Sequence record: KC690136 | Origin: Escherichia phage JES2013 | Length of the DNA: 64,000 nt | Reading direction: 5' to 3' (one strand) | Part shown: positions 1 through 64,000 of the stretch, piece by piece | How positions within the stretch are numbered: position 1 is the stretch's first letter | Layout of the letters: each line of letters starts with the position of its first letter | The notes under the pieces: generated by a model | What the model was told of the DNA's origin: nothing | Databases searched by the model: none | What the model saw: the letters and a program-made list of their open reading frames with translations, nothing else | Made by a program: the position numbers and the translations under genes

Positions 1-1983
1 TTATTTGATGTTATTCTTTGTATCGATCAGTTCACGGTATTCAATCATAGCAGGAGTGTCCCAATATTTCAAGCCCACATGCTTCAAAAGTGGATATTTC
101 TTTTCCAATCTTGCAATATAGGCCTTCCCGCACTTAACCCGGTTGGCGATTAAGATTTTGGCACGATGATTTAGCTCACTGTGCTTCCACGCGGTGTTAC
201 CTTCCCACTTGTGGAAATGTGGCCGATAATTTCCAAAATCCTGCATGGGGATAATTTTCCCTAATTGTCTATACAGGCTGTCATATGAAGTTTCATTTGC
301 TGCGCGAGTCAGTAAGAATTTCCAGGCGTCCTCTTTCAACAAATGTTCCACATTTTTCTCTGTAACATACTGGCAATCAGGATTAGTCCAAAGCAGACGG
401 GATTCTGATACCAGGTACAGGTCTTCCCCTTCAGGAATCTGGAGTGCCGCACGCACACGGTCATAATTTTGCTGGTAGATGTTACTCAGCTGTCCCAGCC
501 AACAACTTCCACGTTGGATATCACCCTCATAAGGAATGCAGTGCTTAATCTTCTTGAACTCTGCCTTAGTAATACGTTCACGGCGGAAGTAACCATCCTT
601 CTCAAGCTTTTTAACCCAATAACCTGGCTCGTAATGAGTTTTTGTTTCACCTTTCTTCGCAGGTCGGCGAGGGAGCTCTGATAACAATTTGACCGTATCT
701 GCAAAGAACGGGTGGTGTGCCGCTTCTTTAAACTCTTCCACCAGATCCGTGTTACGGCAATAGAAAACGTTGCGTCCGGTGATCTCGCTTAAGTAGTTAC
801 ATTTATTTCGGTTATATTTGCCGTCTCCGTCGTTAAATACAAGGTATACACCTCGTAAGAACTCCGACTTTCCGTAACGAGCATAGCCTATGCGGCCTTT
901 ATTTAAGCCGCCAGCGAAAATTTCACAATCGCCTAAGTCGCCAAGCCCTGTTTCTTCCCAACGGTTCCACATAAAGTTTTTGCCGAAGATGTGTCCGAAC
1001 ACCCCACTATTCTTCATCATTTCACGTGCTTCTGCTGAGGTTTTTGCCGTCTCCAGTTCTGCAACAACTTCTGCCCCGCGAAGACGTATACCTTCTTTAA
1101 CAAAGGCCTCCAGGCGATCCTGGAATCCACCGTCGTCATGGCCCTCTATGGTCCATTCACGCCCAGGGTTAATATTGCAATCCCCGATAGGAATTTCCAC
1201 GCAGATTGCAGGGTAATCGGTCAATGTCTCCAGGAACTTAGAGCGGTAAGGTTGGTGACCCATCACAACACGGCTCTCATCAGAACTGGTATAACCTTTC
1301 AGGATGGTCATTTTCCAGCCATCCTTCTCGTAATGATACTGTGCCTCAACCTTGTCACCTTCTAACATCTTACTGGTCATGGGATCGGTGACGGTGAACG
1401 GAAACTTCGCATAGCGTAAGCACGATGCAATAGCAGTGCGATATTTCAGGACATGCTCTTTCTTAACATGAAACTGAACTTTTACCCCGTTGTGCTCTTC
1501 AGTCTTCCGCTCGCGGATCTTGGTAACGTTTGGGATACCCTGATCCAAGAACAACAGATATGTGCTTTCAACACCGTTGTGCACACTGATCACATCGAAA
1601 GTGTCCACCATGCTGAACGGGGCCTTTGAACCTACACCTTTATTACCTACCAGAGCGTTGCTGTTGCGCTTGGTTGACTCCCCGAGGTTCATGAAAGTGT
1701 TGCGGACCATCTCTTCCGACATGCCCAATCCAACGTCCTGCACAAAGAAGTATGGTTCAAGGTCTGTAGGAGAGTGAATGATGATCGGTACATCACCCCG
1801 TCCAGACTCAACATGGGAGTCCACAGCATTGAAGATTGGTTCACGGCAGCTTGCCAGCACCTTATCTTCGTAAATCCCTTTAATGATTAGCCCAAAAGTC
1901 TCTTTGTTCAGAGAAATTGAGCCCCTGGTGACCTCCATATTTCCGGTTAGTACTGCTTTAGTTTCATTACTGTTTACAATCAT
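1..1983 (-). CDS. rIIA: rIIA-like protein with N-terminal GHKL/HATPase-type fold
   Basis: 660-aa ORF. Motifs VQDVGLGMS and GNKGVGSKAPFSMVDTFDVISVH resemble the T4 rIIA N-terminal ATPase-like domain. Stop codon sits at positions 1-3, so the gene is complete. Confidence 0.7.
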   Translation of the reverse strand: MIVNSNETKAVLTGNMEVTRGSISLNKETFGLIIKGIYEDKVLASCREPIFNAVDSHVESGRGDVPIIIHSPTDLEPYFFVQDVGLGMSEEMVRNTFMNLGESTKRNSNALVGNKGVGSKAPFSMVDTFDVISVHNGVESTYLLFLDQGIPNVTKIRERKTEEHNGVKVQFHVKKEHVLKYRTAIASCLRYAKFPFTVTDPMTSKMLEGDKVEAQYHYEKDGWKMTILKGYTSSDESRVVMGHQPYRSKFLETLTDYPAICVEIPIGDCNINPGREWTIEGHDDGGFQDRLEAFVKEGIRLRGAEVVAELETAKTSAEAREMMKNSGVFGHIFGKNFMWNRWEETGLGDLGDCEIFAGGLNKGRIGYARYGKSEFLRGVYLVFNDGDGKYNRNKCNYLSEITGRNVFYCRNTDLVEEFKEAAHHPFFADTVKLLSELPRRPAKKGETKTHYEPGYWVKKLEKDGYFRRERITKAEFKKIKHCIPYEGDIQRGSCWLGQLSNIYQQNYDRVRAALQIPEGEDLYLVSESRLLWTNPDCQYVTEKNVEHLLKEDAWKFLLTRAANETSYDSLYRQLGKIIPMQDFGNYRPHFHKWEGNTAWKHSELNHRAKILIANRVKCGKAYIARLEKKYPLLKHVGLKYWDTPAMIEYRELIDTKNNIK

Positions 1984-2480
1984 TTATTGCGCTCCTTGTA
2001 GTAGATATGACTCCCGAATTGAGCTGTCCTCTGCATCTTTTTTGCCCATTTCGGTCGTACTTTGGTTGTATGGTAGTGTGTTGCTCCACCTGTTATGTCC
2101 ATAGCCATGTATGCAACATGGTTGTTATTATAGACCTTTAGAAGCATCTTTGCAAGACTTTTAGCGTGATCCCATGAATCTTTTTCTGTCACCTTAAAAG
2201 TTTTGCCGTGGTTTGTCCACGAAAACTGGTTAGGTTGGTAGACAATCTTTCTTATAGTGTCTGGGTATTTGGGGTGAGATTTCCTGTTTAGTGTGGCAAA
2301 CCCTGATGCCAGCATACCCATCGTGCCATCCCCTCTAGCCTCCCTGTAGATATTGCATGCCAGAATGTTTTCCTTAGTATCTGAGGGCTTGCAAGTATGA
2401 TATACTTTTTGTTTTGGTGCTGCAACAACAGGCAGCGATAAAAATGCGCTCAAAATAATAGCAAAGATCTTAATTTTCAC
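1980..2480 (-). CDS. secreted cell-wall hydrolase, SleB/Hydrolase_2-like (candidate endolysin)
   Basis: 166 aa, GTG start after GGAG. N-terminal signal-like segment MKIKIFAIILSAFLSLPVVAAP. Motif NIYREARGDG...NRK...YPDTIRKIVYQPNQFSW matches the SleB-type hydrolase signature. Confidence 0.65.
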   Translation of the reverse strand: MKIKIFAIILSAFLSLPVVAAPKQKVYHTCKPSDTKENILACNIYREARGDGTMGMLASGFATLNRKSHPKYPDTIRKIVYQPNQFSWTNHGKTFKVTEKDSWDHAKSLAKMLLKVYNNNHVAYMAMDITGGATHYHTTKVRPKWAKKMQRTAQFGSHIYYKERNK

Positions 2481-2490
2481 AATAACTCCA

Positions 2491-2517
2491 AATAGAAAAT
2501 CCCCGCCGAAGCGGGGG
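2491..2517 (-). terminator. rho-independent terminator, hairpin CCCCGC-CGAA-GCGGGG plus U-tract
   Basis: Perfect GC stem with CGAA loop, followed on the minus strand by ATTTTCTATTT. Lies between the convergent-free gap of ORFs 2530..2910 and 1980..2480. Confidence 0.6.
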
Positions 2518-2529
2518 AGGTCTTAGAAA

Positions 2530-2910
2530 TTAATCGTAGTGTGCCAAAATCTCTCCATCGTTGCAAGTTCCCTCTACAAAGTTATGAAGATTCATGCACT
2601 CATCTTGATAGAAGAATTTACCGCTTTTCAGCCGTAAGCCAAACAACTCCGCATCTCCACGATGGCAAGCCTCTACAAGTTCATAGATTTCATACGGCAA
2701 CTCTCCGTCGTCATGGAAGAACCCAGCCTTATCGTTGACATAGATGAAGAAATAATCACTGCTGTCGCAAGCGTCCAATATTTTAAACCAGATTTCATCT
2801 ACATCTTTTTCTCGGATATCGATCACGCAAGTGGAGCTGCATTCGTACTCCTTCTCCGGCTCCTCGGTCAATACCACCAGGTAGTTTCCCCGCTTACCTA
2901 CTTTAGCCAT
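2530..2910 (-). CDS. hypothetical protein
   Basis: 126-aa ORF co-oriented in the leftward early operon; no recognisable motif. Confidence 0.45.
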   Translation of the reverse strand: MAKVGKRGNYLVVLTEEPEKEYECSSTCVIDIREKDVDEIWFKILDACDSSDYFFIYVNDKAGFFHDDGELPYEIYELVEACHRGDAELFGLRLKSGKFFYQDECMNLHNFVEGTCNDGEILAHYD

Positions 2911-2919
2911 ACAACCTCC

Positions 2920-4104
2920 TTAAGCTTTAGCCAAAATGGCGCTAAACTCTTCACCAAACTCTTTTACAATCTTCATCAGGTTTGGGTATGCTTTGATCAG
3001 CTGAGCAACGATCTTGTCACGACCTTTACCGATAAGCAAGGCATTTCCTAAGGCATTAGGTTTCATCATCGCCATAAAGACTGAAAATACAAAATCTCGG
3101 TTCTCGTCCTTGAAGTTTTCCCAAAGGAAATCGAGAAAGTTTGCCACACAGCTAACAAGATCTTCGTCGGAGATACTTGCATTTTCCATCATATTACGAA
3201 TAGCGATGCAACCTTCAGATCCAAGAATCCACAAGATGTCTGGCTGTTTAGGACCTACGTATTCTTTGCAACCTCCTGCCATAATCCGACCGATTTCCGG
3301 TAAGTTGCGTTTCTTGGTGTGGTAAGTCCAGATCTCTACCGCTGCAGTGTGACCAATAGCACCTTGCAGAAGAACACGGGCCATAGCGTCAGAAATAATA
3401 CCGCTGTCAAAATCGTGCAAGATATCAGATGCAGCAACCCAAGATCGCGGTGTGGCAAAAGATGGACAATTAATCTCAGCCATGGCCTCATAATTATCGA
3501 TAGCTGATGGAACTCTTTTCAGATATCCAATTACAGAGGAGTGCACCCCATTAAGGAATGCGTAGTCCTCAATAAACACCTCTGCATTGCTTGTAACCTC
3601 TACAATGATAAAACGGTTAGCCAGAGGGGCTTCGAGCGCCGAAAGAACCGCACCATCTGTAGAACGGTTACCAGCAGCCACAAAAACAGAACCCTTAGGG
3701 AATGCATAGGTACCGCACTTGTGGTCAAGCATAATTTGCATTGCAACCTTTTGCAGGTAGTTATCTGCATGAGTGAGCTCATCCAGAAAGATAATTCCGC
3801 TCCAGTCAGGATCCGCAGGCCAAAATTCTGGAATTGCAAACACTGTACGTGTAGTTCCATCCGCTTCTACAGGGATAGGTAGCCCAGATAAGTCGGCAGG
3901 ATCTTTATCTGACAGTCGCACGTCAACAAGGTTGTCATCTCGCTCACCGAACATATTATCAGCGATCTGCTTCATCACCTGGCTTTTACCCACACCCATT
4001 GGTCCCAAAATTAGGACAGATCGGCTATGACGTTGGGCAAACTGAATAATAGCTGGCAACTCACGGACAGTGATTTGACCACTTTCGAATACGTTTCTTG
4101 ACAT
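2920..4104 (-). CDS. MoxR-like AAA+ ATPase (AAA_5 type)
   Basis: 394 aa. Walker A LILGPMGVGKSQ, Walker B IIFLDELTHA, sensor region VFVAAGN. Single-AAA domain of MoxR/CbbQ/CobS type. Confidence 0.7.
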   Translation of the reverse strand: MSRNVFESGQITVRELPAIIQFAQRHSRSVLILGPMGVGKSQVMKQIADNMFGERDDNLVDVRLSDKDPADLSGLPIPVEADGTTRTVFAIPEFWPADPDWSGIIFLDELTHADNYLQKVAMQIMLDHKCGTYAFPKGSVFVAAGNRSTDGAVLSALEAPLANRFIIVEVTSNAEVFIEDYAFLNGVHSSVIGYLKRVPSAIDNYEAMAEINCPSFATPRSWVAASDILHDFDSGIISDAMARVLLQGAIGHTAAVEIWTYHTKKRNLPEIGRIMAGGCKEYVGPKQPDILWILGSEGCIAIRNMMENASISDEDLVSCVANFLDFLWENFKDENRDFVFSVFMAMMKPNALGNALLIGKGRDKIVAQLIKAYPNLMKIVKEFGEEFSAILAKA

Positions 4105-4373
4105 TAGTAAAAGTCCTCTACTTGTGTGTAAGTGTTTTCAAAGTTTTCCAAAACAGATATCACATCGGATCTGTCAATATCATACGTGACTCTCCAGTTG
4201 TACGCAACCCTTTCTGCTGTTGCCTCTTCTGGCGCTAGTCGTCTGCTGGCATAAAAGAGTGTTGGAGTACACTTTCTTGCTTGCCCTCTAACTTTCCCAT
4301 AATAATATCTGTGAATATCTTTGTCAAAATTTAACTCTTTTTCTGCACGAAGTTCATATTGCTGGTATAACAT
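4104..4373 (-). CDS. hypothetical protein
   Basis: 89-aa ORF, start overlaps the stop of the upstream gene (translational coupling). Confidence 0.4.
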   Translation of the reverse strand: MLYQQYELRAEKELNFDKDIHRYYYGKVRGQARKCTPTLFYASRRLAPEEATAERVAYNWRVTYDIDRSDVISVLENFENTYTQVEDFY

Positions 4374-4417
4374 CTCTACTACTCCTTAAGCAGCATCCTT
4401 GCCGCCATTCCTGCCCA

Positions 4418-4798
4418 CTAAAATGCAGTCCGAATCCAGACAAGGTTCTTATCTGCCCAATCATAGAGGCAAGTCATTGCACTATTGAATTGCTCACACG
4501 GAGGATAATCTTCTTCCATCTGGCGCATAGCAGAGCCTTGTGGGTAAAGCTCCCGTGCTGCAAACCACGCATCGTAGTCATCCACGGTATCGAAGTAGTA
4601 TACAACATCCTCCAACTCAGGATCGAACTTTGAACTATCAGGATCCAGTTGTTCAGGGAACTTGGAGCGTAACTTGCCAGCCACAATACTTGCCAACTCG
4701 CTAACATGCTTATTGTCCCACTCCACTAGCTTCCCGTCTTCAGTGATGCGTCCTAACCACTGATCATGAAGGTCAACTGTTGTCTTCCACTGAGCCAT
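4418..4798 (-). CDS. hypothetical small acidic protein
   Basis: 126 aa, rich in D/E; early operon position. Confidence 0.45.
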   Translation of the reverse strand: MAQWKTTVDLHDQWLGRITEDGKLVEWDNKHVSELASIVAGKLRSKFPEQLDPDSSKFDPELEDVVYYFDTVDDYDAWFAARELYPQGSAMRQMEEDYPPCEQFNSAMTCLYDWADKNLVWIRTAF

Positions 4799-4800
4799 TA

Positions 4801-5058
4801 TCAGTCCACCTCTTCTTCTCGTTGTAGTTCAAGATACCCGTAGGTCTGGACATCTTGAAGGGTGTGGAACTCCCCCTCTGCCGCTAAGGCACGAACAACT
4901 TGGCACAAAACCTTATGAGGAACTTCATCCAAACCTAGATTCAGTGCAGGAAACACCTTATCTAAGTCAACAAAATAAACGAACTGTAGCTCACCAGCTT
5001 CAAAAGGTGTATCTTCAATAAACATCTTCTCGGCATTAGTCAAGATCTGCACTTTCAT
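4801..5058 (-). CDS. hypothetical small acidic protein
   Basis: 85 aa, acidic C-terminus REEEVD. Confidence 0.4.
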   Translation of the reverse strand: MKVQILTNAEKMFIEDTPFEAGELQFVYFVDLDKVFPALNLGLDEVPHKVLCQVVRALAAEGEFHTLQDVQTYGYLELQREEEVD

Positions 5059-5435
5059 TATTCTACCTCCTCTTCTTTTTCTTCGGCATTAGTTTCATGG
5101 CTACCCCACTCGGGAGTTTCCACCTCGATAGTAAACTCACGCACTACACGGTAATTGCCCATGAAGCGCTCTACTTCGTCAAGGCTTATGGAGAGGCCAT
5201 TGGCAACCAGGTCTGCAGCACCCTCTTCTACCAGGTAGTCCAGATTGGCTTCCAGAGCCTCAGGTTCAAACCCTGTCAATGCAATCAGATAACCTTCCCC
5301 TTCATCAGGGAGGACAATACAGCCCAATTGATTTTCTTTAAAAAGGCAGTGACCATCATTATTGATTGGGTGTTCATTGCAGTAAATAGCTGCACGATAA
5401 GTAACTTTAGACATCGGTAAGGTCTCCTTAGGCAA
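5058..5435 (-). CDS. hypothetical small acidic protein
   Basis: 125 aa, acidic tail NAEEKEEEVE; overlaps neighbours by 1-8 nt. Confidence 0.45.
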   Translation of the reverse strand: MPKETLPMSKVTYRAAIYCNEHPINNDGHCLFKENQLGCIVLPDEGEGYLIALTGFEPEALEANLDYLVEEGAADLVANGLSISLDEVERFMGNYRVVREFTIEVETPEWGSHETNAEEKEEEVE

Positions 5436-5706
5436 TTGTCATTTTACATTCTTGAAATTTTAACACAAGACGGTGATTGTGTCTAGTGTCTAAAAAGATT
5501 TTTTCAACCATCAGGTACACGGTATAACCGTCCATCTTGTTGACAACAAAATCTCCAGGGTAAGGGAGAGTGTCCCCTGGGCTGGGAAAACATAACCCGC
5601 TCAGAAAGGCATCGTCAGTGGTGGACTTAATAGATTTCCACACACTGTCTGCCTGAACATGCTCACCGACGTAATATACATTACCACATGCCTTCATCAT
5701 AGTCAA
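5428..5706 (-). CDS. hypothetical protein
   Basis: 92-aa ORF in the same operon. Confidence 0.4.
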   Translation of the reverse strand: MTMMKACGNVYYVGEHVQADSVWKSIKSTTDDAFLSGLCFPSPGDTLPYPGDFVVNKMDGYTVYLMVEKIFLDTRHNHRLVLKFQECKMTIA

Positions 5707-6602
5707 ATCCCCGCATAAATTAAACTTGTATCAGTATACTTCTTTAACGGGTAAATATCCTGTCCGTAAATGTAGTCATTAAACACCTCATCTACCCAAA
5801 GACTGCATTTATACCCCATCATTTCTAAAACGCCCATCTCTTCATCAGTGAATTTATCACCACTCTTGCAGGATGTCAATACCTCATTTTGTACTCTTGC
5901 CAGTTCAAAAATGTTGTTAGCAATGTCACTATTAACGATCAGGTATTCACCCAAAGGGTGTGCGGCATTAAAGATGCACAGTGGGAGGTTGACGTAATAG
6001 TCCCCAGGTGTATAGAAATTGTTGAGGTCCTTCACCAGAACATTCTTATCAGTCACTTCATTTATAACATCGTGCATATCGCACATCTTTATATGCTTGA
6101 GGATTCCATCTCCCATCACAAAATAAAAACTTGCTGAGATACTCTCGGCATAGATCTTACTGGACCCGTTGTAGTTGTATTTTACGCGAATACTCACGGG
6201 AGTTTTTCCTGTCGCGTTAGCCATCATCCAAAGGAACGGAAGTTCAAACTTCTCTTCTGAGGAAACAAAAGGTGAAGTTGCCAGAGATCGGAAACCTCCA
6301 GAAAAGTTGAAAGTCACAGAACCGCTCCGGCGGTATGATACCGCGTATTCTACTTTTATATCGACATACCCGTTGGAATAGGTGTGTCCTTCATTATCTA
6401 AATATGTCCACTTATCAGACCCAGATACCAATCTACGCTCAATAACCTTCATCACTATAGGAATTAGTGGGTTGGTACAAACCGCTTTTGAAGTAGCTTT
6501 AGCATCTAAAGCCTCGTAAATTGCAGAAAGGATGTCTCCAGCTGAGAGATTGGTTGTTATATCCTGTTGCCACCGAGTACTAAAACTGTTAAGATTTGCC
6601 AT
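5703..6602 (-). CDS. hypothetical protein, first gene of leftward early operon
   Basis: 299 aa. AGGAG lies 9 nt upstream of the ATG, and a strong promoter lies immediately upstream. Confidence 0.55.
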   Translation of the reverse strand: MANLNSFSTRWQQDITTNLSAGDILSAIYEALDAKATSKAVCTNPLIPIVMKVIERRLVSGSDKWTYLDNEGHTYSNGYVDIKVEYAVSYRRSGSVTFNFSGGFRSLATSPFVSSEEKFELPFLWMMANATGKTPVSIRVKYNYNGSSKIYAESISASFYFVMGDGILKHIKMCDMHDVINEVTDKNVLVKDLNNFYTPGDYYVNLPLCIFNAAHPLGEYLIVNSDIANNIFELARVQNEVLTSCKSGDKFTDEEMGVLEMMGYKCSLWVDEVFNDYIYGQDIYPLKKYTDTSLIYAGI

Positions 6603-6642
6603 GAGTGAGTGCTCCTATGTTGGTTTTCTTTTGAATGGGTGC

Positions 6643-6671
6643 ACTATATCGGAGATTTAGAGTAAAGTCAA
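6643..6671 (-). promoter_or_regulatory. sigma70-like early promoter (TTGACT - 17 nt - TATAGT)
   Basis: Read on the minus strand: TTGACTttactctaaatctccgaTATAGT, followed by AGGAG and the ATG at 6602. Confidence 0.6.
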
Positions 6672-6684
6672 CACGTTTTTGATG

Positions 6685-6713
6685 TTGACATCTGTTGAGA
6701 CAATTGATACGAT
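6685..6713 (+). promoter_or_regulatory. sigma70-like early promoter (TTGACA - 17 nt - TACGAT), divergent partner
   Basis: TTGACAtctgttgagacaattgaTACGAT. It lies inside the first 35 nt of tracked ORF 6679.., so the real start is probably downstream. Confidence 0.5.
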
Positions 6714-6744
6714 TTCTTCACTTACAGAGCACGAGAGACAACTC

Positions 6745-7722
6745 ATGAATCTTGAAAAATATTATACACCAGAAGAGTTAGAGCGCTTGCTCAAAAAATA
6801 TAGACGCAAACAGAATAACGCACGGAAACGAGATATAGAGTTCGACCTGTCGTGGGAAGAATACCTCCTATTTGGTAAAAAACTTTTAGGGGAGGGGGTA
6901 TGCGACTACACCCTTATACCTTTCGACATGCACACAGATGAGAACGGACTGGGAAATCCTTTCTACCCATCTTTGGAGCGTATAGATGATGAAGGTCCTT
7001 ACGCAATTGACAATTGTTGTGTGGTAGGGTTGAGGTGCAATGCTCTGAAAGACTGTCTGGTAGATAAAAAGACTGCAATCCTGATTAAAGACAAAACTGA
7101 TCGAAAAATTGTCCAGCAGATGATGCTCCACCTGAGCGAAGAGCGTATGGAGAAATTGAAAGGTGATTATACTTTTGAAGATTTCATCTTGCAATACGGG
7201 ACAGAAGAAGATAAACTAGCACTATTTGACGAAGAGGAAGAAGATATGTCACCGATGCAGGATTTTAAAAATTTCATGGCTGATCGTGCAGCCAACAAAC
7301 ACATTTCAGACATCGTAAACGAGACTGTGACAGAAGAAATTGAAGAACAGACCTCTGAAGAAGAAAAAGAGCCTCAGGAGGTTGAAGAGGAGATTGCAGA
7401 AGAGGTTCCTGCACTGCCTGATGATGTTGAGATTGCTAAGGCTTACACTTTCTATTGTCAAACGTTCTACGATGCAGGTATGAAAGTTGATCTGTCGTTC
7501 AGCCAATTTAAGAGTTCGTATATTCGCAAATGCTGTGCTTTAACTGGTGAACGTCTCGGAGCTGGACTTAAACCACTGTTGGTGACCGACTGGAATAAAG
7601 GTTTCACTAAAGGAAACTTTATGGTAGTATCTCCAATTATGGAGAAAGCTATGACAGATCTTATGAAGACCACCCGCATGACAATGACCGAGTTGGCAGG
7701 TATTTTCAAACACGTTAAATAA
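6745..7722 (+). CDS. hypothetical protein with two degenerate HNH/EndoVII-like segments and an acidic linker
   Basis: Tracked ORF is 6679..7722; start trimmed to Met-23 (MNLEK) because the promoter overlaps the tracked start. Segment LERIDDEGPYAIDNCCVVGLRCNALK resembles an HNH motif with the histidines replaced. Confidence 0.45.
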   Translation: MNLEKYYTPEELERLLKKYRRKQNNARKRDIEFDLSWEEYLLFGKKLLGEGVCDYTLIPFDMHTDENGLGNPFYPSLERIDDEGPYAIDNCCVVGLRCNALKDCLVDKKTAILIKDKTDRKIVQQMMLHLSEERMEKLKGDYTFEDFILQYGTEEDKLALFDEEEEDMSPMQDFKNFMADRAANKHISDIVNETVTEEIEEQTSEEEKEPQEVEEEIAEEVPALPDDVEIAKAYTFYCQTFYDAGMKVDLSFSQFKSSYIRKCCALTGERLGAGLKPLLVTDWNKGFTKGNFMVVSPIMEKAMTDLMKTTRMTMTELAGIFKHVK

Positions 7723-7727
7723 TGACA

Positions 7728-7755
7728 GGGGCCAATGGCCCCTTCTGGAGTTTTA
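7728..7755 (+). terminator. hairpin GGGGCC-AAT-GGCCCC plus U-rich tail (terminator or attenuator)
   Basis: Perfect 6-bp GC stem right after the stop at 7722; the tracked ATG at 7735 sits in the loop. Confidence 0.4.
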
Positions 7756-9216
7756 ATGGATAGCAGAAGTTCAGAAATCATTGCCTCACAGAAAGATGAT
7801 GCCCTGAGAATGTTGCAGGCTGCACGTATGTATCTCCTTGAAAAGCTGCCGTTTTATGGCACACTACTGTCAGGGTTGCAGTTCGTAGAAAACCACACAT
7901 GGTGCTCCACCATGGCAACCGACCATAAACGCATCTATTACAGTCCTGAGTTCATTATGGGATTGGCTGATGAACGCAAGGCTATTCTTAAGGCTTCTCT
8001 AACTGACGAGCAGTTTGAGATGGCTGAAGTTTTCTATTCCCCAAAATCTGTGAAAGAGGTGGCCTTCCTTCTGTCACATGAGGTGGGACATATTATCTGT
8101 GATCACCTGGTCCGTGGTAAAAGCTTTGAGCCGGAACTGTTCAATATTGCTTGTGATCACGTTATCAACACAGGTCTTGTGGTTGACTTTAGCAAGCCCC
8201 CTTGTGTTTTCTTCCCGAAGGGGAAAAGCACTACGTTCGTGAAAGGTAAGCCTTTTGGATTCTTAGCCAGCTGCTACTGCGACATGAAGTTTCATGGATG
8301 GATTGCTGAGAACGTCTATGCAGTTCTTGATAAGCAAAGAGATCAGAATAACGGTAAAAGTAAGAGCGGTAAAGGTGAGAACTCTCAAGGAGATAAGCGA
8401 CAAACCGATGATCACATGAGTGGTAACGGTGGCACCAGTGATGATCTTGGAAAGGCTATGGGGTATGATCAGCCACAACCTGTAATCAGTCAATCTGATA
8501 AAGATCAGGCCATGCAGGACTCTGGCGATATGCTGGAGGCAGCAATGCAAGCTTCCGGAGGCCGTTGCCCTGAGGCGGTTCGTGAGTTTGTCAAGAATAG
8601 AGGTAAGCCTGTAATCAATTATATAGACATCATCAAGCAACGCATGTTGTCTAAACGAAAGGCTGAACTGACCTACAGAAAACCTGGTCGCCGATCTGGG
8701 TCTTTGACCAGCACAATGCGAAAAGTTGGGGCTATAAACAAGAACCAGCACGTTATTGTTCCTGGTCGTAATCCGGAAAACACCATAGATATTGTGGTAG
8801 CTTTAGACGTTTCTGGCTCGATCTCTCAAAGAACTTTAAAGAAAATGTTCAATGAAATCACCGGATTGTGCAATCTGTATAAAGAGTTTAAGGTTACAAT
8901 GTTCTGTTGGTCAACCGAGATTGGAGAGGTCAAAGTATACACTCGCGGCAACATAGACGAGATGATCAACTATGAGGTCCACTCAACATGGGGCACAACA
9001 GCTGCTTGCGTGTTCGAGTATCTGGATGCCAACATACCAAATGCAAAAGATGTCATCGTCCTGACCGACCTATACTTTGAGCATAACTTTGAACAAAAGG
9101 CTGTTGACAACAAGTGGAAAAAGTACGATACTTTATGGGTTCTCACCGAAGGGTATAATAAAAATTATATCCCGAGCTTTGGGAAAACTGTGGAATTAAT
9201 CGAGTACGCCAAGTAA
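7756..9216 (+). CDS. two-domain protein: N-terminal putative zinc metallopeptidase (HExxH) plus C-terminal vWA domain
   Basis: Tracked ORF is 7735..9216; start trimmed to the in-frame ATG at 7756, which has GGAG upstream. Motifs LSHEVGHIICDH and ACDHVIN, then vWA MIDAS-like VVALDVSGSIS. Confidence 0.7.
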   Translation: MDSRSSEIIASQKDDALRMLQAARMYLLEKLPFYGTLLSGLQFVENHTWCSTMATDHKRIYYSPEFIMGLADERKAILKASLTDEQFEMAEVFYSPKSVKEVAFLLSHEVGHIICDHLVRGKSFEPELFNIACDHVINTGLVVDFSKPPCVFFPKGKSTTFVKGKPFGFLASCYCDMKFHGWIAENVYAVLDKQRDQNNGKSKSGKGENSQGDKRQTDDHMSGNGGTSDDLGKAMGYDQPQPVISQSDKDQAMQDSGDMLEAAMQASGGRCPEAVREFVKNRGKPVINYIDIIKQRMLSKRKAELTYRKPGRRSGSLTSTMRKVGAINKNQHVIVPGRNPENTIDIVVALDVSGSISQRTLKKMFNEITGLCNLYKEFKVTMFCWSTEIGEVKVYTRGNIDEMINYEVHSTWGTTAACVFEYLDANIPNAKDVIVLTDLYFEHNFEQKAVDNKWKKYDTLWVLTEGYNKNYIPSFGKTVELIEYAK

Positions 9217-9222
9217 GAGAGG

Positions 9223-9489
9223 ATGTTATTTATGGCAACAGAGGTAGTAATCAAAGCTGAACGCCCAGTTAAAAAAGCTATCAACACGTTCCCTGTAGGA
9301 ACAATTGTGAGCATGATCACAGAGTCAGGCCGTATATCTACACTGCTGATTGTGAAATCTGCATGTTCTTCTTGTGTGTGGGCTTACGATCTGGACGAGA
9401 AAGAACTAAAAGATTTTGTTGGGGAGCTGAAAGCAACCGAGCTCGATGCTCGTATCGAAGTATTTGGTGAAACTATGGAGGAGGAGTAA
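9223..9489 (+). CDS. small protein, member of tandem paralog trio
   Basis: 88 aa. Shares a G-hydrophobic...C...V(W/F)xxD pattern with the next two ORFs. Confidence 0.45.
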   Translation: MLFMATEVVIKAERPVKKAINTFPVGTIVSMITESGRISTLLIVKSACSSCVWAYDLDEKELKDFVGELKATELDARIEVFGETMEEE

Positions 9490-9752
9490 TGACCACGAAA
9501 ATCACTATTGCAGAACCGAAAGCTAACACGCAACCTATCGAAAAATTTAAATGTGGTGAGGTGGTAACATTTACACCAGACAATGAAGATGCTAAGATTT
9601 TCGCCATGGTCACAGCTGAGTGGATGTGCGACAATACCACACAGGTTCTGCGTTTTGACACCTATCTTACCGATGAAATCAGGAACGACAAGATCGTGAC
9701 TGGTGTTGATACTGAGATTGTTTTCTACAAGAGCTTTTTAGAGGGTTTCTAA
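9489..9752 (+). CDS. small protein, member of tandem paralog trio
   Basis: 87 aa. KCGEVVTF...MCDNTTQVLRFD pattern. Confidence 0.45.
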   Translation: MTTKITIAEPKANTQPIEKFKCGEVVTFTPDNEDAKIFAMVTAEWMCDNTTQVLRFDTYLTDEIRNDKIVTGVDTEIVFYKSFLEGF

Positions 9753-9753
9753 T

Positions 9754-9987
9754 ATGGCGAAAATTCGTAAATTATCCAACAATCAGGTTGTGAAAGACTT
9801 TGAATCTGGAGAGATTCTATATGTTCGTGATGCAGATGACGAAGGTGAAGATCTTGTTATGTTGGTGGGGCACGCTGAGGACGGATGCATCCAAGCTGTT
9901 TTTCTTGAAACAGCTATGGTGCACTGGATAGAGCTGGACTTGAAAGCACGAAAACCTAAAGCAGAAATCCTGATTTACGAAGATTAA
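9754..9987 (+). CDS. small protein, member of tandem paralog trio
   Basis: 77 aa. ESGEILYV...GCIQAVFLETAMVHWIELD pattern. Confidence 0.45.
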   Translation: MAKIRKLSNNQVVKDFESGEILYVRDADDEGEDLVMLVGHAEDGCIQAVFLETAMVHWIELDLKARKPKAEILIYED

Positions 9988-10003
9988 CAAAAAGGAGATA
10001 GCC

Positions 10004-10453
10004 GTGTTGAGCAAGCGTGAATGCGACAGCATTAGCCTGAATTCTTATAAGAAACAATGGTTTGGGGTAGAAGTTTGCCGACTGCGGCTAGGCTCCTACC
10101 TGAACTTCGTTTATTATGAGAGCGATAGTCGTATCGTTTCTTATGAAGTGTTCTACACTAAGAACACCTTCGAACTGCGCCGTAAAGTGGAGGGTGGGAG
10201 AACTACCCCCCAGAATAATTGGGAAACTATCCTACCTACAGATGTTATAGGAAGTCCCCTGAATGTATCTGAAGATGAAAATCTTATGGTTCATGCTATG
10301 ATGGGACTTGACAGCTTAGAGCTGGCGATCTATGATATGTCCATCGAAGCAGTTAAGCTGGACTACATCGAAAACACTTTAGAGGAAGGTATCAAGAGGT
10401 TTCTCAGTGAGAAATTAAAAGACCACTTTCATAAGGAGCTATACCTGTTATGA
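10004..10453 (+). CDS. hypothetical protein
   Basis: 149-aa ORF in the rightward early operon. Confidence 0.45.
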   Translation: MLSKRECDSISLNSYKKQWFGVEVCRLRLGSYLNFVYYESDSRIVSYEVFYTKNTFELRRKVEGGRTTPQNNWETILPTDVIGSPLNVSEDENLMVHAMMGLDSLELAIYDMSIEAVKLDYIENTLEEGIKRFLSEKLKDHFHKELYLL

Positions 10454-10695
10454 AGACCCGTAAAGAACGTAACAAAATTTTACCTGGAGCTCTAGAACAC
10501 CTGATGAAGTGCAGATCTATCTGGCACTCTGCCAAGGAAGGGCAGAAGGTGGTTGTGGTTAGTGACAATACCAACCCGTTTGGAGATTATACCACCATGA
10601 TGGCCCCATATGTCCGTGATGGAGTTGTGGAAGTGGTCCCTTACAACGGTCTGCATGAACGGCACTTTGAAAGCACTTTGCTAGTGGAGCTATAG
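10450..10695 (+). CDS. hypothetical protein
   Basis: 81 aa; 4-nt overlap with the upstream gene. Confidence 0.4.
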   Translation: MKTRKERNKILPGALEHLMKCRSIWHSAKEGQKVVVVSDNTNPFGDYTTMMAPYVRDGVVEVVPYNGLHERHFESTLLVEL

Positions 10696-10697
10696 TC

Positions 10698-11264
10698 ATG
10701 GCGGTCAATGTGGCTTACAACACAGGAAAGCTTGACAGAGACATTGGGTGTCTTGTCCTTTCAGATACAGAAGAGTATTGGGGTTATGGGTTGCTGTCAG
10801 ACCCACACCCGAGCAACCTTGTATCAACAGTGCTATACCGCTACGACCCTGTGCCAACGGTACACGACAAAGACATTCACGACCTTCGGATCAAGTGTCT
10901 GGAAGATCTGCTGAACAATGGTTGCAACGATCTGCGGGTAGCCAAAGAGAAGCTTACAAACATTCACAAAGAGGAAGTGATGAGCACTCTCAGTAAGAGA
11001 TCAGTGCACAAAAAGATGATGCTGAACTTTGCAATGGGTATCTACATGGACGGGTATAAGGGCGGGGACCCGATTCTCAAGCTTCGCTGCCCAACACTAT
11101 GGGAAAGAGTGGTTGACAGTAAGGACGGTACTGCCCTGCTCGAACTCCACACTGCAGGTTGGATTTGGCGGTACGTAGACGGATACCCTCTGTGGGCATG
11201 TGGACCTGGGGAATTTGTTGACAGACCTAGCGCGGTGGTGGACTTACTATTGCAGTTTGAATAA
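10698..11264 (+). CDS. hypothetical protein
   Basis: 188-aa ORF. Confidence 0.45.
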   Translation: MAVNVAYNTGKLDRDIGCLVLSDTEEYWGYGLLSDPHPSNLVSTVLYRYDPVPTVHDKDIHDLRIKCLEDLLNNGCNDLRVAKEKLTNIHKEEVMSTLSKRSVHKKMMLNFAMGIYMDGYKGGDPILKLRCPTLWERVVDSKDGTALLELHTAGWIWRYVDGYPLWACGPGEFVDRPSAVVDLLLQFE

Positions 11265-11321
11265 AAAGGTGGGTTATAAGGTATTCATACACCTACCAAC
11301 AATACAACAGGAGAGACTGAG

Positions 11322-11597
11322 ATGACGAAAGAAGAGGCCGACGTATTAGATTTTGCACTAGAGGCTACGCAGGAGGCTTTGGTGTTAGCTTGGAAAATGA
11401 ACCAGCGTGCTGCAGAATGCAACCGCCGCATCAATGAGATTCTAGGCATGTCTATGTATGATTTCACTATGCATGCCGGGGAGATTCCTGAATTAACTGC
11501 AGAGATGAATGATCTTGACAATAAAATTAATATCATTCTGAAGACGGCAGAAACAACTCACCAAACCGCCCGTAAATTTATCAACGAGAAGGTGTGA
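11322..11597 (+). CDS. hypothetical protein
   Basis: 91 aa, predicted helical. Confidence 0.4.
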   Translation: MTKEEADVLDFALEATQEALVLAWKMNQRAAECNRRINEILGMSMYDFTMHAGEIPELTAEMNDLDNKINIILKTAETTHQTARKFINEKV

Positions 11598-12064
11598 ATA
11601 TGGACTACAGCTACTGCGGGGAAGAAGTTCCTTTTAACTACAGCAATCTTACCACAAGCAATCCGTATGAGACTCGCCACGGCACGCACATCATTGCCAT
11701 TGACTTTGATGGAACGTTTAATGCGAGCCCTTTCATCTTCTCCCGCCTGATCAGGGATCTGAAGAAGGAGGGGTGGACAGTCTACCTTGTGACTTTCCGA
11801 TTCATCACTCAAGACAACGTAGACATTGAGTATTGGCGCAAGGAGTTGGACGTAGGTGTGTTCTACACAGGCGGTGTGCAGAAGGCAGCCTACTTGGCGC
11901 AGTTTGATATCTACCCAGATATCTGGATTGATGATTCTCCGGCATGTATTCCGGCTAAGAATCAGTTAGAGTTTGCAATGAAGGAGATCGAGTATAAGTC
12001 TGCGGCTAAGCGGAACGGATGGCCCTTTATTATTGAAGATTACCCAGATCCTGAACCGGAGTAA
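11594..12064 (+). CDS. HAD-superfamily phosphatase-like protein (possible nucleotidase)
   Basis: 156 aa. Motif I IAIDFDGTF (DxDGT) and a later WIDDSP acidic motif. Confidence 0.55.
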   Translation: MNMDYSYCGEEVPFNYSNLTTSNPYETRHGTHIIAIDFDGTFNASPFIFSRLIRDLKKEGWTVYLVTFRFITQDNVDIEYWRKELDVGVFYTGGVQKAAYLAQFDIYPDIWIDDSPACIPAKNQLEFAMKEIEYKSAAKRNGWPFIIEDYPDPEPE

Positions 12065-12069
12065 GAGCC

Positions 12070-12240
12070 ATGAGGCGAAGATATCATTACCTGATGTGGA
12101 AGTTATATCAAAATGCTGCCAAAGCCTATCATATCATGTTTGGCAATGACGATCACCACATCATGTTACATCTCACCGCTATTGAGCATCACAATGAGTG
12201 GATTCATGCAATCGTGGCAGGTGATAAAGACTTTAAGTAA
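12070..12240 (+). CDS. small His-rich hypothetical protein (not in the ORF track, 56 aa)
   Basis: ATG at 12070 lies 8 nt after GGAG. Translation MRRRYHYLMWKLYQNAAKAYHIMFGNDDHHIMLHLTAIEHHNEWIHAIVAGDKDFK, stop at 12238-12240. Confidence 0.35.
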   Translation: MRRRYHYLMWKLYQNAAKAYHIMFGNDDHHIMLHLTAIEHHNEWIHAIVAGDKDFK

Positions 12241-12292
12241 AATATACCTCAAAAACGTATAGTGCGGCTTTCTCTAGACGGAGACTGATTAA

Positions 12293-12673
12293 ATGTGCAA
12301 GTGTAAATCTTATAATTGGAAAGTTAAAGGTGCCAAGCGCCCAAATGTTGTCGTTGATGTGCCTAAAAATCTTCGTGACGGCAAAAAACGTGTGTGCCTT
12401 GATAAGTGTATGGCTAAGCCTATCATGAGTTTGTGGGCAGCAGGTTTGAAAACGCTAAACTGCTGCTGTGGTCATAACAAAGATGTTCCAAGCATCATTA
12501 TCCCAGAAGATGCAGATCCTAAAGCTTATGCCAAAATACTGACCCGCTATCCCAGCACCTTCCTGATCGGAAAATGGTGTCACGATGAACTTCAATGGTG
12601 GATAGCCTATGGTAGTATAGGCACTACTTTTGGCTTCCCAGCTTTGTCAGAGCGCTATGTCAAAGTGTCATAA
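12293..12673 (+). CDS. Cys-rich hypothetical protein (possible zinc-binding)
   Basis: 126 aa with CKCK, VCLDKC and NCCCGHNK clusters. Confidence 0.45.
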   Translation: MCKCKSYNWKVKGAKRPNVVVDVPKNLRDGKKRVCLDKCMAKPIMSLWAAGLKTLNCCCGHNKDVPSIIIPEDADPKAYAKILTRYPSTFLIGKWCHDELQWWIAYGSIGTTFGFPALSERYVKVS

Positions 12674-12777
12674 TAGAATTTAAGGCCTCAAACGAGGCCT
12701 GTGCCTTCATAAATTGCCCCACCCTGTGCGATTACCTTCCTGAATAAAATACCCTCTCAGATCTCTTAAAATTAAGC

Positions 12778-12804
12778 TTGACACCAACAATAGATTTGTA
12801 TAGG
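12778..12804 (+). promoter_or_regulatory. candidate sigma70-like promoter (TTGACA - 15 nt - TATAGG)
   Basis: TTGACAccaacaatagatttgTATAGG upstream of ORF 12837; the spacer is short. Confidence 0.35.
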
Positions 12805-12836
12805 ATTATCTCACCAACCAAACAGAGGAGACTGCC

Positions 12837-13244
12837 ATGGAGAATCTTGCAAGTGTGAATGTCGAAATTGTTAAACTAAAGTTCTTGGGCTTTCGAGACC
12901 CTTATTCTTTAACAGCTATACTAATGGATACCCACTTCACACCAGGTAAAGAGTACACAGCCTTCCGTTATATTTGTGGAGATCACGAATCAGCTTATAG
13001 TGTGAATACAAACCTCGGCGAGGGATATTTCATCAGAGATATCACAGATCACTTATGGGGAATGTGGGAGTTGGTGGAAGAAGAGAATAAATCCCTTCCT
13101 AAAGAGATTTGGGTGCACACCTTCCACACAGGTAAGTTTGGAGGTACGGAACATAAGTCTATCCACTATGATGAAGAAAGTGCCATCAAACAACAAGCTG
13201 TGCTTGGTGGATCTGTAGAAAAATTTGTTAAATGCGAGGACTGA
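12837..13244 (+). CDS. hypothetical protein
   Basis: 135 aa; GAGGAG precedes the ATG. Confidence 0.5.
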   Translation: MENLASVNVEIVKLKFLGFRDPYSLTAILMDTHFTPGKEYTAFRYICGDHESAYSVNTNLGEGYFIRDITDHLWGMWELVEEENKSLPKEIWVHTFHTGKFGGTEHKSIHYDEESAIKQQAVLGGSVEKFVKCED

Positions 13245-13247
13245 GAA

Positions 13248-13448
13248 ATGGCTGATTTTTGTAAAGATTGCTCTGAAGAGTTGTTTGGCTTTGACTGCAA
13301 AGATTTGGAAGGTCTGATCACTGAGGATCAGTGGAAGGAAGGCTATGCAGCACCTGTTATTTGTGAAGGTTGTGGCTATACCTATGTTGACCATAAAGGT
13401 AAGCGCGTCAAGCCGTCTGAAGATGGTGCATGTTGGGAGTATTACTAA
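13248..13448 (+). CDS. small zinc-ribbon-like protein
   Basis: 66 aa with CKDC and CEGCGY pairs. Confidence 0.4.
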   Translation: MADFCKDCSEELFGFDCKDLEGLITEDQWKEGYAAPVICEGCGYTYVDHKGKRVKPSEDGACWEYY

Positions 13449-13452
13449 CTAT

Positions 13453-13486
13453 AAAAAGAAAGGGGCCGTTTGGCCCCTTTTTATTT
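13453..13486. terminator. bidirectional rho-independent terminator between convergent early and late modules
   Basis: GGGGCC-GTTT-GGCCCC hairpin flanked by AAAAAGAAA upstream and TTTTTATTT downstream. Confidence 0.65.
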
Positions 13487-13497
13487 ACCCCCTCTTG

Positions 13498-16400
13498 TTA
13501 ACGAGAAAAGGTTGCGTAGGCTTCTAGACGATACTGCTGGTCACCAGGGAACATAACACCTATAGAGGCTGTCCCTAGAATCCTGCCTTCCTTTCCAGAC
13601 TCCATTCTGAACCCTACCCATCCTGAACTCCTTGCAGCCTCGATGTTGTCGCTATACCCGAAAGTGGCAAGATCGTCAACACCAGCCCCAAACAGCAACT
13701 GAAGCTGACTTCTCGGAAGCCCTATAATTTCAGGAATATACGCACCAAAGTACACCATCTGCCCTACCTTAGGACCGCTGCCGTACTCCATCGGTTTGCT
13801 TGTAGAGAAAGTCTTCATACCAGAAGTACCTGCCGGATTAGGGTATGCCCCGTTTGTTGCTGTACCTATCCACATTCTCCACTGTGGTGCCATCTGTTTG
13901 ACAGTAAAAGATGTTGAAGACGTTTTGCGCCCTGCATCATCAGTAACTACAAACTTTATGGTGACATTCCCAGTAGCTTTAAATGTTACCAGTCCTGTGG
14001 TGGCATCCACTGTTGCAATGTTGGTATTACTACTTTCCCAAGTCTTTCTAATCCCGGCTACGTTGGAAGGGGTAATAGAAGGTTCCTGCATCTGCAGTTT
14101 ACCACCAACAATCCCTATGCCGTTGCCCGGATTATACAGCACACCAACCTCGTCTATAATGTTCCCTGCTTTGAGACTATACTTCCTTGAGAAGTTGTAA
14201 GTTCCGTTATAAGTGTGTGTCCCTGAGAAGGTGACATCTGCTTTTCCGTAAGAGATGCAAACCAAAGCATACTTCCTGTCAGGCAACGTTGCTCCCGTCT
14301 CTGGGTGAGTTTTACCAACCTGGAACACGCTGGGGTCAGTAGAATCGTGGCTATCGCTGACAGAGCTTGGACCACCCATCAATTGAGGTAAGCAATTCCT
14401 TACCCACGTCCAGTTATTATCGCTAGAGAAGTCAACAGCCAGATCAAATACAACCCACTCATTTGGCTTCCATACTGGTGTTGCAATAGATTTACCTACG
14501 CCACCTCCTTGGAGTGTTGCCGACTGTTCAGTGATCAGGGCCGCATAGGCCAGAGTTCCTAAACTCAAAGTCTGGCTTGCTGTCCTCACTACCTTAGAAT
14601 CAGCATCTGTGAAGTTGTTGATGATCTGGAATGTGCCATAAGTGTTTTTACAGGTAATTCTGGCGTTCAGCGTGTCAATCTTCCTCACATCTGCCATGGC
14701 AGTGTTAGACACAGAGAAGTCAGAAGCTTTAGCTGAGTTTGCCGCAACAGCAGGATCAACGTTAAGAGTTGCGTTGAACTGACAGGCAGGGGTAACCAGC
14801 AGCTTGTTATCACCTATTTGCTTCCATGAAATACTTTGGACAGGTAGATTCCATTTAATACCTGAGAAAACTTTAGCAACCCTTGGCCCCAAAGCTCCAG
14901 TCCTGTTGTCTTTACAGCACATAGACATGGTGATCGTTGACGGAGTTGCCTGACCAAATAATTGCTGTGCTTTTGCAGAGGACATAGTGTAGAAATTGTC
15001 CTTAACAAACTCATCAGCGGCTAAAGATCCATCAGCCCTCCACCACTGAACCTGATACCCTGTTTTGTCCCAACCACCGACCTGCTTCAAGTCCTCCCAG
15101 GAGATTTCTAGATCCCCAGTGGTGGGGTTGATTGCAGCAGTTCCCGGTGTTCCGGGTGACCACAATGGAATATCGAACCACGCTGGTTTAACCGACTGCA
15201 CTGCGCTGGGGCCTATTGCGGCAGCAAGTTGCTGGCCCATCAATACGCGAGCATCTTTCACCAGACCCCACTCGATCATAGACCCAGAGTAACCTTCTTT
15301 CTTGTAGGCTGAGGATCCGTTCAAATGGATGAGTCGGCTTGTGCCAAAGTTATGTGCTCCACCACCGTTGTCGTCTGCAAAATTGGTTATGATTCTATCC
15401 CTGATATTTTTCCATGCCCTGCCCCCAATCTCGTAGTCATGGTCATAACATCTTTGCAGTGTTGTCCAGCAAATGATCGCCATCCTTCTACCATCGCTGA
15501 AGCCAAAGGCCTGATCGTTAAGCTCTCTCCACAAGTAGCAGTTGGTGGTCCACATGGCCCTATGAATGTTAAACCAGTTTATAGATTTGGCTGAGTTGTT
15601 CCACTGAGTCCCAGGTAATTCAGGCCATACTGCATTAACCAGCATGTCTTCTGTTCCTGCATCAACCAAGAACCCTCTCACCTTCTTACCCATGCCTACC
15701 CTATCTTTTGCAATCCAACTGCCAAACAATCTCAGTTTTGGACCGTAGACAACATCTTCCGGATGCTCAAAAGAAATATATTTTAGGTATATTGTAGGGT
15801 CACCATAGGTGCCATCACAAACAGCTTTGTGCATGTTCTCGCCAAGGTCTAGACGAAGTCCTGTTACAACTTTAGACGTGTCGGTGAATTTGTCTGTTAA
15901 ATCAAACTCATACCACCACCAACCTGCACCCAACAATACTTTCTTACAACGCTGTGCATCTGTATCAGATATTCTCTTATCACCTGCAAAAGGTGAGTCA
16001 GCAAACTGATAGTGCAGAGCAATCTCAAAAGGATGTGTGGATGTCCCGTTTTCTGCAAGAACTTGTTTACCTATTAAGTCGCACTTAATGATCATCACAA
16101 CACGTTTGTACCCGTTTGTTACCGGAATTTGCATAGACATGGATGTCCCGTCCATGTTTGATCTCAGTGCAGTCATGATGATATAAGGGTCAACGGCATT
16201 GCCCAGAGTCTCAGGACCGGGGATTATCTTATACTTCTTGACCTGCCCCATGATGTAGTCACTGGCGTAAGTTGCCTCATTCAAGCAAGATCCTCCACCA
16301 GGTAACTCACCAGGTCCCCAGAAAAATGCGCCGTAACAGTTGTAGAACCACTTGTTAGGATCGTATTTATTCTTGAAGGTCTGAACCTCGTTGGCCTGTT

Positions 16401-19026
16401 TTGTCAAGAAAACCTGCGTGTCTGTGAAGATTGCAGGGTTTACTTTCGCCTGTCTTGGAGGGTAACCTGTAGTTTGGTTAAACCACAAATTACAAGAGTA
16501 ATCCCTCATATAGTCATAATCAGAGTATTTGTTTACATCTTCGTTCCAACACATGTTTAGGTTGGTACCGCCCATGCATACAATATATTCTGCGACATAC
16601 TTATCACTTCTGGTAGGAATACCTATGAACCATCTGTTAACAGGCTCATCCCAAGCTGTGCGCTCATCTTTAACGCAGATAGCAATCCAGTCATGTGTTC
16701 CTGTTTTCTTGCACACATCTCGCTTCATACCATAGTAGAACTCTTTAGTATTCGGCTCAGGTGCATTTATCAGGTAACTCCATGCCTGATTTGCATAAGT
16801 TCCATTGGTGCGTGGATCATGATCAAAGGCATACATGATGATCCTTTCCCCACCAAGATGTTCGCCAAGAGTAACTTTGACATTCACATCGCCGTAACCA
16901 TTGCGAACAACATCCATATTATCAATAGAGATACCTCTGGGCGTGTAGGCAATTTTCAGCGAGTTATCTTCACTAGTGCCGCCAAGTGTAATCCCTATGT
17001 TGTTTGTTGTCCCGTCGACATATCTTACTGTAGCTTCCCAGCGTATTCCGAAATATCCTGCATCATGGCTGACAATTTTCAGTGTACGAGCTCCCGGGTG
17101 AGGTTTTCCAGGATCAGGCCAAGGGTCTGGGTGTTCGTGAACAGTCAACGACGTTCCGTTCTGCTCATTAACCTGCAACATTTTACCACCCTTGCCATTA
17201 GGATTGAACTCCCACAAGGCTTGTGTTTTCACAATATTGTCATACGTGGCGCGTCTTTGATCGTAGATCTCTTGGGTCACATCATAAGTGACTGATCCAG
17301 CATCCATTCTGTGGAGTCTGACCATATACGATGTATCCCCTTCTACTGCAGGCTGGGTCCCATTCAGCCCAAAGTATACAGTATCGTTAACATGGAACTG
17401 CTTGTTTCTACCAACGGTATGCCACTTGCCGTTGGACGGATACGCAGGAACTATAGTGTTCCAGTTCAAAGTCCTTGTCGTATAGGTTCTTCCAGTGCCA
17501 TGCTTGTCATGGTAGGTGATCTTGATAGAATACAAACCACGTCTGTTGATGTTACGGTTATACTGGGTGACCACAACTTCGTTAGCACCACCATGGTTCC
17601 AGTTAGTGGAGAACTGATAGTTTGCATCTGTAACAACAGTGCCTGCAGCATTTACCAACTCAATCTTGTCAATAATGAACGTAGCACCCTCCGGCTGAGG
17701 TTTCAATTTCATCTTGACAGTATCTCCGATGTAAATGTTGCTAACATTGCTCACACCATTGACATCAAAGATGTCTTCGATACCCCAGCTATCTACCGGG
17801 ACATTTTTATACCAATTCTCCGGAATCTCTGTGAACCCTTGGCTGTTAAGTCTGCCGCCAAAGAGGTTATTAGATCCTGAAAAACTACCACGTGGTATTC
17901 CTGACCACCAAAGCTTTCCATTTACCACACAGAATGTGCCTAAGAAACCTTCCCTGTGGATCCCTTGAAAATAAACGCTTTCTGTCCAGCTTACTGGCTC
18001 TGTCTGTTCAACAAACTTAGCTGTTGCCAGCGCTCTGTAATGAATAAAATTGGCCCTAGGACTATTATTAGCAGATTGAGCACCAATATCGTTACACAGG
18101 TTTCTGGAGAAACCACGGTACTGTTTTGTACCATTATTGAAGAAAATTCCACTAGTCCCGTACCCGCGAGCCATAATTACTTCATGGGTATAGGTGATGT
18201 TAAGGCTTCTCCACGTGTCGTCACCCCAAACATCCTGACCATAAAACACATTAACAAGCTGTTGGTCATCAGGTTTGTGCATCCTTTCTGTGGCTATAAT
18301 TGCACCATTAGGTCCACACATGAACCCTTTCCATGTCTCGCCCACCGGGATGCCTTTAAACTGGTCAAGAGTCACATGCTCGGCTGGATAAACTAGTGTG
18401 TTTTTGCTGTTATTTCTTAAGAAATCGTAACCTGCAATCCAGAATCCGTTAGGACCACCAAAAATAACCGAGTTGTCATGAACTTCACAATTAATTCTTG
18501 GATTTTTCCAAGGACCTGTCTCTGGACTTTCAGATGTTTCACCGATCTTAACTGGAGTAGCGTGTTGACTTTTGTCAACATGAAGAGAGCCGTAAGTATT
18601 ATTGCCAGAGCCGTACAGGTGAAGCATACCATCAGCCTCTGGTGCAGCAATTACCCACACTGTATTGTTTACGCCACCCATTACTTCAACAAGTCTCTCA
18701 GGATGGGTGTCCAAATGCAACCCTGTTACGATCTGTTCCGGCAAAGGTGTCCACTCTCTGACACAAACATCGTTTCCACCTGCTGCCTCCGATCCGATAA
18801 GACCAGCTGTGCAACCAATATAGAAAAATTTATTATCGAATGTGCGGATTACAAATGCACGGTCAGCTCTCCAAACATGGTCTACGTTCCAAGCTGCCTC
18901 ATTAGGATAGTTTATTGTATCAAGATCTCCAGTCCGACACTCTCCGAACCTATTATAGCCAGTAATATTAAGCTGACCATCATCAAAAAGTATATACATA
19001 GGATACTGTGTTGCTTGTACCATCAC
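13498..19026 (-). CDS. giant tail-fiber / host-range structural protein with C-terminal Ig-like (Big_2-type) domain
   Basis: 1842 aa. Segment IRKTWESSNTNIATVDATTGLVTFKATGNVTIKFVVTDDAG near the C-terminus looks like a bacterial Ig-like domain. Last gene of the late tail module. Confidence 0.5.
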   Translation of the reverse strand: MMVQATQYPMYILFDDGQLNITGYNRFGECRTGDLDTINYPNEAAWNVDHVWRADRAFVIRTFDNKFFYIGCTAGLIGSEAAGGNDVCVREWTPLPEQIVTGLHLDTHPERLVEVMGGVNNTVWVIAAPEADGMLHLYGSGNNTYGSLHVDKSQHATPVKIGETSESPETGPWKNPRINCEVHDNSVIFGGPNGFWIAGYDFLRNNSKNTLVYPAEHVTLDQFKGIPVGETWKGFMCGPNGAIIATERMHKPDDQQLVNVFYGQDVWGDDTWRSLNITYTHEVIMARGYGTSGIFFNNGTKQYRGFSRNLCNDIGAQSANNSPRANFIHYRALATAKFVEQTEPVSWTESVYFQGIHREGFLGTFCVVNGKLWWSGIPRGSFSGSNNLFGGRLNSQGFTEIPENWYKNVPVDSWGIEDIFDVNGVSNVSNIYIGDTVKMKLKPQPEGATFIIDKIELVNAAGTVVTDANYQFSTNWNHGGANEVVVTQYNRNINRRGLYSIKITYHDKHGTGRTYTTRTLNWNTIVPAYPSNGKWHTVGRNKQFHVNDTVYFGLNGTQPAVEGDTSYMVRLHRMDAGSVTYDVTQEIYDQRRATYDNIVKTQALWEFNPNGKGGKMLQVNEQNGTSLTVHEHPDPWPDPGKPHPGARTLKIVSHDAGYFGIRWEATVRYVDGTTNNIGITLGGTSEDNSLKIAYTPRGISIDNMDVVRNGYGDVNVKVTLGEHLGGERIIMYAFDHDPRTNGTYANQAWSYLINAPEPNTKEFYYGMKRDVCKKTGTHDWIAICVKDERTAWDEPVNRWFIGIPTRSDKYVAEYIVCMGGTNLNMCWNEDVNKYSDYDYMRDYSCNLWFNQTTGYPPRQAKVNPAIFTDTQVFLTKQANEVQTFKNKYDPNKWFYNCYGAFFWGPGELPGGGSCLNEATYASDYIMGQVKKYKIIPGPETLGNAVDPYIIMTALRSNMDGTSMSMQIPVTNGYKRVVMIIKCDLIGKQVLAENGTSTHPFEIALHYQFADSPFAGDKRISDTDAQRCKKVLLGAGWWWYEFDLTDKFTDTSKVVTGLRLDLGENMHKAVCDGTYGDPTIYLKYISFEHPEDVVYGPKLRLFGSWIAKDRVGMGKKVRGFLVDAGTEDMLVNAVWPELPGTQWNNSAKSINWFNIHRAMWTTNCYLWRELNDQAFGFSDGRRMAIICWTTLQRCYDHDYEIGGRAWKNIRDRIITNFADDNGGGAHNFGTSRLIHLNGSSAYKKEGYSGSMIEWGLVKDARVLMGQQLAAAIGPSAVQSVKPAWFDIPLWSPGTPGTAAINPTTGDLEISWEDLKQVGGWDKTGYQVQWWRADGSLAADEFVKDNFYTMSSAKAQQLFGQATPSTITMSMCCKDNRTGALGPRVAKVFSGIKWNLPVQSISWKQIGDNKLLVTPACQFNATLNVDPAVAANSAKASDFSVSNTAMADVRKIDTLNARITCKNTYGTFQIINNFTDADSKVVRTASQTLSLGTLAYAALITEQSATLQGGGVGKSIATPVWKPNEWVVFDLAVDFSSDNNWTWVRNCLPQLMGGPSSVSDSHDSTDPSVFQVGKTHPETGATLPDRKYALVCISYGKADVTFSGTHTYNGTYNFSRKYSLKAGNIIDEVGVLYNPGNGIGIVGGKLQMQEPSITPSNVAGIRKTWESSNTNIATVDATTGLVTFKATGNVTIKFVVTDDAGRKTSSTSFTVKQMAPQWRMWIGTATNGAYPNPAGTSGMKTFSTSKPMEYGSGPKVGQMVYFGAYIPEIIGLPRSQLQLLFGAGVDDLATFGYSDNIEAARSSGWVGFRMESGKEGRILGTASIGVMFPGDQQYRLEAYATFSR

Positions 19027-19130
19027 TGTTGTCTATTGGGTATGACAGAACAGCAAGTTCCTTAATTCCACCCCTCTTATCGAGGAAATGACGACCAAGT
19101 TTTAGCAAAGGGATTGGAAGCATTGTGTTC

Positions 19131-19164
19131 TCCAGATAAGAAAACCGCCCCGTCAGGAGCGGTT
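19131..19164 (-). terminator. candidate rho-independent terminator
   Basis: AACCGC...GCGGTT stem followed on the minus strand by TTTTCTTATCT. Confidence 0.4.
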
Positions 19165-19171
19165 AGATATA

Positions 19172-20917
19172 TTAACGTTGTGCAATTACTACGTCTACGA
19201 TATCACCAACACCACAATACGTTAATTGCAGCAAGGTAACACTGTTAGCCTTGTTGTTAATAACAGGTGTTGCCGACAGGATAGCATACTTATCGTGCAA
19301 AGTCACGTTGTGACCTACAGCATCCTGAATTACATAGATAACCGCAGTGAATGGATAAGGTTTATCTTCCGCTGATGTCCCAGGCCACTGTCCTATTGTA
19401 AAATCCCCTTTCGCGTGAACAACATACATACTGGCCTGCCCGTTAGGTGTCCATGTCCCACTGGACGCGTCAACCTCCTCTAAATCAAAATCTACCTTTC
19501 CTGCGTGGAAAGTAGGGGCAGTAATGGTTTTACCCGCCTCAATTTCTTGAGAGGTGGTTATCTTGCCACTGGAGTTAATGCCATTACAGACAAAGTTGAC
19601 ATTAGAGAAGTCAGGCAACCACCCAGTCACCGTGCCGGATATTTCAAGGTTGTGAACAGAGGTGGTGCCAGTCCCTGCTGCGTTTAAACTGACATCTCCA
19701 TTTACCTGCAAGTTGCGGGTAACGTTGCAGTTTTCAGAGTTTGCAGTTGTTGCAGTTAAAGTGGTTGTTGTCAGCTCGGTAATTACACCTTTGTTGGCTG
19801 TAAGCCCTTCTCCTTCAAAAGTTGCACGCTCATTGACTCTTAAGGTATTCAGAGCTATGTTTTGGATAGAGGCCGTACCTCGAATAACTACAGACCCGCC
19901 AACCTCCAAACCGCCATTTATCAATGCATCACCAGTGCTTTCAATATAGCTAGGGTAGATCATGGTGCCATCGACAGAGTATGTTATCCCTGTAACGGTA
20001 CCTGTCACCTCAAGGTTCTTAACCCTGGTGGTCCCATCGACCTGCAATGTCGGTTCGGTTGCTGCCTTCATGGCATTACCACGAATGTACACGTAGTCAA
20101 AAAAGTTATTACCCAGACCATCAAAATGCACATCGTTATTATTAGCCACTGGTTTCCCAGAAGTTATAGTGTCAGCTATAACCCTGTGGGTGGACACTTC
20201 ATGAGGTTGCAGCTCTGTACTTCTCCAGTCTGCATGCTTAGGATCGCTCCACGCAAAAGTAAGTGTAGAAGTATTTGCCGTGAGGATTAGATTCCTAAAG
20301 CGTGCAGTAGAATCTGCCCCATTAACAGGTCCATGTAAGGTAAGGGTGCCACCAACTATAGTGTTAGCGAGTTCTGTAAGACCTTTTACCACCAAAGACC
20401 CTACAGTTACTTTCATCCCCTCCATGGCTTTGAATATACTGTCCACATAGTCAACAACAAACTCTGTGTTTGCTATAGACTCGGACTTATCGTCCATTGG
20501 AGGTGTAGGTACTCTCGGGTCACCTTCGAACCTTGGACTGTTAAGTTTTGCGTAGTATTTTGCCATTACTGCAGAATCGGTATATAATCTCCAGTTCGGA
20601 GATTCTGAAGGATCTGCTGGCATCCTAACTGGGTTAGATTTTGATGCTGCTGGGGCGTACCACCACTGAGTGCCTGTATCTCCTTTAAACTCATACAACT
20701 GGTTAAAAACTGTTGTGGATGCACCATACGCCCAAGGGATCGGCGGCGTTTTAAAATAAAGGGTGTCAAGCATGGCTTTTCGTACCGTAGGGATAGTGGT
20801 CCCATCCTCTACGACAACTTCATCCACAGCGTTACCGTTGACAATCAAGTGCAAACGTTCAGAATCAACAATTACTTGATCTACCGCCTGCTCGAAGCTT
20901 GTCATGTCTTGCGCCAT
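19172..20917 (-). CDS. tail fiber protein
   Basis: 581 aa, repetitive Thr/Gly/Asn-rich beta-structure segments typical of fibers. Confidence 0.45.
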   Translation of the reverse strand: MAQDMTSFEQAVDQVIVDSERLHLIVNGNAVDEVVVEDGTTIPTVRKAMLDTLYFKTPPIPWAYGASTTVFNQLYEFKGDTGTQWWYAPAASKSNPVRMPADPSESPNWRLYTDSAVMAKYYAKLNSPRFEGDPRVPTPPMDDKSESIANTEFVVDYVDSIFKAMEGMKVTVGSLVVKGLTELANTIVGGTLTLHGPVNGADSTARFRNLILTANTSTLTFAWSDPKHADWRSTELQPHEVSTHRVIADTITSGKPVANNNDVHFDGLGNNFFDYVYIRGNAMKAATEPTLQVDGTTRVKNLEVTGTVTGITYSVDGTMIYPSYIESTGDALINGGLEVGGSVVIRGTASIQNIALNTLRVNERATFEGEGLTANKGVITELTTTTLTATTANSENCNVTRNLQVNGDVSLNAAGTGTTSVHNLEISGTVTGWLPDFSNVNFVCNGINSSGKITTSQEIEAGKTITAPTFHAGKVDFDLEEVDASSGTWTPNGQASMYVVHAKGDFTIGQWPGTSAEDKPYPFTAVIYVIQDAVGHNVTLHDKYAILSATPVINNKANSVTLLQLTYCGVGDIVDVVIAQR

Positions 20918-20926
20918 GATTTCTCC

Positions 20927-21193
20927 TTAAGCTTTTTGCTCTTCGTTTTTAACGTGGTCAGGGTGCTGGCAACCCCACCGGAGCGAGATGAATTTGCTAA
21001 TAAGCTGGGGGCAGGCTACTGAAGGTGCATATATCCACGCATACCATTCAGGAAGCGTATCATTGTACCCCATATGAATAAACACCCCAGTCATCACTGC
21101 CATGCCTATGTTTGACCATAGCTTAGATTGGGACACTTTTGTAGGGTCATCAGATGCCGCAACCAACCCCCATAAAAACTGAGTTAATTTCAT
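20927..21193 (-). CDS. small membrane protein
   Basis: 88 aa with a hydrophobic segment WSNIGMAVMTGVFIHMGY. Confidence 0.35.
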   Translation of the reverse strand: MKLTQFLWGLVAASDDPTKVSQSKLWSNIGMAVMTGVFIHMGYNDTLPEWYAWIYAPSVACPQLISKFISLRWGCQHPDHVKNEEQKA

Positions 21194-21202
21194 TTACCCT
21201 CT

Positions 21203-22246
21203 TTAAGCATAAGATATCGTGATCCATTGACCGTTTACAAGTTTTTGAATAGCACCAGTCCAATAGTCTCCCTGATACGGGTGTTTATAGGCGTAATTGC
21301 CGGAGCACATTACATGCCCAGGGTATACTCTTGATTCTCTGTAGGTGGTTCTGAAACGGTTTGCTATCCTTACATCTTCAACACCCCTACTAGGCATAGG
21401 AATAGTAAGGTTACCACTACTGTCTGCGCTACTACCATTTACCCTGCGGACCACGTTTCTTCCACCAACTGTTGCATATTGACCCCTGGCGGTTTTATCG
21501 TTACAATCTACTCTTCCACCTATTTGAGCGCTGCCGCAGGATTGTTGTCCATTAACAGTGGCTCTAGGTATCGTTACCGCATTAGCATTTGCAGAGGAGC
21601 TTTTTGCATCATTGCATTCAAGATTTCCTTGGATAGCCAGTCTTGCACGGTTGGCAGTTATAGCATTGAGCTTCATAGCCGAAAACACAGGCTGCCCACC
21701 GGAAGGTTGAAATCTCCAACGGAAACCGTCTATTTGGTGAGAGGGATCATCAAGGTCTGTGCCGTCAGCACCACCGATGTTGTCCATAATCCAGAAATCC
21801 ATCATCGTCTTGTCTGGGGTTATGGTGGTATATATTGCCGCATTGTCTGTTGACGCAGATGCAAACTCGATTCTTTGAAGACCTAAAGTTTGAGTCTGAG
21901 TCATTATGTCTCCAGACTTGTCAACATACAGATCGTCCATTTCTTCAGGCGAGTATACATTGAGAACTTGACGTGCAGCAGCTTTGTCTGGAACGTCTGC
22001 TAGATTATTAGTGACCCTTAAGAATCTATTATCCCATCCTGGGACAACATCTTCTGTTAGATGCTTTAACCACGCAGAAAGCATGTGAAGTTCAAAGTTA
22101 ACAACTTCACATGCCACTCTTTGTGTCATATCCCAACCTTTCAATCTCTCTTCTTTTTTTGGTTGAGACTTATTCAACTCTCCCGTATTTTCAAGCACAA
22201 CATCCTGATTGGCCCAAATATCAAGAGGGATAACTGGTTTAGTCAT
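21203..22246 (-). CDS. tail fiber protein, paralog A
   Basis: 347 aa. Paralogous to 23261..24301: shared N-terminus PxxPLxIWA..D.VL.NT and C-terminus QKLVNGQWITxxYA. Confidence 0.55.
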   Translation of the reverse strand: MTKPVIPLDIWANQDVVLENTGELNKSQPKKEERLKGWDMTQRVACEVVNFELHMLSAWLKHLTEDVVPGWDNRFLRVTNNLADVPDKAAARQVLNVYSPEEMDDLYVDKSGDIMTQTQTLGLQRIEFASASTDNAAIYTTITPDKTMMDFWIMDNIGGADGTDLDDPSHQIDGFRWRFQPSGGQPVFSAMKLNAITANRARLAIQGNLECNDAKSSSANANAVTIPRATVNGQQSCGSAQIGGRVDCNDKTARGQYATVGGRNVVRRVNGSSADSSGNLTIPMPSRGVEDVRIANRFRTTYRESRVYPGHVMCSGNYAYKHPYQGDYWTGAIQKLVNGQWITISYA

Positions 22247-22335
22247 CGCGTTCTCCTGAGAAAATTCCTTAGGACTATTTTAACACTTTAGAGAACAAAA
22301 TGCAAGAACGGAGTCCTTTCCGTTCTGACCTTTGT

Positions 22336-22650
22336 TTACCTTTTACTATGCTCTACGAGCATGTGCAAAATCTTTTGTACATCAGCTCGGATACCGGAGA
22401 CATCTGTCCTGACATCCTGCTTAAGGTCGTTAATATCGGCCTCTAGCTTGCTTAACCGGGTCTCGATAACGGAATCAAGTTTATCTTTTGTAACCATACT
22501 GTTTTTCACTAAGATGAGGTCTTTCTCCAGTTCATCCAACCTCTTGGAAATGCCTTTCCATTTGGTGTGCCACTGGTTGAAAGCCCATACACAGATCGGG
22601 ACAACGGTACCCATGCAGATACCGTACAATGCCGCCAAATCCAACTCCAC
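22336..22650 (-). CDS. small membrane coiled-coil protein
   Basis: 104 aa. N-terminal hydrophobic helix LYGICMGTVVPICVWAF followed by heptad-like charged repeats. Confidence 0.35.
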   Translation of the reverse strand: MELDLAALYGICMGTVVPICVWAFNQWHTKWKGISKRLDELEKDLILVKNSMVTKDKLDSVIETRLSKLEADINDLKQDVRTDVSGIRADVQKILHMLVEHSKR

Positions 22651-22661
22651 AACACCTCCTC

Positions 22662-23246
22662 TTAGAGGGTAGGTCGCTCCGGGAAGAAAATGTCAGGGGC
22701 TTTAGATGTATCTATTTCAAGAAGTTTTACCCTGTACATTTTCAAATCTCTGATGTTACGTTTCTGGTCATCAGTAAGATCATATTCAAGGTCAATCATG
22801 TCTTGATAGGCACCAATTCTAGCAGTAGCCCAAGCAAGTTCTGTCTCTATGACACCCTCTGCCTGTTGAACAAAGAATTCATTATCTGTGACAAATTCAT
22901 CACCAACTAAACGCAAAGCGTCGTGGTGAAGCATAATGTTTTCTGGTACCTCTTCTTTTTTGGCGATAACCACACGAAGACCTGGAGCAGGCCATAAGGC
23001 ATCAGGTTCTTCTGTAGATGTCTTAAGAATTCCCTTCTCGTCAACAAGTAGGAAGATACAACCCGGATTTTCTTGTCGCAATGTTCGTGACTGCACATAC
23101 CAATCGCCATCATCATTACGTAAAAAATACCCAGTGTATGCTGTGTAATCCTCAACCTCTTGAGGGGTCAGCTCCTTGGTTTCCTTGTTGGTGCGGTATT
23201 CGCCAGATCCCGGTTGGTAAAGTTTAAACTCTTGAAGTATTTTCAT
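22662..23246 (-). CDS. tail fiber assembly chaperone (Tfa-like)
   Basis: 194 aa, directly downstream of fiber paralog B; C-terminal DIFFPERP is Tfa-like. Confidence 0.45.
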   Translation of the reverse strand: MKILQEFKLYQPGSGEYRTNKETKELTPQEVEDYTAYTGYFLRNDDGDWYVQSRTLRQENPGCIFLLVDEKGILKTSTEEPDALWPAPGLRVVIAKKEEVPENIMLHHDALRLVGDEFVTDNEFFVQQAEGVIETELAWATARIGAYQDMIDLEYDLTDDQKRNIRDLKMYRVKLLEIDTSKAPDIFFPERPTL

Positions 23247-23260
23247 GCTAGTCCTCCGAT

Positions 23261-24301
23261 CTATGCATAATTAACAGTGATCCATTGACCATTTACAAGT
23301 TTTTGTAAAGGTCCTGCCCAGTAGGTTGAACCACGCATCTCTTTTTTGTCACCGAAATGCCAGCCTGTGACAACGTAGCCGTTGCGGATTGGAGATTCAG
23401 AAACTCCGTCCACAAGTCTTGCACCGATTCTGATGTCTTGCACACCTGTCTGCGGGATAGTGATCGTTACATCACCGTTACCGTTAGCCGTCACTCCGTT
23501 CACAGAGCGAACCACATTTCTGTTACCGACAACACAGTGCTGGCTTCTTACAACCATACTGTCACAACTTGCACCACCATTAACATACACTGACCCAGCC
23601 GTCAACTGACTAGCCACATTACAGTTGGTGAATGTTGCTGTATTGCTGATAGTAAGGTTATTGCACCTCATGTTATCGACAACTTCAACATTGCCTACCA
23701 CTTTCAACAGCGCACGATTAGCCGTGATCGCGTTAAGGTACATCAAAGTGAACTCTGGATTAATATCCGGCTGAGTTGGCTGGAATCTCCAACGAAACGC
23801 ATCTACCGTAGATGTACCACCATCATCAAACGACCCGGTATTATCACTTAACCCAAAGTCGAGAGTTGTCTTATCTGGGCCAATAGTTGTCTCTATCCAA
23901 GCCTTATCTGTCTCGGCAGCTTTAAAGTTGATACGTTGCAAACCCAATGGGCCTGTCATTGTATCACCTGTAACTTTTACATACCTGGCGTCTGCCTCTT
24001 CCTTAGTAATAATCCCAAGGTTTCTACGGGCAACAGGGATGTTCAAAAGATCACTCAAGTTATTATCACGTACCAGATAACGGCCTTCTTGAGCGGGGAT
24101 CTGCTCGTCAGCAATGTATTTTGCCCAAGTTCCGAGCATATTGAAAATATAGTTAAGTTCTTCACATGAGGGCTTTTGACCAAGATCCCAACCTTTTCTC
24201 CACAAATCATCAATCGGGCGTAGCCTGTTCTGTCTGTGGGTGTTAGGCAGAACCTGATCCTCCTCTGCCCAAATCTCTAATGGAAAACTAGGTTTTGACA
24301 T
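23261..24301 (-). CDS. tail fiber protein, paralog B
   Basis: 346 aa. Motifs ARRNLGI and GDTMTGPL; paralog of 21203..22246. Confidence 0.55.
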   Translation of the reverse strand: MSKPSFPLEIWAEEDQVLPNTHRQNRLRPIDDLWRKGWDLGQKPSCEELNYIFNMLGTWAKYIADEQIPAQEGRYLVRDNNLSDLLNIPVARRNLGIITKEEADARYVKVTGDTMTGPLGLQRINFKAAETDKAWIETTIGPDKTTLDFGLSDNTGSFDDGGTSTVDAFRWRFQPTQPDINPEFTLMYLNAITANRALLKVVGNVEVVDNMRCNNLTISNTATFTNCNVASQLTAGSVYVNGGASCDSMVVRSQHCVVGNRNVVRSVNGVTANGNGDVTITIPQTGVQDIRIGARLVDGVSESPIRNGYVVTGWHFGDKKEMRGSTYWAGPLQKLVNGQWITVNYA

Positions 24302-24313
24302 TTTATCTCCTGA

Positions 24314-26386
24314 TTATGAGAAGTCTGGCGGGACAACATCTTCTACATACCCTTTCAGAGCAACCTGCCCCATATGAAGCACGGTAGAATCTCTAGCGGT
24401 AACAGTGATGCTGTCAGACATTACTTGCGGGTATGCCCACACATACTGTTTTACCTCAGGGTATCTATACTCTATAGTTGCCATGTTTCCGCAAATACAT
24501 CTCCATAAAAATTCTTGGTAATTCCTAGTTGGGTCGTAGCCATATACCGGAGCAAGCTCTTTACTAGGAACGAACCCTGCAAGGTATTGTATTTCAGACG
24601 GTTGCCAACCTAACTTAACGATAGGTATGTTTACAGACTCTTTTGCCTTTTCAATACCTCCCTGCATCACCCAATCGTAGCACTCGGTGCAGAAGAAATC
24701 AAGAGCACCTGCTTCTTTTTTATATTGGTCAGCAAGGTTCAGCTTTTGCGTAAGCTCGGTTTCCATAATGGTTGGGAAAAACAGTAGAGCTGTCATCTGA
24801 GCTGATGCAGCGTGTGCCTTTATTGCCTTTGAAATAGCCGCAATACGAGCGCCAAGCTTACCACGACAAAATGCTACATACTTGTCGTAAACACCGCCAG
24901 TTTTAGGATCGTCAATAGTCCCAATATCTAATGCATACTCACCTGTCTCATCATAAAACGCCTGTTTTGTAGGGTAATCATAAATACAAGGTCTACGAGT
25001 ATCGGTATTGAACCACCACCACGGTTCACCAACCTGCATAATCACTGGCAGGTTGTTTCTCATAGCGGCTGATGCAAAATTCTTAAATACTGCCGTAAGG
25101 AAATTCATACCCTCTTCAATGGTTGGAGACAGGAGGTAGCTACAAGGTGTATACCCTGTTTTAGCGTAGTTATCGTTCCAGTCTCTTTGGGTCCATTCCA
25201 ACGGACAGGCATCGCTGTAAAGCTCAAAACTTACAGACTGCATAACGTCGAAGTTGTGTCGTTTGGCATTGTACATAAAATCATCATGCCATTTATAAGC
25301 TGCAGCGTTTAGCGCCCCTGTTCTGTTTATAGACCATTGGGTTCCTGACCATGTGTAGTCATAATAATGACTCATACCAACATAGTGGTTTATGGTTCCG
25401 GTATAGCCCAGACGCTTGATATTGTTCAACACCCTTAAAGGAGATACGTTCCACATATCGTCATATGCGGTGCAGATCCCGACGTCGTGCTCTTTAACCT
25501 GAATATTGTTAAGTTGCATCATTTTCCAGCCCGTGTCTGGCTGAAGCAGATCTAGGCGCAACTCACACTCTACATTTTCCGTTCTCGGGTCTGTGCTATT
25601 ACTTACCCAGTCTTTAGGCATAAGCGGTATTAAAATCCTTCTCACCTGCCGAGGATCAACACCCATCATGTTGTTGTTCTGATCCATCCCGACGCAGTCC
25701 TCGAAATCAATATGAATCTCTGCAACATTCTTATCCTCTGAGATGCTGACAGCATATTGAGCTAAAGGAACATAGATGATTGTGCCATCAACAAGGTCTA
25801 CAGTCATAATCATCTTTTCAGGAGTGGAGAAGTTGCTGGCATTGGTTATTGACATTCTGAACCAAAGCTTGGTGTTTCTCATCTCATAGTGATCATCAAA
25901 CCCAATACCGAAATGGTCATACTTGTCAACTGTTTCCCAAATGCACCCAGCCATACCTCCATATGTTCTTGACACTAAACGGTTAATACAACAGTTGTCA
26001 TCTGCAACAATACAGGTACTTTCAGTCTGCTGAGTGGTTGTAACCCAATATCTTGGGTGAAACATTCTCTCCTCAACAGTATCCCAGGATATCCTGTCAA
26101 GATTCTCATCTGAAACTATTGTACATTTCGCCCTTTGTGTCCCAATCATCACCCCTTGAGATTTTGATGAAAACTCCATAAAGAAGCTTCTTGGTAACCT
26201 GTTGGGTAATTTGTCAACAATTTCCACGGGGATCTCAATACTGGTTGCCCCAATTGGGATAGTTACATCGCCCTCAACATGATTATAATCCCTACCAGGA
26301 ACGGCAGTATCCTGAACTGTTCGGTAGTGAAACTGTGCAGCCATTGTAGAGTAATCACGGTAAGGTTTAAAAACAGCTGTTGCCAT
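24314..26386 (-). CDS. tail/baseplate-associated structural protein
   Basis: 690 aa, Trp/Tyr-rich. N-terminal segment GRDYNHVEGDVTIPIGATSIEIPVEIVD is Calx-beta-like. Confidence 0.35.
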   Translation of the reverse strand: MATAVFKPYRDYSTMAAQFHYRTVQDTAVPGRDYNHVEGDVTIPIGATSIEIPVEIVDKLPNRLPRSFFMEFSSKSQGVMIGTQRAKCTIVSDENLDRISWDTVEERMFHPRYWVTTTQQTESTCIVADDNCCINRLVSRTYGGMAGCIWETVDKYDHFGIGFDDHYEMRNTKLWFRMSITNASNFSTPEKMIMTVDLVDGTIIYVPLAQYAVSISEDKNVAEIHIDFEDCVGMDQNNNMMGVDPRQVRRILIPLMPKDWVSNSTDPRTENVECELRLDLLQPDTGWKMMQLNNIQVKEHDVGICTAYDDMWNVSPLRVLNNIKRLGYTGTINHYVGMSHYYDYTWSGTQWSINRTGALNAAAYKWHDDFMYNAKRHNFDVMQSVSFELYSDACPLEWTQRDWNDNYAKTGYTPCSYLLSPTIEEGMNFLTAVFKNFASAAMRNNLPVIMQVGEPWWWFNTDTRRPCIYDYPTKQAFYDETGEYALDIGTIDDPKTGGVYDKYVAFCRGKLGARIAAISKAIKAHAASAQMTALLFFPTIMETELTQKLNLADQYKKEAGALDFFCTECYDWVMQGGIEKAKESVNIPIVKLGWQPSEIQYLAGFVPSKELAPVYGYDPTRNYQEFLWRCICGNMATIEYRYPEVKQYVWAYPQVMSDSITVTARDSTVLHMGQVALKGYVEDVVPPDFS

Positions 26387-27072
26387 TAACCCTCCTGTCT
26401 AGTTGCGTTTACTGTAATACTTTCACAATAAATGGTTGTGGTGTCCCAATCAGGTCTTACGTCAGGAACATATAGCAAAGTAGCCAGCCCACCAACTCCG
26501 AATTGGTTTTCTTCCCACACTGATCCGAAGCCAAGAGCTGTAGAGTCCCCTTCAAAACCAAAAGCTTGCCCTTGCGATTCTGTAAGACGCAAATGACAAG
26601 GCAATGGTAGCATATCTAAGATCTGATCGATAGACTGCAATATGTCAAAGCAAGTTTTTCTAATATTTATGTCAAACCTGAAGTTGTCTCCTTTCCACGT
26701 ATCGAAATTGTCTCTTCCGAACAATTGTCGCAAGGTGGAGATGACATCTTCGCGAGTCCCGCCCCTTGATGCTGCGGCCTGCTGAATAATTAGTGTGGCA
26801 CGAAAATCAGCATCTGAAAGTCCATTCCTAAGAATACCAAGTTGATTACCAACTTCGTCAAGGTATCTTCCGCTGGCATTGTTAAGCAATCTTCCTTCAG
26901 CCAAACCTACCAGCATCTTATCAACATCCTCCAACCTTTTAAGGTATACGGTTAAGAATGTGACTAAATTAACCTTCTCAGCCAGAAAATCTCCAGGCAG
27001 GTAGTCAAGACCTCCCTGAACAAAATCTGGCAGAGTGTGGATGTGGTTAACATCCGACTTAATCTCTGCCAT
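26386..27072 (-). CDS. putative baseplate protein
   Basis: 228 aa; position next to a large baseplate-like gene. Confidence 0.3.
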   Translation of the reverse strand: MAEIKSDVNHIHTLPDFVQGGLDYLPGDFLAEKVNLVTFLTVYLKRLEDVDKMLVGLAEGRLLNNASGRYLDEVGNQLGILRNGLSDADFRATLIIQQAAASRGGTREDVISTLRQLFGRDNFDTWKGDNFRFDINIRKTCFDILQSIDQILDMLPLPCHLRLTESQGQAFGFEGDSTALGFGSVWEENQFGVGGLATLLYVPDVRPDWDTTTIYCESITVNATRQEG

Positions 27073-27083
27073 ATCTCGCCGCC

Positions 27084-28574
27084 TTAAATAGTTTGTTGGA
27101 AAGTTATATTACTTTCGTCGAGGTCAAACACCTCGGTCATGTTCGCAACAATATCGTTTGTAGTGTAAGCTTCATCAGAAGCTCCTACGGATTTAACTTG
27201 AATTACCAGTCTATTAAATCTGCCTATTGACACAGCAGCGGATGCAGCACCGACCAATTGGATATTGTATAACGTATCTGCAACATCCAGTCCGTTAACA
27301 ACCTGCAAAAGAGCCTCTACAATGGCATCTTTTTCGGTTGTGGAAAGCGCAGCACCGGAGTAGGTAATTCTTACATCCAAGCGGTAGGTATTTGCCCTGG
27401 AGTAATAAATTCTTTCAGTTTGACCGTCAGATGTAGTGACATCGTAGAAAATATTACCATAAGTCCTGTTCGTACAGGCTATAGTTTGGTAAAGTGCTTG
27501 GCAAATGTCCTCCGTTGCACCACCAAACACAACCACTTGGAACTTGTAAGGAGGTATACCTTTAGCATCAGTTTTATCGGTATTGTTAGAGAACACTCTC
27601 ACTTTCTCAACACCTTTCACCTCGCTTACAGCGCTAAGGATTGCAGGACGGGTAGCCTTAGATGTTAACTGTTTTGTGCTGGAAGCTCTTAAGCGATACT
27701 CTGAGTCTTTCTCAACATCCCTGCCCTCATTGAATCTTTCTCTGTTGGTAAGCTTGATAAATCCACTGGGAGTAGGTGACATTGTTGTCACGGTTTCTGC
27801 CTCTCTTGACAGCTCACCAGCCTCGTTAGCGATAACATCCAGGGTGATAGTTCTTTCCCCTACAATCGGAGATACTCTGAAATCTACCCTACTATTAAGT
27901 CCAACTTGATCAAGATTCGAATTGTACCCTATCCACAACGTTCCTGTCAACATATCGATCTGAATCAAATCGTCGTTCAACAGGGTTGTATTATCGACAA
28001 TGAATTGCTTAATCTCTCCGTAAAAGCTTGGCAGATCAGAAGAGTCCAGAGCCTTATCTGTTAAAACCAAACTTTTTGTTTTGATACTTCCATCTGTCTG
28101 GTTGGTAATTTGAAAGTTGTATTTACCAATCCTCAGGTCTGGAGCATTTATTCTGTGGGCAATAAGATTCCCTGCCACTTGCACATCATTGCTAAGAACA
28201 AAGTTGCCACTATCCAGCGTATAAGTTTTGGAATCATAAATCATATTGTACGGCACAGTTGTGTTGATCGTCAACTGGCAGGTACCTGATGATTTAGAAC
28301 GGCCTCTTCGGTAAATACCCTGTCTTCCAAGAAGCTCATCTAGGTAAATACCTTCTGCCCCATACAGCGTCTGTGATGCGTATACAGATGCTGCCATAAG
28401 AATAAGTTGATACTCTCGCTCGTTGAAGATAGTGGTCAGCTTATCTGCAACGGAGTTACTCTGTACGTTGAAGTTTTCGCCAAAAGCACGGATCAGGCTT
28501 TGCTTAGTTTCAACGATTAGGTCATTTAGGGTTGGTATAACGAAACCAGCCTCTGTCAATCCATACTTAGCCAC
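27084..28574 (-). CDS. putative baseplate wedge protein (gp6/J-like by position and size)
   Basis: 496-aa ORF following a terminator; call by gene order only. Confidence 0.3.
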   Translation of the reverse strand: MAKYGLTEAGFVIPTLNDLIVETKQSLIRAFGENFNVQSNSVADKLTTIFNEREYQLILMAASVYASQTLYGAEGIYLDELLGRQGIYRRGRSKSSGTCQLTINTTVPYNMIYDSKTYTLDSGNFVLSNDVQVAGNLIAHRINAPDLRIGKYNFQITNQTDGSIKTKSLVLTDKALDSSDLPSFYGEIKQFIVDNTTLLNDDLIQIDMLTGTLWIGYNSNLDQVGLNSRVDFRVSPIVGERTITLDVIANEAGELSREAETVTTMSPTPSGFIKLTNRERFNEGRDVEKDSEYRLRASSTKQLTSKATRPAILSAVSEVKGVEKVRVFSNNTDKTDAKGIPPYKFQVVVFGGATEDICQALYQTIACTNRTYGNIFYDVTTSDGQTERIYYSRANTYRLDVRITYSGAALSTTEKDAIVEALLQVVNGLDVADTLYNIQLVGAASAAVSIGRFNRLVIQVKSVGASDEAYTTNDIVANMTEVFDLDESNITFQQTI

Positions 28575-28642
28575 GTCACTCCTCCGGTATGAAAATCTCT
28601 ACAAGGTATTTTACCAAATTTTGTAACAATAGTCAATCTGAG

Positions 28643-28670
28643 CATAAAAATAAACCCCGCCGAAGCGGGG
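28643..28670 (-). terminator. rho-independent terminator, CCCCGC-CGAA-GCGGGG plus U-tract
   Basis: Same hairpin sequence as at 2501-2516, followed on the minus strand by TTTATTTTTATG. Confidence 0.6.
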
Positions 28671-28679
28671 CTTTAAAGG

Positions 28680-31600
28680 TTAGTCGTGAGACTCGTTCCA
28701 AGGTCCCTGGAAGCTTGAGTTAGAACGACTAACGATCACAGTAGGACAGGAGATTGTGACACCTGTCACGCTCGACGTTGACCACGGTGTGTAAATCTCG
28801 ATAACAATGTCTATAGTTTGTTCACCCAGACCTGTTATCCCTACCGCACACATGCCGTTGTTGTCGTTAAAATACTTCTTGCCAGCAAGGATCTGATGAC
28901 CAGCTATCCATACATTCAGTTGGGAGCTGGCAAGAGTACCATTCAGTTTAAAGAAGAATGTTACGTTCTTACCCTGACCTGAAACGTTATCTACGTATCT
29001 CCACCTCCAACGGCAAACCCTTTGCTGGGAGTTATATACTGGAGCACAATCTCCGTAAGTCCTGTGTGCAACAATCGCACCTTCGAACTGGTTAGCACGG
29101 ATAACAGAAGCTTCTACACGACCACGGAAGGTACCTCCGGTTGCATCTATGGTGCCTCTAAAGCTACCATTATTGGCATAAACATCACCACGGAAGGTAC
29201 CACTGGTGGCGTTAACTGCCCCTGTGAAGTTACCAGAACTGGCGTTGATGTTACCTTTCACCCACACATCCATAAATTGGGCGTGCCCGTTCTTGTTAAT
29301 ATACCAACCGTAGTTATGGTACCCGTTGCTATCGTAGTTGTTTGACGAAATTTCTTGTGCGATCTTGGCAGAGGAGATCGTGCCATTCTCTATAAAAGCG
29401 TCTTTCAAGAACGCTTGGTTATTCTTGATTGCGAAAGCAAGGGTTGCTGTGCCGTTACCAGGATTGTACACCGCAAAGTTGTTTGCACTAACCATAAAGT
29501 ATGATTGAACTTGTCCTCCAGACCCCTCCATGCCCAGCTGGATACCTGCCACATATTTATTACCATGGCTGTCAACCTGAATCTTAGCCCCCCACTGAGC
29601 ATCTATTTTACCCTCAAGTGTTGTTACAGCTTTAGAGGTATTAGATACTGTAGCCCTAAGCTCATCAATATTACCCATTTCGTCAACAATTTCTTGTTTT
29701 GCAGAGGTAAGTTCTTGACGGATCGCTGTGGCTGTATTATTAACAAGATCAACTGTTGTACTATTAGTTTCTTGAATAGATGCTTGCAGATTGGCAACCT
29801 CTTTCTGCACATCATCTTCCAGCTTGGTGATCTTCCCTGTAGCTGCCACCAGATCCTGCTTAATAGCTTCCGTTGTCTTATTTAGCAGGTCGGTTGTTGC
29901 CTTGTTGGTTTCTTGAATAGAGGAGTTAAGTTTGCTCTCAGTGTTCTTCAACTCTTCCCGCAGAGTACCTTGAGTTGCAGTTATTTGCTCACTCAATGCT
30001 TGAGTTTTACGATTAACAAGATCAACGGTTGATCTATTTGTTGTCTCGATTAGTGACCCAAGCCTACCAGACTCTGCTGCAAGTTTATCGTCAAAGGATT
30101 GCTGAGCTGCTACCAGCTTACTGTTAAGGGCAGAAATTTCTCCATTAACCCCTGTAAATTTTTCTGTCGTCTCTCTGACAACACCCTCTATTGTATCTCC
30201 AAGCTCTTCAAAAATGCTAGTAACACGGTCATTGACTGCACCAACATTTTTATCCATTTCCTTGACTGCATTATCGAGATTGGCGGTAAGCTCTTTATAA
30301 GTCTCTGTCTTTTTGAACTCAGCATCAATCTGCGGCATAAGATCTTCTATGGATGTGTAACAGTGGGCTGCACACTCCACAAAAGCAGATGAACCAAAAG
30401 CCTTTGTTGTCCTGATATACCAATAATAAATCTTATCGTTCTGCAGACCTTCAGATGTCCAAGTTGAACCAACACCCATACGAGTGGCTTTTGAAGTAAC
30501 GGTTGCATCACTGGTATCTGGCAATCTTGTCATCCCAGATGTCCAAAAGTCATATTGGGTGCTTACACTGGCCAAGTCTCTGCTGTGCGGGATCAGGGTA
30601 ATAGCAAAGTATCCCTGTTTAACTTCTACAGAAACCGGAGCCTCAGGTGCCTGAATGTTAAACTCACAGTATGCTTCTGGAGATACACCACCTTTATAAG
30701 ATGTTGCAACAACAGTGGCTGTGTAGGAACCTTTAGTCAGACCTTCAACACGGACAAACTGCTCAACTGTCTGCGCTGTCCAGACAATCTCTCCGTTTTT
30801 CCTGACCTGCACAATGTTTTGAGCATAAGTCCCAACGTTGTCCCAAGCCAAAACACCGTGAGTTACTTCTCCAGCTTGGAGAACGGAATATCTGAAGTTT
30901 TGCGGTTGAGCTACTCCAGATGGAGATATCGGAATATCTACATCGCCAGAATCCGGAAGTTGCCCTGTGGCATCATTCCACTCTTTAGCATCTTGACGAA
31001 GTTTTACCTTGACACCACCCTTTTTGGTAAACTCCCATTCAAGAACTCTCATTTCTTGGCCCACTATACCAATACTTGGGAGGTCCATTGTAACGTAACG
31101 ACCAGGTTTAAATTTGAAACCTCGCATATTGCAGGTGACTTCAATAATCCTGCCAGCTCTGGCACGTCTTAGGAAGATTGCAGAAACACGTTGAGCTTGA
31201 TAAGGACTGGTAACAAAGCGATAGTCTATATCGATTATCTTTCTTTCTCCATCCTTCTCTATCCACTCTGGGACAAACACTGATGGAAAATCTGTTTCAG
31301 AATACCCTTTGGTCGGACTAGTGAATCTGCCAGTTATTGTGTTGGATCTTTTGTCAAATGAGGCTTCCGGATAGATCTTGACCTCACCACAGACACAATC
31401 CTCACTCAGCGTCATTGTTGCCGGGCCATAGTATGCACCAACCAGCAAACCATACTTACCAGCTACATAGCTGAGATCTGCGCCACAAGCTTTCAGCATT
31501 TCTGCCATAATGCTTGCCGGAGCCTCGTCCATGTCAAACTCGCCATTAATGGTGTATCGGCGCTCACTGGTTCCGTCTGCGTTTTTTACCGCCTCGTCGC

Positions 31601-32279
31601 ATATGTTAGCAGCCTCCTTGAAGGACTCCCAGTTGATGGTTTCGTCAGGACATTTAAGGTACGTTCTTAAATAGTCTAGAATCACCAAGGCCGCGTTATT
31701 GGTATACACCTCTTTACTGATACGAGGATCATAGCATTTTTTACCAACCTTGACAAGTGTAACGTTTGGCAACCCAAAAGGAAACTTGTTAGGGTCAAAC
31801 CTGAAGCTGGCACGTAGCCAACTGATCCCTCTACCTATCATGTCGGGTGACCATGATGGGCAGTGTGTACCCATGAAAGGATCAGATGTTTTTCTGTCGT
31901 TATGTAGCTCCCACGATACCAGATCTCCATACGAGGAAATAGGATTACCGTCGATAAGTATATCTTCTACACCTTCCAGAGGGTGATTGGCAAGAACAAT
32001 AGCACAATGGAGGGTTCTGTCTCTGTCCTGCTCCAAAAACGCAAGCAATCCAGACGTACGTGTCTTACCATACACTACAGAGCAAGGTGCAGCAGAAGAT
32101 CTGAGAAGCTTTTGTCTATCTTGCTGACTTCTGTAAGATTTGTTGCCCTCAAAAATCTTATCCAGAGTTCTGGTGGTAACAGTGTTCAGGCTGTCAGCCA
32201 GAGCTGCCTTGGATGCGTTCCAGTCATAACTTGAAGATCTTGCAGAAGCAACGATGTTATCAATCATTGCAATTGGCAT
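28680..32279 (-). CDS. large tail fiber / host-specificity protein with FN3-like segment and coiled-coil stalk
   Basis: 1199 aa. Repeated TTDLLNKTTEAIKQ / TTVDLVNNTATAIRQ heptad blocks; FN3-like beta region; N-terminal third resembles the central part of J-type tip proteins. Confidence 0.45.
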   Translation of the reverse strand: MPIAMIDNIVASARSSSYDWNASKAALADSLNTVTTRTLDKIFEGNKSYRSQQDRQKLLRSSAAPCSVVYGKTRTSGLLAFLEQDRDRTLHCAIVLANHPLEGVEDILIDGNPISSYGDLVSWELHNDRKTSDPFMGTHCPSWSPDMIGRGISWLRASFRFDPNKFPFGLPNVTLVKVGKKCYDPRISKEVYTNNAALVILDYLRTYLKCPDETINWESFKEAANICDEAVKNADGTSERRYTINGEFDMDEAPASIMAEMLKACGADLSYVAGKYGLLVGAYYGPATMTLSEDCVCGEVKIYPEASFDKRSNTITGRFTSPTKGYSETDFPSVFVPEWIEKDGERKIIDIDYRFVTSPYQAQRVSAIFLRRARAGRIIEVTCNMRGFKFKPGRYVTMDLPSIGIVGQEMRVLEWEFTKKGGVKVKLRQDAKEWNDATGQLPDSGDVDIPISPSGVAQPQNFRYSVLQAGEVTHGVLAWDNVGTYAQNIVQVRKNGEIVWTAQTVEQFVRVEGLTKGSYTATVVATSYKGGVSPEAYCEFNIQAPEAPVSVEVKQGYFAITLIPHSRDLASVSTQYDFWTSGMTRLPDTSDATVTSKATRMGVGSTWTSEGLQNDKIYYWYIRTTKAFGSSAFVECAAHCYTSIEDLMPQIDAEFKKTETYKELTANLDNAVKEMDKNVGAVNDRVTSIFEELGDTIEGVVRETTEKFTGVNGEISALNSKLVAAQQSFDDKLAAESGRLGSLIETTNRSTVDLVNRKTQALSEQITATQGTLREELKNTESKLNSSIQETNKATTDLLNKTTEAIKQDLVAATGKITKLEDDVQKEVANLQASIQETNSTTVDLVNNTATAIRQELTSAKQEIVDEMGNIDELRATVSNTSKAVTTLEGKIDAQWGAKIQVDSHGNKYVAGIQLGMEGSGGQVQSYFMVSANNFAVYNPGNGTATLAFAIKNNQAFLKDAFIENGTISSAKIAQEISSNNYDSNGYHNYGWYINKNGHAQFMDVWVKGNINASSGNFTGAVNATSGTFRGDVYANNGSFRGTIDATGGTFRGRVEASVIRANQFEGAIVAHRTYGDCAPVYNSQQRVCRWRWRYVDNVSGQGKNVTFFFKLNGTLASSQLNVWIAGHQILAGKKYFNDNNGMCAVGITGLGEQTIDIVIEIYTPWSTSSVTGVTISCPTVIVSRSNSSFQGPWNESHD

Positions 32280-32716
32280 TAATACCTCCAGACATCAACA
32301 ACGATAGAATCTTTCATGTCGAACATAAAGACCCCTTTATCACCTTTCGCCCAAATCTGGTTGTTCCAGAACACACCAGCGGTGAGCCCGTTCAGACCTT
32401 CGAAAATGACAATATCTCCACGCTGAACCTGTTTAGGAGTATCCAGCCGAGTCATAAAGAGATCAAAAATAGTAGGCAGGTGTGTAGTTTTGAAACGAAG
32501 CATGCACCATCTTTTGCTTTCCAACTCTGTTTTATACGTTCCTTCGAAGTTGGAAAGAAAATCTGTTCCGTATTGGGCATCAACACACTTAGCCGCAAAG
32601 GTGCAACAATCGTGGAATCCCCATTCAAAAGGTATGGTGGCCTCTTCGTCAAACACTTTCCACAATCTTTCTTGCCAATCCACTAAACGAGGGTGTGTGC
32701 TCATTAAACCTCCCAA
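32279..32716 (-). CDS. small tail-tip assembly protein, NlpC/P60-like Cys motif (tentative)
   Basis: 145 aa with FHDCCTFAAKC; sits immediately upstream of the large fiber gene. Confidence 0.3.
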   Translation of the reverse strand: MGGLMSTHPRLVDWQERLWKVFDEEATIPFEWGFHDCCTFAAKCVDAQYGTDFLSNFEGTYKTELESKRWCMLRFKTTHLPTIFDLFMTRLDTPKQVQRGDIVIFEGLNGLTAGVFWNNQIWAKGDKGVFMFDMKDSIVVDVWRY

Positions 32717-33270
32717 ATGATCGGGCGGCTCGCCACCTGATCCACATATTTAAAAAATCTGTCATTATCGTTTCTTGAGCTGTGGCTTTCCTCCGTGTAC
32801 CGATAAGGAAAACCTCTTAACCAACTATTGAAGATGGAAGAGATGGATATGGACAAAGCACTATTCTCCCCTGTCTGAATAGCCATATCTGTTATAAGGC
32901 CGTCAAACAAGCCATTAGTTGTGACAGGCAGACCATTCTCCATAGCGGTAATGTACAACGTGGCACGACAACCGGAATACTCCGTCTTCAGAAGATCACC
33001 CACATACTTAGGATCAAACCCGTTCAATGTCGCTACCACAGATCCGAAGTTGGTGGCATCTTTCTCAGACACAGCAGTTAACGTTGCTGATCCACCTATC
33101 CCTATAAAATGTTGCCCCTCAATTACTACAACACCAGTGCCTGAGCACACCCTGACAGTTCCTGTCGGTAGCTCCAGCTTTGCAGCAATTAAGATCTCAA
33201 CACCATCAAGCTCCAGCTTTTCAAGAAATAAATTATCTAATGGCGCTCTGATCATCTTAGAAATCCTCAA
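32704..33270 (-). CDS. minor tail protein (hypothetical)
   Basis: 188-aa ORF overlapping neighbours by 13-14 nt. Confidence 0.35.
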   Translation of the reverse strand: MRISKMIRAPLDNLFLEKLELDGVEILIAAKLELPTGTVRVCSGTGVVVIEGQHFIGIGGSATLTAVSEKDATNFGSVVATLNGFDPKYVGDLLKTEYSGCRATLYITAMENGLPVTTNGLFDGLITDMAIQTGENSALSISISSIFNSWLRGFPYRYTEESHSSRNDNDRFFKYVDQVASRPIIWEV

Positions 33271-33847
33271 AGAAGTTGATAACTATATTATCACCTTTTT
33301 GCATAGCATCGACTTTTTGCTTAATTTTATAAATATCTCTGATATGAAACCTACCCTTCGGGGATTGAGTTATTATCTTCATAGTGTCCCCTGCGGCAAT
33401 AGGTTTTCTAAGTCTTGGAGATATGCTTATAACAGCAGACCCAACACCATCGCTACGCACTGGAGCTGTTACCACTTTCAATTCATCATTGACAGATATT
33501 TTATCCCCAGCTCTGGCTATGTCTCTGTTTGGCTCCCACCCTACCGTCTTCAAAAAATCGTCGTTACCAGTAGGCCCAAGGGCGATTGGCTCATTAGCTG
33601 TTACCGAGTGACCGTAAGTTTTAATAAGAAAGATGTTTCCATCTTTATACACCTGATCAACAAAGCTCTTAAGCTCTAGCAACTGTGACTCGCTGATATT
33701 GGAGACCGTCAAAGTGCCTTTCCAGTTAGGTGTGGCATAGGTTACTTTTTGCGTTTTACCTGTAAACGGACTTTTAAACGTAACAATATCTGCCAGCAGC
33801 TCCAATCTAATATCTGGAAGGTATCTAGGCCTTTCCCATAAAAACAT
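33257..33847 (-). CDS. minor tail protein (hypothetical)
   Basis: 196-aa ORF. Confidence 0.35.
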   Translation of the reverse strand: MFLWERPRYLPDIRLELLADIVTFKSPFTGKTQKVTYATPNWKGTLTVSNISESQLLELKSFVDQVYKDGNIFLIKTYGHSVTANEPIALGPTGNDDFLKTVGWEPNRDIARAGDKISVNDELKVVTAPVRSDGVGSAVISISPRLRKPIAAGDTMKIITQSPKGRFHIRDIYKIKQKVDAMQKGDNIVINFFEDF

Positions 33848-33910
33848 TGTGCCTCCAGGTTAAACAATCATGATAGTTATTTTACCAGATTTTAAGTTAA
33901 TACGCAATAC

Positions 33911-33939
33911 AAACAAAAAGCCCCCGCCGAAGCGAGGGC
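33911..33939 (-). terminator. rho-independent terminator
   Basis: GCCCCCGC-CGAA-GCGAGGGC hairpin followed on the minus strand by TTTTTGTTTG; lies just after the stop at 33947. Confidence 0.55.
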
Positions 33940-33946
33940 AAAACAG

Positions 33947-36900
33947 TTACTTCAGTTTCTCTTGCAACCCAGTAACAACCTCTGTCAATTTTTTAACCTG
34001 CTCCTCAAGGTCGGTTATTTTATCGTCCTGTTCCCTGCAAACCTGGACAAGCAAGCCTGTTACAGCTGCGTAATCCACGCTGTAGAATCTTTCCTCTGTT
34101 ATCAAAGGAGTTCCATCTTGATCAGGGTTTGGGATTTCCTTTCTTTGCACGAAAGAGCTAACTGCTTCCGGCAGCGCTTCAAGCACTTCTTGTGCTATAA
34201 CACCTGCATAAGGCATACCGTTCTCTTTAAGAGTGTAAGTATAACCCTTCATCTTCCGGATAGCTTCTAACGCATCAGGAATAACAGCTATGTTATCTTT
34301 CAGATCTCTGTCAGAACTCTGATTGACAGATGTGCAATTCACAGCGCCGTTTACAGAAAGATATCTTGATTTATCTGGCAAGGTACCGCAATGCCATACC
34401 CAATTTGATTGAGACTCGTCAAGAACCTTAAACTCTAACACGTTTGGACGATCTCCTGTGCTGCCGTTACCCCAATAATACATATGGGCGGCATTAGCAG
34501 GCATGTTGCCACCGTTATTAGTAACATGACTTCCAGAAATATATACCTTTAACTCTGGGGTTGGTATTTCCCCTTCCGGGGTTGTTCCTCCATACCTGAA
34601 GCTAACACCATTACCACCTGTTTGGGTCCACGGGCCCCAAGTGAAGACCTGTTTCACCATATTCCCATAACGTGTAAATCTATCGCCATGGTAGGTAATA
34701 TATTCTTGAACACACCCATCACCGTTATTGGCGTTATTTTGCAACACAATAAGTGTTCCGGCCTCATTTACGGGATAATGACGATCATATGTTGCATCAT
34801 TATTTGCAGGCTGATGGTAAATACCTTCCCACAATCCGTGATAGGTGTTAAGGTCTGAAGAACCAAGACCTTGACCCCTGTGTTGCATAGCCTTATTCCA
34901 GGGATGGTGATTACCACCTTCTATAGACCTGGTGTATAAGTTACTTTGTCTGCCAGCAATCTGGAAAGCGTAGTTTCCCGAGAATCCTACAGATAACCCG
35001 CCTACAACCATGGTATCTTGTGGGCCGTTAACATTACCAGCTATTATTTTTGACGGGTTGTTAGGCCCAAACTGGTTGTTCCAGTCTGCACCCGTGTGGC
35101 ATACAAAACCGCCCGGAGCTGAGAAAGTGCCATCTTTGTTGAAGTTGTAGAATCTATGAGCTGTGCCTACAACATCACGAACAATAACTTGAGCAGCTTC
35201 TGGAGTAGATCTGAACTCTGCCTGTCCTTGCAGTCTTGCACCATTACCACATTTAGAGGTAAAGGTGTTGTTGATCAGATCCTCTGTTCCTTCCGACGCA
35301 GCCTGGAACCCTGCATTAGAGAACAGTGCTTTTCGAGTGGTCTGACTACCAGGGCAAAGGTAGTCAATACCGTCTGCCCATAGCTCGACTTTAGGCATAT
35401 TCATTTTGCTCATCACAGCATAGCGTTCAGCAGTGCCTATATAGTGCCACTGTGTGCCGCCACCAGTGTAGAACCCTGAAGTACCTTTGAAGTCAACAAT
35501 AGGTCTGGTATTGGTGTTGTTATCTCCAAGAACAGCGAGATTCAAATCTGCTGACTGGAGAGGTGCAACGAACTTAACACCGTCCTGATTGTTTGTTACA
35601 GAGCCGACCTGGTAATCTTGCTCTCTGGTAAACACTTCGACAACATTTCTACTTGCGTATATGCTGACAGGGAAAGCACGAGCCTCTACATAGAAAGCAA
35701 CATACTCTTGTTTACCCCTTGTTGGAGCAACCATCCCAAGAAGTGCTTTTTCATTCTGGTAGAAATTTACTACCCCGTAGAAAGAGTCTCCTCTGTCTGT
35801 CCAACCACCAGTCCTATAGTGACACTGTAAGGTAGCACAGTTCATAGGGTCATTTCCAGATGACGATCTGGTAACTATGGTAATATCAGTACCAGTTGCT
35901 GGAGCATAGTACGGATCTGTTCTAACGATGATCGGGTAGTATTTCCCATCTTCCATCCCTGCGGTTCTTGGCAGTGTTAAGAAGTCTTTCACACCTGCTG
36001 CTATAGGAACTTTGAACAGATTCTGAGCATCTGCTAAAGTTGTAGCCCCAGTACCACCTGCGGCTTGAGGTAAAGGTTCCCACTTGGCCTTCCGGTTGTT
36101 ATAAACACCCCATTCCAGAGTGCCGTTACCGGATTCGTCCATCCCACCATCCCAGACAACCATCTTGGCGGCTTTCTTGGACCCCCAGAAGCCTCTTTCT
36201 GCCCCTGAACTACGGATCCATTCTCCAAGACCCCAGTTTGTCAGCTGACCAGTAAGATCCCCAACCTGCATGTATTTAGGGCAGTCTAACACGCCATCTT
36301 CGCGGAAACCTAAATATCTATGAGTTTCAGATCCTTTTGCACCTTTGTGCAGGTGGATTGTCAACCAAGCCTTATTGTCGTTTCTTACCTCAGAGTAGAT
36401 CCTATATCCATGCTCAAGGACACCGTCAGCGCTGTATTTGTCCCCGTTAACAATACCTGATGCTGACTTAACATCAGCAGAACTTTGAGACAGGTAAAGG
36501 TGCCCAAAGGTAGGGGAGTTTCTAGACCCGAGACCGATGTGCGCTCTAAAGGTATCATCGTTACGAGGTCTGACCATCGGCTGCCATGCAGTCCACTGAT
36601 TTGTGTTGGCCTGATAGGTTCTTAAATACCAAACATCTACGTTAGAGAATGGATAGTATTCCTGACGACAACCTGTACCGCCGTTAGCATTGTTCTGCCA
36701 AACAATCAGGTGACCAGCACCAGAACCTGCAGGGTAACCATTTGCCTCAGTTGCATAAGCAGTCATCGGCTGGTAGTATACACCATCCTGATTACCAGTC
36801 AAGTTATTGATATTGAAATTTGGCTCAAGGGCTGCACGTTGCTTATAGAAAGCACCGATATTGATACGGACTCCAGCGGCATCTCTAGCCCCTGTGCCGC

Positions 36901-37765
36901 CTTGCTCTATAGCAAGAGGTTGCCACGAGGCTGTTTGTTGGTTCCACATACCCCAACGGCCTGTTGCGTCAAGCTGCAAGTACCCTGCCGTGTTTAAATC
37001 ATCTCCAGCACGGATAACTGTTCTTGTTGGGTTGTTTGCCTCCAGGCGTTTAAATTCATCACGAAGTGCTATTCTTTTCGTTGTTGCTACACCGTTGGTT
37101 ACTGCAATGGTGTACATGGCTCCGGTGGTAGCGCCACGGAAAATACCATCAACAGTTGTAGTATCACGACGAGATACCACACCGTTCAGAAATTTTTCAC
37201 CAGCTGCTGCAGAAGGGTAGTTGGTAGTTCTTCCCTCTTCAATAACTGCAGGGCCAACAAAGTTATCAAGGTGAATAACATCGCCTACAGTGTGCACTGT
37301 ACCAAAATCTACACGCTGTGCAAGTGCTTTGGCATCGTTAGCTGTCTGAACAGTAACATCCATTACATCCTGGACAGACTGCCCTTCGGCTGTCATGATC
37401 ATAGATGCGCCAATGGTAGATTCCAGCTCCTCCCTTAAGGACGGGTCTGTATATACCGTCCATGCAGCGTCAGTAATCCCACCATCGGAGTACGGTGAAG
37501 ACAATGCAGGAACAGTGTGCGGAAATTCGCCTTTCCAACGCAGGTAGAGGTCTTCCTCTTCGAAGTAGGCAAAATCCATTGGGCCGTTTAACTTACCACC
37601 TTCCTTAAAGGAGATTACATGAGAAACAGTCCCATCAACATGGACAACATCGCCAATTTTTACACGACGGGTCAGGTCTGGTTGTTGAACAACCAGGTAA
37701 TCATCCTCTGTCACTGCGGTAGTGGCAGGAAGAGATTCAATTCTGACAACTTTAATATCAGCCAT
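33947..37765 (-). CDS. tailspike / tail fiber with N-terminal anchor domain and C-terminal intramolecular chaperone (peptidase S74-like)
   Basis: 1272 aa. C-terminus SDRDLKDNIAVIPDALEAIRKMKGYTYTLKENGMPYAGVIAQEVLEALPEAV is S74-chaperone-like. N-terminus is homologous to that of 40400..41068. Confidence 0.6.
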   Translation of the reverse strand: MADIKVVRIESLPATTAVTEDDYLVVQQPDLTRRVKIGDVVHVDGTVSHVISFKEGGKLNGPMDFAYFEEEDLYLRWKGEFPHTVPALSSPYSDGGITDAAWTVYTDPSLREELESTIGASMIMTAEGQSVQDVMDVTVQTANDAKALAQRVDFGTVHTVGDVIHLDNFVGPAVIEEGRTTNYPSAAAGEKFLNGVVSRRDTTTVDGIFRGATTGAMYTIAVTNGVATTKRIALRDEFKRLEANNPTRTVIRAGDDLNTAGYLQLDATGRWGMWNQQTASWQPLAIEQGGTGARDAAGVRINIGAFYKQRAALEPNFNINNLTGNQDGVYYQPMTAYATEANGYPAGSGAGHLIVWQNNANGGTGCRQEYYPFSNVDVWYLRTYQANTNQWTAWQPMVRPRNDDTFRAHIGLGSRNSPTFGHLYLSQSSADVKSASGIVNGDKYSADGVLEHGYRIYSEVRNDNKAWLTIHLHKGAKGSETHRYLGFREDGVLDCPKYMQVGDLTGQLTNWGLGEWIRSSGAERGFWGSKKAAKMVVWDGGMDESGNGTLEWGVYNNRKAKWEPLPQAAGGTGATTLADAQNLFKVPIAAGVKDFLTLPRTAGMEDGKYYPIIVRTDPYYAPATGTDITIVTRSSSGNDPMNCATLQCHYRTGGWTDRGDSFYGVVNFYQNEKALLGMVAPTRGKQEYVAFYVEARAFPVSIYASRNVVEVFTREQDYQVGSVTNNQDGVKFVAPLQSADLNLAVLGDNNTNTRPIVDFKGTSGFYTGGGTQWHYIGTAERYAVMSKMNMPKVELWADGIDYLCPGSQTTRKALFSNAGFQAASEGTEDLINNTFTSKCGNGARLQGQAEFRSTPEAAQVIVRDVVGTAHRFYNFNKDGTFSAPGGFVCHTGADWNNQFGPNNPSKIIAGNVNGPQDTMVVGGLSVGFSGNYAFQIAGRQSNLYTRSIEGGNHHPWNKAMQHRGQGLGSSDLNTYHGLWEGIYHQPANNDATYDRHYPVNEAGTLIVLQNNANNGDGCVQEYITYHGDRFTRYGNMVKQVFTWGPWTQTGGNGVSFRYGGTTPEGEIPTPELKVYISGSHVTNNGGNMPANAAHMYYWGNGSTGDRPNVLEFKVLDESQSNWVWHCGTLPDKSRYLSVNGAVNCTSVNQSSDRDLKDNIAVIPDALEAIRKMKGYTYTLKENGMPYAGVIAQEVLEALPEAVSSFVQRKEIPNPDQDGTPLITEERFYSVDYAAVTGLLVQVCREQDDKITDLEEQVKKLTEVVTGLQEKLK

Positions 37766-37800
37766 TCTTTCTCCTGAAAGGGGGCAAACAGCCCCCTATG

Positions 37801-40398
37801 TTAAAGGTACAATCCACGGTATTGAGCATAGAGGCCCAGACCGCGAAGGATTTCGCCAGAGTGATAGCCCACCGGATCAGAAACTGCCCAGCAGCCGTTT
37901 AAAACATTATCACCATTGATGAAGTGGTGCTTTTGCAGTAGCTTCATACAGGCTTCTACAACAATATCTATTTGAGGTATTGTCTCTGAATACCCGCACA
38001 GACCTAGCCAGCAGCAACCTGCAAGCCATTCACCTACCACCCACATCCTGTCCCCTCTGTCTTGATAAGAATATCCCCCAGAGGTGTTAAAGTCTGTAGG
38101 CAGATTTCCTGAATGAGATGACTGGAATCTGTTGAGGAACCATGCCCATTTCTGGCAGAACAGGAATAATCTTTCATCAACAGGTTCTTTATGTTTCTTG
38201 AGCTCATAGATTGTGCGGCACGCAGCAACAAAAGATCTTGACTGGAGCTTGGAGTTATCTACCATCTCCCACCAACCAGTCAACCCTTCATTACCTCTTT
38301 GCCATACATAACGTGAGGCAACTGGACCCTCTGTCTTAAATGTATTATTATACCAGACTTGAGCGTCATACAGAAAGCCTATTGTATTTGACAATCTATG
38401 GCGATCTATGTTTTCTGCACCCATGCAGTAGACTGCCGGGTATTGCATGCCTGGGTAGGGCCAATTTGGCCTTTCCTCTAAGAGATAGTTTTCCTTATCT
38501 ATCACCTTTCCGGCAGGGAACACACCTGGTGTGTGCCTGTATGCACCTTGCTTGTAGTTTCTGACATAGCAATCGCCAACCTTAGCGGTTGATTCTGTCT
38601 TGCTTGCCATCCATACGCTAAACCAGATTAGATAAGCATCCCTATCTGCAATATAGAATTGCGGCAGCGTGTTGACGCAATATAGATCAAACAAGCCATT
38701 ACCTATCTGCCTGTCGCTTAGGCTGAAATCTACAGAGGTGAGCCCCTTAGGATTAGCAAAGAAAGGTTTAATCTCTTCTTCAGTGTGATGAGGTTGTGTC
38801 GGATCTAGTTTGAAATCTCCTAGAGTAAGAGTTTCTGTTATCCACTGTCCATTAGTGGCATATAGATCAGCATACCATAACCACCTGTCTTTGTCAAGAA
38901 ATTTGACCCTTACCATCTCATCATCTGATCGATAAGTTACTGAGTTTAAAGAAATCTCTCTTCCAAAATTGAAAGTTACTTTACCTCTTGCTATATTACA
39001 ACGGGTGAAGTTGTCAGAGTGGTTGTAAATGTCGGTATCATACTGCATACTAACACTAGCGCCACCACTTACGACAATGTTTTCCTCTTTAGGTAAGAGA
39101 TATGGATTACCGTCTTTACCAACCACCTCTACGAAATCAGTAACCTTGGCAACTATTTCTGTTACCTCTGCCCCTCCAAAAGGAACACCTATCCTGTACT
39201 GTTTTTTGTTATTGTTGCCATCATTAAGGATGAAATGTGGCTGGAACAGAACCCCTTCTCCTCCGAAATTCATAACAATTTCAGCATCTCTGCCTATTTT
39301 GTATGTAGTCCCTTTTTGAATTATTTCGCAAGGCTGGCGTGCGTTCATTCTAAAATTGATATATCCGTCACTGTCCCTGCTCATGACAGGAACTGTTCCT
39401 GCAACAAGACAAGTACCATCTGTAAACGGTGCCTTAATCAACGTGGTCTTCCTAAACAGTTTGTCGTAGGCGTTTATATCACTGAAATTAAGCAACTTGT
39501 TGTAAGACTGTTCAAACGCGGTGTAATACTTTTCCTCACCTGTCAAGGTGTAGAGTTGATAACAAGCGTCACACCACATTTCTTCCCCGTCCAACTCTGG
39601 GGCCTGATTATCTGCAACCACGTTTATGGGATTTACAATTACAGGGGATCCTGCAGGTATCACCGATCCACCCTGCTCTTGAGGTAATCTTACACAATAG
39701 GTCACTTTGTGGTTGCCTGTAACACCCTTATCTTGTAATTGGATTGTGCCAAACTCTACAGACGTATGACCACTATCAGCTATACTACCGTTAGCCCAAT
39801 AGCGATTACCATCCCATGCTATATACCACTCAACCCACCAACTTAATCCGGATGTTGTCCAATCTGGGTTAGCATCTGTGCCACCGTAAACATCAGAGTC
39901 TACAGTGTTTCTTCCTAACACGCCGTTATACGCTTGGAATGCCTTGTCCAGGTATTCCCCCCATGTCGGAGATCCAGCTGGGATTTTTCCTCTACCATTG
40001 GTAAAAGACACCACCACATCTTTAAACCCACCATGTGATGGAACCCCATCTGTGGATAGAGGGTAGTGGGACAATCTTTGCATTTTACTTTCTACTGCAT
40101 ATGCACCCAGAAGATGACTATTGTAAGCTTCCCAAGCATCTTTTGCCCTATCCAGATAGAAATCGCTTTTCGATGCTCTGTATGCTTCAATGTATCCCAG
40201 AATCAACACAGCTTGGGACTCATGCATTGCCCAATCATTATTTATCTTATTACCTGCCCACCCTGCAGCTATAAGACCATCAGGGTTTACTAGCTTATTT
40301 TGTGTAGGGGTGTTGGTAATACCTGTGTTGTTATCGAGGCACTTCCTGTGCCCCTCAATCATCTGAAATACGTTATCAATGTTATGTTGAATACGCAT
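37801..40398 (-). CDS. large Trp/Tyr-rich tailspike-associated protein (putative glycan-degrading enzyme)
   Basis: 865 aa; AGGAG precedes the ATG, which lies 1 nt after the stop of the anchor-domain gene. Confidence 0.35.
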   Translation of the reverse strand: MRIQHNIDNVFQMIEGHRKCLDNNTGITNTPTQNKLVNPDGLIAAGWAGNKINNDWAMHESQAVLILGYIEAYRASKSDFYLDRAKDAWEAYNSHLLGAYAVESKMQRLSHYPLSTDGVPSHGGFKDVVVSFTNGRGKIPAGSPTWGEYLDKAFQAYNGVLGRNTVDSDVYGGTDANPDWTTSGLSWWVEWYIAWDGNRYWANGSIADSGHTSVEFGTIQLQDKGVTGNHKVTYCVRLPQEQGGSVIPAGSPVIVNPINVVADNQAPELDGEEMWCDACYQLYTLTGEEKYYTAFEQSYNKLLNFSDINAYDKLFRKTTLIKAPFTDGTCLVAGTVPVMSRDSDGYINFRMNARQPCEIIQKGTTYKIGRDAEIVMNFGGEGVLFQPHFILNDGNNNKKQYRIGVPFGGAEVTEIVAKVTDFVEVVGKDGNPYLLPKEENIVVSGGASVSMQYDTDIYNHSDNFTRCNIARGKVTFNFGREISLNSVTYRSDDEMVRVKFLDKDRWLWYADLYATNGQWITETLTLGDFKLDPTQPHHTEEEIKPFFANPKGLTSVDFSLSDRQIGNGLFDLYCVNTLPQFYIADRDAYLIWFSVWMASKTESTAKVGDCYVRNYKQGAYRHTPGVFPAGKVIDKENYLLEERPNWPYPGMQYPAVYCMGAENIDRHRLSNTIGFLYDAQVWYNNTFKTEGPVASRYVWQRGNEGLTGWWEMVDNSKLQSRSFVAACRTIYELKKHKEPVDERLFLFCQKWAWFLNRFQSSHSGNLPTDFNTSGGYSYQDRGDRMWVVGEWLAGCCWLGLCGYSETIPQIDIVVEACMKLLQKHHFINGDNVLNGCWAVSDPVGYHSGEILRGLGLYAQYRGLYL

Positions 40399-40399
40399 C

Positions 40400-41068
40400 T
40401 TAGATAGCTCCTGCGATAATCAGTGCCCCGTACCAAGTTAACCCGTTGTCGTAGGTTTCCAACTTGAAAATGTCTGTTGCACCAGCTGTAAATGTTAGGA
40501 TAGGATCTCTTCCGTAGGACCATTTAACATTACCAGGCCAATAGACTTTGTTGCCGCCAGAGGTCTGAGTAATGCATACGGTTATAGTTCTCGCCACCCC
40601 TTCAAGACCTTCTGTTTGATTTTCAAAAGAGATTGTGGTATTTGAAGTTAGTCGAACTTTAAAGGTATCCGCAACTTCAAGATCCATATCAAGCTGACCA
40701 CCGATAGATCCGTAATCAACTATTCTGCCAGAAGAAGTTGCAGCAAGCTCACCAAAAACAGACCAGGCATTTGCAGACACACCCCCAGCACCCTCTACCG
40801 TGGAGTCTGGGAGGATTATTTTAGGATAATCCCCGTTCCACGTGTAGTAGCGCTTAGTTTCTGGATCATAAGCAAAGTCCTTCTTGCTCTTAAGATAACC
40901 ACCCTCTGTGAAATAGACTATCTTAGTAATGCTAAGATCGTTGACAACATCGTCAATCTTAGCCTTTCTTGTCCCATCAGTCTGGTTGACAACCAAGAAG
41001 TCATCACTCAGGACTGTTTCTGCATCTTCAAGATCTGGAATTGGTATTGTAGGATAAGCTACAGCCAT
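40400..41068 (-). CDS. tailspike anchor/adaptor protein
   Basis: 222 aa. N-terminal ~90 aa (DDFLVVNQTDGTRKAKIDDVV...EGGYL...DFAY) align with the N-terminus of 33947..37765. Confidence 0.5.
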   Translation of the reverse strand: MAVAYPTIPIPDLEDAETVLSDDFLVVNQTDGTRKAKIDDVVNDLSITKIVYFTEGGYLKSKKDFAYDPETKRYYTWNGDYPKIILPDSTVEGAGGVSANAWSVFGELAATSSGRIVDYGSIGGQLDMDLEVADTFKVRLTSNTTISFENQTEGLEGVARTITVCITQTSGGNKVYWPGNVKWSYGRDPILTFTAGATDIFKLETYDNGLTWYGALIIAGAI

Positions 41069-41077
41069 GATTTCTCC

Positions 41078-41794
41078 TTAGTTAACATCAATAGCACGAC
41101 CAGACTGGTTGGCAATAGCCTCGTCATTAGAGGTAGCAATAACACCAGAGTATTCGCGCTCATCTGGAGCAAGCGTCCAGGTATTGCGGTTAATGGTTTG
41201 TTCTGCCTCAGTCATCAGCAGATCTTTATCCTGAGTCAACAGAGAGCCTACAGGGATCGGGTTTTCCATCTCAGGACCAGCATACTGGTTCCACCATGTG
41301 GCATCTCCGGTTCTAGGCAACCTGAAGTTGATCAGATAGTACAGTTTATTAGCCCACTTAATCCAACCCTCATCATCACAGAGAGAGGTTGTCCCAGAAT
41401 CAGGCTGTGGGTAGGTGAACTGATCAAGACCTACGAAAGCCAGCCTTACAATCTCGTTCTCTTTGGTAACAACCTCAAAGAACGCTTGGTATGTTCTCGA
41501 TCTTCGATCCATGGTAGACTGGAAGTTTATGATGTTTAGCACATCCGGCTCTTGTCTTGCCACTTCCATAATCTTGTTATCAAGAACAGTCTTCATGACC
41601 TTCTTACTGAGAAAGTCCATATAAGGGAAGCCAAACAACTCGTCAAAGTACCAGCTCCCCTTCCACGTATTAAACCTCATCCACAAGCGCTGGCGCAGAC
41701 TTACCTGGTTTGAATCTATCAACTCAAGACCTTTGTCTATCGCCAAATCACCTGTCTGTGGGTCCATCAATATATCACTGTAAAGCGTAGCCAT
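41078..41794 (-). CDS. baseplate protein (hypothetical)
   Basis: 238-aa ORF adjacent to the spike gene. Confidence 0.35.
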   Translation of the reverse strand: MATLYSDILMDPQTGDLAIDKGLELIDSNQVSLRQRLWMRFNTWKGSWYFDELFGFPYMDFLSKKVMKTVLDNKIMEVARQEPDVLNIINFQSTMDRRSRTYQAFFEVVTKENEIVRLAFVGLDQFTYPQPDSGTTSLCDDEGWIKWANKLYYLINFRLPRTGDATWWNQYAGPEMENPIPVGSLLTQDKDLLMTEAEQTINRNTWTLAPDEREYSGVIATSNDEAIANQSGRAIDVN

Positions 41795-41806
41795 GAAAGC
41801 CCTCTA

Positions 41807-42484
41807 TTAGTGCGGTCCACTTGTCTCGCCATCAGGGCAAGAGTGGGTATGACCTTTATATTCTGCATAGAATGAATCCAAATCCACACCAGCAGCAGTT
41901 ATAATTCTACCAGATGGGTCTATTGTGGCACCATTCATTCTGATATTCCCATCCACAGCAGCTCGCAAATTGGCAGCCCCGTTAGTGAAAGAAAACTCCC
42001 CGCTGCTGTCGCACCGTAATGTCCCACCAGGTGTTTGAAGCTCAAAATCGCCAGAAGGTGTCAGTTTAAAATAAACCCTATCATTCCATAACTCTACGTT
42101 ATCAGGATCGATCTGTAAAGCGTTTGAGTCTGAATGGACAGAGGTGATTGCCCACCCTGGAAACAGGCCGTGAGTTTGTTGATCGTCGTTATTGTTTTCA
42201 TTTCTCTCTGAAAACTGTAATCCTACAACATCTCCAGCCTTAATAGGAAGTGTTAACCTTGCCTTTCCGCTGTTTGCAGACATCACCTGAATTGGAACGT
42301 CATAGATAAGAGGGTATCTCTCCACATCTCCGTCATCAAACGTAGTTTCAGCTATTGGCTGCACGGCTGCAGAAGGTATACTGTAGTCAACACTGACAAC
42401 TCTGGCCCTGATACTGGTGTGGTAGTCCCTCATTATTTTTTCTATAAAGGATCTTACAGCAGCATCTTTCCTATTTATTGCCAT
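41807..42484 (-). CDS. baseplate central spike protein (gpV / gp45 / gp138-like)
   Basis: 225 aa. C-terminal apex motif KGHTHSCPDGETSGPH (HxH tip) preceded by a beta-helix-like region. Confidence 0.5.
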   Translation of the reverse strand: MAINRKDAAVRSFIEKIMRDYHTSIRARVVSVDYSIPSAAVQPIAETTFDDGDVERYPLIYDVPIQVMSANSGKARLTLPIKAGDVVGLQFSERNENNNDDQQTHGLFPGWAITSVHSDSNALQIDPDNVELWNDRVYFKLTPSGDFELQTPGGTLRCDSSGEFSFTNGAANLRAAVDGNIRMNGATIDPSGRIITAAGVDLDSFYAEYKGHTHSCPDGETSGPH

Positions 42485-43488
42485 TATACCTCCTCAGTTT
42501 TGTCAACAACTCCACCCACTGTTTCCCCAAGGCCAAGCTCTGTAGTGTAATCACCTCCTTCTATGGTGCCCTTATGATGCACCGTGATCACCTTATAGAA
42601 TCCTGTATATTGCTTGCTTTTAAGATAAATAGTGGACTCTGGGAGGATAGCTCCGTTAAGGCATGTGGTTACAGTAAGGCCAACATCCTCTCTCGGGTTT
42701 TTCTTTTTCTTTTTAGATGTCGAACCACCTTTGGCAGCAGCTTTAGCTTTTCGTTTTTTAGCAGGTTCTGGGTTTTTAGGGGTAGGAGATCCGTGCATCC
42801 CAGACTCTGCACTTATTTCAAACACAGAGTCTTTGAACCTTTTTCCAACCTTGGTCCAATACAAAGCCCCATCCTGAACGCTAAATGTGGAGTTGGTCAG
42901 CCTTGCAAACCTGCGGAGGTTCTCTGCAGTGTTTCCAGAGAAAGCCATAGAGTATTGCAAAGTCTGGTTTCCAAAACCAACAACCCTACCTTTTGGCAAG
43001 TTCATATCCTTCAGTAGGTCATTAAGCACAGAGTTCAGAGGTGTGCCTTTCTGATAAGATCTTGTGCTTTGGCACTTAATGATGTTCTCAGTGCCATCCC
43101 CAAAGATGAACTTAGTTTTTCTGGTCGGACCTTCCCACCTGTCTTCAACAAACTCCACAGTTCCGGAGAATATCAACTGGTTCTCATTATCATAGCCAGC
43201 TTCAAACATAACTGCAAGGGCATCAGCCTGATGCATATCCAGATAGTTAACTGTATCGTCAGACAGGTTGTAAACTGTCACATAACCTTTGTTTGGCTCT
43301 TTGGTATTGTCCTTTTGTATGTCAAACTCTATATTGGCAGCACCAGTGTCCGAGCTAACTTCATAAACTCCGGAATCACTCTCCCCTTTCTTTTCAACAG
43401 ATTTTGGGATATTGGTTTTTGATTTACCGCCATGTTCTACAGGACGACCAAACAATAATCGCCATGTTCTACGTCTGTACTCTGCCAT
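42484..43488 (-). CDS. putative baseplate hub protein
   Basis: 334 aa with a Lys-rich linker AKKRKAKAAAKGGSTSKKKKK; call by position. Confidence 0.35.
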   Translation of the reverse strand: MAEYRRRTWRLLFGRPVEHGGKSKTNIPKSVEKKGESDSGVYEVSSDTGAANIEFDIQKDNTKEPNKGYVTVYNLSDDTVNYLDMHQADALAVMFEAGYDNENQLIFSGTVEFVEDRWEGPTRKTKFIFGDGTENIIKCQSTRSYQKGTPLNSVLNDLLKDMNLPKGRVVGFGNQTLQYSMAFSGNTAENLRRFARLTNSTFSVQDGALYWTKVGKRFKDSVFEISAESGMHGSPTPKNPEPAKKRKAKAAAKGGSTSKKKKKNPREDVGLTVTTCLNGAILPESTIYLKSKQYTGFYKVITVHHKGTIEGGDYTTELGLGETVGGVVDKTEEV

Positions 43489-43868
43489 TATTCTAACCCT
43501 TGCTGTTCCTTGTAAAGATCAACCGGGGTGCCGTATACAAGTTGTAGCTCAGATCTCGCCCCAAGGTTATATCTTCCCACCCTGCCCCAATATTGATCGT
43601 CTTTAAACGACAGCGCCATCAGTCTACCTTTCGGTAAATCATCTCTGTAATGCAGTCCGTCTAAAATATCTTGACAAGCTGTTACTTTTCTGGTTACTAA
43701 AGGGCTGTCACCCACTGGACCAAGAGATAACCACCAGGACTCATCCCTCTCATTCCATTGCATACGCATTTCATACGTTTCATTGTCTAAAACAACACGC
43801 ATGGTTTGATCAGGAAAGCCGTCAATGTCCCACACAAAGGTGATTATGCACCAATCTTTAAGCTCCAT
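43488..43868 (-). CDS. tail-associated hypothetical protein
   Basis: 126-aa ORF. Confidence 0.35.
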   Translation of the reverse strand: MELKDWCIITFVWDIDGFPDQTMRVVLDNETYEMRMQWNERDESWWLSLGPVGDSPLVTRKVTACQDILDGLHYRDDLPKGRLMALSFKDDQYWGRVGRYNLGARSELQLVYGTPVDLYKEQQGLE

Positions 43869-43880
43869 TATACGCTCCCC

Positions 43881-44792
43881 TTATTTCCCGTTAACTTTGT
43901 TGTAGTTTCCCTGCTCAGAGGGGACTATGGTAGAAGGTCTTCCATATTCCTGATAATACCAATCCGCAGCCGATTGGGTAACACCGTTTTCATCTGTCCA
44001 CATCATAGATTTGTATGGCTGCCACTCCTCTGCAGCGTTTGTGGATGCAGTGTCTGCGAATGCTCCTGTGTCCCTCTTGTTACCTACGTTACTACCATTC
44101 TTACAGTCGTTGACAGCACCTTTTTGCTGGGTTTTGCCTACTTTCTTAGGATTGCTGTATACAGTTGCATTAACAACCTTATTCAAGTAGAATGTGCGGA
44201 ACTCTGTAAGTTCTACATCAAACACCATTGCAGCGCCTTCACCAACAGACTTGTTGGCAGAAAGACTGGTTATGATGTAGTTCTCAAGAAGTCTCTCCTC
44301 GGTAACCAAAGAAACCAACTGTCGTTTATTGATAATCTCAGTCAAAGCCTCCAATGCAGCGCCTGGTCGCATAGATGCTGCAGGGTTTTTAGAGTCAGTA
44401 TTCCTATCGATGTAGTTTTGCTCATAGATTATGTGTGGGGACGTATTTACCCTACCAGTAAAAGAAAATACACCATCTTTAATTACAGCGTGGTCTGACA
44501 GGGTAGATTTATCTTCCACCGCAAACCCAGTCTTATCAACAGAATGTTTGAAAGAGTAATTCTCAACCTGATCGAAGATAATGGCAAGATCGTTAGTAAA
44601 GTTTTTACCCTTCATCTCCGTATTGCGACCGCCATAGTTAAGACCGCTGACAAACATAGTGTACTTTACATCGCTTTCAGTTTGCTGCTCTGCCTTTTCA
44701 GCCTTTGGAGATTTAACCTCTTGAGGCTTGTACAGGTCTTTTTCATCAACTATATTGCTTGGCATAACCTCTCCAGGACACTCCGATACCAT
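43881..44792 (-). CDS. tail protein downstream of tape measure (hypothetical)
   Basis: 303 aa. Start may be the second Met at 44765, which has GGAGAGG upstream. Confidence 0.4.
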   Translation of the reverse strand: MVSECPGEVMPSNIVDEKDLYKPQEVKSPKAEKAEQQTESDVKYTMFVSGLNYGGRNTEMKGKNFTNDLAIIFDQVENYSFKHSVDKTGFAVEDKSTLSDHAVIKDGVFSFTGRVNTSPHIIYEQNYIDRNTDSKNPAASMRPGAALEALTEIINKRQLVSLVTEERLLENYIITSLSANKSVGEGAAMVFDVELTEFRTFYLNKVVNATVYSNPKKVGKTQQKGAVNDCKNGSNVGNKRDTGAFADTASTNAAEEWQPYKSMMWTDENGVTQSAADWYYQEYGRPSTIVPSEQGNYNKVNGK

Positions 44793-44831
44793 CTAGATAT
44801 TGTATCATAAAATAGCCGTTTTTACAACACT

Positions 44832-44858
44832 GATAAAATAAAGGGGGCCAGAGCCCCC
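44832..44858 (-). terminator. rho-independent terminator after tape measure gene
   Basis: GGGGGC-CAGA-GCCCCC hairpin followed on the minus strand by TTTATTTTAT. Confidence 0.55.
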
Positions 44859-44870
44859 CTGCACAGTTTA

Positions 44871-47207
44871 TTACCAAAGGTCGGTAGACATGAAGTTGAT
44901 ATCTTTATTGTTCTCCCACTCAAGTTTTGCATCAAATATTTTGTTAAACTCACCCTCATCTATTGAAATCGTGATTTTACCATCACTGATCTCTAAAGGC
45001 AGCATTTCCATAGTTCTTAATTGAGAAGCAAAACCAGGGCCACCTGGCAACGGGAGAGTCCCGCCCGGTAAGGTGTCCAAAGGATTGACAAACCCGTTAC
45101 CTCCCGATATGATATCTTTGCGAATCATATCGCTGATAGTATCCAGCTGCTGATTTCTTTCACTCAGTGGGTTGAAACGGTCATTAAATAATTCCCCGGC
45201 GCTTAATATTGTACCAATAATACCCAGCTTACCGAGCAGACCAACTTTGCCACCAGGTGTCTTGAGGCCACCTCCTCCTTTTCCTGCCGGAGCACCACCA
45301 CCAGATCCTTTTGTAGTAGCGGCACCTGCTGCTCCAGCCGCACCCCTCAGAGAGCTAAGGAATTTAAAGGTTTTTACAAGCATGGATGCCATGACAAAAC
45401 CTTTTGTTAGGGCGTTCACTACCAGCATGATGGCAGCAGCAAACCCTGCCCATTTAGCATAGCTAAAGGTGTCATGAAGCTCTTCAGAATATTCCTTCGT
45501 CTTGGCTGTTATGAATCCCCATTTAATTCCCCATTCAAGGAAAAACATGCGGATCTTAACTATAGTGTTGTTTAGTTCACCAACTACCCAGTTAAGACCT
45601 CTCACAAACCCGCTAACAAAATCACCAGAGGCATCCCACACAAATTGTAGAGTCTCACCAGTGCGGATCAGTGTATAATAGAACTCTGTTAGTTCGTCAG
45701 ACCAACGGGTGAACAGTTTCTGACGAGTCAGTTCGATGAAGGTTTTCAGTCTGTTTTCTGCCAGCACGTTAGACTTCTGCATTCTTTCATAACCAGCTGC
45801 AGATGCCTCGTTCATGTACTTAGCCACATACTTCATGATCTTGGCTGTTTTAACCTCACCTTTCTTCATCATGTCCATAAACTGATCCATGGAGAGTTCA
45901 GAAAGACCAAAAGCCTCTTTGGTAGCCTTGATAAAAGGTTCGTATGCACCAGGTAATGCTTCAGCAAGTTGTTGCTTCAGTTCTTCGGACATTACTTGCC
46001 CTTTACCGAGCATCTGTTGGATTGCCATAATACCGCGCTGGTATTTTACCTCATCAGCACCATAAGCAGCAGCATACTGGGAGTATGCAGAAAACAGCTC
46101 ATGCACTTCCTGATTTGTCATCTGGTTTTTGGCGTTTACCGACATCTGGGCGTAACCTTGAAGACCAGATTTGAGATCAAAACCAAGACGCATAGCCTCT
46201 TGCTGGACAAACGCAACCTCACTGTTGGCTTTGTTTGGATCTCCAGTAACAGCAGTAAGAGCAGCACTTGCCCCCTCCATCATGTGACCGGATCTGTTAA
46301 CCGCAGCAAATCCAGAAAAAGCTGTATACGCAGCTGTTGCATTAATAACAGATCTACGTAAGTCTCTCATGGCATCGCCTAGTGTAAGCGTTTGGCTGGT
46401 GGCACTTTTAAATCCAGACTGCAGCGCTGACAGGTGGGCGTTAAAGGTTGACTTTTTCATCTCCCCGCGAGCAAACCTAGACTCTAACTCTGAGTATCCT
46501 GGCAAGCTTCCACGGAATCCGGCCCCATACTTGGCAGAAAGTCTTATCGCGGAGTTGTAGAGGTGGGTTCTCCTTGCCTCACGATCCGACATAAGCCTGT
46601 TATCCATACCAGCTTTACTGTCTCTTCTTAGCTGTCTATGATAACGATTCATAGCGGCTGTCTGAGCTTTCACAAGGTTAGGGTCGGAAGCCACACCACC
46701 CATATTAGGGTTACCGGGGATATATTTGAAAGATTTGGCATTAGCCAAAACTCTTGCCTTAGGTGCCTTATAACCACCGTAAGATACTGGTGCAGATTTG
46801 GCAGCCTTTTTGGCCTCTTTAGCTTGCTGCTGGTAGAACTTACGCATCCTAGCCATTTCTGGATTTTTAGCGGTAAGATTACCTACAGCTTGTTTACGTC
46901 TCGCATTCTCCCTACGTTCTATTGCAGCCCTTACTGCAGCCTCTTTCTTGGCCTGTGCTACGCTCTCTCTGTGCAGTTTAGCATTTGCCTGAGACTGCTG
47001 TCTGGCAACCCTCTGCATTGTCTGCTGGGTTTTAACAGCTACCGCCTGCCATCTACTCATGGGGTTGGCTGAGTTAAAATCCTCGCCCAGTTTCCTGAAC
47101 TCCCTCCCAATACTGCGAATTTTCTCTACAGCTTTTTTGTAGGAGGAGTTCTCTATCTCAAAGCCAATCTTGTTGACTGTTGTGGCAACTATTTTGTTTG
47201 TAGCCAT
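44871..47207 (-). CDS. tail tape measure protein
   Basis: 778 aa. Long helical Ala/Gln/Lys-rich protein with Gly-rich segment GAAGAAGAATTKGSGGGAPAGKGGGG; canonical position after the chaperones. Confidence 0.65.
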   Translation of the reverse strand: MATNKIVATTVNKIGFEIENSSYKKAVEKIRSIGREFRKLGEDFNSANPMSRWQAVAVKTQQTMQRVARQQSQANAKLHRESVAQAKKEAAVRAAIERRENARRKQAVGNLTAKNPEMARMRKFYQQQAKEAKKAAKSAPVSYGGYKAPKARVLANAKSFKYIPGNPNMGGVASDPNLVKAQTAAMNRYHRQLRRDSKAGMDNRLMSDREARRTHLYNSAIRLSAKYGAGFRGSLPGYSELESRFARGEMKKSTFNAHLSALQSGFKSATSQTLTLGDAMRDLRRSVINATAAYTAFSGFAAVNRSGHMMEGASAALTAVTGDPNKANSEVAFVQQEAMRLGFDLKSGLQGYAQMSVNAKNQMTNQEVHELFSAYSQYAAAYGADEVKYQRGIMAIQQMLGKGQVMSEELKQQLAEALPGAYEPFIKATKEAFGLSELSMDQFMDMMKKGEVKTAKIMKYVAKYMNEASAAGYERMQKSNVLAENRLKTFIELTRQKLFTRWSDELTEFYYTLIRTGETLQFVWDASGDFVSGFVRGLNWVVGELNNTIVKIRMFFLEWGIKWGFITAKTKEYSEELHDTFSYAKWAGFAAAIMLVVNALTKGFVMASMLVKTFKFLSSLRGAAGAAGAATTKGSGGGAPAGKGGGGLKTPGGKVGLLGKLGIIGTILSAGELFNDRFNPLSERNQQLDTISDMIRKDIISGGNGFVNPLDTLPGGTLPLPGGPGFASQLRTMEMLPLEISDGKITISIDEGEFNKIFDAKLEWENNKDINFMSTDLW

Positions 47208-47218
47208 GGTTTCCTCAT

Positions 47219-47257
47219 AATAAAAAAGGGCCAGATCCCAGAAAAGGAATCCGGCCC
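47219..47257 (-). terminator. candidate terminator, imperfect hairpin plus T-run
   Basis: GGGCCGGATTCC...GGATCTGGCCC followed on the minus strand by TTTTTTATTATG. Confidence 0.4.
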
Positions 47258-47262
47258 TTAGA

Positions 47263-47511
47263 TTATCCTCTCCTGCGCTTAGCTTTCGCAGCAGCTGCGG
47301 CAGCCTTCTGCTCCCGCTCCATTTCCCTGTTTTGGACGGTATCTAGGAATTCTTCGATATCAAGATACTCACAGAGCTTCAGGAAATACGCCATATCTGC
47401 AAGATTTAGCGATTCAAAATTTTCCCCTTTGAAATTCTTGAGCACCCTGCACCAAAGAAAGTCGAACCAGTTGAGTGAACTATTCTTAGCTGCCCACTCA
47501 CTGGCCCTCAC
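47263..47511 (-). CDS. tail assembly chaperone, downstream -1 frame segment
   Basis: 82-aa ORF with GTG start in the track. The same frame stays open upstream across the 3' end of 47523..47996. Confidence 0.45.
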   Translation of the reverse strand: MRASEWAAKNSSLNWFDFLWCRVLKNFKGENFESLNLADMAYFLKLCEYLDIEEFLDTVQNREMEREQKAAAAAAKAKRRRG

Positions 47512-47522
47512 AACAACCTTGC

Positions 47523-47996
47523 TTATTCCTGCTCTTCCGGAGTCTGATCCAGGTTGTTCACCTGCTGAATCATACCCATCTGCTGTAACATCTCCAGAAG
47601 GCTTCCTAAACCGTCTTGTGTGAAAAAACAGCCGTAGTTAACCTCCAGAACCTTACCTGCCAGCTTAATCATCTCCAGCAGATGCCCTGCAAACACAACA
47701 TCAGGGTTAAGCTTATCCACACCATCTACGGTAATATCTTCGAACAAGATTTTAAATAACTCTTCAATAGAGCTATCATCGAGTTCTTGGAACAGGTAAG
47801 CCAGAGCAGTAGGAAGGACCTCTGCCATATTCTGACCACCAGAGATAATAGATCCACCGATAGCACCTAGCGGGACAGCCACAATCTTACCGATTTTAGG
47901 CATGTTTTTCATTGCTTTCATCGGTCCCCAGTGGGTGATCACAAAGTTGTGCCCTGCTAAATCAATCTCTGTTGTAGGTCTAAAGTTTATAGCCAT
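47523..47996 (-). CDS. tail assembly chaperone
   Basis: 157 aa between tube and tape measure genes; contains the slippery heptamer. Confidence 0.55.
   Translation of the reverse strand: MAINFRPTTEIDLAGHNFVITHWGPMKAMKNMPKIGKIVAVPLGAIGGSIISGGQNMAEVLPTALAYLFQELDDSSIEELFKILFEDITVDGVDKLNPDVVFAGHLLEMIKLAGKVLEVNYGCFFTQDGLGSLLEMLQQMGMIQQVNNLDQTPEEQE
47622..47628 (-). other. candidate -1 programmed ribosomal frameshift slippery heptamer T-TTT-TTC
   Basis: In the chaperone frame the codons are tgT TTT TTC; the -1 frame is then open with no stop through the downstream ORF. Confidence 0.5.
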
Positions 47997-48109
47997 TTTA
48001 TAGCATCCTTATTAGTCATGTTGTGCACCATATTTGTGTATTTTACCATGATTACGGTGCATTGTCAATTTAACCTTTCAAGCAGTTCAAGAACGTGTGT
48101 CAAAACCAT

Positions 48110-48140
48110 AAAAGCAAAAAGCCCCACCCGAAGGTGAGGC
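48110..48140 (-). terminator. rho-independent terminator after tail tube gene
   Basis: GCCTCACC-TTCG-GGTGGGGC hairpin followed on the minus strand by TTTTTGCTTTTATGG. Confidence 0.5.
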
Positions 48141-48158
48141 TTATGCTAAAGTGTGCCC

Positions 48159-48632
48159 TTAGATAATACCTGCAAGACCTGCGAGGCCAGTAAGAGCACC
48201 AGTGATGTTATCACGGTTGAGCCATGCATCCAGAATACCGATATCCCAGTCCAGTTGACCTACTTCGGTTCCGTAAGTCAGGTCAGGCTGTTTCTGGATC
48301 CAACCGATTGTAGAAATACCAGGGCCCTGGCTACCTTCCAGCAGAACCGGGAAGAATACCAGGCCAGTAATCGATGCCTGTTTCTGCCAGTCAGAAAGGT
48401 AAGCGTTCCATACAGAAGTGTTCTGCAAAGATACAGTCATAACACCAGATTGGTTACGAGACAGGGCCGCAGACATTTCGCCATCCACACCAACGTGAGG
48501 GTAGATGTTGTCTTCGTTTCTTGAAACAACGATCTTGGTGTCAGCAGCGAAGCCAGTGACACGCTGCTGCATCAGGTACAGTTTGACCTTTTTAGGGTCA
48601 TAAGCATAAGGAGTTAAAATTTGAGTTTCCAT
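48159..48632 (-). CDS. tail tube protein
   Basis: 157 aa, directly downstream of the sheath-sized gene and upstream of chaperones and tape measure. Confidence 0.5.
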   Translation of the reverse strand: METQILTPYAYDPKKVKLYLMQQRVTGFAADTKIVVSRNEDNIYPHVGVDGEMSAALSRNQSGVMTVSLQNTSVWNAYLSDWQKQASITGLVFFPVLLEGSQGPGISTIGWIQKQPDLTYGTEVGQLDWDIGILDAWLNRDNITGALTGLAGLAGII

Positions 48633-48642
48633 CTAGTCTTCC

Positions 48643-50019
48643 TTATTCAGTCATTGCAACAGCATTGGTAGATTTAGAACCAACTTTGTCCAGAAGGACG
48701 TTGATCCGGATACGAACGAAGTGCAGGGCGTTGTTATACACCAGTTCTACTTTCACACCTTCCAGAACACGAGCAGCCAACTGATTGGTTGGAATCTCTG
48801 CACGTTTAGGAACTGTGATGATCGGGTCGTAGAACACATTGTTGTCTTCGTCAAAACCTGTCAGGATCGCGCCATTCTTAATGCCAGTATTGATCGGGTT
48901 GTTCATCAGAACAGACTTGATAACCGGAAGATCATCATCAGACATCTTCATGCTTAAACCCATATTAGAGCGACGATGCATGTACCCAAACATGGATTCT
49001 TCAGATCTGAACTTGATCCAGTGTGCAAAACGAATAGCGTCTGCATACTGACCTGAAGCACACTTGCCTTCCCAGAAAGCGCCAACACCGTTAATCATTC
49101 TGTAGAAGTTAACGTGGTTTTCCCAAATAGCCATACGCTGAGTTAAAGTCAGAGATGGTGCAATCACACCTGACATCTGTTTTAAGTGCAAGCTGTCGCC
49201 GTAAGACGGATCGTTGGATGCCATAGCACCTATGATACCACCCTCCGGGAAGTCCTTATCTGCACGAGGATCGTACATGCCGACACTGTCATATTGTGCA
49301 GCTTTCAGTTTGGTGGCGATGTTATTATCTTTACCAGTCACATCTTCTGCAGTAGAGTAGACATGCAGCTTGTAGTTAGCCTGAGCCCACTTAGCACATG
49401 CTTCAATGTCGGTGTGGTCTTCATGGCACAGGAAGTACCAATTGTCACGCTCAGCATTGATCTTATCAACTACTGTAGAAGGTTTTTCAGCATTGGCGAT
49501 ATTTTTGATTGTATAGTTACCAGTATGGTAACCAACAGTACAGTCACCAGTGATGGTGAGAACACCTTCAGAAGCCTCTACAGTGATATCGTTCAAGCTA
49601 TCATCTGCTTCAATTTTAGTCTTCATTGACTCTGCAATCTGAGTTGCACCTGTTCCACCAGAGATAGGTACTATCAAAGAAGTATTGTAGCTACCTTTTG
49701 CAATAGTCATTACGACATCGGTATCGGCTGCGGCAGCAATACCTTTAAAATCTACAGTGGTCTTTTCTTTGGCCTGTCTGCCGATCATAACGTATTGTGG
49801 AGGGAATACACCACCAAAAGCTTTTGCTGCAAACTCATACGCTGCAGAGCCTTGTGCGAAACCATCTTCCACCATCTGATCCAGCTCTGCATATACGCGA
49901 GCTCGCTCAGTAAAGTTGTTGTGGATAGCGATGAACAGGGGAGTTTCGAAACCTACAGTGTCAATAGGCTGGGTTCCGAGGTTAACTGTAACATCTACCA
50001 CTTTATCTAAATATGGCAT
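48643..50019 (-). CDS. tail sheath protein
   Basis: 458 aa; call from gene order (sheath, tube, chaperones, tape measure) and size. Confidence 0.5.
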   Translation of the reverse strand: MPYLDKVVDVTVNLGTQPIDTVGFETPLFIAIHNNFTERARVYAELDQMVEDGFAQGSAAYEFAAKAFGGVFPPQYVMIGRQAKEKTTVDFKGIAAAADTDVVMTIAKGSYNTSLIVPISGGTGATQIAESMKTKIEADDSLNDITVEASEGVLTITGDCTVGYHTGNYTIKNIANAEKPSTVVDKINAERDNWYFLCHEDHTDIEACAKWAQANYKLHVYSTAEDVTGKDNNIATKLKAAQYDSVGMYDPRADKDFPEGGIIGAMASNDPSYGDSLHLKQMSGVIAPSLTLTQRMAIWENHVNFYRMINGVGAFWEGKCASGQYADAIRFAHWIKFRSEESMFGYMHRRSNMGLSMKMSDDDLPVIKSVLMNNPINTGIKNGAILTGFDEDNNVFYDPIITVPKRAEIPTNQLAARVLEGVKVELVYNNALHFVRIRINVLLDKVGSKSTNAVAMTE

Positions 50020-50091
50020 TTGTTTCCTCTTAATATCTGTGCACGGATATCAAACACGCAGTGTAATCATTACACTACACAATTATAACGA

Positions 50092-50643
50092 TTACTGACC
50101 ACTGTCTGTAACCGCTTTACCAGAATTGGGTGAAGGGAAGTGTGTGGTTATTTCAGCCTTAATTCCCTGAAGATCCTCAAAAGCCCCAATGTCTGTTTCA
50201 ACAAACCTTACGTTAAATGTCAGCATCACAGTGGCTCTATTTTCATACGTCTGCTTATTCAACGGCACTCTTTGAGGTGAGATTGTTGAATTGTTAGAGT
50301 AGGCAAAGCACGATCCCAGAGGGAAATACTTGTCATAAAACATTGGAAGGTTTATTGCTTGCAATACTCTGCTAAGTGCAGCATATGCCCTGCCACGATA
50401 AGCTGTTAACAGATAAGTAACAGTGTAACTGTGGGTGACGTAAGCATTACCCTCCGCATCTTGAAACTCATTATCTTCCCAAGTGGTGGGATTGATCGCC
50501 AAGGTTTGTAAAAGTACAAACTCACCTTCCGGCTTCGGTATGGTAGAGCTTTCTGCCAGAACTACAGTTCTTCCTGTGGCAACCTTGACGAGCTTAGCAA
50601 TGGTTGTTTCAAGATCAGAAAAAACTTTTTCGAAAGCTTCCAT
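50092..50643 (-). CDS. neck / tail terminator-region protein (hypothetical)
   Basis: 183-aa ORF between head and sheath genes. Confidence 0.35.
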   Translation of the reverse strand: MEAFEKVFSDLETTIAKLVKVATGRTVVLAESSTIPKPEGEFVLLQTLAINPTTWEDNEFQDAEGNAYVTHSYTVTYLLTAYRGRAYAALSRVLQAINLPMFYDKYFPLGSCFAYSNNSTISPQRVPLNKQTYENRATVMLTFNVRFVETDIGAFEDLQGIKAEITTHFPSPNSGKAVTDSGQ

Positions 50644-51068
50644 CAGTTTTCTCCTTCAGGCTCTTCTACCACAAAAAATCTATATCTCCCACCACCAGAG
50701 GTAACATATGCATCGCATTTTAAAACAGTAAACCATTTCAAGTCACCACGGATGTCAGGCAGCTGAATTTGGTCAGCCATTGCATATGTTCCTTCGTCCG
50801 GACTATACAACTTGGTTGAGGAGTAAACTGTAAAAGCCTCGTACTGTCTGTCACCTTCAGGGTTTATTTGAGAGGAGTAATCTTTAGCTGCCCTTCCTGT
50901 CAACGGCTGCACAACACAATCTAAGACATCAAACTCTTCATACTCAAGTTCTAACCCCTCGTTGGCAAAAGGGCCACCAACTGTTTTGTTATACACTCTG
51001 TGGCGACCTTTGAATGTTTTACGAGGTATTAGTCTGTTCTTTCCTATCAGCTTATAACCTGCTGCCAC
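50643..51068 (-). CDS. neck / head-tail joining protein (hypothetical)
   Basis: 141-aa ORF. Confidence 0.35.
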   Translation of the reverse strand: MAAGYKLIGKNRLIPRKTFKGRHRVYNKTVGGPFANEGLELEYEEFDVLDCVVQPLTGRAAKDYSSQINPEGDRQYEAFTVYSSTKLYSPDEGTYAMADQIQLPDIRGDLKWFTVLKCDAYVTSGGGRYRFFVVEEPEGEN

Positions 51069-51084
51069 TCAACCCCCTTATTTT

Positions 51085-51555
51085 TTACTGTCCGATTTTA
51101 AAGGTTGCAGATTCAAGCAGCACATCGTAATGCCGCATAGCCTCGTTGAAGCCTTTCTCTTGTGCCCACTGCTCGCTAACAGTAGGATTACTAAACTGCC
51201 CAGCCTCAATAACAAACTGGATAGCTTTGGCCCCTGTGTCCCCCATCTGCTTAAGAATAGCCTCTGCACTTGATCCCCTAGCCATAGCTCTCAACAATTT
51301 TTCTGTCAAGGTCTGTAGTTGAGTGCTGTGAAATGCAAAAGCTGTCTCCATGAAATTGCGAACAGGCAGCCCGTTCCAACCGAAGTTGTGAATGGCTGCC
51401 AATGTTGCCATATTTAAGCCTGACGGGTGAGGTTCGTCATAAAAGCCGTAGGTTATTGTTTTACTTTCAAGTCTCACAAGTTCTTTGTAGAAGCGATCTA
51501 AACGCTTTAGGTTGAAACTTGTTTGACATTTAACCTTTAGCATTATATTCCTCAC
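51085..51555 (-). CDS. head completion / neck protein (hypothetical)
   Basis: 156-aa ORF. Confidence 0.35.
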   Translation of the reverse strand: MRNIMLKVKCQTSFNLKRLDRFYKELVRLESKTITYGFYDEPHPSGLNMATLAAIHNFGWNGLPVRNFMETAFAFHSTQLQTLTEKLLRAMARGSSAEAILKQMGDTGAKAIQFVIEAGQFSNPTVSEQWAQEKGFNEAMRHYDVLLESATFKIGQ

Positions 51556-51596
51556 TAATGTATTTTACCACAAAGATACATCAAAAGCAACAATTT

Positions 51597-52274
51597 TTAA
51601 AAACTGCGTTTGCGTCTTGGGTGGCGAGGAGGTTGATTATTTAGACCACTGATAGGTGTAATCCCCTGAACATCGAACGGTCCGTTACTGTTTTCATTAA
51701 ATTTAACCCGAATTCCTTCGTCTACACGAACACCACCAATGATAATCATTCTGCTATAAGCATCTAGCTCAGAGTCTACATAATCTGGGTGTGCCAGCAG
51801 CCAATCAAGAAAATCTTTCCACTGAGCGTAGGAAGATCCACCACGAATCTCTATGGTCTCATCACCTATTTTTTCCAGACGAGAAGTTATACTTGCATTA
51901 CCACTGGAAACTTCCTGCATCATCAGCCACCGCACAAGCTGCACAAGCACATTGTACTTAAGCAGGGGTAGCTTATCAGGGTCTGCCGGATAATTTAGTT
52001 TCAGCTTCTCCATGTCAAGGAATGTTTTAATTACCCCATCAGGGAGTGTTTCCTCATCAACATTTCCAAGCAATAACCTCATAATATCAATAAGAGGTTG
52101 GTCTGGATCAGGTTCTGGGGGCACAGGATCTTCTTTTGGTGGTTCTTCTGGGGTATCGACTACACCATCATGGTTAGGCGGTGACGGGATAATCTCTTCA
52201 TCTTCATACCATGCCATTTGAAAATACCTCGTAAAAATAAAGCCCCATTCCTGATTTGGAAGGGGCCTTAACAA
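51597..52274 (-). CDS. head-tail connector region protein (hypothetical)
   Basis: 225 aa with a Pro/Glu-rich N-terminal region. Confidence 0.35.
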   Translation of the reverse strand: MLRPLPNQEWGFIFTRYFQMAWYEDEEIIPSPPNHDGVVDTPEEPPKEDPVPPEPDPDQPLIDIMRLLLGNVDEETLPDGVIKTFLDMEKLKLNYPADPDKLPLLKYNVLVQLVRWLMMQEVSSGNASITSRLEKIGDETIEIRGGSSYAQWKDFLDWLLAHPDYVDSELDAYSRMIIIGGVRVDEGIRVKFNENSNGPFDVQGITPISGLNNQPPRHPRRKRSF

Positions 52275-52276
52275 AA

Positions 52277-53131
52277 TTATGCCAGTGCAGCCTCAAAATC
52301 TTTCATCATATTTTGGAAAGTTTTTGCCTTACTTAAGGTAACACCGTGCTCTTTAGCGAAGGTTTGGAGTGCATCTTTCGAACCACTTTTGTCATCTTCG
52401 TTGTTAAGAGCTGAGGCTTGCTGTAGTATGGCATCAATATCATTACCGGAAGATCTTGATTCTTGTGCCTGTTCAGGATCCTGCTTAGTTCCTTCCGTAC
52501 CATCCGGTGCGGTAGGGCCTGGTGATTCCTCACTGCCACCACCAGGTTCAGTAGGACCTACAGGTGGCTCCGGCTCTGGTTCAGGTTCTGGGGCTACTGT
52601 AGAAGTCAGCCCAAGATTTACAACCTGAGAACGTTTCTTAGGCCACTCAATGGTGAAAGTCTGGGTATCTTCTGCATAAGCAACATCGCATTGCTCATCG
52701 TTTATGGTCACTTTTTTGGGCATCCCTTCAGGGTCCCACAGATGACCTTCTGCTACGGAAACCTTGAAAGCAGCATCTACCTCTTTAAACACCGAAGGAG
52801 TGAGTGTAATATTGACATCACCGCTTTGAAGTGTTAAAGTGCTTTCATCAAGATTTTCTGTGAAGAACAGAAGAATAACACCCATACGGATGGTTGAAAT
52901 GCCTGTATCAATTGGCAGGCCTGTGTGTTTTGCAATCTTCTCGAAGAAGTCTACAATCGTTCTGCATGGATAGTGAACACTTCCAATAACGAACTCTGTT
53001 GGTGGAAGCAGGGCTGATAAACCAACATTGATTTCTGGATTGTATTGTGCTAAAAATTGATAAAAACTTAACTGATTGTTGAAAACTCTTAATAGAGGAT
53101 CATACTCGACTGGATATACGGCTCTCTTCAC
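52277..53131 (-). CDS. structural protein with PEPEPEPEP linker
   Basis: 284 aa; APEPEPEPEPPVGPTEPGGGSEESPGPTAPDG low-complexity linker between two domains. Confidence 0.4.
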   Translation of the reverse strand: MKRAVYPVEYDPLLRVFNNQLSFYQFLAQYNPEINVGLSALLPPTEFVIGSVHYPCRTIVDFFEKIAKHTGLPIDTGISTIRMGVILLFFTENLDESTLTLQSGDVNITLTPSVFKEVDAAFKVSVAEGHLWDPEGMPKKVTINDEQCDVAYAEDTQTFTIEWPKKRSQVVNLGLTSTVAPEPEPEPEPPVGPTEPGGGSEESPGPTAPDGTEGTKQDPEQAQESRSSGNDIDAILQQASALNNEDDKSGSKDALQTFAKEHGVTLSKAKTFQNMMKDFEAALA

Positions 53132-53150
53132 GGGACACTCCTGTTAAACC

Positions 53151-53187
53151 CTAATAAATAAAAAAGGGGAGGGGAGAACCCCCTCCC
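53151..53187 (-). terminator. strong rho-independent terminator after major capsid gene
   Basis: GGGGAGGGGG-TTCT-CCCCTCCCC hairpin followed on the minus strand by TTTTTATTTATT. Confidence 0.65.
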
Positions 53188-53212
53188 CATATGGGATGAA
53201 TCACATTAGTGA

Positions 53213-54235
53213 TTATTCACTTTTCAGAGTTACTTTAACAACCAGCTCTGGGCGGGTGTTAACTGCCAGCATGGAAGTTTCAGATTCGATTTTCTGTTCT
53301 CTCAGGTAGGCAGAGTGTTTATACCACATATACAGCTCTTGAGCTGGGGTATTTGCATCTTCCAGAGTGTCAGCCGGAGCAAAGTGCAGCTGGAACATCT
53401 GATCGATACCCATAGGCATCAGACGAGCCTCACCGTCCGGAATGTTGCCAGAGATGTCTTCGATGAAGGTCATACCCTTGTGTTCAAACACACGGTAAAT
53501 GCTCTGTTCACCACCTGCACCCAGACGACGACGCAGCGGTTCCTGAGAAGAGCTGTAGTAGGTGTAAGCCAGCTCTACCAGCGGGTGATGAACCAGTGCT
53601 GAGAAGAATTTCGGAGAGCACAGCGCGATGATGTTATAAGCACCAGCGTTGTCACCAGCCTGCAGAGCAATGTGCAGACGTGCATCTTCGATTACTTCCA
53701 TCGGGTCCTGTGCTGCATTTTTAGGATCGATTTCGATAGATTTCTGGGAAACGCCCCACAGTTTGTAATAGTCATACTGACAGGTGGTGTCGCCAGGGGC
53801 ATATGATTTACCCAGAACTGCAGCAAACAGCGCTTTTTCACGCAGAGTTTCGTGGGTCAGACGGATACGACGAACCACACGGGTAACTACGTCCTGAACA
53901 GTTTTCGGTGCATCAGGGGTGAAGTAGCGACGGAAGTTCTGAACATCCGCAGCGGTGATGCCTTTATCCAGCGGGAAGAACGGGATGTTCAGGTTTTTGA
54001 TCTGAGCACGTTCGCTACCAACGTAGTTACGTTCACCACCACGGCGACGTGCAGCAATATCACCAACCACTTCATCTACACGTTCAATCTGTGCGATTGT
54101 TGAGGTGCCTAGATGAGTTTCAAACAGATCCATACCAGTGATCAGTCGGAATTGGCGCGGAACCAGTTCAAGAGTAGCACCTAAATCAACAATACCAAAA
54201 TCATCTTTACGGGTGTTAGCCATTATTTTCTCCAA
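53213..54235 (-). CDS. major capsid protein
   Basis: 340 aa, downstream of scaffold and decoration-like genes and followed by the strongest terminator in the window. Size and order resemble E-type capsid proteins. Confidence 0.55.
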   Translation of the reverse strand: MEKIMANTRKDDFGIVDLGATLELVPRQFRLITGMDLFETHLGTSTIAQIERVDEVVGDIAARRRGGERNYVGSERAQIKNLNIPFFPLDKGITAADVQNFRRYFTPDAPKTVQDVVTRVVRRIRLTHETLREKALFAAVLGKSYAPGDTTCQYDYYKLWGVSQKSIEIDPKNAAQDPMEVIEDARLHIALQAGDNAGAYNIIALCSPKFFSALVHHPLVELAYTYYSSSQEPLRRRLGAGGEQSIYRVFEHKGMTFIEDISGNIPDGEARLMPMGIDQMFQLHFAPADTLEDANTPAQELYMWYKHSAYLREQKIESETSMLAVNTRPELVVKVTLKSE

Positions 54236-54269
54236 ATAACTTTAAAATTTATTTCCCAAAGATCTAGGA

Positions 54270-54644
54270 TTATTCCTGAACTTTGTTGCCTTTGGCTTCA
54301 AGCGCTGCCAGAACTGCTTCAGCTGCCGCTGTGCCGCCAGCAACTTTCAAATGAGCTTTAGCGAAGGTTACACCGCGAACAGCAACAACCAGCTTGTACT
54401 TCTCGCCAACTTTCAGCGGTTCTGCAAGATTTACACGACCAGCAGAGTCGGGCAGAAGCGCACGGTCAACCAGCACACCAAAGGTGTCTGAACCATCTTG
54501 ATTAGCCAGAGTACCGGTTTTGGTAACTACTGCGCCAGCAACGTGATCAGCAGTGAGAGTGATTTCAATTTCTTTAAAGTTGAAACCTGCATCGCTAGAA
54601 TCAACTTTGCCGAGCACGATATCAGAATATTGAGTGGTGATCAT
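54270..54644 (-). CDS. capsid decoration / accessory protein (tentative)
   Basis: 124 aa, Ala/Gly-rich, between scaffold and capsid genes. Confidence 0.35.
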   Translation of the reverse strand: MITTQYSDIVLGKVDSSDAGFNFKEIEITLTADHVAGAVVTKTGTLANQDGSDTFGVLVDRALLPDSAGRVNLAEPLKVGEKYKLVVAVRGVTFAKAHLKVAGGTAAAEAVLAALEAKGNKVQE

Positions 54645-54665
54645 TATTTTCCCCTATTAAACAAA

Positions 54666-55646
54666 TTATTTATTGGATTCTTTACGTGCGCGAGCCAGAG
54701 CTTTAGCGACGTTTTCAGCAATAATGTCTTCAGCAGATTTAGCAATGTCGTCCACCACGACATCACCATCTTTACCTTGCTCTGTGGTTGCGAACTCTTC
54801 TTTAGCTTTTTCAACTTTAGCTTCCAGTTCAGCAATACGAGCTTGAGCTTTTTCCAGCAATTCAACAACAGGGGCGTTAGCTTTATCCAGCATGAATTCG
54901 ACCAGAGGTGCGTGGTCTTCTTCAGTGGTGAAGCTTAACGCCTGAGCTTTTTCCAGCATTTTAGCTTTTTCAACTTCTACCTGAGCCTTGATGATTTCTT
55001 CAGCTTTTTCATTGGTAGCTTTCAGTTCTTCGAACTGTTTCAGCAGGTCCAGGTACTCTTGAGACTTGGTTACGTCTTCCACCGGATTCTCCTCGGTATT
55101 TGCGGATTTATCAACATTGTCCACAGCGTCTGTAACAACTTCTTCTGTGGTTTCCTGTGCCGCTTTAATAAGTTTCCCTTCTTCATCGAAGAGATCAGCG
55201 GTCATCTGCTCAAAAACTTGTTGGGTTTTCAACAGAGTGTATTGGTCAACAATACTTAAATCTTTACCTTCTTTAGCAGCTTTGTGAATGGTTACGTTAT
55301 CACAACGTTCTTCTAACCACTGCACACAAGCCTCTGCATCAGCCTGTGCCCACTCCCAATCTGGGTGTTCTTTTGCCCAAGCTTCTTCCTCAATCTCGAA
55401 CCCAAGCAGGTGAGCCAGTGCCTTAGCATCGTCATACCACATATCGAAAAAACGACGCAGGTATTCTTCAAAGCTAAGTTCAACAGTAACTTGGCGAAGA
55501 GCCTTAACGATATCCTCTGTTAACTGCTCGGGCTTAAGATCGCTCTTCATTAAAAGAGATACAGGCCTATTGTTAGCGCTATAGCCTTGCGCCTTGTGGC
55601 ACAGGGCAATCCCTTTCTCTTTAATAGTGATTGTTTTTTCAGACAT
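54666..55646 (-). CDS. scaffolding protein
   Basis: 326 aa, highly acidic and helical with EELEAKVEKAKEE-type repeats; located between portal region and capsid. Confidence 0.5.
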   Translation of the reverse strand: MSEKTITIKEKGIALCHKAQGYSANNRPVSLLMKSDLKPEQLTEDIVKALRQVTVELSFEEYLRRFFDMWYDDAKALAHLLGFEIEEEAWAKEHPDWEWAQADAEACVQWLEERCDNVTIHKAAKEGKDLSIVDQYTLLKTQQVFEQMTADLFDEEGKLIKAAQETTEEVVTDAVDNVDKSANTEENPVEDVTKSQEYLDLLKQFEELKATNEKAEEIIKAQVEVEKAKMLEKAQALSFTTEEDHAPLVEFMLDKANAPVVELLEKAQARIAELEAKVEKAKEEFATTEQGKDGDVVVDDIAKSAEDIIAENVAKALARARKESNK

Positions 55647-56077
55647 TACTCATTGCCCTCTTCTACAACACTGATCCCGAAGTTTACGTTGGTGATCTCG
55701 CCAGTTTCTTCATCAACATTGCCAGTTGCCTGAATGCTTAGTCCACCAACAATGCCAGCCTTCTTAGCTTCCCATAATTCAGGATTGTTGTATTTAACTT
55801 TAGCAACCCAAGAGCCAGCCTTGATGACCTGCTCAGTACCAATTACCACAACATCAAACTCTTCTTGAATCCACGTCTTTTCAATAGTGAATGCATCTGT
55901 GGAGGTCAAGTGGAAAAGGTTTTCAGAAACTAGGCCTGCGGCGTATGCTGCGTCCCAATTATCTTTAGCCTTTTTGATGGTGTCTTTACTCATCCACTCA
56001 CCGTGAGCGTCTTTAGTGTCCGGTTCGTAGATGATTTCGTAGGAAATCATTTCTTCCTGTGGCATCTTATTCCCCAT
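55646..56077 (-). CDS. head-module protein (possible prohead protease)
   Basis: Tracked ORF is 55646..56221; trimmed to an internal Met because the longer form overlaps the portal 3' end by 89 nt. Function unverified. Confidence 0.3.
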   Translation of the reverse strand: MGNKMPQEEMISYEIIYEPDTKDAHGEWMSKDTIKKAKDNWDAAYAAGLVSENLFHLTSTDAFTIEKTWIQEEFDVVVIGTEQVIKAGSWVAKVKYNNPELWEAKKAGIVGGLSIQATGNVDEETGEITNVNFGISVVEEGNE

Positions 56078-56132
56078 GTGGATTATTTTATCACGCCAAA
56101 GGAGGTTTTGCAACCCCCTGTGTTGATAATTT

Positions 56133-57689
56133 TTAATTTTCCATGTTGGATATGGAATTATCTCTGGTTGATGACATCTTAGAAGTGCCGTTGCCAGTGG
56201 ATCCTGCAGCCATACCATCACCAGCCCTGCTGATATCCTGGCCCAAGAGCTTCATCAGCTCTTCTTGATCCATGTCTTCGTCAAATCTTTCATCAAACCC
56301 GCCTACTTCAAGAATCTTATTAATTACTGCAGGAGTTTTTGGCAAGTAACCTACAGCACCGATCCTCTGGACAAACTTGGAGAAGCTCTCCATGTCCACT
56401 TCTTCAATCAGACCAGGTTTCAGTTTAGGCATATCATCATCTTCAAGGATGATACCATTCAATGCCAGAAGCTGTGGAATAAGATCCTTATTGAAGGCTT
56501 CAGTGATAATATCTATATCACGCTGAACAAAATGACCATGGATAGACTGTTTTGACTCAGACAGAGAGAAGGATCCAACGTTATCGTTACCGAGGTTAAT
56601 AAAGCCAGCACCGAAACGGTCAAGAATCGCCTTCTTACGGGCATCGATCAAATCTTTAGTGGAATATTGCTTACCCATACCGTCAACCCCCTTCAGGGTC
56701 ATGGAGTAAAGCTCTTTACCAGACTTATCTCTATCAGACGGAAGTATAAAGAAACTTTGCTCACCACTATGGGCGTTTGCTGCGTCAAGCATAAGGTCTG
56801 CAACCATTCTCCCTTCCATTGAATTCGGGTCAATACTGGCCTTGTTCAAAATATTGGAAGGAATTTTCAGCTCAAGCACCCCACCAAGGTCTTTGGAACA
56901 GCCAACAACCTCAAGGTTTTCAATCAGAACTTTCTCACGGAAAGATCTGTAGCAACCTATCATCGGTGACACACCTGCAGGGTTAGATTCTGTTCCTGAC
57001 AGGGTCATGAGCATAAGCTTTTTAGCAGGGATGAAAATTTCAGGCTCATTAAAGCCTTTTGAAGGCATTGCAGCAAGAGGTCCAGCCCAGCGTGCATTCT
57101 GAGTGTTTAGAAATGCATTAGGTGACTGATAAATACCTGTCAGTGTTCTACTATTCTTGTCAAAGACAAACGGCTCTGATCTGGACAAACTGGCCTGAGG
57201 TCGGAATGCAATTTTATCAATAAGAAGCATCCCGGCATATTTACCTTCTTTCTCTCTGCGGTATACTTTCTCAAACAGTGAAAAACCATACTCGTTAAAG
57301 GTAGCTGCGCTTCTTGCAATATCCCGAAGGGTTTGTTGGTTTGCCAAATTACGCAAAGAATACTCTATAAGCTCGGCAGCTTTCTTAGAGTCTTCACTTT
57401 TAACATTATAAAGGATCTTAAAATCATTGAATGCTTTCGTGATGAAAACATATTTTGTATCTAAGGCAGTAGCAACTGTGGAATCACATTTCATAGTCTC
57501 CACTGTGGCAATCAGCTGAGGCCAACGCAATTCCTCAACCATCATAGATTGCGATTCTGCCATAATTTGGGAAAGTGCGCCAGAACCGATCTCACTCATA
57601 CGAACATTATGAGTTGGTGCGCCTGCGTTCCCAGATTTATTCACAGTTTTGGCTGTGGCGTTGTGTTTCCTGCGGTTCTTTTTGGACAC
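56133..57689 (-). CDS. portal protein
   Basis: 518 aa, GTG start 8-9 nt after GAGGGG; immediately downstream of the terminase, conserved order. Confidence 0.55.
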   Translation of the reverse strand: MSKKNRRKHNATAKTVNKSGNAGAPTHNVRMSEIGSGALSQIMAESQSMMVEELRWPQLIATVETMKCDSTVATALDTKYVFITKAFNDFKILYNVKSEDSKKAAELIEYSLRNLANQQTLRDIARSAATFNEYGFSLFEKVYRREKEGKYAGMLLIDKIAFRPQASLSRSEPFVFDKNSRTLTGIYQSPNAFLNTQNARWAGPLAAMPSKGFNEPEIFIPAKKLMLMTLSGTESNPAGVSPMIGCYRSFREKVLIENLEVVGCSKDLGGVLELKIPSNILNKASIDPNSMEGRMVADLMLDAANAHSGEQSFFILPSDRDKSGKELYSMTLKGVDGMGKQYSTKDLIDARKKAILDRFGAGFINLGNDNVGSFSLSESKQSIHGHFVQRDIDIITEAFNKDLIPQLLALNGIILEDDDMPKLKPGLIEEVDMESFSKFVQRIGAVGYLPKTPAVINKILEVGGFDERFDEDMDQEELMKLLGQDISRAGDGMAAGSTGNGTSKMSSTRDNSISNMEN

Positions 57690-57710
57690 AAGCTTTACCC
57701 CTCAAAACAG

Positions 57711-57742
57711 TATAACAAAATAGCCCTCGTGTTAGAGGGCTA
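57711..57742 (-). terminator. hairpin plus U-tract between terminase and portal (attenuator-like)
   Basis: AGCCCTC-TAACAC-GAGGGCT hairpin followed on the minus strand by ATTTTGTTATACTGTTTTG. Confidence 0.35.
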
Positions 57743-57791
57743 GTATCTCCGATTACTCTATTCTACCACATCTAATTAAGATTGGCAACAC

Positions 57792-58916
57792 TTAGATAAA
57801 ACGCTTGAACATAGAAGGTGATGAGATTGATGGAATCACACAAGGAAGTGCTACCTCCTCTTTCTCCAGGAAATTAATCGCAGAAGCTACACAGTCGGCC
57901 CAGTCGTCTTTCCTGTTAAATGTTGATCTTTCCCCGTTGAATTTTTCAAGTTCAGTCAGAAATGCTTCCAGAGTATCAGGATGGAAACTGGATTTTACAA
58001 TCCTAACCATTCCTTGTTGGGCAAGATTGGCAAAAGGTGAGAACCTTGTCAGTTTAGATTTGTTGGAAGGCATTGGGTCTTCTTCAACCCTAAACCCTTC
58101 GGCGAGCAAGGATCTGGAGGATGTTAAGAACTCACTCTTACCTGCCTGACCGGGGTCCACAGAGAATACGATTATACAATCATCACCATCAAACTGCGCC
58201 TGTTTCCTGATGATCACATCTCGTTCACCAGCCTTTTTACAGAACTTGCCTTCCAGACCTGTGGAATACCTCCCGTCATCCACGTTCTCAGGACAATAAT
58301 CACCGGACAGGTAATAAAAGCCGTCGCTATCTTTACTTACCTTAACACTGGCGGTAAAGTCAGGAAATTTATTACCGGAAGTTCTCTCGGTTCCTGCCTT
58401 ATCCCATGCCCTGCAAGATACTGATCCAAGGGGTACTCTATCGGCATCACGAAGGAAAGATCTTTGAAAATAGTTTGCACCCTCAGGCTTTGCAAACCAG
58501 TTGCCATGAAGAAGCTGGGCTTTTTCAAGCTCGGGCAGACCTTCAAGAAAAGCAAGGTATTCTGGGTTGTCTCTCAAGCAGACAGGATTATCGAAGATTG
58601 TTGCGCCTATAAACGAGAATGACAACGGTCTTGGCTTGATCTCTACACCAAGTCCGTTAACCGTGGTGTATTTCTCTATCAACTCTTCCTTAGAGTCTCC
58701 CCAAATAAATTCACCGTCGCGTCGGATAAAATATCTTTTCTTACCGCATTTCTCCGGATCTGGATACCCTTCATCGTCCAACCACCATCTAACCAGTTTG
58801 GCAAGCATGTGTTCTGAATCTGGGTTACAGCTGATAACCATTCTTGATGGATACTTTGACTGAGATCGCAGACGAGACATCAGGTAGTCTATCTGTTCCC
58901 ATTCGAATTGTGTCGT
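57792..58916 (-). CDS. terL: terminase large subunit, exon 2 (nuclease domain and ATPase motif III)
   Basis: Tracked ORF 57792..58880 starts at an internal Met. The frame is open upstream to a TAA at 58917-58919 (TTQFEWEQIDYL), and the motif VISCNPD follows. The exact 3' splice site is not determined. Confidence 0.55.
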   Translation of the reverse strand, partial: TTQFEWEQIDYLMSRLRSQSKYPSRMVISCNPDSEHMLAKLVRWWLDDEGYPDPEKCGKKRYFIRRDGEFIWGDSKEELIEKYTTVNGLGVEIKPRPLSFSFIGATIFDNPVCLRDNPEYLAFLEGLPELEKAQLLHGNWFAKPEGANYFQRSFLRDADRVPLGSVSCRAWDKAGTERTSGNKFPDFTASVKVSKDSDGFYYLSGDYCPENVDDGRYSTGLEGKFCKKAGERDVIIRKQAQFDGDDCIIVFSVDPGQAGKSEFLTSSRSLLAEGFRVEEDPMPSNKSKLTRFSPFANLAQQGMVRIVKSSFHPDTLEAFLTELEKFNGERSTFNRKDDWADCVASAINFLEKEEVALPCVIPSISSPSMFKRFI

Positions 58917-59793
58917 TTATGTTCAGGCAAGGTCGCTAGTCTTGCCCCGCCATTTTCAGGCAGCTGCATGTCTCCATGCAGACCAGACTATATCTTATGA
59001 ATGTGTAAATACTCTGCCGCTCTAAGAATAGTTTCCTCATCTTCTTGGAAGAAACCTAAAGCTCTGTTGCATTTATCACAAAGCAACCCTCTTACAGCAC
59101 CAGTTTTATGGTCATGATCAACACAAAAGAAATCTCTGTACCCTTGCGTCCTATACTCATCGAGAGATATTCTACAAATGGCACACTTATGATCTTGATC
59201 TGAGAGTAGACGATAGTATTCATCTTTTGTTATGTGAAATTTCTTCTCAATCTGATAAAACTTTTCACACATCTTACACCTGTTCGTAACCAGATATACT
59301 TTACCATAGTCACGTTTTGTGTAAAAACTATCAGCGAGCATACTTTCATGACAAGATTTGCATTCAAAAAGTTCACCTTTCTTCAGCAAGTCTTGAATAA
59401 ATAATGCTGCGTCATCTCTCTTAACCATATTTTTGTTTTTACGAGATCCACCCTTCCTGTAGTACATATAGCATTCCTTGCATGTACCTGAGTATCCATC
59501 CTTGCTCTTAGATGATAAAAAGAAATCATCAATAGGTAGAACTCTTTGGCAATCCATACATTTTTTAGTATTACACATTCACCCTCCCGTTTCGAATCGC
59601 TTGATTCTACGTCTTTCGACTAGTCGTTGAACGTTCATCCTCTCGGATGCTTCGCTGCGGATTATCTAAACTAACACACTGTTACCATACCTTCGATCTC
59701 TCTTCGAAGCCTCTATCATGTTACCATGACAGGTTGGTGGTGTCAATAATAAAGATTTCCCCGCAATTAGGGAGGTTTTACGAGAGCTACAAA
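58885..59793 (-). mobile_element. group I intron with embedded homing endonuclease ORF, inserted in terL
   Basis: Minus-strand core elements: P-like AATTGCGGGGAAA (59756-59768), Q-like AATCCGCAGC (59654-59663), R-like GTTCAACGACTAGTC (59618-59632), S-like AAGACTAGCGACC (58931-58943). Boundaries are approximate. Confidence 0.7.
58988..59578 (-). CDS. homing endonuclease, endonuclease VII (HNH) family, intron-encoded
   Basis: 196 aa. Motif CVDHDHKTGAVRGLLCDKCNRALG matches the T4 endonuclease VII signature; several CxxC pairs. Lies between the R and S intron elements. Confidence 0.7.
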   Translation of the reverse strand: MCNTKKCMDCQRVLPIDDFFLSSKSKDGYSGTCKECYMYYRKGGSRKNKNMVKRDDAALFIQDLLKKGELFECKSCHESMLADSFYTKRDYGKVYLVTNRCKMCEKFYQIEKKFHITKDEYYRLLSDQDHKCAICRISLDEYRTQGYRDFFCVDHDHKTGAVRGLLCDKCNRALGFFQEDEETILRAAEYLHIHKI

Positions 59794-60222
59794 TTAACCC
59801 TCATCGAAGCAAACCATGGTGTACTCAAGCCCTTGATGGTTAAGCTTATCTTGTACATACTCCATGTGGCAGTATTTTACAACAGCTCCCTTTTTGCTTC
59901 TATCCCACTTGCCAGTGTTCGGATCAAACCGTGGAAAAATGAACTTATGATCCTTCTCTCTGAACTTTGGCTTAATGTTTTCAGGCAGATCGCTATAAAT
60001 AGCTACTGCTTTAGGCCATAGTCCACCCTCACCTTCCAACTGTGGGGTTGTTCTTCGGAACATAACCACAGAGCTGTGGGGGTCATCAATAATTTTAAGT
60101 GGCATCAACTGCAAGAGAAACGACTTGCCAGACCCTGCGGCACCGCCGATTACCAAAATATCTGCATCGTTTTCGAGGATCATCTTCTGCTTTTCAGAAC
60201 ACGGTCCGTAAATCTTAGACAT
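59794..60222 (-). CDS. terL: terminase large subunit, exon 1 (ATPase N-terminal part)
   Basis: 142 aa. Walker A ILVIGGAAGSGKS, Walker B MVCFDEG, then an in-frame stop inside the intron. Confidence 0.65.
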   Translation of the reverse strand: MSKIYGPCSEKQKMILENDADILVIGGAAGSGKSFLLQLMPLKIIDDPHSSVVMFRRTTPQLEGEGGLWPKAVAIYSDLPENIKPKFREKDHKFIFPRFDPNTGKWDRSKKGAVVKYCHMEYVQDKLNHQGLEYTMVCFDEG

Positions 60223-60509
60223 TAACCTCTCTCCTTTGGAAACAGTGTTCTAATATAGTCTTGCAAAATGATCAATTTAGCTCTATCATTGCTACAAGAC
60301 AAATTATTATCCCTCATAATGCCAGAATTTACTGCATCTGGAGCACCTTTCTTCAAAGGCATAGCTTTAGCAGGTGGTTTCATGGCACCTTCCGGGGGTT
60401 TAACAATCAACCTTCCTACATCTGGAGGGTCAATCTTGTATTCTCTCTCAACGCTGGTTGCACACCCACATAATAAAAAGCACACAATAAACAGTGCAGC
60501 AACTCTCAT
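60222..60509 (-). CDS. o-spanin (outer-membrane lipoprotein, Rz1-like)
   Basis: 95 aa. Signal plus lipobox-like FLLCGCATS, Pro-rich periplasmic region, C-terminal LFPKERG; overlaps the i-spanin gene by 4 nt. Confidence 0.5.
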   Translation of the reverse strand: MRVAALFIVCFLLCGCATSVEREYKIDPPDVGRLIVKPPEGAMKPPAKAMPLKKGAPDAVNSGIMRDNNLSCSNDRAKLIILQDYIRTLFPKERG

Positions 60510-60904
60510 CGATCCTCCTGATTGATACTCTCATTATAAATATCTATAAGCTGATCAGGGAGTGTTGACTTCTTACCTTCAGGTGATTGGAGGTAGATAA
60601 TCTGCTTTTCTCTACCTGCCCTCTCAGCTATATTTAATTTATCCTGCAGATCAGAAAGAGATTTTTCAAGGTTTTTAACCTCCTCTGCGTGGCCCATTTT
60701 AATCTTGTCGGCCTGCTTTTGTTGCTGATCAAGGATCCGTTCCCACTTTAACTCTGTTGCTGACACACCCTCCTGGTAGGCATCATTAAGCTTGGAGTTA
60801 AACCAATACACGGCCCCAAGATAAGCTGTACCTATCGCAGCTGCAAAAACTAAACCTTTTATGATCCCTTTATACCTACTCAGCCATGTTAAAACTGAAA
60901 TCAT
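60506..60904 (-). CDS. i-spanin (inner-membrane, Rz-like)
   Basis: 132 aa. N-terminal TM helix LVFAAAIGTAYLGAVYWF followed by a charged coiled-coil domain. Confidence 0.5.
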   Translation of the reverse strand: MISVLTWLSRYKGIIKGLVFAAAIGTAYLGAVYWFNSKLNDAYQEGVSATELKWERILDQQQKQADKIKMGHAEEVKNLEKSLSDLQDKLNIAERAGREKQIIYLQSPEGKKSTLPDQLIDIYNESINQEDR

Positions 60905-60920
60905 TTTAAGGCTCCAGAAA

Positions 60921-60957
60921 CGAAAAAACCCCGCAGCTATGCAGCTAACGGGGCGGG
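60921..60957 (-). terminator. candidate terminator
   Basis: CCCGCCCCG...CGGGG stem-loop followed on the minus strand by TTTTTTCG. Confidence 0.35.
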
Positions 60958-61009
60958 TTAAAATTGAGTAACCTAAATAGATCGAAACTAACTAAAAGGA
61001 GACTAATAC

Positions 61010-61279
61010 TTATCGAGGCACTCGGTGGATGATTCTAACAGTAACTGCATTTTCATTCATCAAGTATGCATCTACATCTCTGTAAATATAAAACTTCTGC
61101 TCACTATCAACAACACAAGCTACTGCCCCTTCAGAGTTGTCTTCAAAAAAGACCACCACTGCATCGCAGCTGAGTTCATGATATGACTCTCGAAGATTTA
61201 CAGCCAGAGGATTGAAATCGTCACGAAAATCTACGGTATGGGTTGGATTTACACGCTCTACAATTTTAAGTGTATACAT
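61010..61279 (-). CDS. hypothetical protein
   Basis: Tracked ORF is 61010..61369; trimmed to Met-31 (MYTLKIV) because the longer N-terminus overlaps tRNA-Pro. Confidence 0.4.
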   Translation of the reverse strand: MYTLKIVERVNPTHTVDFRDDFNPLAVNLRESYHELSCDAVVVFFEDNSEGAVACVVDSEQKFYIYRDVDAYLMNENAVTVRIIHRVPR

Positions 61280-61325
61280 TTTAAAGGTTCCTTTTGTTTG
61301 TATATGTTTAAAGTATAACTGAAAG

Positions 61326-61402
61326 TGGTCTCCACGGAGTGATTCGAACACTCGACCTCCTGATCCCAAATCAGGCGCTCTACCAAGCTGAGCTACGCGG
61401 AG
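61326..61402 (-). tRNA. tRNA-Pro (anticodon TGG)
   Basis: 77 nt with encoded CCA. Acceptor CTCCGCG/CGTGGAG, anticodon loop TTTGGGA, T-arm GAGTG-TTCGAAT-CACTC. Confidence 0.8.
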
Positions 61403-61413
61403 TATTCATTATT

Positions 61414-61488
61414 TGGTGGCCCTGGGTGGAATTGAACCACCGTCTGGCGATTATGAGTCGCTTGCTTGAACCTTCCAGCTACAGGGCC
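61414..61488 (-). tRNA. tRNA-Met (anticodon CAT; elongator type, could also be an Ile-lysidine tRNA)
   Basis: 75 nt with CCA. Acceptor GGCCCTG/CAGGGCC, anticodon loop CTCATAA, T-arm GGTGG-TTCAATT-CCACC. Confidence 0.75.
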
Positions 61489-61489
61489 A

Positions 61490-61565
61490 TGGTGCTGATG
61501 GCAGGACTTGAACCTGCAACCTATTGATTACAAATCAATTGCACTACCAATTGTGCTACATCAGC
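61490..61565 (-). tRNA. tRNA-Thr (anticodon TGT)
   Basis: 76 nt with CCA. Acceptor GCTGATG/CATCAGC, D-stem GCAC/GTGC, anticodon loop TTTGTAA, T-arm GCAGG-TTCAAGT-CCTGC. Confidence 0.8.
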
Positions 61566-61570
61566 AAAAA

Positions 61571-61660
61571 GGTGCTAGGTGATGGAGTCGAACCACCCGA
61601 ATCGCAATGATAACAGATTTACAGTCTGCCCCGCTACCCCTACGGAATTAACTCACCTAA
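61571..61660 (-). tRNA. tRNA-Tyr-like (anticodon GTA), long variable arm
   Basis: Anticodon arm GCAGA-CTGTAAA-TCTGT is near-identical to E. coli tRNA-Tyr; T-arm GGTGG-TTCGACT-CCATC. Acceptor stem has mismatches and ends are uncertain. Confidence 0.55.
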
Positions 61661-61787
61661 ATACTAATATTTAAATTCTTTTTAAAATAGCTAGTGTTCT
61701 CACCACTAACTATGAGGTATCGGTAAAGTGGTTACCGCCACTTGCCGAAGATTTACTCTGCTAAAGTAAGCTACATTAAAAAGAACT

Positions 61788-61862
61788 TGGCACCCCGTAC
61801 TGGACTCGAACCAGTGTCAACGGCTTAGAAGGCCGCTGCTTTATCCACTAAGCTAACAGGGC
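61788..61862 (-). tRNA. tRNA-Arg (anticodon TCT)
   Basis: 75 nt with CCA. Acceptor GCCCTGT/ACGGGGT (two G-U pairs), anticodon loop CTTCTAA, T-arm ACTGG-TTCGAGT-CCAGT. Confidence 0.75.
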
Positions 61863-61920
61863 ACTGGGTGGCTTTCTTTTACACCTTAGCCGCCAGAAAA
61901 GGTGGGAGACCATGTTTACA

Positions 61921-61949
61921 ATATTACACTGTTAAGCAAAGTTTGTCAA
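61921..61949 (-). promoter_or_regulatory. sigma70-like promoter for the tRNA cluster (TTGACA - 17 nt - TAATAT)
   Basis: Read on the minus strand: TTGACAaactttgcttaacagtgTAATAT, about 60 nt upstream of the tRNA-Arg 5' end. Confidence 0.55.
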
Positions 61950-61958
61950 GAAAATATT

Positions 61959-62297
61959 TTAGCTATTGCTAACAGGCTGTATTTCTGTGGTAAACGGCAT
62001 AAAAGGTGCTGGTTTTTCAGCCTCTTCTACTACCACCTCTTCCTCTTCACCAAACATCTCATCATATTCTTCCTGCATTCGGTCTGCCTTATCAAGAACA
62101 TACTCTGCAATGCTTTGACGAATATTTTGTTTGGTTTTCGGGTCCAACATCAGCTCTCTTAAAACTTTGTGAGCTTCTGGAACCATCGCTATAAAAGATT
62201 CCTTCATATCAAGGATGTTCTTCTCTAGCTGAATGGCGTTGGACTCCTCTTTCAGAGGTCTGCCTCTACGGCGACGCTTTTTAGTTGTATCCGCCAT
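61959..62297 (-). CDS. hypothetical basic/acidic protein
   Basis: Tracked ORF is 61959..62417; trimmed to the ATG preceded by GGAGGAAAC. Begins MADTTKKRRRRGRP and has an acidic C-terminus. Confidence 0.45.
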   Translation of the reverse strand: MADTTKKRRRRGRPLKEESNAIQLEKNILDMKESFIAMVPEAHKVLRELMLDPKTKQNIRQSIAEYVLDKADRMQEEYDEMFGEEEEVVVEEAEKPAPFMPFTTEIQPVSNS

Positions 62298-62645
62298 GTT
62301 TCCTCCATTATCACGTGATAGGTGGATTTTATCACAGCAAATACTGATTGTCAAGTTCGCCGCAGGGTGGTGTTCCCTGCGACTTGTCCAGCGTCCTGGA
62401 CCAGCAAGACCCAACAAGTGGGTTTTCCAGCTATACCCATTACCGCGCTCAGGCTCGACCTTATTACAGGTTGGCTGGGGTCACATCGTCATGTGCTGGC
62501 TGCCCCTACCATTTTAAGTGTGGTGCACTATCAAGCCCTCTAAGGGGAACTCAGTCTTCTCCGAACCCTGTTTCAAAGCATCCGGAGATAAAGCCATCAA
62601 ATTCATCTTTAAATTGGATATTCATCATGATACACGAAAACAACC

Positions 62646-62888
62646 TCATTGTAAAGCGCAAATAAATAAAACATACTTAATTTGTTTGTTATCAGGCTCA
62701 GGGTAGAAGTAGAAGATCTTGCTATCACCGATCTGAACACCACCATCCCAACAGCATAGCCCATAACCTGTATTCATACAAGCTAAGTCGTTGGCAAAAT
62801 CTATTGCATCATCCAGTGCACGAAATTCACCTTCATCTTCTAAATAATCCTCATTCATGGAACGAAAAACGAGCTTAACCTTAAACAT
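62646..62888 (-). CDS. hypothetical protein
   Basis: 80-aa acidic ORF. Confidence 0.4.
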   Translation of the reverse strand: MFKVKLVFRSMNEDYLEDEGEFRALDDAIDFANDLACMNTGYGLCCWDGGVQIGDSKIFYFYPEPDNKQIKYVLFICALQ

Positions 62889-62964
62889 AGCATTACCTGT
62901 AGACCTCGTAAGTTAAAATTGTAGCACATCATATTGCAGATCTTATCAGGTAACACTGTTTTTG

Positions 62965-63174
62965 TCAACAGATTCCGGCCTTATCTCGCCTGTCTGCGTA
63001 TTCTTTAATCGCAACCTCATCTGCATTAGTGACCAGGTCTTCAAAGTAACTCTCAAGCTCCTCGTCAATGTCAGGAGACCAGCTCTTTTTCCTGTCAGTG
63101 TGAATTGCAGACTTGTTGAACTTATTACAGTTCTTTGCTACCGGGTTATTCATTAAGCGCTCCTCAGCGTTCAT
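62965..63174 (-). CDS. hypothetical protein
   Basis: 69-aa ORF overlapping the upstream gene by 11 nt. Confidence 0.35.
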   Translation of the reverse strand: MNAEERLMNNPVAKNCNKFNKSAIHTDRKKSWSPDIDEELESYFEDLVTNADEVAIKEYADRRDKAGIC

Positions 63175-63742
63175 AGTAAATTTTATTTAACATTACCTCA
63201 TCCTTTGCAGAAAGAATACCGAGATATGCATCACCGAATCTACCTGCAACAACCTCTGCATGATACATTACTTCGTTAATATCGTCAAGAGTGATAACTG
63301 GATGACCGTATCTCTCTGAGTATTGTCTCAGAGTGCGATGTAGAGAGTCATCATCATAGGCAGACTTTTTAATATCACAAACACGACGAATAGCCTTGAT
63401 GTCGAAAAACCCTGTACGATACCAACCAAGAAAAAGGTTTCGTGCAGTGTCAACATCTACATCAATACCATCAAGAACCTTATCTACAAGATAGCTATCA
63501 TCCTTTGGACTCGCTTCCTTAGTGCGGATATAGTTGCCATCTTTTCCAGGTGACAGCTCCTTCTCATCACCAGCCTTCATGTCATCATTTGGCGGGGTTA
63601 GCCACTTATCCGGATGCTTACGATCACGAGCGTTAGAATGATTACGCTGGAAACCTGGCTGCCACTTGAAAGTTTTCTCCATCTGTTCTTCATTCTGATA
63701 ACGTTTTGCAATCTTTTCACGGTCATCTTTGCGTGAACTCAT
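63164..63742 (-). CDS. hypothetical protein
   Basis: 192 aa; GAGGAGG precedes the ATG. Confidence 0.5.
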   Translation of the reverse strand: MSSRKDDREKIAKRYQNEEQMEKTFKWQPGFQRNHSNARDRKHPDKWLTPPNDDMKAGDEKELSPGKDGNYIRTKEASPKDDSYLVDKVLDGIDVDVDTARNLFLGWYRTGFFDIKAIRRVCDIKKSAYDDDSLHRTLRQYSERYGHPVITLDDINEVMYHAEVVAGRFGDAYLGILSAKDEVMLNKIYYER

Positions 63743-64000
63743 AGCTGCCTCCTCTTCAAGTTATAGAAAAACTCACTGTATCGCTTTGTAACGAGCTTTT
63801 CTATCAAACTGGTGCGATTGCATTACTTGGTATGGTTTATATAGCTGTGGAGCGATTTAGGGTCCTTCTTGTCCGTTTCCACACATAAACTTTATCCAAA
63901 CTCGCGCGGGAGGCTCTCAACCGACTCCTTACGGCGCTGGCAAGCTTTCGTCGGTGGCCCACATTAGTGCTCGGCCTTTGGCCTGCGCTATCGCTTCGCT

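Follow-up and report, generated by a model that had tools for sequence, protein, structure and literature searches.

The window analysed here is a stretch of 64,000 nucleotides from Escherichia phage JES2013 (record KC690136), a Vequintavirus of 138 kb, and is collinear with rV5. Two genes on opposite strands, gp4 and gp12, lie 3.6 kb apart, and a divergent intergenic gap, the only one, carries a sigma70-like promoter for each direction. The features of the locus are as follows.

2501..2516, minus strand: terminator-like hairpin past gp3, CCCCGCTTCGGCGGGG, then a T-rich tail
2920..4104, minus strand: gp4, predicted MoxR-class AAA+ ATPase of 394 aa, homologue of N4 gp24
4104..4373, minus strand: gp5, an ORF of 89 aa; its stop codon and the start codon of the ATPase gene overlap (TAATG)
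4299..4327, minus strand: promoter-like site within gp5, TTGACA-17-TATTAT, 195 bp upstream of the ATPase start
4418..6602, minus strand: gp6 to gp10, intervening leftward genes
6643..6671, minus strand: leftward sigma70-like promoter (gp10 through gp4 to gp3), TTGACT-17-TATAGT
6685..6713, plus strand: rightward sigma70-like promoter (gp11, gp12 and onward), TTGACA-17-TACGAT, with an extended -10 TG
6745..7722, plus strand: gp11, Srd-like (degenerate HNH-like), phrog_3118, with matches to Srd anti-sigma and sigma70-decoy families
7727..7743, no strand assigned: GC-rich hairpin in the gp11-gp12 gap, AGGGGCCAATGGCCCCT; the GGAG RBS of gp12 comes next
7756..9216, plus strand: gp12, DUF2201_N putative zinc-peptidase domain, disordered linker and DUF2201 vWA domain, 486 aa from ATG 7756, homologue of N4 gp25

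The six minus-strand ORFs that separate the pair encode 89, 126, 85, 118, 90 and 299 aa, with pI values, in the same order, of 5.4, 4.3, 4.3, 4.2, 6.2 and 5.0. An earlier note on this DNA, made from the sequence, had described them as six small, mostly acidic ORFs; the acidity stands, and the smallness applies to five of the six. Conservation of gp5 is limited to L002 and L010-L012, which are close relatives; PHROGs labels it 'ATPase', though the sequence is devoid of ATPase features. No Pfam matches were obtained for gp6 to gp10, among which gp6 is the sole gene kept in distant relatives of the rV5-related lineage, and the 'fucosyltransferase' label of gp10 found no profile support in Pfam or NCBIfam. 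The transcription unit of the ATPase may end at the hairpin past gp3; the rV5 annotation contains no hairpin matching 2501-2516. The hairpin at 7727-7743 may act as an attenuator or RNA-stability element. The rIIA and rIIB genes are close to the pair in both rV5 and N4-like phages.

The protein that the earlier note called HNH-like is gp11. Its HNH-likeness is degenerate and its affiliation is Srd-like. The best start, ATG 6745, agrees with the AlexBoehm annotation. The order Srd-like gene followed by DUF2201 gene is retained in L002 and L010-L021, and gp11 is always directly 5' of gp12 in this lineage.

The coordinates and motifs previously given for the ATPase ORF proved right, with Walker A at LILGPMGVGKSQ and Walker B at IIFLDELTHA. 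gp4 matches phrog_1297 (2e-110), and rV5 gp4 is already annotated as a MoxR ATPase. No Pfam AAA model reached its gathering score with gp4 itself (AAA_5, 16.7 bits against a cut-off of 22; AAA_3 not listed). Homologues at 34% identity carry AAA_3/AAA_5 (PF07726, PF07728), so that membership of the MoxR class follows by transitive homology. Residues G37, G39, K40 and S41, D108 and E109, N146/R147, R164 and R220 are invariant among 35 homologues. With motifs assigned by position in the alignment and the model, the Walker A, Walker B, sensor 1, arginine finger and sensor 2 residues are all intact. The AF2 model of gp4 (pLDDT 85.5) yielded NorQ (E = 2e-8), CbbQ2 (6l1q), cso-CbbQ (5c3c) and a MoxR-like protein (2r44) as top Foldseek matches, and the profile of the ATPase family matches the AAA_5 modules of midasin at 1e-9. 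Motifs, modelled fold and coupling to a vWA gene thus identify gp4, as a prediction, as a MoxR-class AAA+ ATPase.

The second ORF of the earlier note was likewise correctly placed, with its motifs HEVGHIICDH and VVALDVSGSIS. For gp12 the ATG at 7756 is favoured as the start, as a GGAG lies 6 nt upstream and homologues begin at the equivalent Met; an alternative ATG at 7735 falls inside the GC-rich hairpin. Pfam recognises DUF2201_N (PF13203; 99.4 bits, cut-off 23.2) at residues 95-321 and the VWA-like DUF2201 domain (PF09967; 43.5 bits, cut-off 26.4) at residues 353-488. The putative zinc-site residues H115, E116 and H119, together with H124 and D141, are invariant in 37 sequences, as are all residues of a complete MIDAS motif (DxSxS...T...D); the ATPase motifs, HExxH and MIDAS residues do not vary across homologues at 21-87% identity. 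Proteins of the rV5 type have an insertion of ~40 residues ahead of HExxH. Structure comparison shows that the C-terminus has a vWA fold matching the VWA domain of NorD, and the layout is NorD-like, with an N-domain, a disordered linker (residues 209-235) and the vWA domain. A direct sequence search of the PDB with gp12 returned nothing, and no match to the N-domain was present among the top PDB structure matches; weak profile matches in the HExxH region were to minigluzincin MJ1213 (0.014), BepA (0.09) and HtpX. As no solved peptidase matches the N-domain significantly, a peptidase activity is suggested by motif conservation. A literature search for 'DUF2201' found no functional study in phage or cell, and one for 'rV5' with 'MoxR' found no paper.

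Both boxes of each of the back-to-back sigma70-like promoters proposed in the earlier note were found in a promoter scan, and each promoter agrees with the consensus at 10/12 positions. An inverted repeat at 6667-6689 comprises the two -35 boxes. The same bidirectional promoters were published for rV5 in 2013 (PMC3606486), and the rightward one is P11 in the rV5 annotation. Since the region holds 39 promoter-like sites as compared with 24.5 +/- 5.3 in shuffled sequences, a lone 10/12 match is weak evidence; in favour of these two are their place in the sole divergent gap and the earlier report for rV5. In the more distant relatives (L013-L021) a near-consensus promoter lies directly 5' of the Srd-like gene; the leftward promoter, by comparison, is not conserved in position in the distant relatives of the rV5-related lineage. 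The leftward promoter is 2.5 kb from the ATPase gene, and the site within gp5, at 11/12 positions a joint best in a 14-kb scan, is a candidate promoter stronger than the divergent pair. Judged from promoter consensus alone, gp4 and gp12 would be expressed early in rV5. Neither Vequintavirus transcriptomics nor CRISPRi-ART literature yielded expression or essentiality data for the two genes.

The earlier note regarded the pair as not assignable to a characterised system, yet it is the homologue of N4 gp24/gp25 and resembles a MoxR/metallopeptidase-vWA pair of jumbo phages. In tblastn searches gp12 matched gp25 of the N4-like phage Jura (E = 6e-14), gp4 matched N4-type gp24 (E = 1e-17 to 4e-21), and many Schitoviridae were matched, including features annotated as gp25 and 'N4 gp24-like'; HMM matches to Jura gp24 and gp25 were also obtained. 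The gp25-type proteins combine DUF2201_N with DUF2201, an architecture as in gp12. N4-like phages share 14 core genes, gp24 and gp25 of N4 among them; both are transcribed in the middle period (PMC4193335), ahead of late expression, as is presumed for the rV5 pair. In N4-like phages these genes sit next to each other in one orientation, with dCTP deaminase and thymidylate synthase genes behind them, whereas the rV5 pair is divergent. For jumbo phages of group 2.2, Iyer et al. 2021 (PMC7824862) gave the same domain description, a MoxR ATPase and a vWA co-chaperone with an N-terminal metallopeptidase; the likeness to that pair is by description, and both gp4 and gp12 match the jumbo phages GAP32 and KP13-7 and Asteriusvirus-like genomes. 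That study casts the pair as a feature of jumbo-phage virion assembly, whereas here it is split over early-type operons in a 138-kb phage.

Cellular relatives are numerous. Bacterial chromosomes (e.g. Sulfurivermis fontis, Thiodiazotropha) carry two-gene cassettes, AAA_5 then DUF2201, that keep all motifs. The bacterial DUF2201 proteins are 21-27% identical to gp12, and 5876 clusters among 8000 scored candidates belong to the family at E <= 1e-10. In these cassettes the genes are adjacent, beside genes for thioredoxin, Hsp15, Lon, ferrochelatase or an M48 (BepA-like) peptidase. NorQ/NorD and CbbQ/CbbO are MoxR-vWA enzyme-maturation systems with only 16-23% identity to the rV5 pair; NorD, whose target is nitric oxide reductase, lacks the peptidase motif that gp12 has. 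The mechanism of NorQD is described in PMC9976466 and PMC13036017. A further MoxR/vWA pair, p618/p892 of the Acidianus two-tailed virus, has, in the account given in PMC7824862, an experimentally supported chaperone role; this pair, from an archaeal virus, functions in the growth of tails outside the cell and lacks a peptidase domain, and it too is likened by description. Membership of the vWA-MoxR ternary conflict systems (VMAP, iSTAND, FtsH, beta-propeller) defined by Kaur et al. 2020 (PMC7159879), which link a third conserved component and a variable effector to the pair, was rejected, as no conserved third gene was found across the phage and cellular contexts examined and PADLOC gave no significant match.

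Related loci were gathered with the ATPase alignment as query. The proposal that the two proteins are genuine partners is supported by their co-occurrence: all 80 informative loci with the ATPase, from phages and cells alike, contain the DUF2201 gene (80 of 80); ten loci lacking it were truncated contigs and were left out of the 80. Within the rV5-related lineage the pair is present in 15 of 15 loci, down to 43% identity. The DUF2201 gene is immediately downstream on the same strand in 65 loci, and the divergent split is found in the other 15, all of the rV5-related lineage. The split is therefore a lineage-specific rearrangement of the usual state, ATPase then vWA gene. With the genes on two operons, stoichiometry is not set by co-translation, which is odd for obligate partners. 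The pair is of an already known kind, with the divergent split the only unusual element here, and no novel type of system emerges from it.

We favour, with a probability of about 0.6, the reading that the pair is one MoxR/vWA-peptidase machine serving a conserved core step of phage development; that it is an accessory for counter-defence on particular hosts is unlikely. Strict conservation and the chromosomal cellular cassettes favour such a core chaperone/protease role over an accessory one. Also in keeping with the favoured reading, neither gp4 nor gp12 figures in the named set of rV5 virion proteins. gp4 would form a MoxR-type AAA+ ring, and gp12 would be a vWA adaptor that also bears a zinc-peptidase domain. 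By analogy to NorQ/NorD, the physical complex would comprise one gp12 docked via its vWA domain onto a gp4 hexamer, with the MIDAS site binding an acidic patch on the target protein and ATP hydrolysis tugging the disordered linker that joins the vWA and N-terminal domains. By this pull the target would be remodelled and the HExxH peptidase brought into place or released for cutting, which would make proteolysis ATP-gated. The pair would be produced ahead of the late genes, from sigma70-type promoters in rV5 and as middle genes in N4, and would most likely act, in the early or middle period, on a protein complex of phage or host, by maturing or remodelling it or by controlling its quality.

A rival possibility, that the pair is a virion-assembly chaperone and processing protease that folds or assembles head or tail parts and trims structural proteins, is rather unlikely. 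It has been proposed for the jumbo-phage pair by analogy to tail development in the Acidianus two-tailed virus (PMC7824862, section 3.4.5), and some neighbours in GAP32 and S-TIM5 carry structural labels (head completion protein, tail fibre, 'virion structural protein'), with an Hsp20 gene directly upstream of the pair in S-TIM5. A deletion in 0305phi8-36 that removed a MoxR-like and a vWA-like gene, a pair that may or may not be of the DUF2201 type, along with two tRNA genes and six functionally unassigned genes, left the phage viable with a growth defect. Against assembly, the rV5 pair lies in units with sigma70 promoters, far from and opposite to the late structural block, which starts at 13.5 kb, and the N4 pair is transcribed with middle genes among replication genes. 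Neighbours elsewhere are mostly replication and nucleotide-metabolism genes, and cellular homologues occur in genomes that have no virion to assemble. The host-takeover or counter-defence module suggested by the earlier note, in which an ATP-driven protease would clear a host factor or immune protein early, we consider improbable. The early-type promoters, the constant position of gp12 behind a gene of host-takeover type in the rV5-related lineage and the nearby rIIA/rIIB genes, which protect against prophage exclusion (rV5, N4-like), are compatible with takeover, and a host protein could plausibly be removed by a peptidase whose MIDAS site binds proteins. Known anti-defence genes tend to be accessory and to vary, but the pair is strictly conserved over families with very different hosts (E. 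coli, Pseudomonas, roseobacters, cyanobacteria), and its chromosomal copies adjoin the housekeeping and stress genes listed above rather than defence islands. The PADLOC defence-system models gave no significant match for the pair, and counter-defence gained no positive evidence.

In several lineages unrelated to one another (27 IMG/VR loci, L003-L005, a roseophage, an E. coli N4-like phage, GAP32 and S-TIM5), a thymidylate synthase gene (ThyA in some, ThyX in others) follows the pair 1-2.7 kb downstream in the same orientation, and dCTP deaminase or dUTPase genes adjoin the pair in N4-like phages. Together with the thioredoxin gene upstream in bacterial cassettes, and with characterised MoxR/vWA pairs being mostly enzyme-maturation factors (PMC9976466, PMC13036017), this would suit a maturation factor that assembles or activates a dNTP-synthesis enzyme or complex. 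The association is recurrent without being universal and is absent from the rV5-related lineage, L022-L023, Aeromonas 2L372X, MIJ3 and Pag-Yong1, so that this is only a minor rival, and a very improbable one. It may merely reflect a common early/middle gene module, and the invariant peptidase motif would be left unexplained. CobS/CobT is, like gp4/gp12, an AAA+/vWA pair. Cobaltochelatase-like auxiliary metabolic genes, as in many marine phages, were the ordinary identity that the earlier note had set against its own proposal; their probability is close to nil. gp12 bears the DUF2201_N HExxH domain, the nearest structures to gp4 are NorQ and CbbQ, and no CobS, CobT or CbbQ_C model matched in Pfam or NCBIfam, by which this identity is effectively refuted.

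A more specific and quite doubtful version would make the pair an ATP-gated site-specific protease whose target is a host protein or a component of phage dNTP synthesis or replication, with the protease subunit controlled jointly with the Srd-like takeover gene in the rV5 lineage. Such a protease would account for the recurrence of thymidylate synthase, be it ThyA or ThyX, just downstream in unrelated phage lineages. If true, it would constitute a new widespread early/middle step common to N4-like, rV5-like and jumbo phages. The pair is among the few gene sets common to N4-like podoviruses, rV5-like myoviruses, several jumbo phages and thousands of bacterial genomes. Because rV5 gp4 and gp12 correspond to N4 gp24/gp25, genetics in tractable coliphages (N4, Bas Vequintavirinae) can address the whole family. 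The present assignments also put right widespread mis-annotations of DUF2201 proteins as 'HNH endonuclease', 'DNA repair ATPase' and 'anti-sigma factor'.

The ATPase (gp4) and the DUF2201 protein (gp12) of the window belong to a known and widespread phage and cellular module of uncharacterised function, and the main features of the pair are already present in public annotation and the literature. HMMs were built for both families and searched against 90 sources, comprising the window, 80 IMG/VR loci found by ATPase alignment, and other loci from phages and bacteria. The DUF2201 gene was present in all 80 sources with 1.5 kb or more of sequence downstream of the ATPase gene; the 10 that lack it are contigs ending no more than 1.1 kb away. 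This result strongly supports the partnership that the earlier note had proposed for the two proteins. On the same strand, the DUF2201 gene follows the ATPase gene within 400 bp in 61 sources and within 1 kb in 4 more. In 15 sources (the window, rV5, AlexBoehm and 12 contigs with ATPases 43-73% identical), it occupies the opposite strand, 3.4-5.1 kb upstream of the ATPase gene. The gene order is the same in 15 of these 15: DUF2201, Srd-like, strand switch, variable small genes, ATPase, with SleB and rIIA beyond. Because the split is confined to these sources and the two genes are adjacent in the next relatives (35% identity, 142-149 kb), the arrangement is an old rearrangement in one lineage, not a separate system. 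Co-directional pairs are also interrupted in Pseudomonas phage MIJ3 (5149-7909; four genes inserted, an HNH homing endonuclease among them) and Planktothrix phage Pag-Yong1 (5786-8022; five small genes), and therefore separation is tolerated in other lineages too. Only the lineage-specific split, in which gp12 is always linked to the Srd-like gene, sets the rV5-type pair apart.

By sequence, the window is assigned to Vequintavirus because the 7-kb region shares 99.7% identity with E. coli O157 typing phage 14 and 99.2% with phage rV5, to which it aligns base for base starting at rV5 coordinate 1, and because 120 phage records match it at ≥90% identity. In the rV5 record (DQ832317), ORF4 already carries the name 'MoxR ATPase' and ORF11 the name 'anti-sigma factor, Srd-like'; a sigma70 promoter, P11, is annotated there at 6685-6713. 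The features of the window in and around the pair are as follows.

2920..4104, minus strand: gp4, the ATPase
4104..4373, minus strand: gp5, which overlaps the ATPase start (TAATG)
5703-6602, minus strand: gp10, 299 aa
6667-6689: 23-bp inverted repeat GTCAACA-N9-TGTTGAC, containing the -35 hexamers of both divergent promoters
6745..7722, plus strand: gp11, the Srd-like protein
7727-7743: perfect 7-bp GC hairpin lying between the Srd-like and gp12 genes, immediately upstream of the ribosome-binding site of gp12
7756..9216, plus strand: gp12, the DUF2201 protein

Checked against the sequence, the observation in the earlier note is correct overall: the gp4 and gp12 ORFs, all four motifs quoted for them, and both divergent sigma70-like promoters are present, each promoter matching the consensus at 10 of 12 positions. 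The intervening ORFs, described there as six small and mostly acidic, are indeed mostly acidic, although gp10 is not small, and the protein called HNH-like is instead the Srd-like gp11. Their predicted transcription start sites fall near 6720 (plus strand) and 6636 (minus strand). As they lie back to back, the promoters could compete for RNA polymerase or have a common operator. Relative to gp11, the message for gp12 could be reduced or stabilised by the hairpin. A further candidate promoter (4327-4299; 11/12) lies inside gp5. In distant relatives (L013-L021), a perfect 12/12 sigma70 consensus, TTGACA-16-TATAAT, is found ~300 bp within the Srd-like ORF (e.g. L014 6520-6493); it is oriented toward the DUF2201 gene and may be an internal promoter for this vWA-peptidase gene.

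Taken alone, gp4 falls below every Pfam AAA threshold (top AAA_14, 20.7 bits; AAA_5, 16.7 bits). Against the phage ATPase family phrog_1297 it scores 2e-110, and its relatives number in thousands, those ~34% identical having AAA_3 and AAA_5. The Walker A, Walker B, sensor 1, arginine finger and sensor 2 positions are all invariant in the homologue alignment. The AlphaFold model (pLDDT 85.5) is nearest to NorQ, CbbQ2 and cso-CbbQ, all MoxR-class, and the family profile detects midasin AAA_5 modules. gp12 scores well past the Pfam thresholds for DUF2201_N (99.4 bits) and DUF2201 (VWA-like; 43.5 bits). Its layout of N-domain, linker and vWA is that of NorD, with a zinc-peptidase motif conserved in the N-domain. 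The start is ATG 7756, preceded by a GGAG ribosome-binding site; a rival ATG at 7735 lies inside the GC hairpin. gp12 is a single intact 486-aa ORF in the window and >100 relatives. A one-base frameshift in the rV5 record (7756-9217; window 8972-9216 compared) breaks it into ORF12 and ORF13, and is probably a sequencing error or strain mutation.

A tblastn search matched gp12 to 670 phage records and gp4 to 811, drawn from the same phage groups: Vequintavirinae, related 145-kb myoviruses, Schitoviridae, jumbo phages (GAP32/Rak2-like, Asteriusvirus-like and PA5oct-like), cyanophage S-TIM5 and others. In the N4-like phage Jura, the matched genes are those labelled gp24 and gp25. The 14 core genes of N4-like phages include N4 gp24 and gp25 (vWFA) (PMC4193335), both of them middle transcripts of unknown role (PMC4193335; PMC2784036). 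The same cassette, AAA_5 then DUF2201, occurs in bacterial chromosomes, adjoining thioredoxin, Hsp15, Lon, ferrochelatase or BepA-like peptidase genes, and this cellular family is very large. In many lineages the pair is followed, 1-2.7 kb downstream, by a thymidylate synthase gene (ThyA in some, ThyX in others); none was found nearby in the rV5 lineage and several other lineages examined, and the linkage may merely mark a common early or middle module.

In the NorQ/NorD model, a vWA finger reaches into the pore of the AAA+ protein, the target is bound at the MIDAS site, and the adaptor's linker is remodelled as ATP is hydrolysed (PMC9976466, PMC13036017). The NorD-like layout of gp12 and its conserved zinc-peptidase motif lead us to propose that gp4 and gp12 would associate physically as an ATP-driven remodelling machine, in which the adaptor gp12 would also cut the target. 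This scheme, drawn by analogy with NorQ/NorD, is the best-supported model.

The earlier note read the pair as a plausible host-takeover or counter-defence module. Several facts favour a core developmental role over counter-defence. The pair is probably transcribed early here, from sigma70-like promoters, and its N4 counterparts are middle genes. Genes for replication or nucleotide metabolism make up most of its neighbours, gp4 and gp12 do not figure among the virion proteins named for rV5, and the pair is strictly conserved. An alternative function in virion assembly is possible; for the same architecture in jumbo phages, Iyer et al. 2021 suggested virion assembly and proteolytic processing (PMC7824862).

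Several existing labels in these phages deserve comment. The DUF2201 protein (phrog_1314) is wrongly called 'HNH endonuclease' in many phage records, as in the PHROG name itself, and elsewhere 'DNA repair ATPase', 'anti-sigma factor' or 'Zn-dependent hydrolase'. The gp5 family, phrog_13164, carries the label 'ATPase' and has no ATPase features. Many records call gp10 a 'putative alpha 1-3 fucosyltransferase', a name that seems unsupported because gp10 has no match in Pfam, NCBIfam or PADLOC and its PHROG is of unassigned function. Sixteen unannotated MG0656xx records titled 'Campylobacter phage' (host given as Campylobacter jejuni) share 96-98% identity with E. coli rV5-like phages over the region analysed here and appear to be mislabelled genomes or contaminants. 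Just past the bidirectional terminator, the late block starts with an 1842-aa ORF (13498-19026, minus strand), whose sole rV5 label is 'cell wall surface anchor' hypothetical protein.

Follow-up and report, generated by a model that had tools for sequence, protein, structure and literature searches.

A promoter-proximal block of six candidate accessory genes upstream of the MoxR ATPase gene in an rV5-like phage

Large lytic coliphages have accessory early-gene cassettes, among them the early or pre-early small genes of T4 and T5 and the phage accessory regions that carry counter-defence genes. Their genes are small, overlapping, dispensable and fast-evolving, lie behind host-type promoters between conserved genes and beside known takeover and counter-defence genes, and vary in content among relatives. 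The six-gene block described here resembles them in all of these respects, but two of its genes, gp6 and gp5, are unusually conserved across the subfamily and fixed next to the gene of a MoxR-type ATPase. MoxR ATPases act with VWA partners, often together with third components, and a DUF2201/VWA protein of the gp12 type is the usual partner. As in the bacterial MoxR-VWA ternary conflict systems and RavA-ViaA, the genes of a MoxR ATPase and of a metallopeptidase with a VWA domain share one locus, and small conserved genes immediately precede that of MoxR. These small genes differ from the known third components in lacking similarity to them, and MoxR works here without them in a single genetic test. 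DNA mimics offer a further comparison. Like T7 Ocr (gp0.3) and ArdA, gp8 is small and highly negative, and like Ocr it belongs to a promoter-proximal, probably early operon of a phage group insensitive to type I restriction. Unlike Ocr, it is encoded third or fourth in its operon and not first, and it shows no sequence similarity to Ocr. The insensitivity is also seen in relatives that are absent from the matches to the block genes.

The window, the whole 64-kb stretch of DNA that was analysed, is 99.2% identical in nucleotide sequence to rV5 (NC_011041), with identical coordinates, and on this evidence it is an rV5-like Vequintavirus. The six minus-strand ORFs correspond to rV5 gp010 to gp005, and the genes themselves are thus already known as the published gp5-gp10. 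Their Bas54 orthologues, in the published annotations and the HIDEN-SEQ essentiality map, are bas54_0062-0057, with proteins 96-100% identical to those of the window. Neither the rV5 nor the Bas54 genes differ structurally from the window block. The original prediction had described six small ORFs upstream of a MoxR ATPase, and all six were found exactly where it had placed them (Table 1).

Operon structure and conservation of the six genes

The six genes make up the promoter-proximal end of an operon of eight genes, which runs from gp10 to gp3 and includes MoxR. rIIA is located just downstream of the locus.

Table 1. Genes and candidate regulatory elements of the locus, in window coordinates.
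Feature	Position	Strand	Remarks
gp12, DUF2201 metallopeptidase with VWA-like domain	7735-9216	+	Pfam DUF2201_N (E 3.5e-28) and DUF2201 (E 4e-11)
gp11, Srd-like	6787-7722	+	divergent; phrog_4592 and phrog_1400; PMC3606486
Imperfect palindrome GTCAAC-N-GTTGAC	6667-6689		holds the -35 hexamers of both divergent promoters
Sigma-70-type promoter TTGACT-17 nt-TATAGT	6643-6671	-	consensus scan, 10/12 positions match
gp10	5703-6602	-	299 aa; first gene of the operon
gp9	5428-5700	-	90 aa from ATG, 92 aa from upstream TTG
gp8	5058-5414	-	118 aa from ATG, 125 aa from TTG
gp7	4801-5058	-	85 aa
gp6	4418-4798	-	126 aa
gp5	4104-4373	-	89 aa
gp4, MoxR-type AAA+ ATPase	2920-4104	-	downstream neighbour, same operon
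gp3	2530-2910	-	126 aa; last gene of the operon; acidic (net -16); fast-evolving
Intrinsic terminator CCCCGCTTCGGCGGGG + T-run	2501-2516	-	closes the gp10-gp3 unit

A strong early promoter had been predicted ahead of the block, and a sigma-70-type promoter is indeed present, with a -35 TTGAC that is invariant in five relatives, two of them distant metagenomic ones. It forms one half of a divergent pair. The plus-strand partner (6685-6713) falls within the extension of gp11 created by the mechanical ORF start at TTG 6679, and the arrangement of palindrome and divergent promoters is also found in the metagenomic contig L007 and in L011. The divergent promoter region of rV5 was already described in the 2013 rV5 paper. 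L007 also has an equivalent terminator after gp3. Host RNA polymerase would read the operon from the sigma-70-type promoter to the intrinsic terminator, and it is the similarity to sigma-70 promoters that suggests early and strong expression.

Intergenic spacings, in order from gp10-gp9 to gp5-MoxR, are 2, 13, -1, 2, 44 and -1 nt. A Shine-Dalgarno sequence precedes every one of the six genes, and at the gp5-MoxR junction the stop and start codons overlap (TAATG). The genes are thus as tightly packed as had been predicted, and the translational coupling that was also proposed appears plausible from the spacing at four junctions (gp10-gp9, gp8-gp7, gp7-gp6 and gp5-MoxR), but not at gp6-gp5, because of the 44-nt gap.

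The six ORFs are real genes under purifying selection and not chance frames. dN/dS is 0.02-0.20 in each of them, every gene is kept in more than 110 Vequintavirus genomes, and the frames are intact both there and in relatives with as little as 28-58% identity. That some of the ORFs are over-called frames or non-functional remnants is highly improbable. All six are dispensable in Bas54 and no relatives of them are known beyond the lineage, as might be expected of remnants, but the selection analysis already refutes this explanation, and the intact frames, the Shine-Dalgarno sequence at each gene and the very confident fold obtained for gp6 also argue against it. At long range, dN of the block proteins is 0.35-0.47, compared to 0.085 for MoxR and 0.149 for the VWA protein, and the block evolves 4-6 times faster than the adjoining MoxR.

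Conservation is uneven and points to two layers. gp6, gp5 and a C-terminal module of gp10 are common to Vequintavirinae and form a subfamily-wide frame, to which gp5 usually belongs. gp7-gp9 are genus-specific and replaced between relatives, and form an exchangeable cassette with other genes in its place in sister genera. The contig L007 lacks gp9 and has an extra 101-aa acidic ORF, and in Seuna-, Mydo- and Avunavirus the gp9-gp7 slot is filled by an HD phosphohydrolase gene together with other genes of no known function. The Avunavirus locus also contains a Lar-like restriction-alleviation gene (phrog_599, E 4e-11).

Product names, acidity and DNA mimicry

Searches of Pfam, PHROGs and NCBIfam with the six proteins gave no enzymatic motif and no informative family or domain, in agreement with the prediction that none has a recognizable enzymatic motif. 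The PHROGs matched are family-specific; five have no known function and that of gp5 is labelled only 'ATPase'. The name 'ATPase' given to gp5 in public records is a mislabel. For the near-neutral gp9 (pI 6.2), the sole Pfam match, DUF3081, is sub-threshold (E 0.023, 14.9 bits against a 25-bit cut-off), no stretch of it passes on its own, and a PDB search found no relative. PDB and Pfam searches with gp8 also found no relative, and gp8 occurs at a single locus in IMG/VR.

gp10 combines a clade-specific alpha+beta N-terminal part with the C-terminal module of ∼42 aa, which recurs in other Vequintavirinae in the gene that opens this operon. GenBank and RefSeq label it an alpha-1,3-fucosyltransferase, an enzyme that would modify a host or phage glycan. 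A single-sequence phmmer match to human FUT9 (8d0o; E 1e-3, 22 bits, residues 65-236) agrees with the original annotation note of gp10, but it is lost (none at E<=5) when a 5-sequence gp10 family profile is used. Moreover, gp10 matches no Pfam glycosyltransferase family at E<=0.1, comparison with the glycosyltransferase family 10 profile and with the GT-B fold (two Rossmann-like domains) found neither, and the family is limited to two clusters among 1.84 billion proteins. The fucosyltransferase label is effectively refuted and almost certainly wrong.

Several of the proteins had been described as strongly acidic, which applies to gp8 (pI 4.2, net -20 over 118 aa), gp7 (pI 4.3, net -11) and gp6 (pI 4.3, net -13). 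They rank 1, 2 and 7 in net charge per residue among the 67 ORFs of the window. gp10, gp9 and gp5 are not unusually acidic, and the block is not a uniform acidic set. The window proteome is acidic as a whole, with a median pI of 5.1.

The acidic C-termini quoted in the original prediction as a sign of DNA mimicry have a different origin. The gp8 tail AEEKEEEVE is encoded by GAAGAGGAGGTAGAATAATG, which is the Shine-Dalgarno sequence of gp7 read in frame, and the gp7 tail REEEVD by GAAGAAGAGGTGGACTGATAATG, the Shine-Dalgarno sequence of gp6 read in frame. Neither tail is conserved in the 53-58% identical L007 orthologues, and the L007 orthologue of gp7 has LKTVLEGL where the window gp7 has its EEEVD tail. 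The acidic ends of gp8 and gp7 are a side effect of ribosome-binding sites that overlap the coding sequence. gp8 has a net charge of -15 without its last 10 residues, and its 53% identical L007 orthologue is likewise at net -20, with 62% of the acidic positions retained.

This retained charge, in the most acidic ORF of the window and in a protein of only 118 aa, is consistent with gp8, possibly with gp7 or gp6, acting as a DNA mimic that inhibits type I restriction-modification or BREX-like systems, in the manner of T7 Ocr but with an unrelated fold. Block-carrying Vequintavirus phages plate with an EOP of 0.22-0.90 on EcoKI and 0.5-2.0 on EcoCFT_I (BASEL raw data, PMC8594841). EcoKI sites appear to number 11-17 in the six of these phages covered (supplement of PMC8594841), and lambda-vir, apparently with 5 sites, has an EOP of 3e-5 in the same data set. 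Adenine methylation in Bas51 is mostly at GATC, from one phage methylase, and should not mask EcoKI sites (PMC12548924). However, phi92-like phages are equally insensitive to type I systems, yet are absent from the tblastn hits of gp10 and gp6, and the unrelated phage N4 is likewise insensitive, so type I insensitivity does not map to the block. About 100 other small genes of no known function in the genome are equally good candidates, gp8 does not come first in the order of expression, and sister genera lack it. Part of its acidity is the ribosome-binding site of gp7, and acidity is general in the proteome.

Similarity searches also argue against mimicry. None of the six proteins has a Pfam match to Ocr at E<=0.1, no Ocr chain was retrieved in PDB searches with gp8 or the gp8 family profile (E<=5-10), and the block proteins have no Pfam, NCBIfam or PDB match to ArdA or other anti-restriction families. 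High net negative charge is shared by gp8 and Ocr, but in sequence gp8 resembles neither Ocr nor ArdA nor any other protein of solved structure. Ocr has an elongated, all-helical fold whose carboxylates are arrayed like the phosphates of bent B-DNA, whereas a visual impression of the gp8 sequence pattern suggests a mixed alpha/beta protein. Fold comparison of the gp6 and gp10 models, which bears on a DNA-mimic or anti-restriction fold, gave no informative match. We consider the inhibitor role of gp8 very unlikely. The proposal of DNA mimicry for the block proteins is unsupported, given the lack of sequence similarity to solved mimics, the lack of a fold match for the modelled gp6 and gp10, the origin of the acidic tails and the lack of depletion of the six genes in the isolate CFE311.

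Dispensability and the relation to MoxR

Transposon data are available for Bas54, in which the MoxR protein is 100% identical to that of the window. In the HIDEN-SEQ map on K-12, all six orthologues were non-essential, with 89-100% of TA sites hit (10.1101/2025.11.20.689424). Insertions in the six genes showed no depletion in CFE311 (log2FC +0.24 to +0.79, q 0.89-1.0), compared to a log2FC of -7.23 (q=0) for MoxR and -2.20 (q 0.009) for the VWA-metallopeptidase, the gp12 orthologue (10.1101/2025.11.20.689424). A Bas54 MoxR knockout was sensitive to the defence system DS-28, and MoxR is needed against DS-28 (10.1101/2025.11.20.689424). CFE311 represents one selective condition; the supplementary sheet labelled CFE303 carries identical CFE311 numbers. 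These near-identical orthologues show that the six genes are individually dispensable for lytic growth. The control strain BW25113 is restriction-deficient (hsdR514). The library host was a K-12 strain with its restriction systems deleted (10.1101/2025.11.20.689424). Because both hosts lack restriction, an anti-type I role could not have shown in HIDEN-SEQ.

gp6 is modelled with confidence (pLDDT 93.6) as a Trp-rich helical bundle, a generic fold. Each of the relatives examined (Seuna-, Mydo- and Avunavirus and the metagenomic contigs L007, L016 and L017) has a gp6 homologue upstream of MoxR, either immediately or with one small gp5-like gene between them. gp5-like genes occupy the pre-MoxR position in most relatives and are absent in some. 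In an hhalign comparison, gp5 aligned with the GAP31_025 family over 64 columns (probability 72%, E 3.3e-5), and the 80-aa gene found in the same position in Seuna- and Avunavirus is probably its homologue.

The constant position of gp6, the overlap of the gp5 stop with the MoxR start at a place where gp5 is probably conserved, and the joint requirement for MoxR and VWA in CFE311 would fit a role of gp6, and of gp5 where present, as adaptors, regulators or clients directing the MoxR/VWA-metallopeptidase pair to host targets. Acidic proteins could also serve as ligands of the VWA metal site. gp6 thus shows the conserved adjacency to MoxR expected of an accessory component, but gp5 and gp6 do not share the loss-of-function phenotype: in CFE311, one condition, the log2FC of their orthologues was +0.24 and +0.43 (q ∼1), against the strong depletion of MoxR (10.1101/2025.11.20.689424). 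Furthermore, 746 phage records have a MoxR-like ATPase and 178 have gp6 relatives. The latter are all from one lineage with collinear genomes, so the adjacency may be inherited and not functional. Some relatives lack gp5 altogether. We regard the adaptor role as unlikely, but the place of gp6 beside MoxR could reflect a functional link instead of independence.

Proposed role and significance

The explanation we favour, with about an even chance of being correct, is that the block consists of non-enzymatic early accessory genes of the rV5-like operon, which likely bind host proteins and do not depend on MoxR. The six proteins would act by binding defence or housekeeping targets, would be useful only in particular hosts, and would work independently of the MoxR/VWA counter-defence pair. 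We infer the early timing, the action via protein binding and any anti-defence role; the last is plausible. The original prediction of anti-defence or host-takeover candidates holds in its general form, as accessory early genes, given their dispensability, fast evolution, turnover and locus context (the Srd-like takeover gene, MoxR with the VWA-metallopeptidase, and the Lar-like gene in Avunavirus), whereas its DNA-mimic part does not.

It is decidedly unlikely that gp8 is a new-fold inhibitor of type I or BREX-like systems, or that gp6 and gp5 are exchangeable adaptors aiming MoxR/VWA at different defence proteins of the host. If true, the former would explain why Vequintavirus phages are insensitive to type I systems, a trait that has gone unremarked, and under the latter the evasion of DS-28 would be one adaptor-independent case.

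rV5-like phages rank with the E. coli phages that are isolated most often and serve in cocktails for biocontrol and therapy, and more than half of their genes are without assigned function. The present analysis has corrective value: of the product names in public records, two are wrong or lack support, the acidic tails are in fact ribosome-binding sites, and the genes are dispensable in the tested conditions. The locus already holds experimentally shown counter-defence, with MoxR acting against DS-28 and the VWA-metallopeptidase co-depleted, and if any of the neighbouring genes inhibits a defence system, it would represent a new protein family and would improve the prediction of host range.

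Gene layout and transcription unit

The six ORFs that follow the minus-strand promoter, gp10 to gp5, were borne out by the ORF list with the coordinates and sizes of the original prediction, all on the minus strand. A nucleotide search with a 3.8-kb query spanning the block matched 119 phage records, with E. coli O157 typing phage 14 (99.5%) and phage rV5 (99.2%) as top matches, both at 2900-6700. Since the best matches are rV5-type genomes at equal coordinates, the window represents the left end of a Vequintavirus genome of the rV5 type, with rV5 gp010 to gp005 as the six ORFs. The gene for the VWA-metallopeptidase, gp12, is a single intact 493-aa ORF here; in the rV5 record its equivalent is divided into gp012 (7756-9081) and gp013 (8972-9217), and coordinates beyond are offset by one base. 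There is probably a one-base error or frameshift in the deposited rV5 sequence at this point.

Features of the six-gene block and its flanks (window coordinates)
Feature	Coordinates	Strand	Size	Remarks
Strong intrinsic terminator after gp3	2516-2501	-		
gp4, MoxR-type AAA+	2920-4104	-	394 aa	
gp5	4104-4373	-	89 aa	
Best sigma-70 match of the region	4299-4327	-		TTGACA-17-TATTAT, 11/12; within gp5, just 5' of MoxR
gp6	4418-4798	-	126 aa	
gp7	4801-5058	-	85 aa	
gp8	5058-5414	-	118 aa	
gp9	5428-5700	-	90 aa	
gp10	5703-6602	-	299 aa	
Sigma-70-type promoter	6671-6643	-		TTGACT-17-TATAGT; ~40 nt 5' of gp10 start codon
gp11, Srd-like protein	6787-7722	+		
gp12, DUF2201 metallopeptidase + VWA-like	7735-9216	+	493 aa	Pfam E 3.5e-28 and 4e-11

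The -35 hexamers of the gp10-side promoter and of the divergent gp11 promoter are held by the two arms of a palindrome, and the TTGAC of the former is unchanged in five relatives, two of them distant metagenomic contigs. Every gene of the block is preceded by a Shine-Dalgarno sequence, and the junctions from gp10 through MoxR are spaced by 2, 13, -1, 2, 44, and -1 nt. A terminator equivalent to that after gp3 is also present in one relative. Promoter, spacings, and terminator together define a transcription unit gp10-gp9-gp8-gp7-gp6-gp5-MoxR-gp3. Its host-type promoter suggests early expression; no transcriptome for this phage group was found in the literature, and an Rfam scan of the region gave no match.

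Conservation, divergence, and acidity

All six genes show dN/dS values of 0.02-0.20 against three other Vequintavirus genomes, and their frames are intact in the orthologues of the metagenomic relative L007 at 47-58% identity, and for gp10 also in a second one, L011, at 28%. The genes are therefore real, and a reading as junk ORFs was rejected. Over the distance to L007, which lacks gp9, the proteins of the block are far more diverged than their neighbours: dN is 0.354 for gp6, 0.380 for gp5, 0.389 for gp7, 0.409 for gp8, and 0.469 for gp10, versus 0.085 for MoxR, 0.149 for the VWA protein, and 0.286 for the Srd-like protein.

Conservation is unevenly distributed within the block. gp10 was found in 116 records, in Vequintavirus only and always at 86% identity or above, but in Seuna-, Mydo-, and Avunavirus this operon opens with a gene whose C-terminus matches the final ~42 residues of gp10 (hhalign probability 93%, E 3e-7). 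For gp6, the search matched 178 records spanning the subfamily, and the gene lies upstream of MoxR, either adjoining it or separated by one small gp5-like gene. By profile comparison (probability 72%, E 3e-5), gp5 is probably the counterpart of an 80-aa gene that occupies the equivalent position in some genera. No relatives of gp7, gp8, and gp9 were found beyond the rV5-like clade, nor any homology to what occupies this slot in the sister genera, namely an HD phosphohydrolase and other genes without known function; L007 carries an extra 101-aa acidic ORF in place of gp9. The block is thus a conserved frame (the gp10 C-terminus, gp6, and usually gp5) around a replaceable cassette.

The HD-domain phosphohydrolase of this slot (170 aa, phrog_990; L003 5561-6079, with equivalents in the relatives L004-L006, L010, and L016) matches Pfam HD_4 weakly, below threshold (E 7e-4). 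HD_4 is an HD family that includes RelA/SpoT-type alarmone hydrolases, and the protein may be a candidate alarmone hydrolase. On the opposite arm, Avunavirus carries a 66-aa Lar-like restriction-alleviation gene (phrog_599, E 4e-11; L010 4141-4344, Av-05) between the Srd-like and VWA genes, which is absent from the window. A 66-aa gene lies at the equivalent position in KPP-1 (L005 3315-3515).

None of the six ORFs gave a Pfam match above threshold or an NCBIfam match, and no PHROG that they matched carries a credible function; PDB sequence searches with the block proteins returned nothing credible. The match of the gp8 profile to PDB 8vd6 'CAP REPEAT' (E 1e-4) was treated as compositional, as no single stretch passes alone. 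A fucosyltransferase assignment of gp10 was rejected because the FUT9 match was lost with the family profile and no Pfam glycosyltransferase was matched. Neither paralogy among the small proteins nor a relationship between gp8 and the extra L007 ORF was significant (hhalign E 0.015, probability 3%). A gp6-like match, the ORF P0054 of an unrelated phage contig (E 3e-3), was too weak to use; a Ro60/TROVE and vWA protein is encoded just 5' of it (L014 3879-5522, a metagenomic phage contig). Product names in NC_011041 and PHROGs are unreliable at this locus. The 'ATPase' label of gp5 (RefSeq, PHROGs) was rejected, since an 89-aa protein without a match to a P-loop family points to annotation carry-over from its neighbour. 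gp11 and gp12 are labelled 'HNH endonuclease', as are PHROGs 3118 and 1314, gp17 is labelled 'tail protein', and in the sister genera the gene that heads the operon goes under 'thymidylate kinase' without Pfam support.

Several of the proteins had been described as strongly acidic, which holds by net charge for gp8 (-20, pI 4.2), gp7 (-11), and gp6 (-13), ranked 1, 2, and 7 in charge per residue among the 67 ORFs of the window, but not for gp10, gp9, and gp5, whose acidity is unremarkable in a proteome that is acidic overall (median pI 5.1). The acidic C-termini had further been taken as a sign of DNA-mimic or anti-restriction proteins, and this did not survive inspection. The gp8 tail is encoded by GAA GAG GAG GTA GAA TAA-TG and the gp7 tail by GAA GAA GAG GTG GAC TGA TA ATG, in which GAGGAGG and GAGGTGG, translated here in frame, serve gp7 and gp6 as ribosome-binding sites. 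The tails of the L007 orthologues differ, and a common 'EEVD'-type motif of gp7 and gp8 was rejected on the same grounds. With the last ten residues removed, gp8 still has a net charge of -15 and gp7 of -7, the L007 gp8 likewise has -20, and acidic positions are retained at 62-73% in the L007 orthologues versus 48-58% overall identity, slightly above average. From these alignments, selection looks to be acting on the acidic bodies, not on the tails.

Transposon insertion data and restriction phenotypes

Transposon insertions have been mapped by HIDEN-SEQ across the Vequintavirus Bas54 (MaxBurger), in which the six ORFs are bas54_0057-0062 (96-100% protein identity). In K-12 all six were non-essential, with 89-100% of TA sites hit, as were the MoxR, VWA, and Srd-like proteins (10.1101/2025.11.20.689424). 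When the host was the uropathogenic isolate CFE311, insertions in MoxR (log2FC -7.23) and in the gene for the VWA-metallopeptidase (-2.20, q 0.009) were depleted, and the two-gene system DS-28 acts on the MoxR knockout, which is sensitive to it; the six ORFs were not depleted (+0.24 to +0.79, q 0.89-1.0) (10.1101/2025.11.20.689424). In Extended Data Table 8 (sheets S6/S7), the 'K-12 vs CFE303' sheet has the sample-311 command line and repeats the CFE311 numbers, leaving a single readable selective condition. The same study reports that no insertions are tolerated in a ~2.5-kb non-coding gap between two long arrays of tiny divergent ORFs (Bas54 MZ501093 92785-95298, outside the window), possibly an origin or an RNA locus.

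The fixed position of gp6 and gp5 by MoxR would fit a role as MoxR adaptors, but the only genetic test, in CFE311, speaks against this model, which we consider unlikely. The predicted promoter within gp5, not conserved in L007, could give MoxR a transcript of its own; if so, this would account for upstream insertions being non-polar. A search with gp4 matched related MoxR-like ATPases in 746 phage records, jumbo and N4-like phages (N4 gp24-like) among them, so the counter-defence role of the Bas54 protein may be widespread.

The control strain BW25113 is presumably restriction-deficient (hsdR514). The library host was a restriction-deleted K-12 strain (10.1101/2025.11.20.689424), and with both strains an anti-type I role would be invisible in HIDEN-SEQ. 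The BASEL paper describes Vequintavirinae as exceptionally susceptible to restriction (PMC8594841). Its raw data bear this out for type II systems (EcoRI ~1e-3 or lower, EcoRV no plating) and are variable for type III (EOP 0.4 to no plating), but the raw EOPs (file 7) do not uphold it for type I. EcoKI site counts are our own reading of the columns of an unlabelled supplementary table. On EcoKI, Bas48-59, which carry the block, plate at 0.22-0.90 with 11-17 sites in the six rows covered, compared to 3e-5 for lambda-vir (5 sites) and 3e-3 for P1vir (11 sites); on EcoCFT_I they plate at 0.5-2.0. The adenine methylation mapped in Bas51 falls mostly on GATC and requires a single phage methylase (PMC12548924), and it is thus plausible that some gene of the genome encodes a protein inhibitor of type I systems.

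That gp8 is such an inhibitor, acting as a DNA mimic, is suggested solely by its charge and this unmapped phenotype, and we regard it as improbable. The phi92-like Bas60-62, also described as exceptionally susceptible to restriction but unmatched by tblastn with gp10 and gp6, behave alike (0.14-0.42 on EcoKI, within 0.5-2 on EcoCFT_I), as does the unrelated N4 (0.84 on EcoKI, 7 sites by the same reading), and the genome holds ~100 further small genes without known function. Type I insensitivity is therefore not counted in favour of gp8 and is a lead rather than evidence. Papers on retrons, CBASS, Avs2, and evolution that used Bas48, Bas51, or Bas54 do not implicate the six genes.

The most economical reading, to which we give about an even chance, is that of an early accessory cassette within a takeover and counter-defence locus, whose products would bind host proteins and would matter only in certain hosts. 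The literature already covers the ORFs and the promoter pair and, since 2025, also shows that the six genes are dispensable, and a specialist will not be surprised to see dispensable orphan early genes next to ones for counter-defence. There is a small chance that the block hides a new inhibitor family.

Follow-up and report, generated by a model that had tools for sequence, protein, structure and literature searches.

The Srd-like protein gp11 of an rV5-like Escherichia phage: two predicted His-Me-finger domains, one with a PacI-type residue set

PacI is a restriction endonuclease of 142 aa that works as a dimer (PMC3384342). Each subunit of the homodimer (PDB 3LDY/3M7K) carries a pair of Cys4 zinc sites, with Asp as a metal ligand, and PacI represents group 20 of the His-Me-finger proteins. 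Three His-Me-finger groups lack the histidine, and in the group of PacI a tyrosine substitutes for it (PMC5714182). PacI is an active enzyme without this histidine; it uses a tyrosine of the Omega-loop instead, and an Asp and an Asn coordinate its single metal (PMC5714182, PMC4081073). In inactivated His-Me fingers, the histidine and its tyrosine substitute are both gone (PMC5714182). The PacI group is absent from Pfam, CDD and SCOP (Jablonska et al. 2017, PMC5714182).

The other described relative is Srd of phage T4 (NP_049634; phrog_1400). T4 Srd is reported to bind RNase E in its catalytic N-terminal half and to stimulate host mRNA decay (PMC13232886, PMC7430671, PMC4980113); RNase E binding is reported for T4 Srd only, and T4 Srd is not described as a nuclease. 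The authors of the rV5 genome assigned gp11 as Srd-like by PSI-BLAST (PMC3606486), and the label "anti-sigma factor" that gp11 carries is derived from Srd. A literature search yielded neither a paper connecting Srd with the HNH or PacI fold nor functional data on Vequintavirus early genes. The work on T4 Srd and RNase E is said to come from Qi et al. 2015.

The gene analyzed here, gp11 of an rV5-like phage, encodes a protein that resembles both PacI and T4 Srd and differs from each. Compared with PacI, both zinc sites are lost, the metal ligand position is Glu in about 90% of the copies and not Asp, and one intact-looking and one degenerate copy of the domain are fused in a single chain via an acidic linker. 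PacI is a restriction enzyme, whereas gp11 is a core and presumably early phage gene whose product has only a putative cleavage activity. T4 Srd has one such domain, homologous to the N-terminal domain of gp11 and with the E-R...Y...N...N residue set present in both, followed by an unrelated C-terminal half. Unlike T4 Srd, gp11 has a helical extension, the acidic linker and the second, degenerate copy. Like T4 Srd, gp11 would be an early gene of a large lytic coliphage.

The gp11 gene and its surroundings

The window, i.e., the whole stretch of 64,000 nt analyzed (Escherichia phage JES2013, record KC690136), is from an rV5-like Vequintavirus, and gp11 is ORF11/gp11 of phage rV5. The gp11 stretch is the same as that of E. 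coli O157 typing phage 14 (100% identity) and has 99.8% identity to phage rV5, with equal coordinates (Table 1). The gene is labeled "anti-sigma factor; Srd-like protein" in GenBank and "HNH endonuclease" in RefSeq; "anti-termination protein" and "hypothetical protein" are found in other records. ATG 6745 is the likely start codon, in preference to TTG 6787 and TTG 6679, since homologues with about 39% identity align from residues 1–3 and a start at TTG 6787 would cut the helix modeled at residues 9–28. TTG 6787 is the start of ORF11 in both GenBank and RefSeq and drops 14 conserved N-terminal residues. TTG 6679 is used by gene callers, which results in many database proteins of 346–347 aa; it is disfavored because it lies upstream of the promoter -35 box (6685).

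Table 1. Positions of gp11, its predicted domains and neighboring elements in the window
Feature	Position	Strand	Remarks
MoxR-like AAA ATPase gene	2920–4104	-	leftward operon
Divergent leftward sigma70-like site	6671–6643	-	back-to-back with the site at 6685–6713
Inverted repeat GTCAACA(N9)TGTTGAC	6667–6689		includes the -35 boxes of the divergent sites
Sigma70-like promoter site, TTGACA-17-(TG)TACGAT	6685–6713	+	10/12 consensus match; annotated P11 in rV5
gp11 coding sequence	6745–7722	+	ATG 6745 to TAA 7720–7722; 325 aa plus stop; Srd-like / phrog_3118 family
Predicted N-terminal PacI-type His-Me-finger domain, residues 1–110	6745–7074	+	basic helix 9–28, C53-x-Y55, beta1 75–79, Omega-loop, beta2 91–95, helix 96–107
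Active-site-like motif E78-R79-x-D81...Y86...N90...C98-N99..K102	6976–7050	+	ungapped alignment to PacI
Conserved helical extension of the N-domain, residues 111–165	7075–7239	+	AlphaFold2 and family alignment
Disordered acidic linker, residues 166–221	7240–7407	+	net charge -16
Predicted C-terminal degenerate PacI-type domain, residues 222–325	7408–7719	+	basic; retains C264, D282, N291
Perfect 7-bp hairpin AGGGGCC-AAT-GGCCCCT	7727–7743	+	GC-rich; directly 3' of the gp11 stop codon
gp12 gene	7735–9216	+	493 aa

Gp11 is a core gene of Vequintavirus and is vertically inherited. It is present in 116 Vequintavirus records, and the flanking genes are present in 117 and 116. An orthologue with 39% identity is found in the Seunavirus SSE121, where it is syntenic and in an equivalent position with a promoter. 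The gp11 region (6600–7800) diverges more than its flanks: 54 of the 116 Vequintavirus records have less than 95% identity, six of these less than 90%, compared with 21 of 117 records for gp12 and 14 of 116 for the MoxR gene below 95% and none below 90%. The family alignment suggests that the linker is the most variable part of gp11. Sixteen records named "Campylobacter phage" (MG0656xx, e.g., H11, H12, H19 and H23, with C. jejuni given as the host) show 94–99% identity to E. coli rV5-like phages in this region, and their host label looks doubtful.

The sigma70-like site P11 directly precedes gp11, which is the first gene downstream of it. The SSE121 orthologue has an analogous promoter site upstream, with an 11/12 match. 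Because of the sigma70-type site and the first-gene placement, and likewise in SSE121, expression of gp11 early in infection from P11 is a reasonable inference from the consensus match. This is in keeping with the preliminary description of the locus, where gp11 was proposed to be expressed first from a rightward early promoter. The -35 boxes of P11 and of the divergent leftward site form part of an inverted repeat, which may result simply from the presence of both TTGAC boxes or may represent an operator.

The next gene, gp12, encodes a protein with a DUF2201_N putative metallopeptidase domain (3.5e-28) and a DUF2201 VWA-like domain (4e-11), and the RefSeq label "HNH endonuclease" for it looks wrong. 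It is one intact ORF in the window and is split into ORF12 and ORF13 in the rV5 GenBank record; the region shows 100% identity to typing phage 14 and 98.9% identity to rV5, with a 1-nt length difference. MoxR ATPases are usually paired with VWA proteins. The MoxR-like AAA ATPase encoded in the leftward operon, with weak matches to the AAA models of Pfam, may thus be a partner of gp12 across the divergent promoter region, and this neighborhood of an ATPase and a VWA protein is also present in SSE121. The hairpin between gp11 and gp12 has the gp12 ATG (7735) in its loop and 3' arm, an SD-like AGGGG in its 5' arm, and no T-run. Its RNA fold has a value of -18 kcal/mol (z = -2.7). It may function in control of gp12 translation, or as an RNA processing or stability element.

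Predicted folds and family relationships

The AlphaFold2 model of gp11, built on a 44-sequence family alignment, has a mean pLDDT of 83, with confident folded regions at residues 1–165 and 222–325. The linker between them is disordered, with pLDDT values < 50 over most of its length, and 20 of its 56 residues are D or E; among homologues it is 16–72 aa long and variable in sequence. Each half displays the order helix, helix, beta, beta, alpha. The pTM value is 0.54, and the packing of the two domains against each other is thus not established by the model. In the helical extension that follows the N-domain core, D119, L138 and Y142 show little or no variation among homologues. The whole protein is very acidic (computed pI 4.7, net charge -23), the N-domain core is mildly acidic (pI 5.05), and the C-domain is basic (pI 9.06).

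A Foldseek comparison of the full-length model with the PDB gives weak E values, the best being 0.038 for PacI and none reaching 1e-3, yet the proteins listed are almost all of the HNH type: PacI, the Cas9 HNH domain, McrA, Gme, Cap5, Hpy99I, EndoVII and colicin E2. By fold comparison, PacI is the closest solved structure for both halves. Judged from the model, both halves of gp11 have the HNH / His-Me-finger (beta-beta-alpha) fold. The preliminary description had recognized two HNH-like segments in this protein, the second near the C-terminus after an acidic linker. The fold prediction, the Foldseek list and the profile links described below all agree with this, i.e., similarity to the HNH fold is found for both segments, and the second copy and the linker correspond to residues 222–325 and 166–221.

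Profile searches and a structure prediction had been proposed at the same time as ways to examine the gene. The structure prediction gave the two beta-beta-alpha folds with PacI closest; in the profile searches Pfam and NCBIfam yielded nothing relevant for gp11, but PHROG nuclease families and the PacI profile were matched. A Pfam scan of 41 diverse gp11 relatives likewise shows no HNH family. Since the Pfam models also fail to match the sequences of PacI and T4 Srd, the missing Pfam match represents a gap in the library and is not evidence against the fold. Searches of the PDB by sequence, with the single gp11 sequence or with the family profile, gave no match; PacI was reached only by fold comparison and by a broader profile. 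PADLOC gave nothing meaningful.

In PHROGs the best match of the whole protein is phrog_3118, "HNH endonuclease" (2e-111). Residues ~13–120 match phrog_3322 "endonuclease" (7.5e-14), phrog_4592 "decoy of host sigma70" (8e-13), phrog_1035 "endonuclease VII" (4.5e-10) and phrog_1400 "Srd anti-sigma factor" (2.3e-9). PacI itself matches phrog_1035 (2.5e-11), phrog_3322 (1.5e-4) and phrog_3118, the family of gp11 (1.7e-3). The "endonuclease VII" family phrog_1035 is therefore really a PacI-like family, as PacI is among its matches. Canonical HNH enzymes and T4 endonuclease VII (PF01844, PF02945) have in common with gp11 the beta-beta-alpha-metal superfold, the Asn of the Omega-loop and the metal-binding Asn of the helix. 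A specific kinship to endonuclease VII is rejected: there is no PF02945 match, D-H-D-H motif or Cys4 zinc site in gp11, and the N-type profile compared with T4 endonuclease VII by hhalign gives 3% (E 0.014).

The Srd-type family comprises hundreds to thousands of clusters at 50% identity. At E ≤ 1e-10 an exhaustive HMMER search gives 530 representatives; at E ≤ 1e-3 the number is 11,556, a figure that may contain linker-driven matches. With the N-domain profile, a word-indexed homologue search gave no more than 42 short proteins, which are unnamed and lack Pfam domains. Broad profiles were made from 250 N-type and 233 C-type domains of 247 proteins, with PacI and T4 Srd excluded, and 227 of these 247 relatives have the architecture of one N-type and one C-type domain. 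Tandem N-type copies are also present: four in P0180 (852 aa) and P0215 (827 aa), and two in P0238, P0241 and P0247; the E/D-R...Y...N...N set is intact in most of these copies. Single-chain multimers of the PacI-like fold thus seem to have arisen repeatedly. Both the N-plus-C arrangement and the two- and four-fold N-type arrangements fit a fold whose working form is a dimer, as in PacI.

Comparison of the N-type with the C-type profile by hhalign gives 98% (E 2.3e-13), and in some relatives the N and C HMMs match one and the same region (e.g., P0181, 6e-23 and 7e-13). Direct comparison of the N half of gp11 with its C half by BLASTP is not significant, and with the narrow profile of 44 sequences the P values are only 7e-4 for N versus C and 2e-3 for N versus PacI, so that broad profiles are needed. 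The profile similarity indicates that the two halves of gp11 arose by an old internal duplication.

Active-site residues in the two domains

The peptide GVCDYTLIPFD...LERIDDEGPYAIDNCCVVGLRCNALK represents residues 51–102 of gp11 and contains the region comparable to the PacI active site. The N-type profile aligns with PacI over 87 columns in the expected register (hhalign 95%, E 3.3e-8). Without gaps, PacI C63, Y65, D92, R93 and D95 correspond to gp11 C53, Y55, E78, R79 and D81, and PacI Y100, N104, C112, N113 and K116 correspond to Y86, N90, C98, N99 and K102. Y100 is deduced here to be the catalytic tyrosine of PacI because it is the sole tyrosine in the inter-strand loop. By profile and structure similarity, the N-domain belongs with the PacI-like, tyrosine-type branch that is without the histidine.

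These positions are conserved to a very high degree in a census of 252 N-type domains in which PacI and T4 Srd are counted. Position 78 is E in 225 and D in 25, R79 and N90 are present in all 252, and Y86 is found in 251. Position 99 is N in 247 and H in 4, and K102 is present in 238 domains. The combined (E/D)-R-Y-N-N pattern is maintained in 246 of the 252. The Cys4 zinc ligands of PacI (C4/C7/C24/C27 and C63/C66/C109/C112) are not retained and only C53, the equivalent of C63, is conserved; positions 56, 95 and 98 in the gp11 family are mostly T, x and A, with C98 (the equivalent of C112) in only 26 of 252.

The general-base histidine at the C-terminus of beta1 is missing in both halves, with R79 at this position in the N-domain and V280 in the C-domain. 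Thus the statement in the preliminary description that the catalytic histidine is replaced by Glu/Arg is borne out, with E78-R79 in place of the D-H dyad. The suggestion made there, that a protein without the histidine could be non-cleaving, fits only one of the two domains. It is consistent with the C-domain, where the active-site residues are lost; it does not follow for the N-domain, as PacI also has no histidine, yet is active. The N-domain keeps the PacI residue set almost invariantly, and therefore cannot be called inactive from its sequence.

In the C-domain the equivalents of E78, R79, Y86, N99 and K102 are L279, V280, F287, E300 and M303, and of the Omega-loop Asn and the helix Asn only the first (N291) is kept. 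The same is seen across 233 C-type domains. Here the counterparts of C53, D81 and N90 are kept, as C in 222, D in 212 and N in 225, and the equivalents of E78, R79 and Y55 are L/F/Y/W, I/V and L/I/M, and those of Y86, N99 and K102 are F/V/I/L, E/Q/G/A and M/L, respectively. The residues conserved in the N-type copy alone are exactly those that correspond to the PacI active site, and those shared by both copies are, from this comparison, determinants of the fold. [quoted passage not shown] Such a contrast would be expected if the N copy were selected for a function directed at a metal and a phosphodiester and the C copy were not. The C-domain looks catalytically dead. In this it is similar to Smad MH1 and the ENPP nuclease-like domains, where the histidine and its tyrosine substitute are lost and the fold is kept; this likeness applies to the C-domain only, as the N-domain keeps the PacI-type set, and there is no sequence relationship.

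Possible function and meaning for the family

The N-terminal ~130 residues of T4 Srd align with gp11 residues 8–143 by BLASTP (E 4e-7), and Srd residues 30–80 also align with gp11 249–295 (E 1e-3), and this gave the initial hint that the two halves of gp11 are of one domain type. The N-type profile compared with T4 Srd by hhalign gives 98.7% (E 1.5e-16). The possibility of a hidden second domain copy in the C-terminal half of Srd is rejected, as residues 100–248 show no similarity to the gp11-family C-domain profile (hhalign 0.4%). Gp11 is thus not a full-length Srd orthologue, and its N-plus-C architecture represents a distinct and common form.

On these comparisons we favor, at about even probability, a model of gp11 as an immediate-early host-takeover protein that acts on nucleic acid and in which one chain forms an asymmetric PacI-like pseudo-dimer. 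Its expression would be driven by the sigma70 promoter, with gp11 at the head of the rightward early operon. In the N-domain, E78 at the end of beta1 would be the acidic metal ligand, with R79 the adjacent Arg, and Y86 would replace the histidine; N90 would be the structural Asn and N99 the metal-binding Asn of the helix, followed by K102. The N-domain most likely depends on a divalent metal and binds a phosphodiester, and cutting or nicking of nucleic acid is its probable activity. The basic, non-catalytic C-domain would stand in for the second PacI subunit and supply binding of the substrate or of a partner. Gp11 would then act on host nucleic acid, either directly as a nuclease or nickase, or together with RNase E as T4 Srd does. 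Several properties count against a nuclease. Both Cys4 zinc sites are lost and Glu is the usual ligand, and the acidity of the protein and of its N-domain core is unusual for a DNA enzyme. T4 Srd, the only characterized relative, carries the same residue set, yet is described as an RNase E stimulator and not as a nuclease.

This last point leads to the main rival, which is compatible with the nuclease reading: gp11 may be a non-catalytic Srd-type adaptor that binds the catalytic half of RNase E and speeds host mRNA decay, with the PacI-like site only holding RNA or the partner. The homology of the N-domain to T4 Srd (by BLASTP, hhalign and phrog_1400), the same assignment by the rV5 authors (PMC3606486) and the function given for Srd in PMC13232886, PMC7430671 and PMC4980113 are all consistent with an adaptor, as is the place of both as early genes in lytic coliphages, and strong acidity suits a protein-binding factor. 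We nevertheless consider an adaptor rather unlikely, as only ~90–140 residues are in common with Srd, Srd 100–248 is unlike the gp11 C-domain, and a metal-and-tyrosine set that is near-absolute in 252 domains exceeds the needs of docking. The suggestion of the preliminary description, a domesticated, non-cleaving fold that would serve as a DNA-binding regulator, here taken to control transcription at the early-to-late switch, has a precedent in Smad MH1, which binds DNA although it is an inactivated His-Me finger (PMC5714182); the C-domain is inactivated and basic, the zinc sites are lost, and the gene is first in the early operon. The N-domain, however, has not decayed, whereas inactivated fingers lose histidine and tyrosine as the gp11 C-domain does, no helix-turn-helix or other regulator domain is found in Pfam or NCBIfam, and the net charge is -23; a regulator of this kind is improbable.

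The two functions implied by existing labels are both very improbable. An anti-sigma factor or decoy of sigma70/sigmaS, the legacy annotation, goes back to the name once given to T4 Srd ("similarity with rpoD") and to annotation copied from it; the one further indication is an NCBIfam match to a sigma-70 subfamily that stays below threshold (E 0.043, 14 bits versus a cut-off of 126) at residues 164–218, beginning just ahead of the acidic linker and continuing into it. Pfam shows no match to a sigma region, both domains are predicted His-Me fingers with no sigma-like fold among the structural matches, and the experiments cited for T4 Srd point to RNase E and not to RNA polymerase. Without sigma-region similarity or a sigma-like fold, an anti-sigma function is rejected. 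The RefSeq label "HNH endonuclease" would fit a free-standing homing endonuclease, i.e., a selfish mobile HNH gene, and phage HNH genes are often of the homing type. Homing endonuclease genes have a sporadic distribution. The presence of gp11 among close relatives is not sporadic, as it has a fixed locus in 116 records compared with 116–117 for the flanks, is syntenic in another genus at 39% identity, and is first in an operon with its own promoter; a homing endonuclease is rejected on this basis.

The nuclease model of gp11 can be extended to the whole Srd family, T4 Srd included. The members would be PacI-type, tyrosine-dependent His-Me-finger nucleases and not anti-sigma decoys or passive RNase E adaptors, gp11 would be a built-in nickase or single-site nuclease, with one live and one dead site, in the first minutes of infection, and the RNase E-dependent mRNA decay of Srd would use its own metal/tyrosine site. 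This extension is tentative, and we hold it as possible but doubtful.

The gp11 gene and its kinship to Srd were already known (PMC3606486), and automated pipelines label it "HNH". The placement of the Srd-type domain in the tyrosine-type PacI branch that lacks the histidine, the intact active-site set, and the tandem architecture of one live and one dead copy were not found in the searchable literature. The finding is an insight at the level of annotation on a known gene family. Hundreds of phage genomes label this gene "anti-sigma factor", "anti-termination protein" or generic "HNH endonuclease", and the PacI branch to which it is assigned here has neither the histidine nor a Pfam model. For T4 Srd, informative point mutants can be predicted from the conserved E-R...Y...N...N site. 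The presence of an apparently live and an apparently dead copy in one chain separates residues of function from residues of the fold, and this arrangement could represent a natural nickase scaffold.

Follow-up and report, generated by a model that had tools for sequence, protein, structure and literature searches.

The fibre locus of the 64,000-nucleotide stretch of Escherichia phage JES2013 DNA analysed here (sequence record KC690136, hereafter the window) is, taken as a whole, very probably best explained as the short tail fibre (STF) module of an rV5-like Vequintavirus, a module that has already been described and is ordinary except for two small proteins encoded within it. Three modest points are added: selection maintains both copies of the duplicated fibre gene, one of these copies (copy A) took the place of a conserved multi-pass membrane-protein gene, and the two small membrane proteins are encoded by core genes of the subfamily that have no assigned function.

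The phage is a Vequintavirus (rV5-like myophage), and a nucleotide comparison over 8.1 kb gave about 98% identity to rV5, FFH2 and CarlMeissner, with matching annotations. Gene order and gene lengths are the same as those of the rV5 fibres gp30 and gp33 and their chaperone gp32, with 98% nucleotide identity and no essential difference, and the locus is a further isolate of the same genus. An identity of 42.3% between rV5 gp33 and gp30 was published in 2013 (Kropinski 2013, PMC3606486), and the BASEL study (Maffei 2021, PMC8594841, S5D Fig) lists the pair as "two paralogous short tail fibers plus a chaperone" that are relatives of Mu S/U. The paralog pair, its 42% identity and the single chaperone had therefore been reported before the preliminary description, which was made unaware of these publications. 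rV5-like phages are among the commonest E. coli phage isolates and are candidates for therapy and biocontrol. Host-range prediction and engineering depend on which STF binds which lipopolysaccharide (LPS) core and on whether one virion mounts both, a question already raised in the literature and advanced little by the present analysis.

All genes of the locus lie on the minus strand, and the two fibre ORFs and two small ORFs of the preliminary description were recovered exactly. In the direction of transcription, an upstream block of the same operon (24314..28574, identified from Pfam and PHROGs matches and from the CarlMeissner and rV5_ev146 annotation) encodes a Baseplate-J type wedge protein (27084..28574), a further baseplate wedge protein (26386..27072) and a 690-aa fibre with Calx-beta and N4 gp65-like TIM barrel domains (24314..26386). 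This block is followed by fibre copy B (23261..24301), the tail fibre assembly chaperone or Tfa (22662..23246), a 104-aa membrane protein (22336..22650), fibre copy A (21203..22246), an 88-aa small protein (20927..21193) and a 581-aa lateral or long tail fibre (LTF; 19172..20917). The last of these is the orthologue of rV5 gp28 and a homologue of the phiTE LTF, phiTE_241 (BLASTP 6e-62), which in the cryo-EM structure binds wedge 2 and the sheath initiator through its N-terminus. In the solved relatives the STF is likewise attached through its N-terminus, to wedge 1 in phiTE and to gp145 in phi92.

The 104-aa protein (rV5 gp31 orthologue; phrog_5345, 1e-48) starts at a GTG codon with an AGGAGG Shine-Dalgarno sequence ahead of it, and has a transmembrane (TM) helix near its N-terminus (about residues 5-23), after which a coiled coil extends over some 75 aa. 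Its 19-residue Kyte-Doolittle maximum of 1.91 stands above the TM threshold of 1.6 and denotes one clear N-terminal helix. Because the N-terminus is acidic (MELDL) and the 15 residues after the helix contain four to five K/R in all family members, an N-out/C-in topology is predicted by the positive-inside rule. The gene directly follows Tfa in at least six lineages and evolves with a dN/dS of 0.00-0.04.

Both small ORFs had been taken to encode single-helix membrane proteins, which holds for the 104-aa protein but is less evident for the 88-aa protein (rV5 gp29 orthologue), whose weakly hydrophobic sequence reaches a maximum of 1.05, below the same threshold. Its AlphaFold model is of low confidence (pLDDT 58), with a 20-residue helix at residues 22-41 (pLDDT about 70), and its C-tail is variable, charged and about neutral. 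The protein is assigned to the membrane because of this helix, the Kyte-Doolittle maximum of 1.71 in its phi92 orthologue gp144, and database labels, in that phrog_1322 (2.7e-32) is named 'membrane protein' and the family is labelled DUF2644. One homologue in NR is named DUF2644, and hhalign links the family with a probability of 99.8% to a metagenomic orthologue that has a precomputed PF10841 (DUF2644) match; the 88-aa protein gave no PF10841 match in the local Pfam copy. Members of the family, among them phi92 gp144 and proteins of Phapecoctavirus, are found in 367 phage records, and five comparisons of the gene yielded 39 synonymous versus 2 non-synonymous differences.

The two small ORFs are interleaved with the fibre genes, as had been noted, and purifying selection marks them as real genes. 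Their products are probably non-structural, again as proposed earlier, with orthologues absent from the phiTE virion model and from the CB7 virion proteome, where CB7_32 to CB7_35 are missing among the 26 proteins found by mass spectrometry. Throughout the Vequintavirinae a cassette is located between Tfa and the next fibre gene, encoding one protein with a TM helix and a coiled coil, one multi-pass (polytopic) protein of 152-157 aa and one protein of the DUF2644 type. The arrangement recurs in Mydovirus, Certrevirus, Seunavirus, Avunavirus and metagenomic relatives, and phiTE, unlike the window, has the full three-gene cassette. No rV5-like record contains the multi-pass gene, and the window has no remnant of it. 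In phi92, as in the window, a TM-plus-coiled-coil gene (gp149) follows Tfa and an orthologue of the 88-aa protein (gp144) is present, there elsewhere in the fibre cluster. Judged from gene order, the small proteins of rV5-like phages are the remainder of the three-gene cassette, and copy A appears to occupy the slot of the multi-pass gene; the two survivors would be late-expressed, non-virion inner-membrane proteins.

What such proteins do can be proposed only tentatively. One possibility is that they and their multi-pass partner make up an inner-membrane system that is conserved among Vequintavirinae and phi92-like phages and acts late in infection, and that the second fibre gene, in replacing the multi-pass subunit, rewired this system in rV5-like phages. 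Such a system could be a membrane-tethered platform for STF assembly, or else a lysis trigger or regulator in which the 104-aa protein would be a releasin analogue. For the 104-aa protein itself the preferred role, put forward with reserve, is that of a membrane-tethered cytoplasmic accessory factor for STF/Tfa assembly, to which the adjacency of the genes points, and a releasin- or antiholin-like role in lysis is a doubtful second choice. Precedents for both kinds of function exist in T4, where gp57A, a small coiled-coil protein that has no membrane anchor, is needed for trimerisation of the short tail fibre, and where the holin gene t is located downstream of tail-fibre genes 37 and 38, so that a lysis gene resides inside a late fibre operon. 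No sequence similarity was found between the small proteins and T4 t or gp57A, nor between the 104-aa protein and any chaperone family. Both proteins are reasonable candidates for tests of lysis-control or fibre-assembly functions.

Among the alternatives to an assembly role, the one that survives best, while rather unlikely, treats both proteins as lysis-timing factors within the late fibre operon, the 88-aa protein acting as a holin or pinholin and the 104-aa protein as an antiholin- or releasin-like membrane-tethered regulator. A holin has been reported experimentally for no member of this subfamily, both small genes lie in an operon for which late expression is predicted (P030 motif), and the 88-aa protein combines its weakly hydrophobic helix with a second amphipathic region and the variable charged C-tail. 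The phage also has a SleB-like hydrolase with a signal peptide, encoded at 1980..2480 of the window. However, rV5 gp129, a genus-restricted and fast-evolving protein whose two TM helices are strong and whose tail is basic, is far more holin-like, whereas the 88-aa protein lacks a basic C-tail and is better conserved than is usual among holins (46-51% identical between genera, compared with 22-31% for Tfa). Nor is an endolysin encoded near the small genes, as the window does not include the counterpart of rV5 gp89 and the SleB-like gene is distant, and the spanin pair is found elsewhere.

The releasin part of this proposal stems from the architecture of Mu gp25, the so-called 'releasin' (DUF2730, PF10805). 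Like the 104-aa protein, gp25 is a late gene product of the same size in which a single TM helix separates a short periplasmic stub from a cytoplasmic helical domain of ~75 aa, N-out/C-in being predicted for both. Comparison with the gp25 family by hhalign gave a collinear match over 92 columns (P 1.2e-4, probability 54%). In a local rerun, however, the score of 21.3 was equalled by architecture-matched reversed (22.2) and shifted (22.4) controls, and homology to the Mu releasin is unsupported. The window protein and four orthologues gave no match to PF10805 at E values up to 10. The genetic settings differ as well, in that the Mu releasin gene follows the endolysin gene of a transposable phage at a distance of no more than about five genes, whereas the 104-aa gene is situated between Tfa and a fibre gene of a virulent myophage, with no endolysin within five genes.

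Far less probable is a role of the small proteins in superinfection exclusion, as suggested earlier, or in host takeover, as morons placed beside receptor-binding genes in the manner of T5 llp, Cor and P2 fun(Z). They are indeed small membrane proteins adjoining fibre genes, and the PHROGs category of phrog_1322 is 'moron, auxiliary metabolic gene and host takeover', but their genes are co-oriented and tightly packed within a late structural operon, and they hold the same position across two subfamilies and several genera and have dN/dS values close to 0, which is the behaviour of core genes and not of morons. No PADLOC, NCBIfam or Pfam matches were obtained for the 88-aa protein, and searches of the same three collections for defence families gave only sub-threshold coiled-coil matches for the 104-aa protein; moreover, the receptors would be glycans, which an inner-membrane protein could not mask. 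Hardly credible, finally, is an i-spanin (Rz-like) identity for the 104-aa protein, which shares an N-terminal TM helix, a coiled coil and a similar size with i-spanins but has a charge distribution that predicts the opposite orientation (N-out/C-in) and no adjacent or embedded lipoprotein (lipobox) gene, in a phage whose separate, conserved Rz/Rz1 pair adjoins the terminase gene, with the i-spanin at 60506..60904 of the window.

The fibre ORFs are true paralogs, as the preliminary description held: A (347 aa) and B (346 aa) align end to end with 42% identity (E 2e-94), far above chance. Each matches phrog_4465 at full length, over the whole 342-position profile (A 2.5e-165, B 1.8e-171). The motifs that had been quoted for their ends are present, as IPLDIWA and FPLEIWA at the N-terminus and QKLVNGQWITISYA and QKLVNGQWITVNYA at the C-terminus. 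The picture of conserved ends around a divergent centre gives way, however, to a mosaic, in which conserved blocks (A coordinates 1-20, 111-160, 189-208, 253-282 and 323-347; 55-65% identity) alternate with divergent ones (51-100, 209-252 with indels, and 293-322; 20-35% identity). The C-terminal QK.VNG.W.T motif is no hallmark of the pair either, being family-wide and common to other genera. Fibres of the phrog_4465 type are matched twice in each Vequintavirus record and once in records from outside the genus, and the duplication is therefore regarded as confined to this genus; phi92 and phiTE, unlike the window, have a single copy.

Receptor-binding diversification, the process to which the divergence had been ascribed, does not describe the present state of the pair, as the divergence is old and fixed and both copies are near-invariant within the genus, which was also remarked in BASEL (Maffei 2021, PMC8594841). 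Strong purifying selection acts on the fibre copies and on both small ORFs, with dN/dS of 0-0.07 (B 0.00-0.04, A 0.045-0.07). It is thus very improbable that B alone functions and A, as a duplicate, is redundant or decaying, the alternative that the preliminary description had left standing. A has no Tfa gene of its own, is the more divergent copy, lacks a detectable Mu gpS match by phmmer and, like B, is not represented in the rV5 peptide dataset. Decay is nevertheless contradicted by the selection data: the ORF of A is intact in 6/6 genomes compared, the full region is retained at 95.8-98.2% identity in at least 112 genomes, and A keeps its docking domain, its C-terminal motif and an invariant late-promoter motif of its own. 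The virion record bears on both copies alike, since peptides of gp30 and of gp33 are both missing from the rV5 mass-spectrometry supplement. The text of Kropinski 2013 (PMC3606486) lists gp30 and gp33, yet its Table S3 carries an 'MS evidence' flag for neither, and the STF density in cryo-EM maps of Bas49 and Bas54, at 7-9.5 A, is unable to tell A from B (RBPseg, PMC12143355).

In copy B (rV5 gp33 orthologue) a baseplate-docking domain at the N-terminus is followed by a shaft and then by a distal tip that resembles Mu gpS and belongs to the phi92/Seunavirus type. Residues 1-111 of the phiTE STF (chain 9cuy_c), of which residues 3-92 are the segment modelled on wedge 1, match residues 1-108 of B (1.4e-19) and 1-83 of A (1.7e-8). 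At the other end, residues 286-343 of B match residues 440-501 of Mu gpS (5yvq_A, 1.7e-6), and over its last 55 aa B shares 56-57% identity with phi92 gp147 and SSE121, compared with 43% with A. Because B is closer to these orthologues than to A, it is considered to have kept the phi92/Seunavirus-type tip and A to be the diverged copy. Copy A (rV5 gp30 orthologue) has the docking domain and C-terminal motif seen in B, along with a diverged, genus-specific tip, and is the most divergent member of the family, with 39-45% identity to all others. Although phmmer gave no match between A and Mu gpS, A aligns to B across that region and the terminal motif is kept. The pair would then be two anciently diverged trimeric fibres that share an N-terminal joint, which plugs into the baseplate wedge in relatives, and a C-terminal, Tfa-dependent, Mu gpS-like receptor-binding end. 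B presumably binds the conserved outer-core glucose of LPS, and A presumably recognises another LPS-core chemotype.

The chaperone (194 aa, rV5 gp32 orthologue) begins 15 nt past the stop codon of B and, as noted earlier, follows B only. Residues 121-192 match Pfam Caudo_TAP (PF02413) with 45.8 bits (gathering cut-off 22.1; 8.5e-12), the protein matches phrog_136 at 2.4e-36, and the gene has a dN/dS of 0.04-0.16. The sole tblastn match of five Tfa queries in the 64-kb window was 22662..23246 itself, and because both fibres keep the family-wide C-terminal motif and no second Tfa-like gene is found there, the sequence evidence indicates that one gp32-type Tfa most likely folds both A and B.

Mu gpS/gpU (PDB 5YVQ, 9KI1) resemble this arrangement in the tip of B and in the chaperone, both chaperones being Caudo_TAP proteins. 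Mu, however, has two alternative fibre/chaperone sets, S/U and S'/U', subject to DNA inversion and with one Tfa per fibre, whereas the fibre genes of the window have a fixed, common orientation and are presumably expressed together with a single Tfa; the docking domain, too, is of the phiTE/phi92 type and not of the Mu type. Fibre III of phi92 (gp147, with Tfa gp148) and the phiTE STF (PDB 9CUY) are orthologous fibres with a homologous wedge-binding N-terminal joint, the phiTE fibre differing in being longer, with Ig-like domains, and in having flagella as its target.

The transcription signals of the locus suggest two late units. A pattern scan found a terminator-like RNA hairpin directly 3′ of the 104-aa gene (22305..22326, minus strand), consisting of AGAACGGA, a loop and TCCGTTCT followed by a T-rich tract, with a fold of -25.8 kcal/mol (z = -2.67). 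The stem still pairs in YP-6 and NHEP1, where a double change has turned A-U into C-G, and in MiataMamis, which has a G-U pair. The first predicted unit, comprising B, Tfa and the 104-aa gene, would end at this conserved hairpin, and the second, comprising A, the 88-aa gene and the next fibre, would follow its own predicted late promoter. The corresponding motif, TGTTAAAATA (22276..22285, minus strand), is situated 30 nt upstream of the start codon of A, is listed from motif prediction as the rV5 late promoter 'P030' in Table S4 of Kropinski 2013 (PMC3606486), and is invariant in 6 Vequintavirus genomes.

The five-gene locus lies in a stretch of 8.1 kb that aligns over its full length, at 98% identity, with more than 100 rV5-like phage genomes (rV5/V5, FFH2, APECc02 and CarlMeissner among them), and the window is therefore assigned to a member of Vequintavirus; its coordinates run nearly parallel to those of rV5. 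All five genes are on the minus strand: the short tail fibre copy B (23261..24301, rV5 gp33), the tail fibre assembly chaperone Tfa (22662..23246, gp32), a 104-aa membrane protein (22336..22650, gp31), the second short tail fibre, copy A (21203..22246, gp30), and an 88-aa protein (20927..21193, gp29). Baseplate wedge genes and a 690-aa gp34-type fibre gene lie upstream, and fibre genes of 581 and 1842 aa lie downstream. The four open reading frames named in the preliminary description were found where it had placed them; its observation is correct and its interpretation is right in part, and the locus is real, but already known from a phage genus that has been sampled well.

In rV5, gp30 and gp33 were reported to be similarly sized, to share 42.3% identity and to show HHpred similarity to T4 gp12, and two LPS chemotypes were suggested as their possible targets (Kropinski 2013, PMC3606486). 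The Vequintavirinae sensu stricto have been described as encoding two paralogous short tail fibre proteins and one chaperone, from genes homologous to a single phi92-like locus and ultimately to Mu GpS/GpU, with no considerable allelic variation at the locus (Maffei 2021, PMC8594841). What is added here on the fibres concerns the genus-limited duplication, the divergence of the copies, their tips, the age of the duplication and selection.

An end-to-end alignment of copies A and B (42% identity, E 2e-94) confirms their paralogy. The proposed pattern of conserved ends and a divergent centre does not hold, and the identity profile is instead a mosaic, in which five blocks are conserved and three are divergent. 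A chaperone gene had been noted after copy B only; the gene there is a bona fide Tfa (Caudo_TAP at 45.8 bits, cut-off 22.1; phrog_136 at 2e-36), and no other occurs in the 64 kb. On the distribution of sequence matches the fibre duplication is genus-specific, and copy B finds two matches in each rV5-like record and one in every other genus. Avunavirus, Mydovirus and Seunavirus each have one orthologue, to which copy B is 47-50% identical; to copy A, the most divergent family member overall, it is 45% identical. Over its last 55 residues copy B shares 56-57% identity with phi92 gp147 and Seunavirus SSE121, against 43% with copy A; therefore, copy B retains the common tip, and copy A has a genus-specific tip. 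Both copies retain the docking domain, matching the phiTE short tail fibre chain 9cuy_c at 1.4e-19 (B) and 1.7e-8 (A), and both carry the terminal QK.VNG.W.T motif, which is common to other genera too. At the DNA level, similarity between the copies is confined to the last 48 nt (83% identity), from which it follows that the duplication is old. Recent gene conversion outside these 48 nt was rejected, as no other DNA-level alignment was obtained.

All five genes are intact within the genus and under strong purifying selection, with dN/dS values of 0.045-0.07 for copy A and 0.00-0.04 for copy B and for both small open reading frames, and at least 112 genomes contain the whole 3.4-kb region, with an identity of 95.8-98.2%. 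These observations refute the alternative that one fibre gene is a decaying copy. They also refute receptor-binding diversification, which had been proposed for the paralogs, as an ongoing process.

With regard to the virion, earlier work places the phi92 orthologue, gp147, in 'fibre III', on the baseplate wedge. For the phiTE orthologue there is a model in which its N-terminal 92 residues sit on wedge 1, and short tail fibre density has been seen at 7-9.5 A in two rV5-like BASEL phages (RBPseg, PMC12143355). None of six diagnostic tryptic peptides (two for gp30, four for gp33) was found in the rV5 mass-spectrometry supplement. The text of PMC3606486 lists gp30 and gp33, yet its Table S3 carries no 'MS evidence' flag for either. 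The copies can be told apart, for example, by peptide HLTEDVVPGWDNR, unique to copy A, and peptide YIADEQIPAQEGR, unique to copy B.

The 104-aa gene and copy A are separated by a gap of 89 bp (22247..22335) that contains a predicted terminator-like hairpin (22326..22305, minus strand). The pairing holds in two genomes with a double change (A-U to C-G) and in a third with a G-U pair. The hairpin is followed by the motif TGTTAAAATA, invariant in six genomes, which corresponds to the predicted rV5 late promoter P030 (Kropinski et al., PMC3606486). On these signals, the predicted transcription unit that starts at P036 would close with copy B, Tfa and the 104-aa gene, and the predicted unit after it would consist of copy A, the 88-aa gene and gp28.

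Several relatives share a gene order in which fibre and Tfa are followed by a TM-plus-coiled-coil protein of 104-120 aa, a multi-pass membrane protein of 152-157 aa, a protein of 86-95 aa, and the next fibre, with the start of the multi-pass gene overlapping the stop of the TM-plus-coiled-coil gene. This order is found in Mydovirus (KP12, Mydo), Certrevirus (phiTE, KaOmega, SSBI34, W70), Seunavirus (SSE121) and Avunavirus (24-2-1), and is kept in a single, more distant relative from metagenomic data; another metagenomic contig, which is short, has the same order through the multi-pass gene, followed directly by the next fibre. The overlap of the multi-pass gene with the 104-aa gene was seen in every other genus. 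The multi-pass protein, which bears the newer Pfam name Phage_phiTE_239, was found in 107 phage records, and no rV5-like record is among them. Its slot (at 22247..22335 in the window) holds the hairpin, the promoter and copy A in Vequintavirus, and tblastn with four orthologues found no remnant in the window below E 0.96. In phi92 the TM-plus-coiled-coil gene, gp149, directly follows Tfa, as in the window, whereas the 88-aa orthologue, gp144, lies elsewhere in the fibre cluster. Identity between genera is 46-51% for the 88-aa protein, 31-47% for the fibres, 23-34% for the 104-aa protein and 22-31% for Tfa. CB7 virions yielded 26 detected proteins, none of which is one of the three cassette orthologues, and the phiTE virion model is without the three cassette proteins.

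Both small proteins had been described as single-helix membrane proteins, which stands for the 104-aa protein, with its strong N-terminal hydrophobic helix, and is plausible but not firm for the 88-aa protein, because the latter is weakly hydrophobic (Kyte-Doolittle maximum 1.05) and its 20-residue helix (residues 22-41) comes from a low-confidence AlphaFold model (pLDDT 58). External annotation labels the 88-aa family DUF2644. No relatives of the 88-aa protein were found in a scan of bacterial genomes, and word-indexed homologue searches with either small protein returned close relatives alone. The 104-aa gene has a GTG start behind an AGGAGG ribosome-binding site, both conserved in all six genomes compared. 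In YP-6 and NHEP1 (locus 1411..1725) it is annotated as 92 aa from an internal ATG, which loses half of the TM helix. All family members have an acidic N-terminus and a lysine/arginine-rich stretch after the helix, from which an N-out/C-in topology is predicted, with about 75 residues of cytoplasmic coiled coil.

For the 104-aa protein, we infer that a role coupled to assembly would rank slightly ahead of one in lysis control, because its adjacency to Tfa survives the phi92 rearrangements. On the side of lysis control, its architecture is exactly that of the Mu gp25 'releasin' (DUF2730, PF10805), although architecture alone is held in common. Pfam scans of the family gave no DUF2730 match, and comparison with Mu gp25/DUF2730 gave E 0.04 by pairwise BLAST and a probability of 54% by hhalign. 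In a local rerun the hhalign match did not do better than its reversed or shifted controls, which belonged to a set that also included shuffled ones. When 1.84 billion representatives were searched exhaustively by HMMER with the profile of the 104-aa family, 13 hits came back; each was either from the same phage clade or a generic coiled coil, and none bridged to a known family. As the gene is also far from any endolysin, membership in the releasin family is not supported. The predicted topology speaks against an i-spanin, and the spanin pair in any case adjoins the terminase gene. Superinfection exclusion by the small proteins, one of the functions suggested for them, is unlikely because they are packed in a late structural operon, behave as core genes and have no defence-family hits; defence and NCBIfam libraries gave nothing informative.

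No holin has been established in the Vequintavirinae according to the literature, and rV5 gp129 is the published guess (PMC3606486). With two strong TM helices, a basic tail, confinement to the genus and fast evolution, gp129 looks, from these sequence features, much more holin-like than gp29. The predicted i-spanin (132 aa; 60506..60904, minus strand) has an N-terminal TM helix plus a coiled coil and is followed by four tRNA genes (Pro, Met, Thr, Arg; 61326..61862, minus strand); the coordinates of both are shifted against those of rV5, and the terminase/intron region is therefore of a different length. A SleB-like cell wall hydrolase (1980..2480, minus strand; rV5 gp2 orthologue) carries a classic Sec signal peptide (MKIKIFAIILSAFLSLPVVAAP...) and, in the direction of transcription, immediately precedes rIIA. 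As a secreted enzyme it is relevant to lysis control in JES2013, and its CB7 homologue has been reported to be toxic when expressed.

Elsewhere in the window, at about 18994 (within 18940..19130, minus strand), 11 bp (AATAGCTTAGC) that CarlMeissner and rV5_ev146 have are deleted, which puts the gp27-type Ig-like fibre gene (1878 aa) out of frame after 43 codons. The reading frame from the usual ATG at 19123 is only 46 aa long, and the long open reading frame (13498..19026) starts in another frame. In the phage collection every full-length match, 89 in total, has the 11 bases, making the deletion unique to the JES2013 genome; either the assembly is wrong here or the fibre has an altered N-terminus. 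Finally, some 16-21 GenBank 'Campylobacter phage' records with C. jejuni as host are about 98% identical to rV5-like E. coli phages at the locus, which suggests mislabelled hosts or contaminating coliphages in that set of records.
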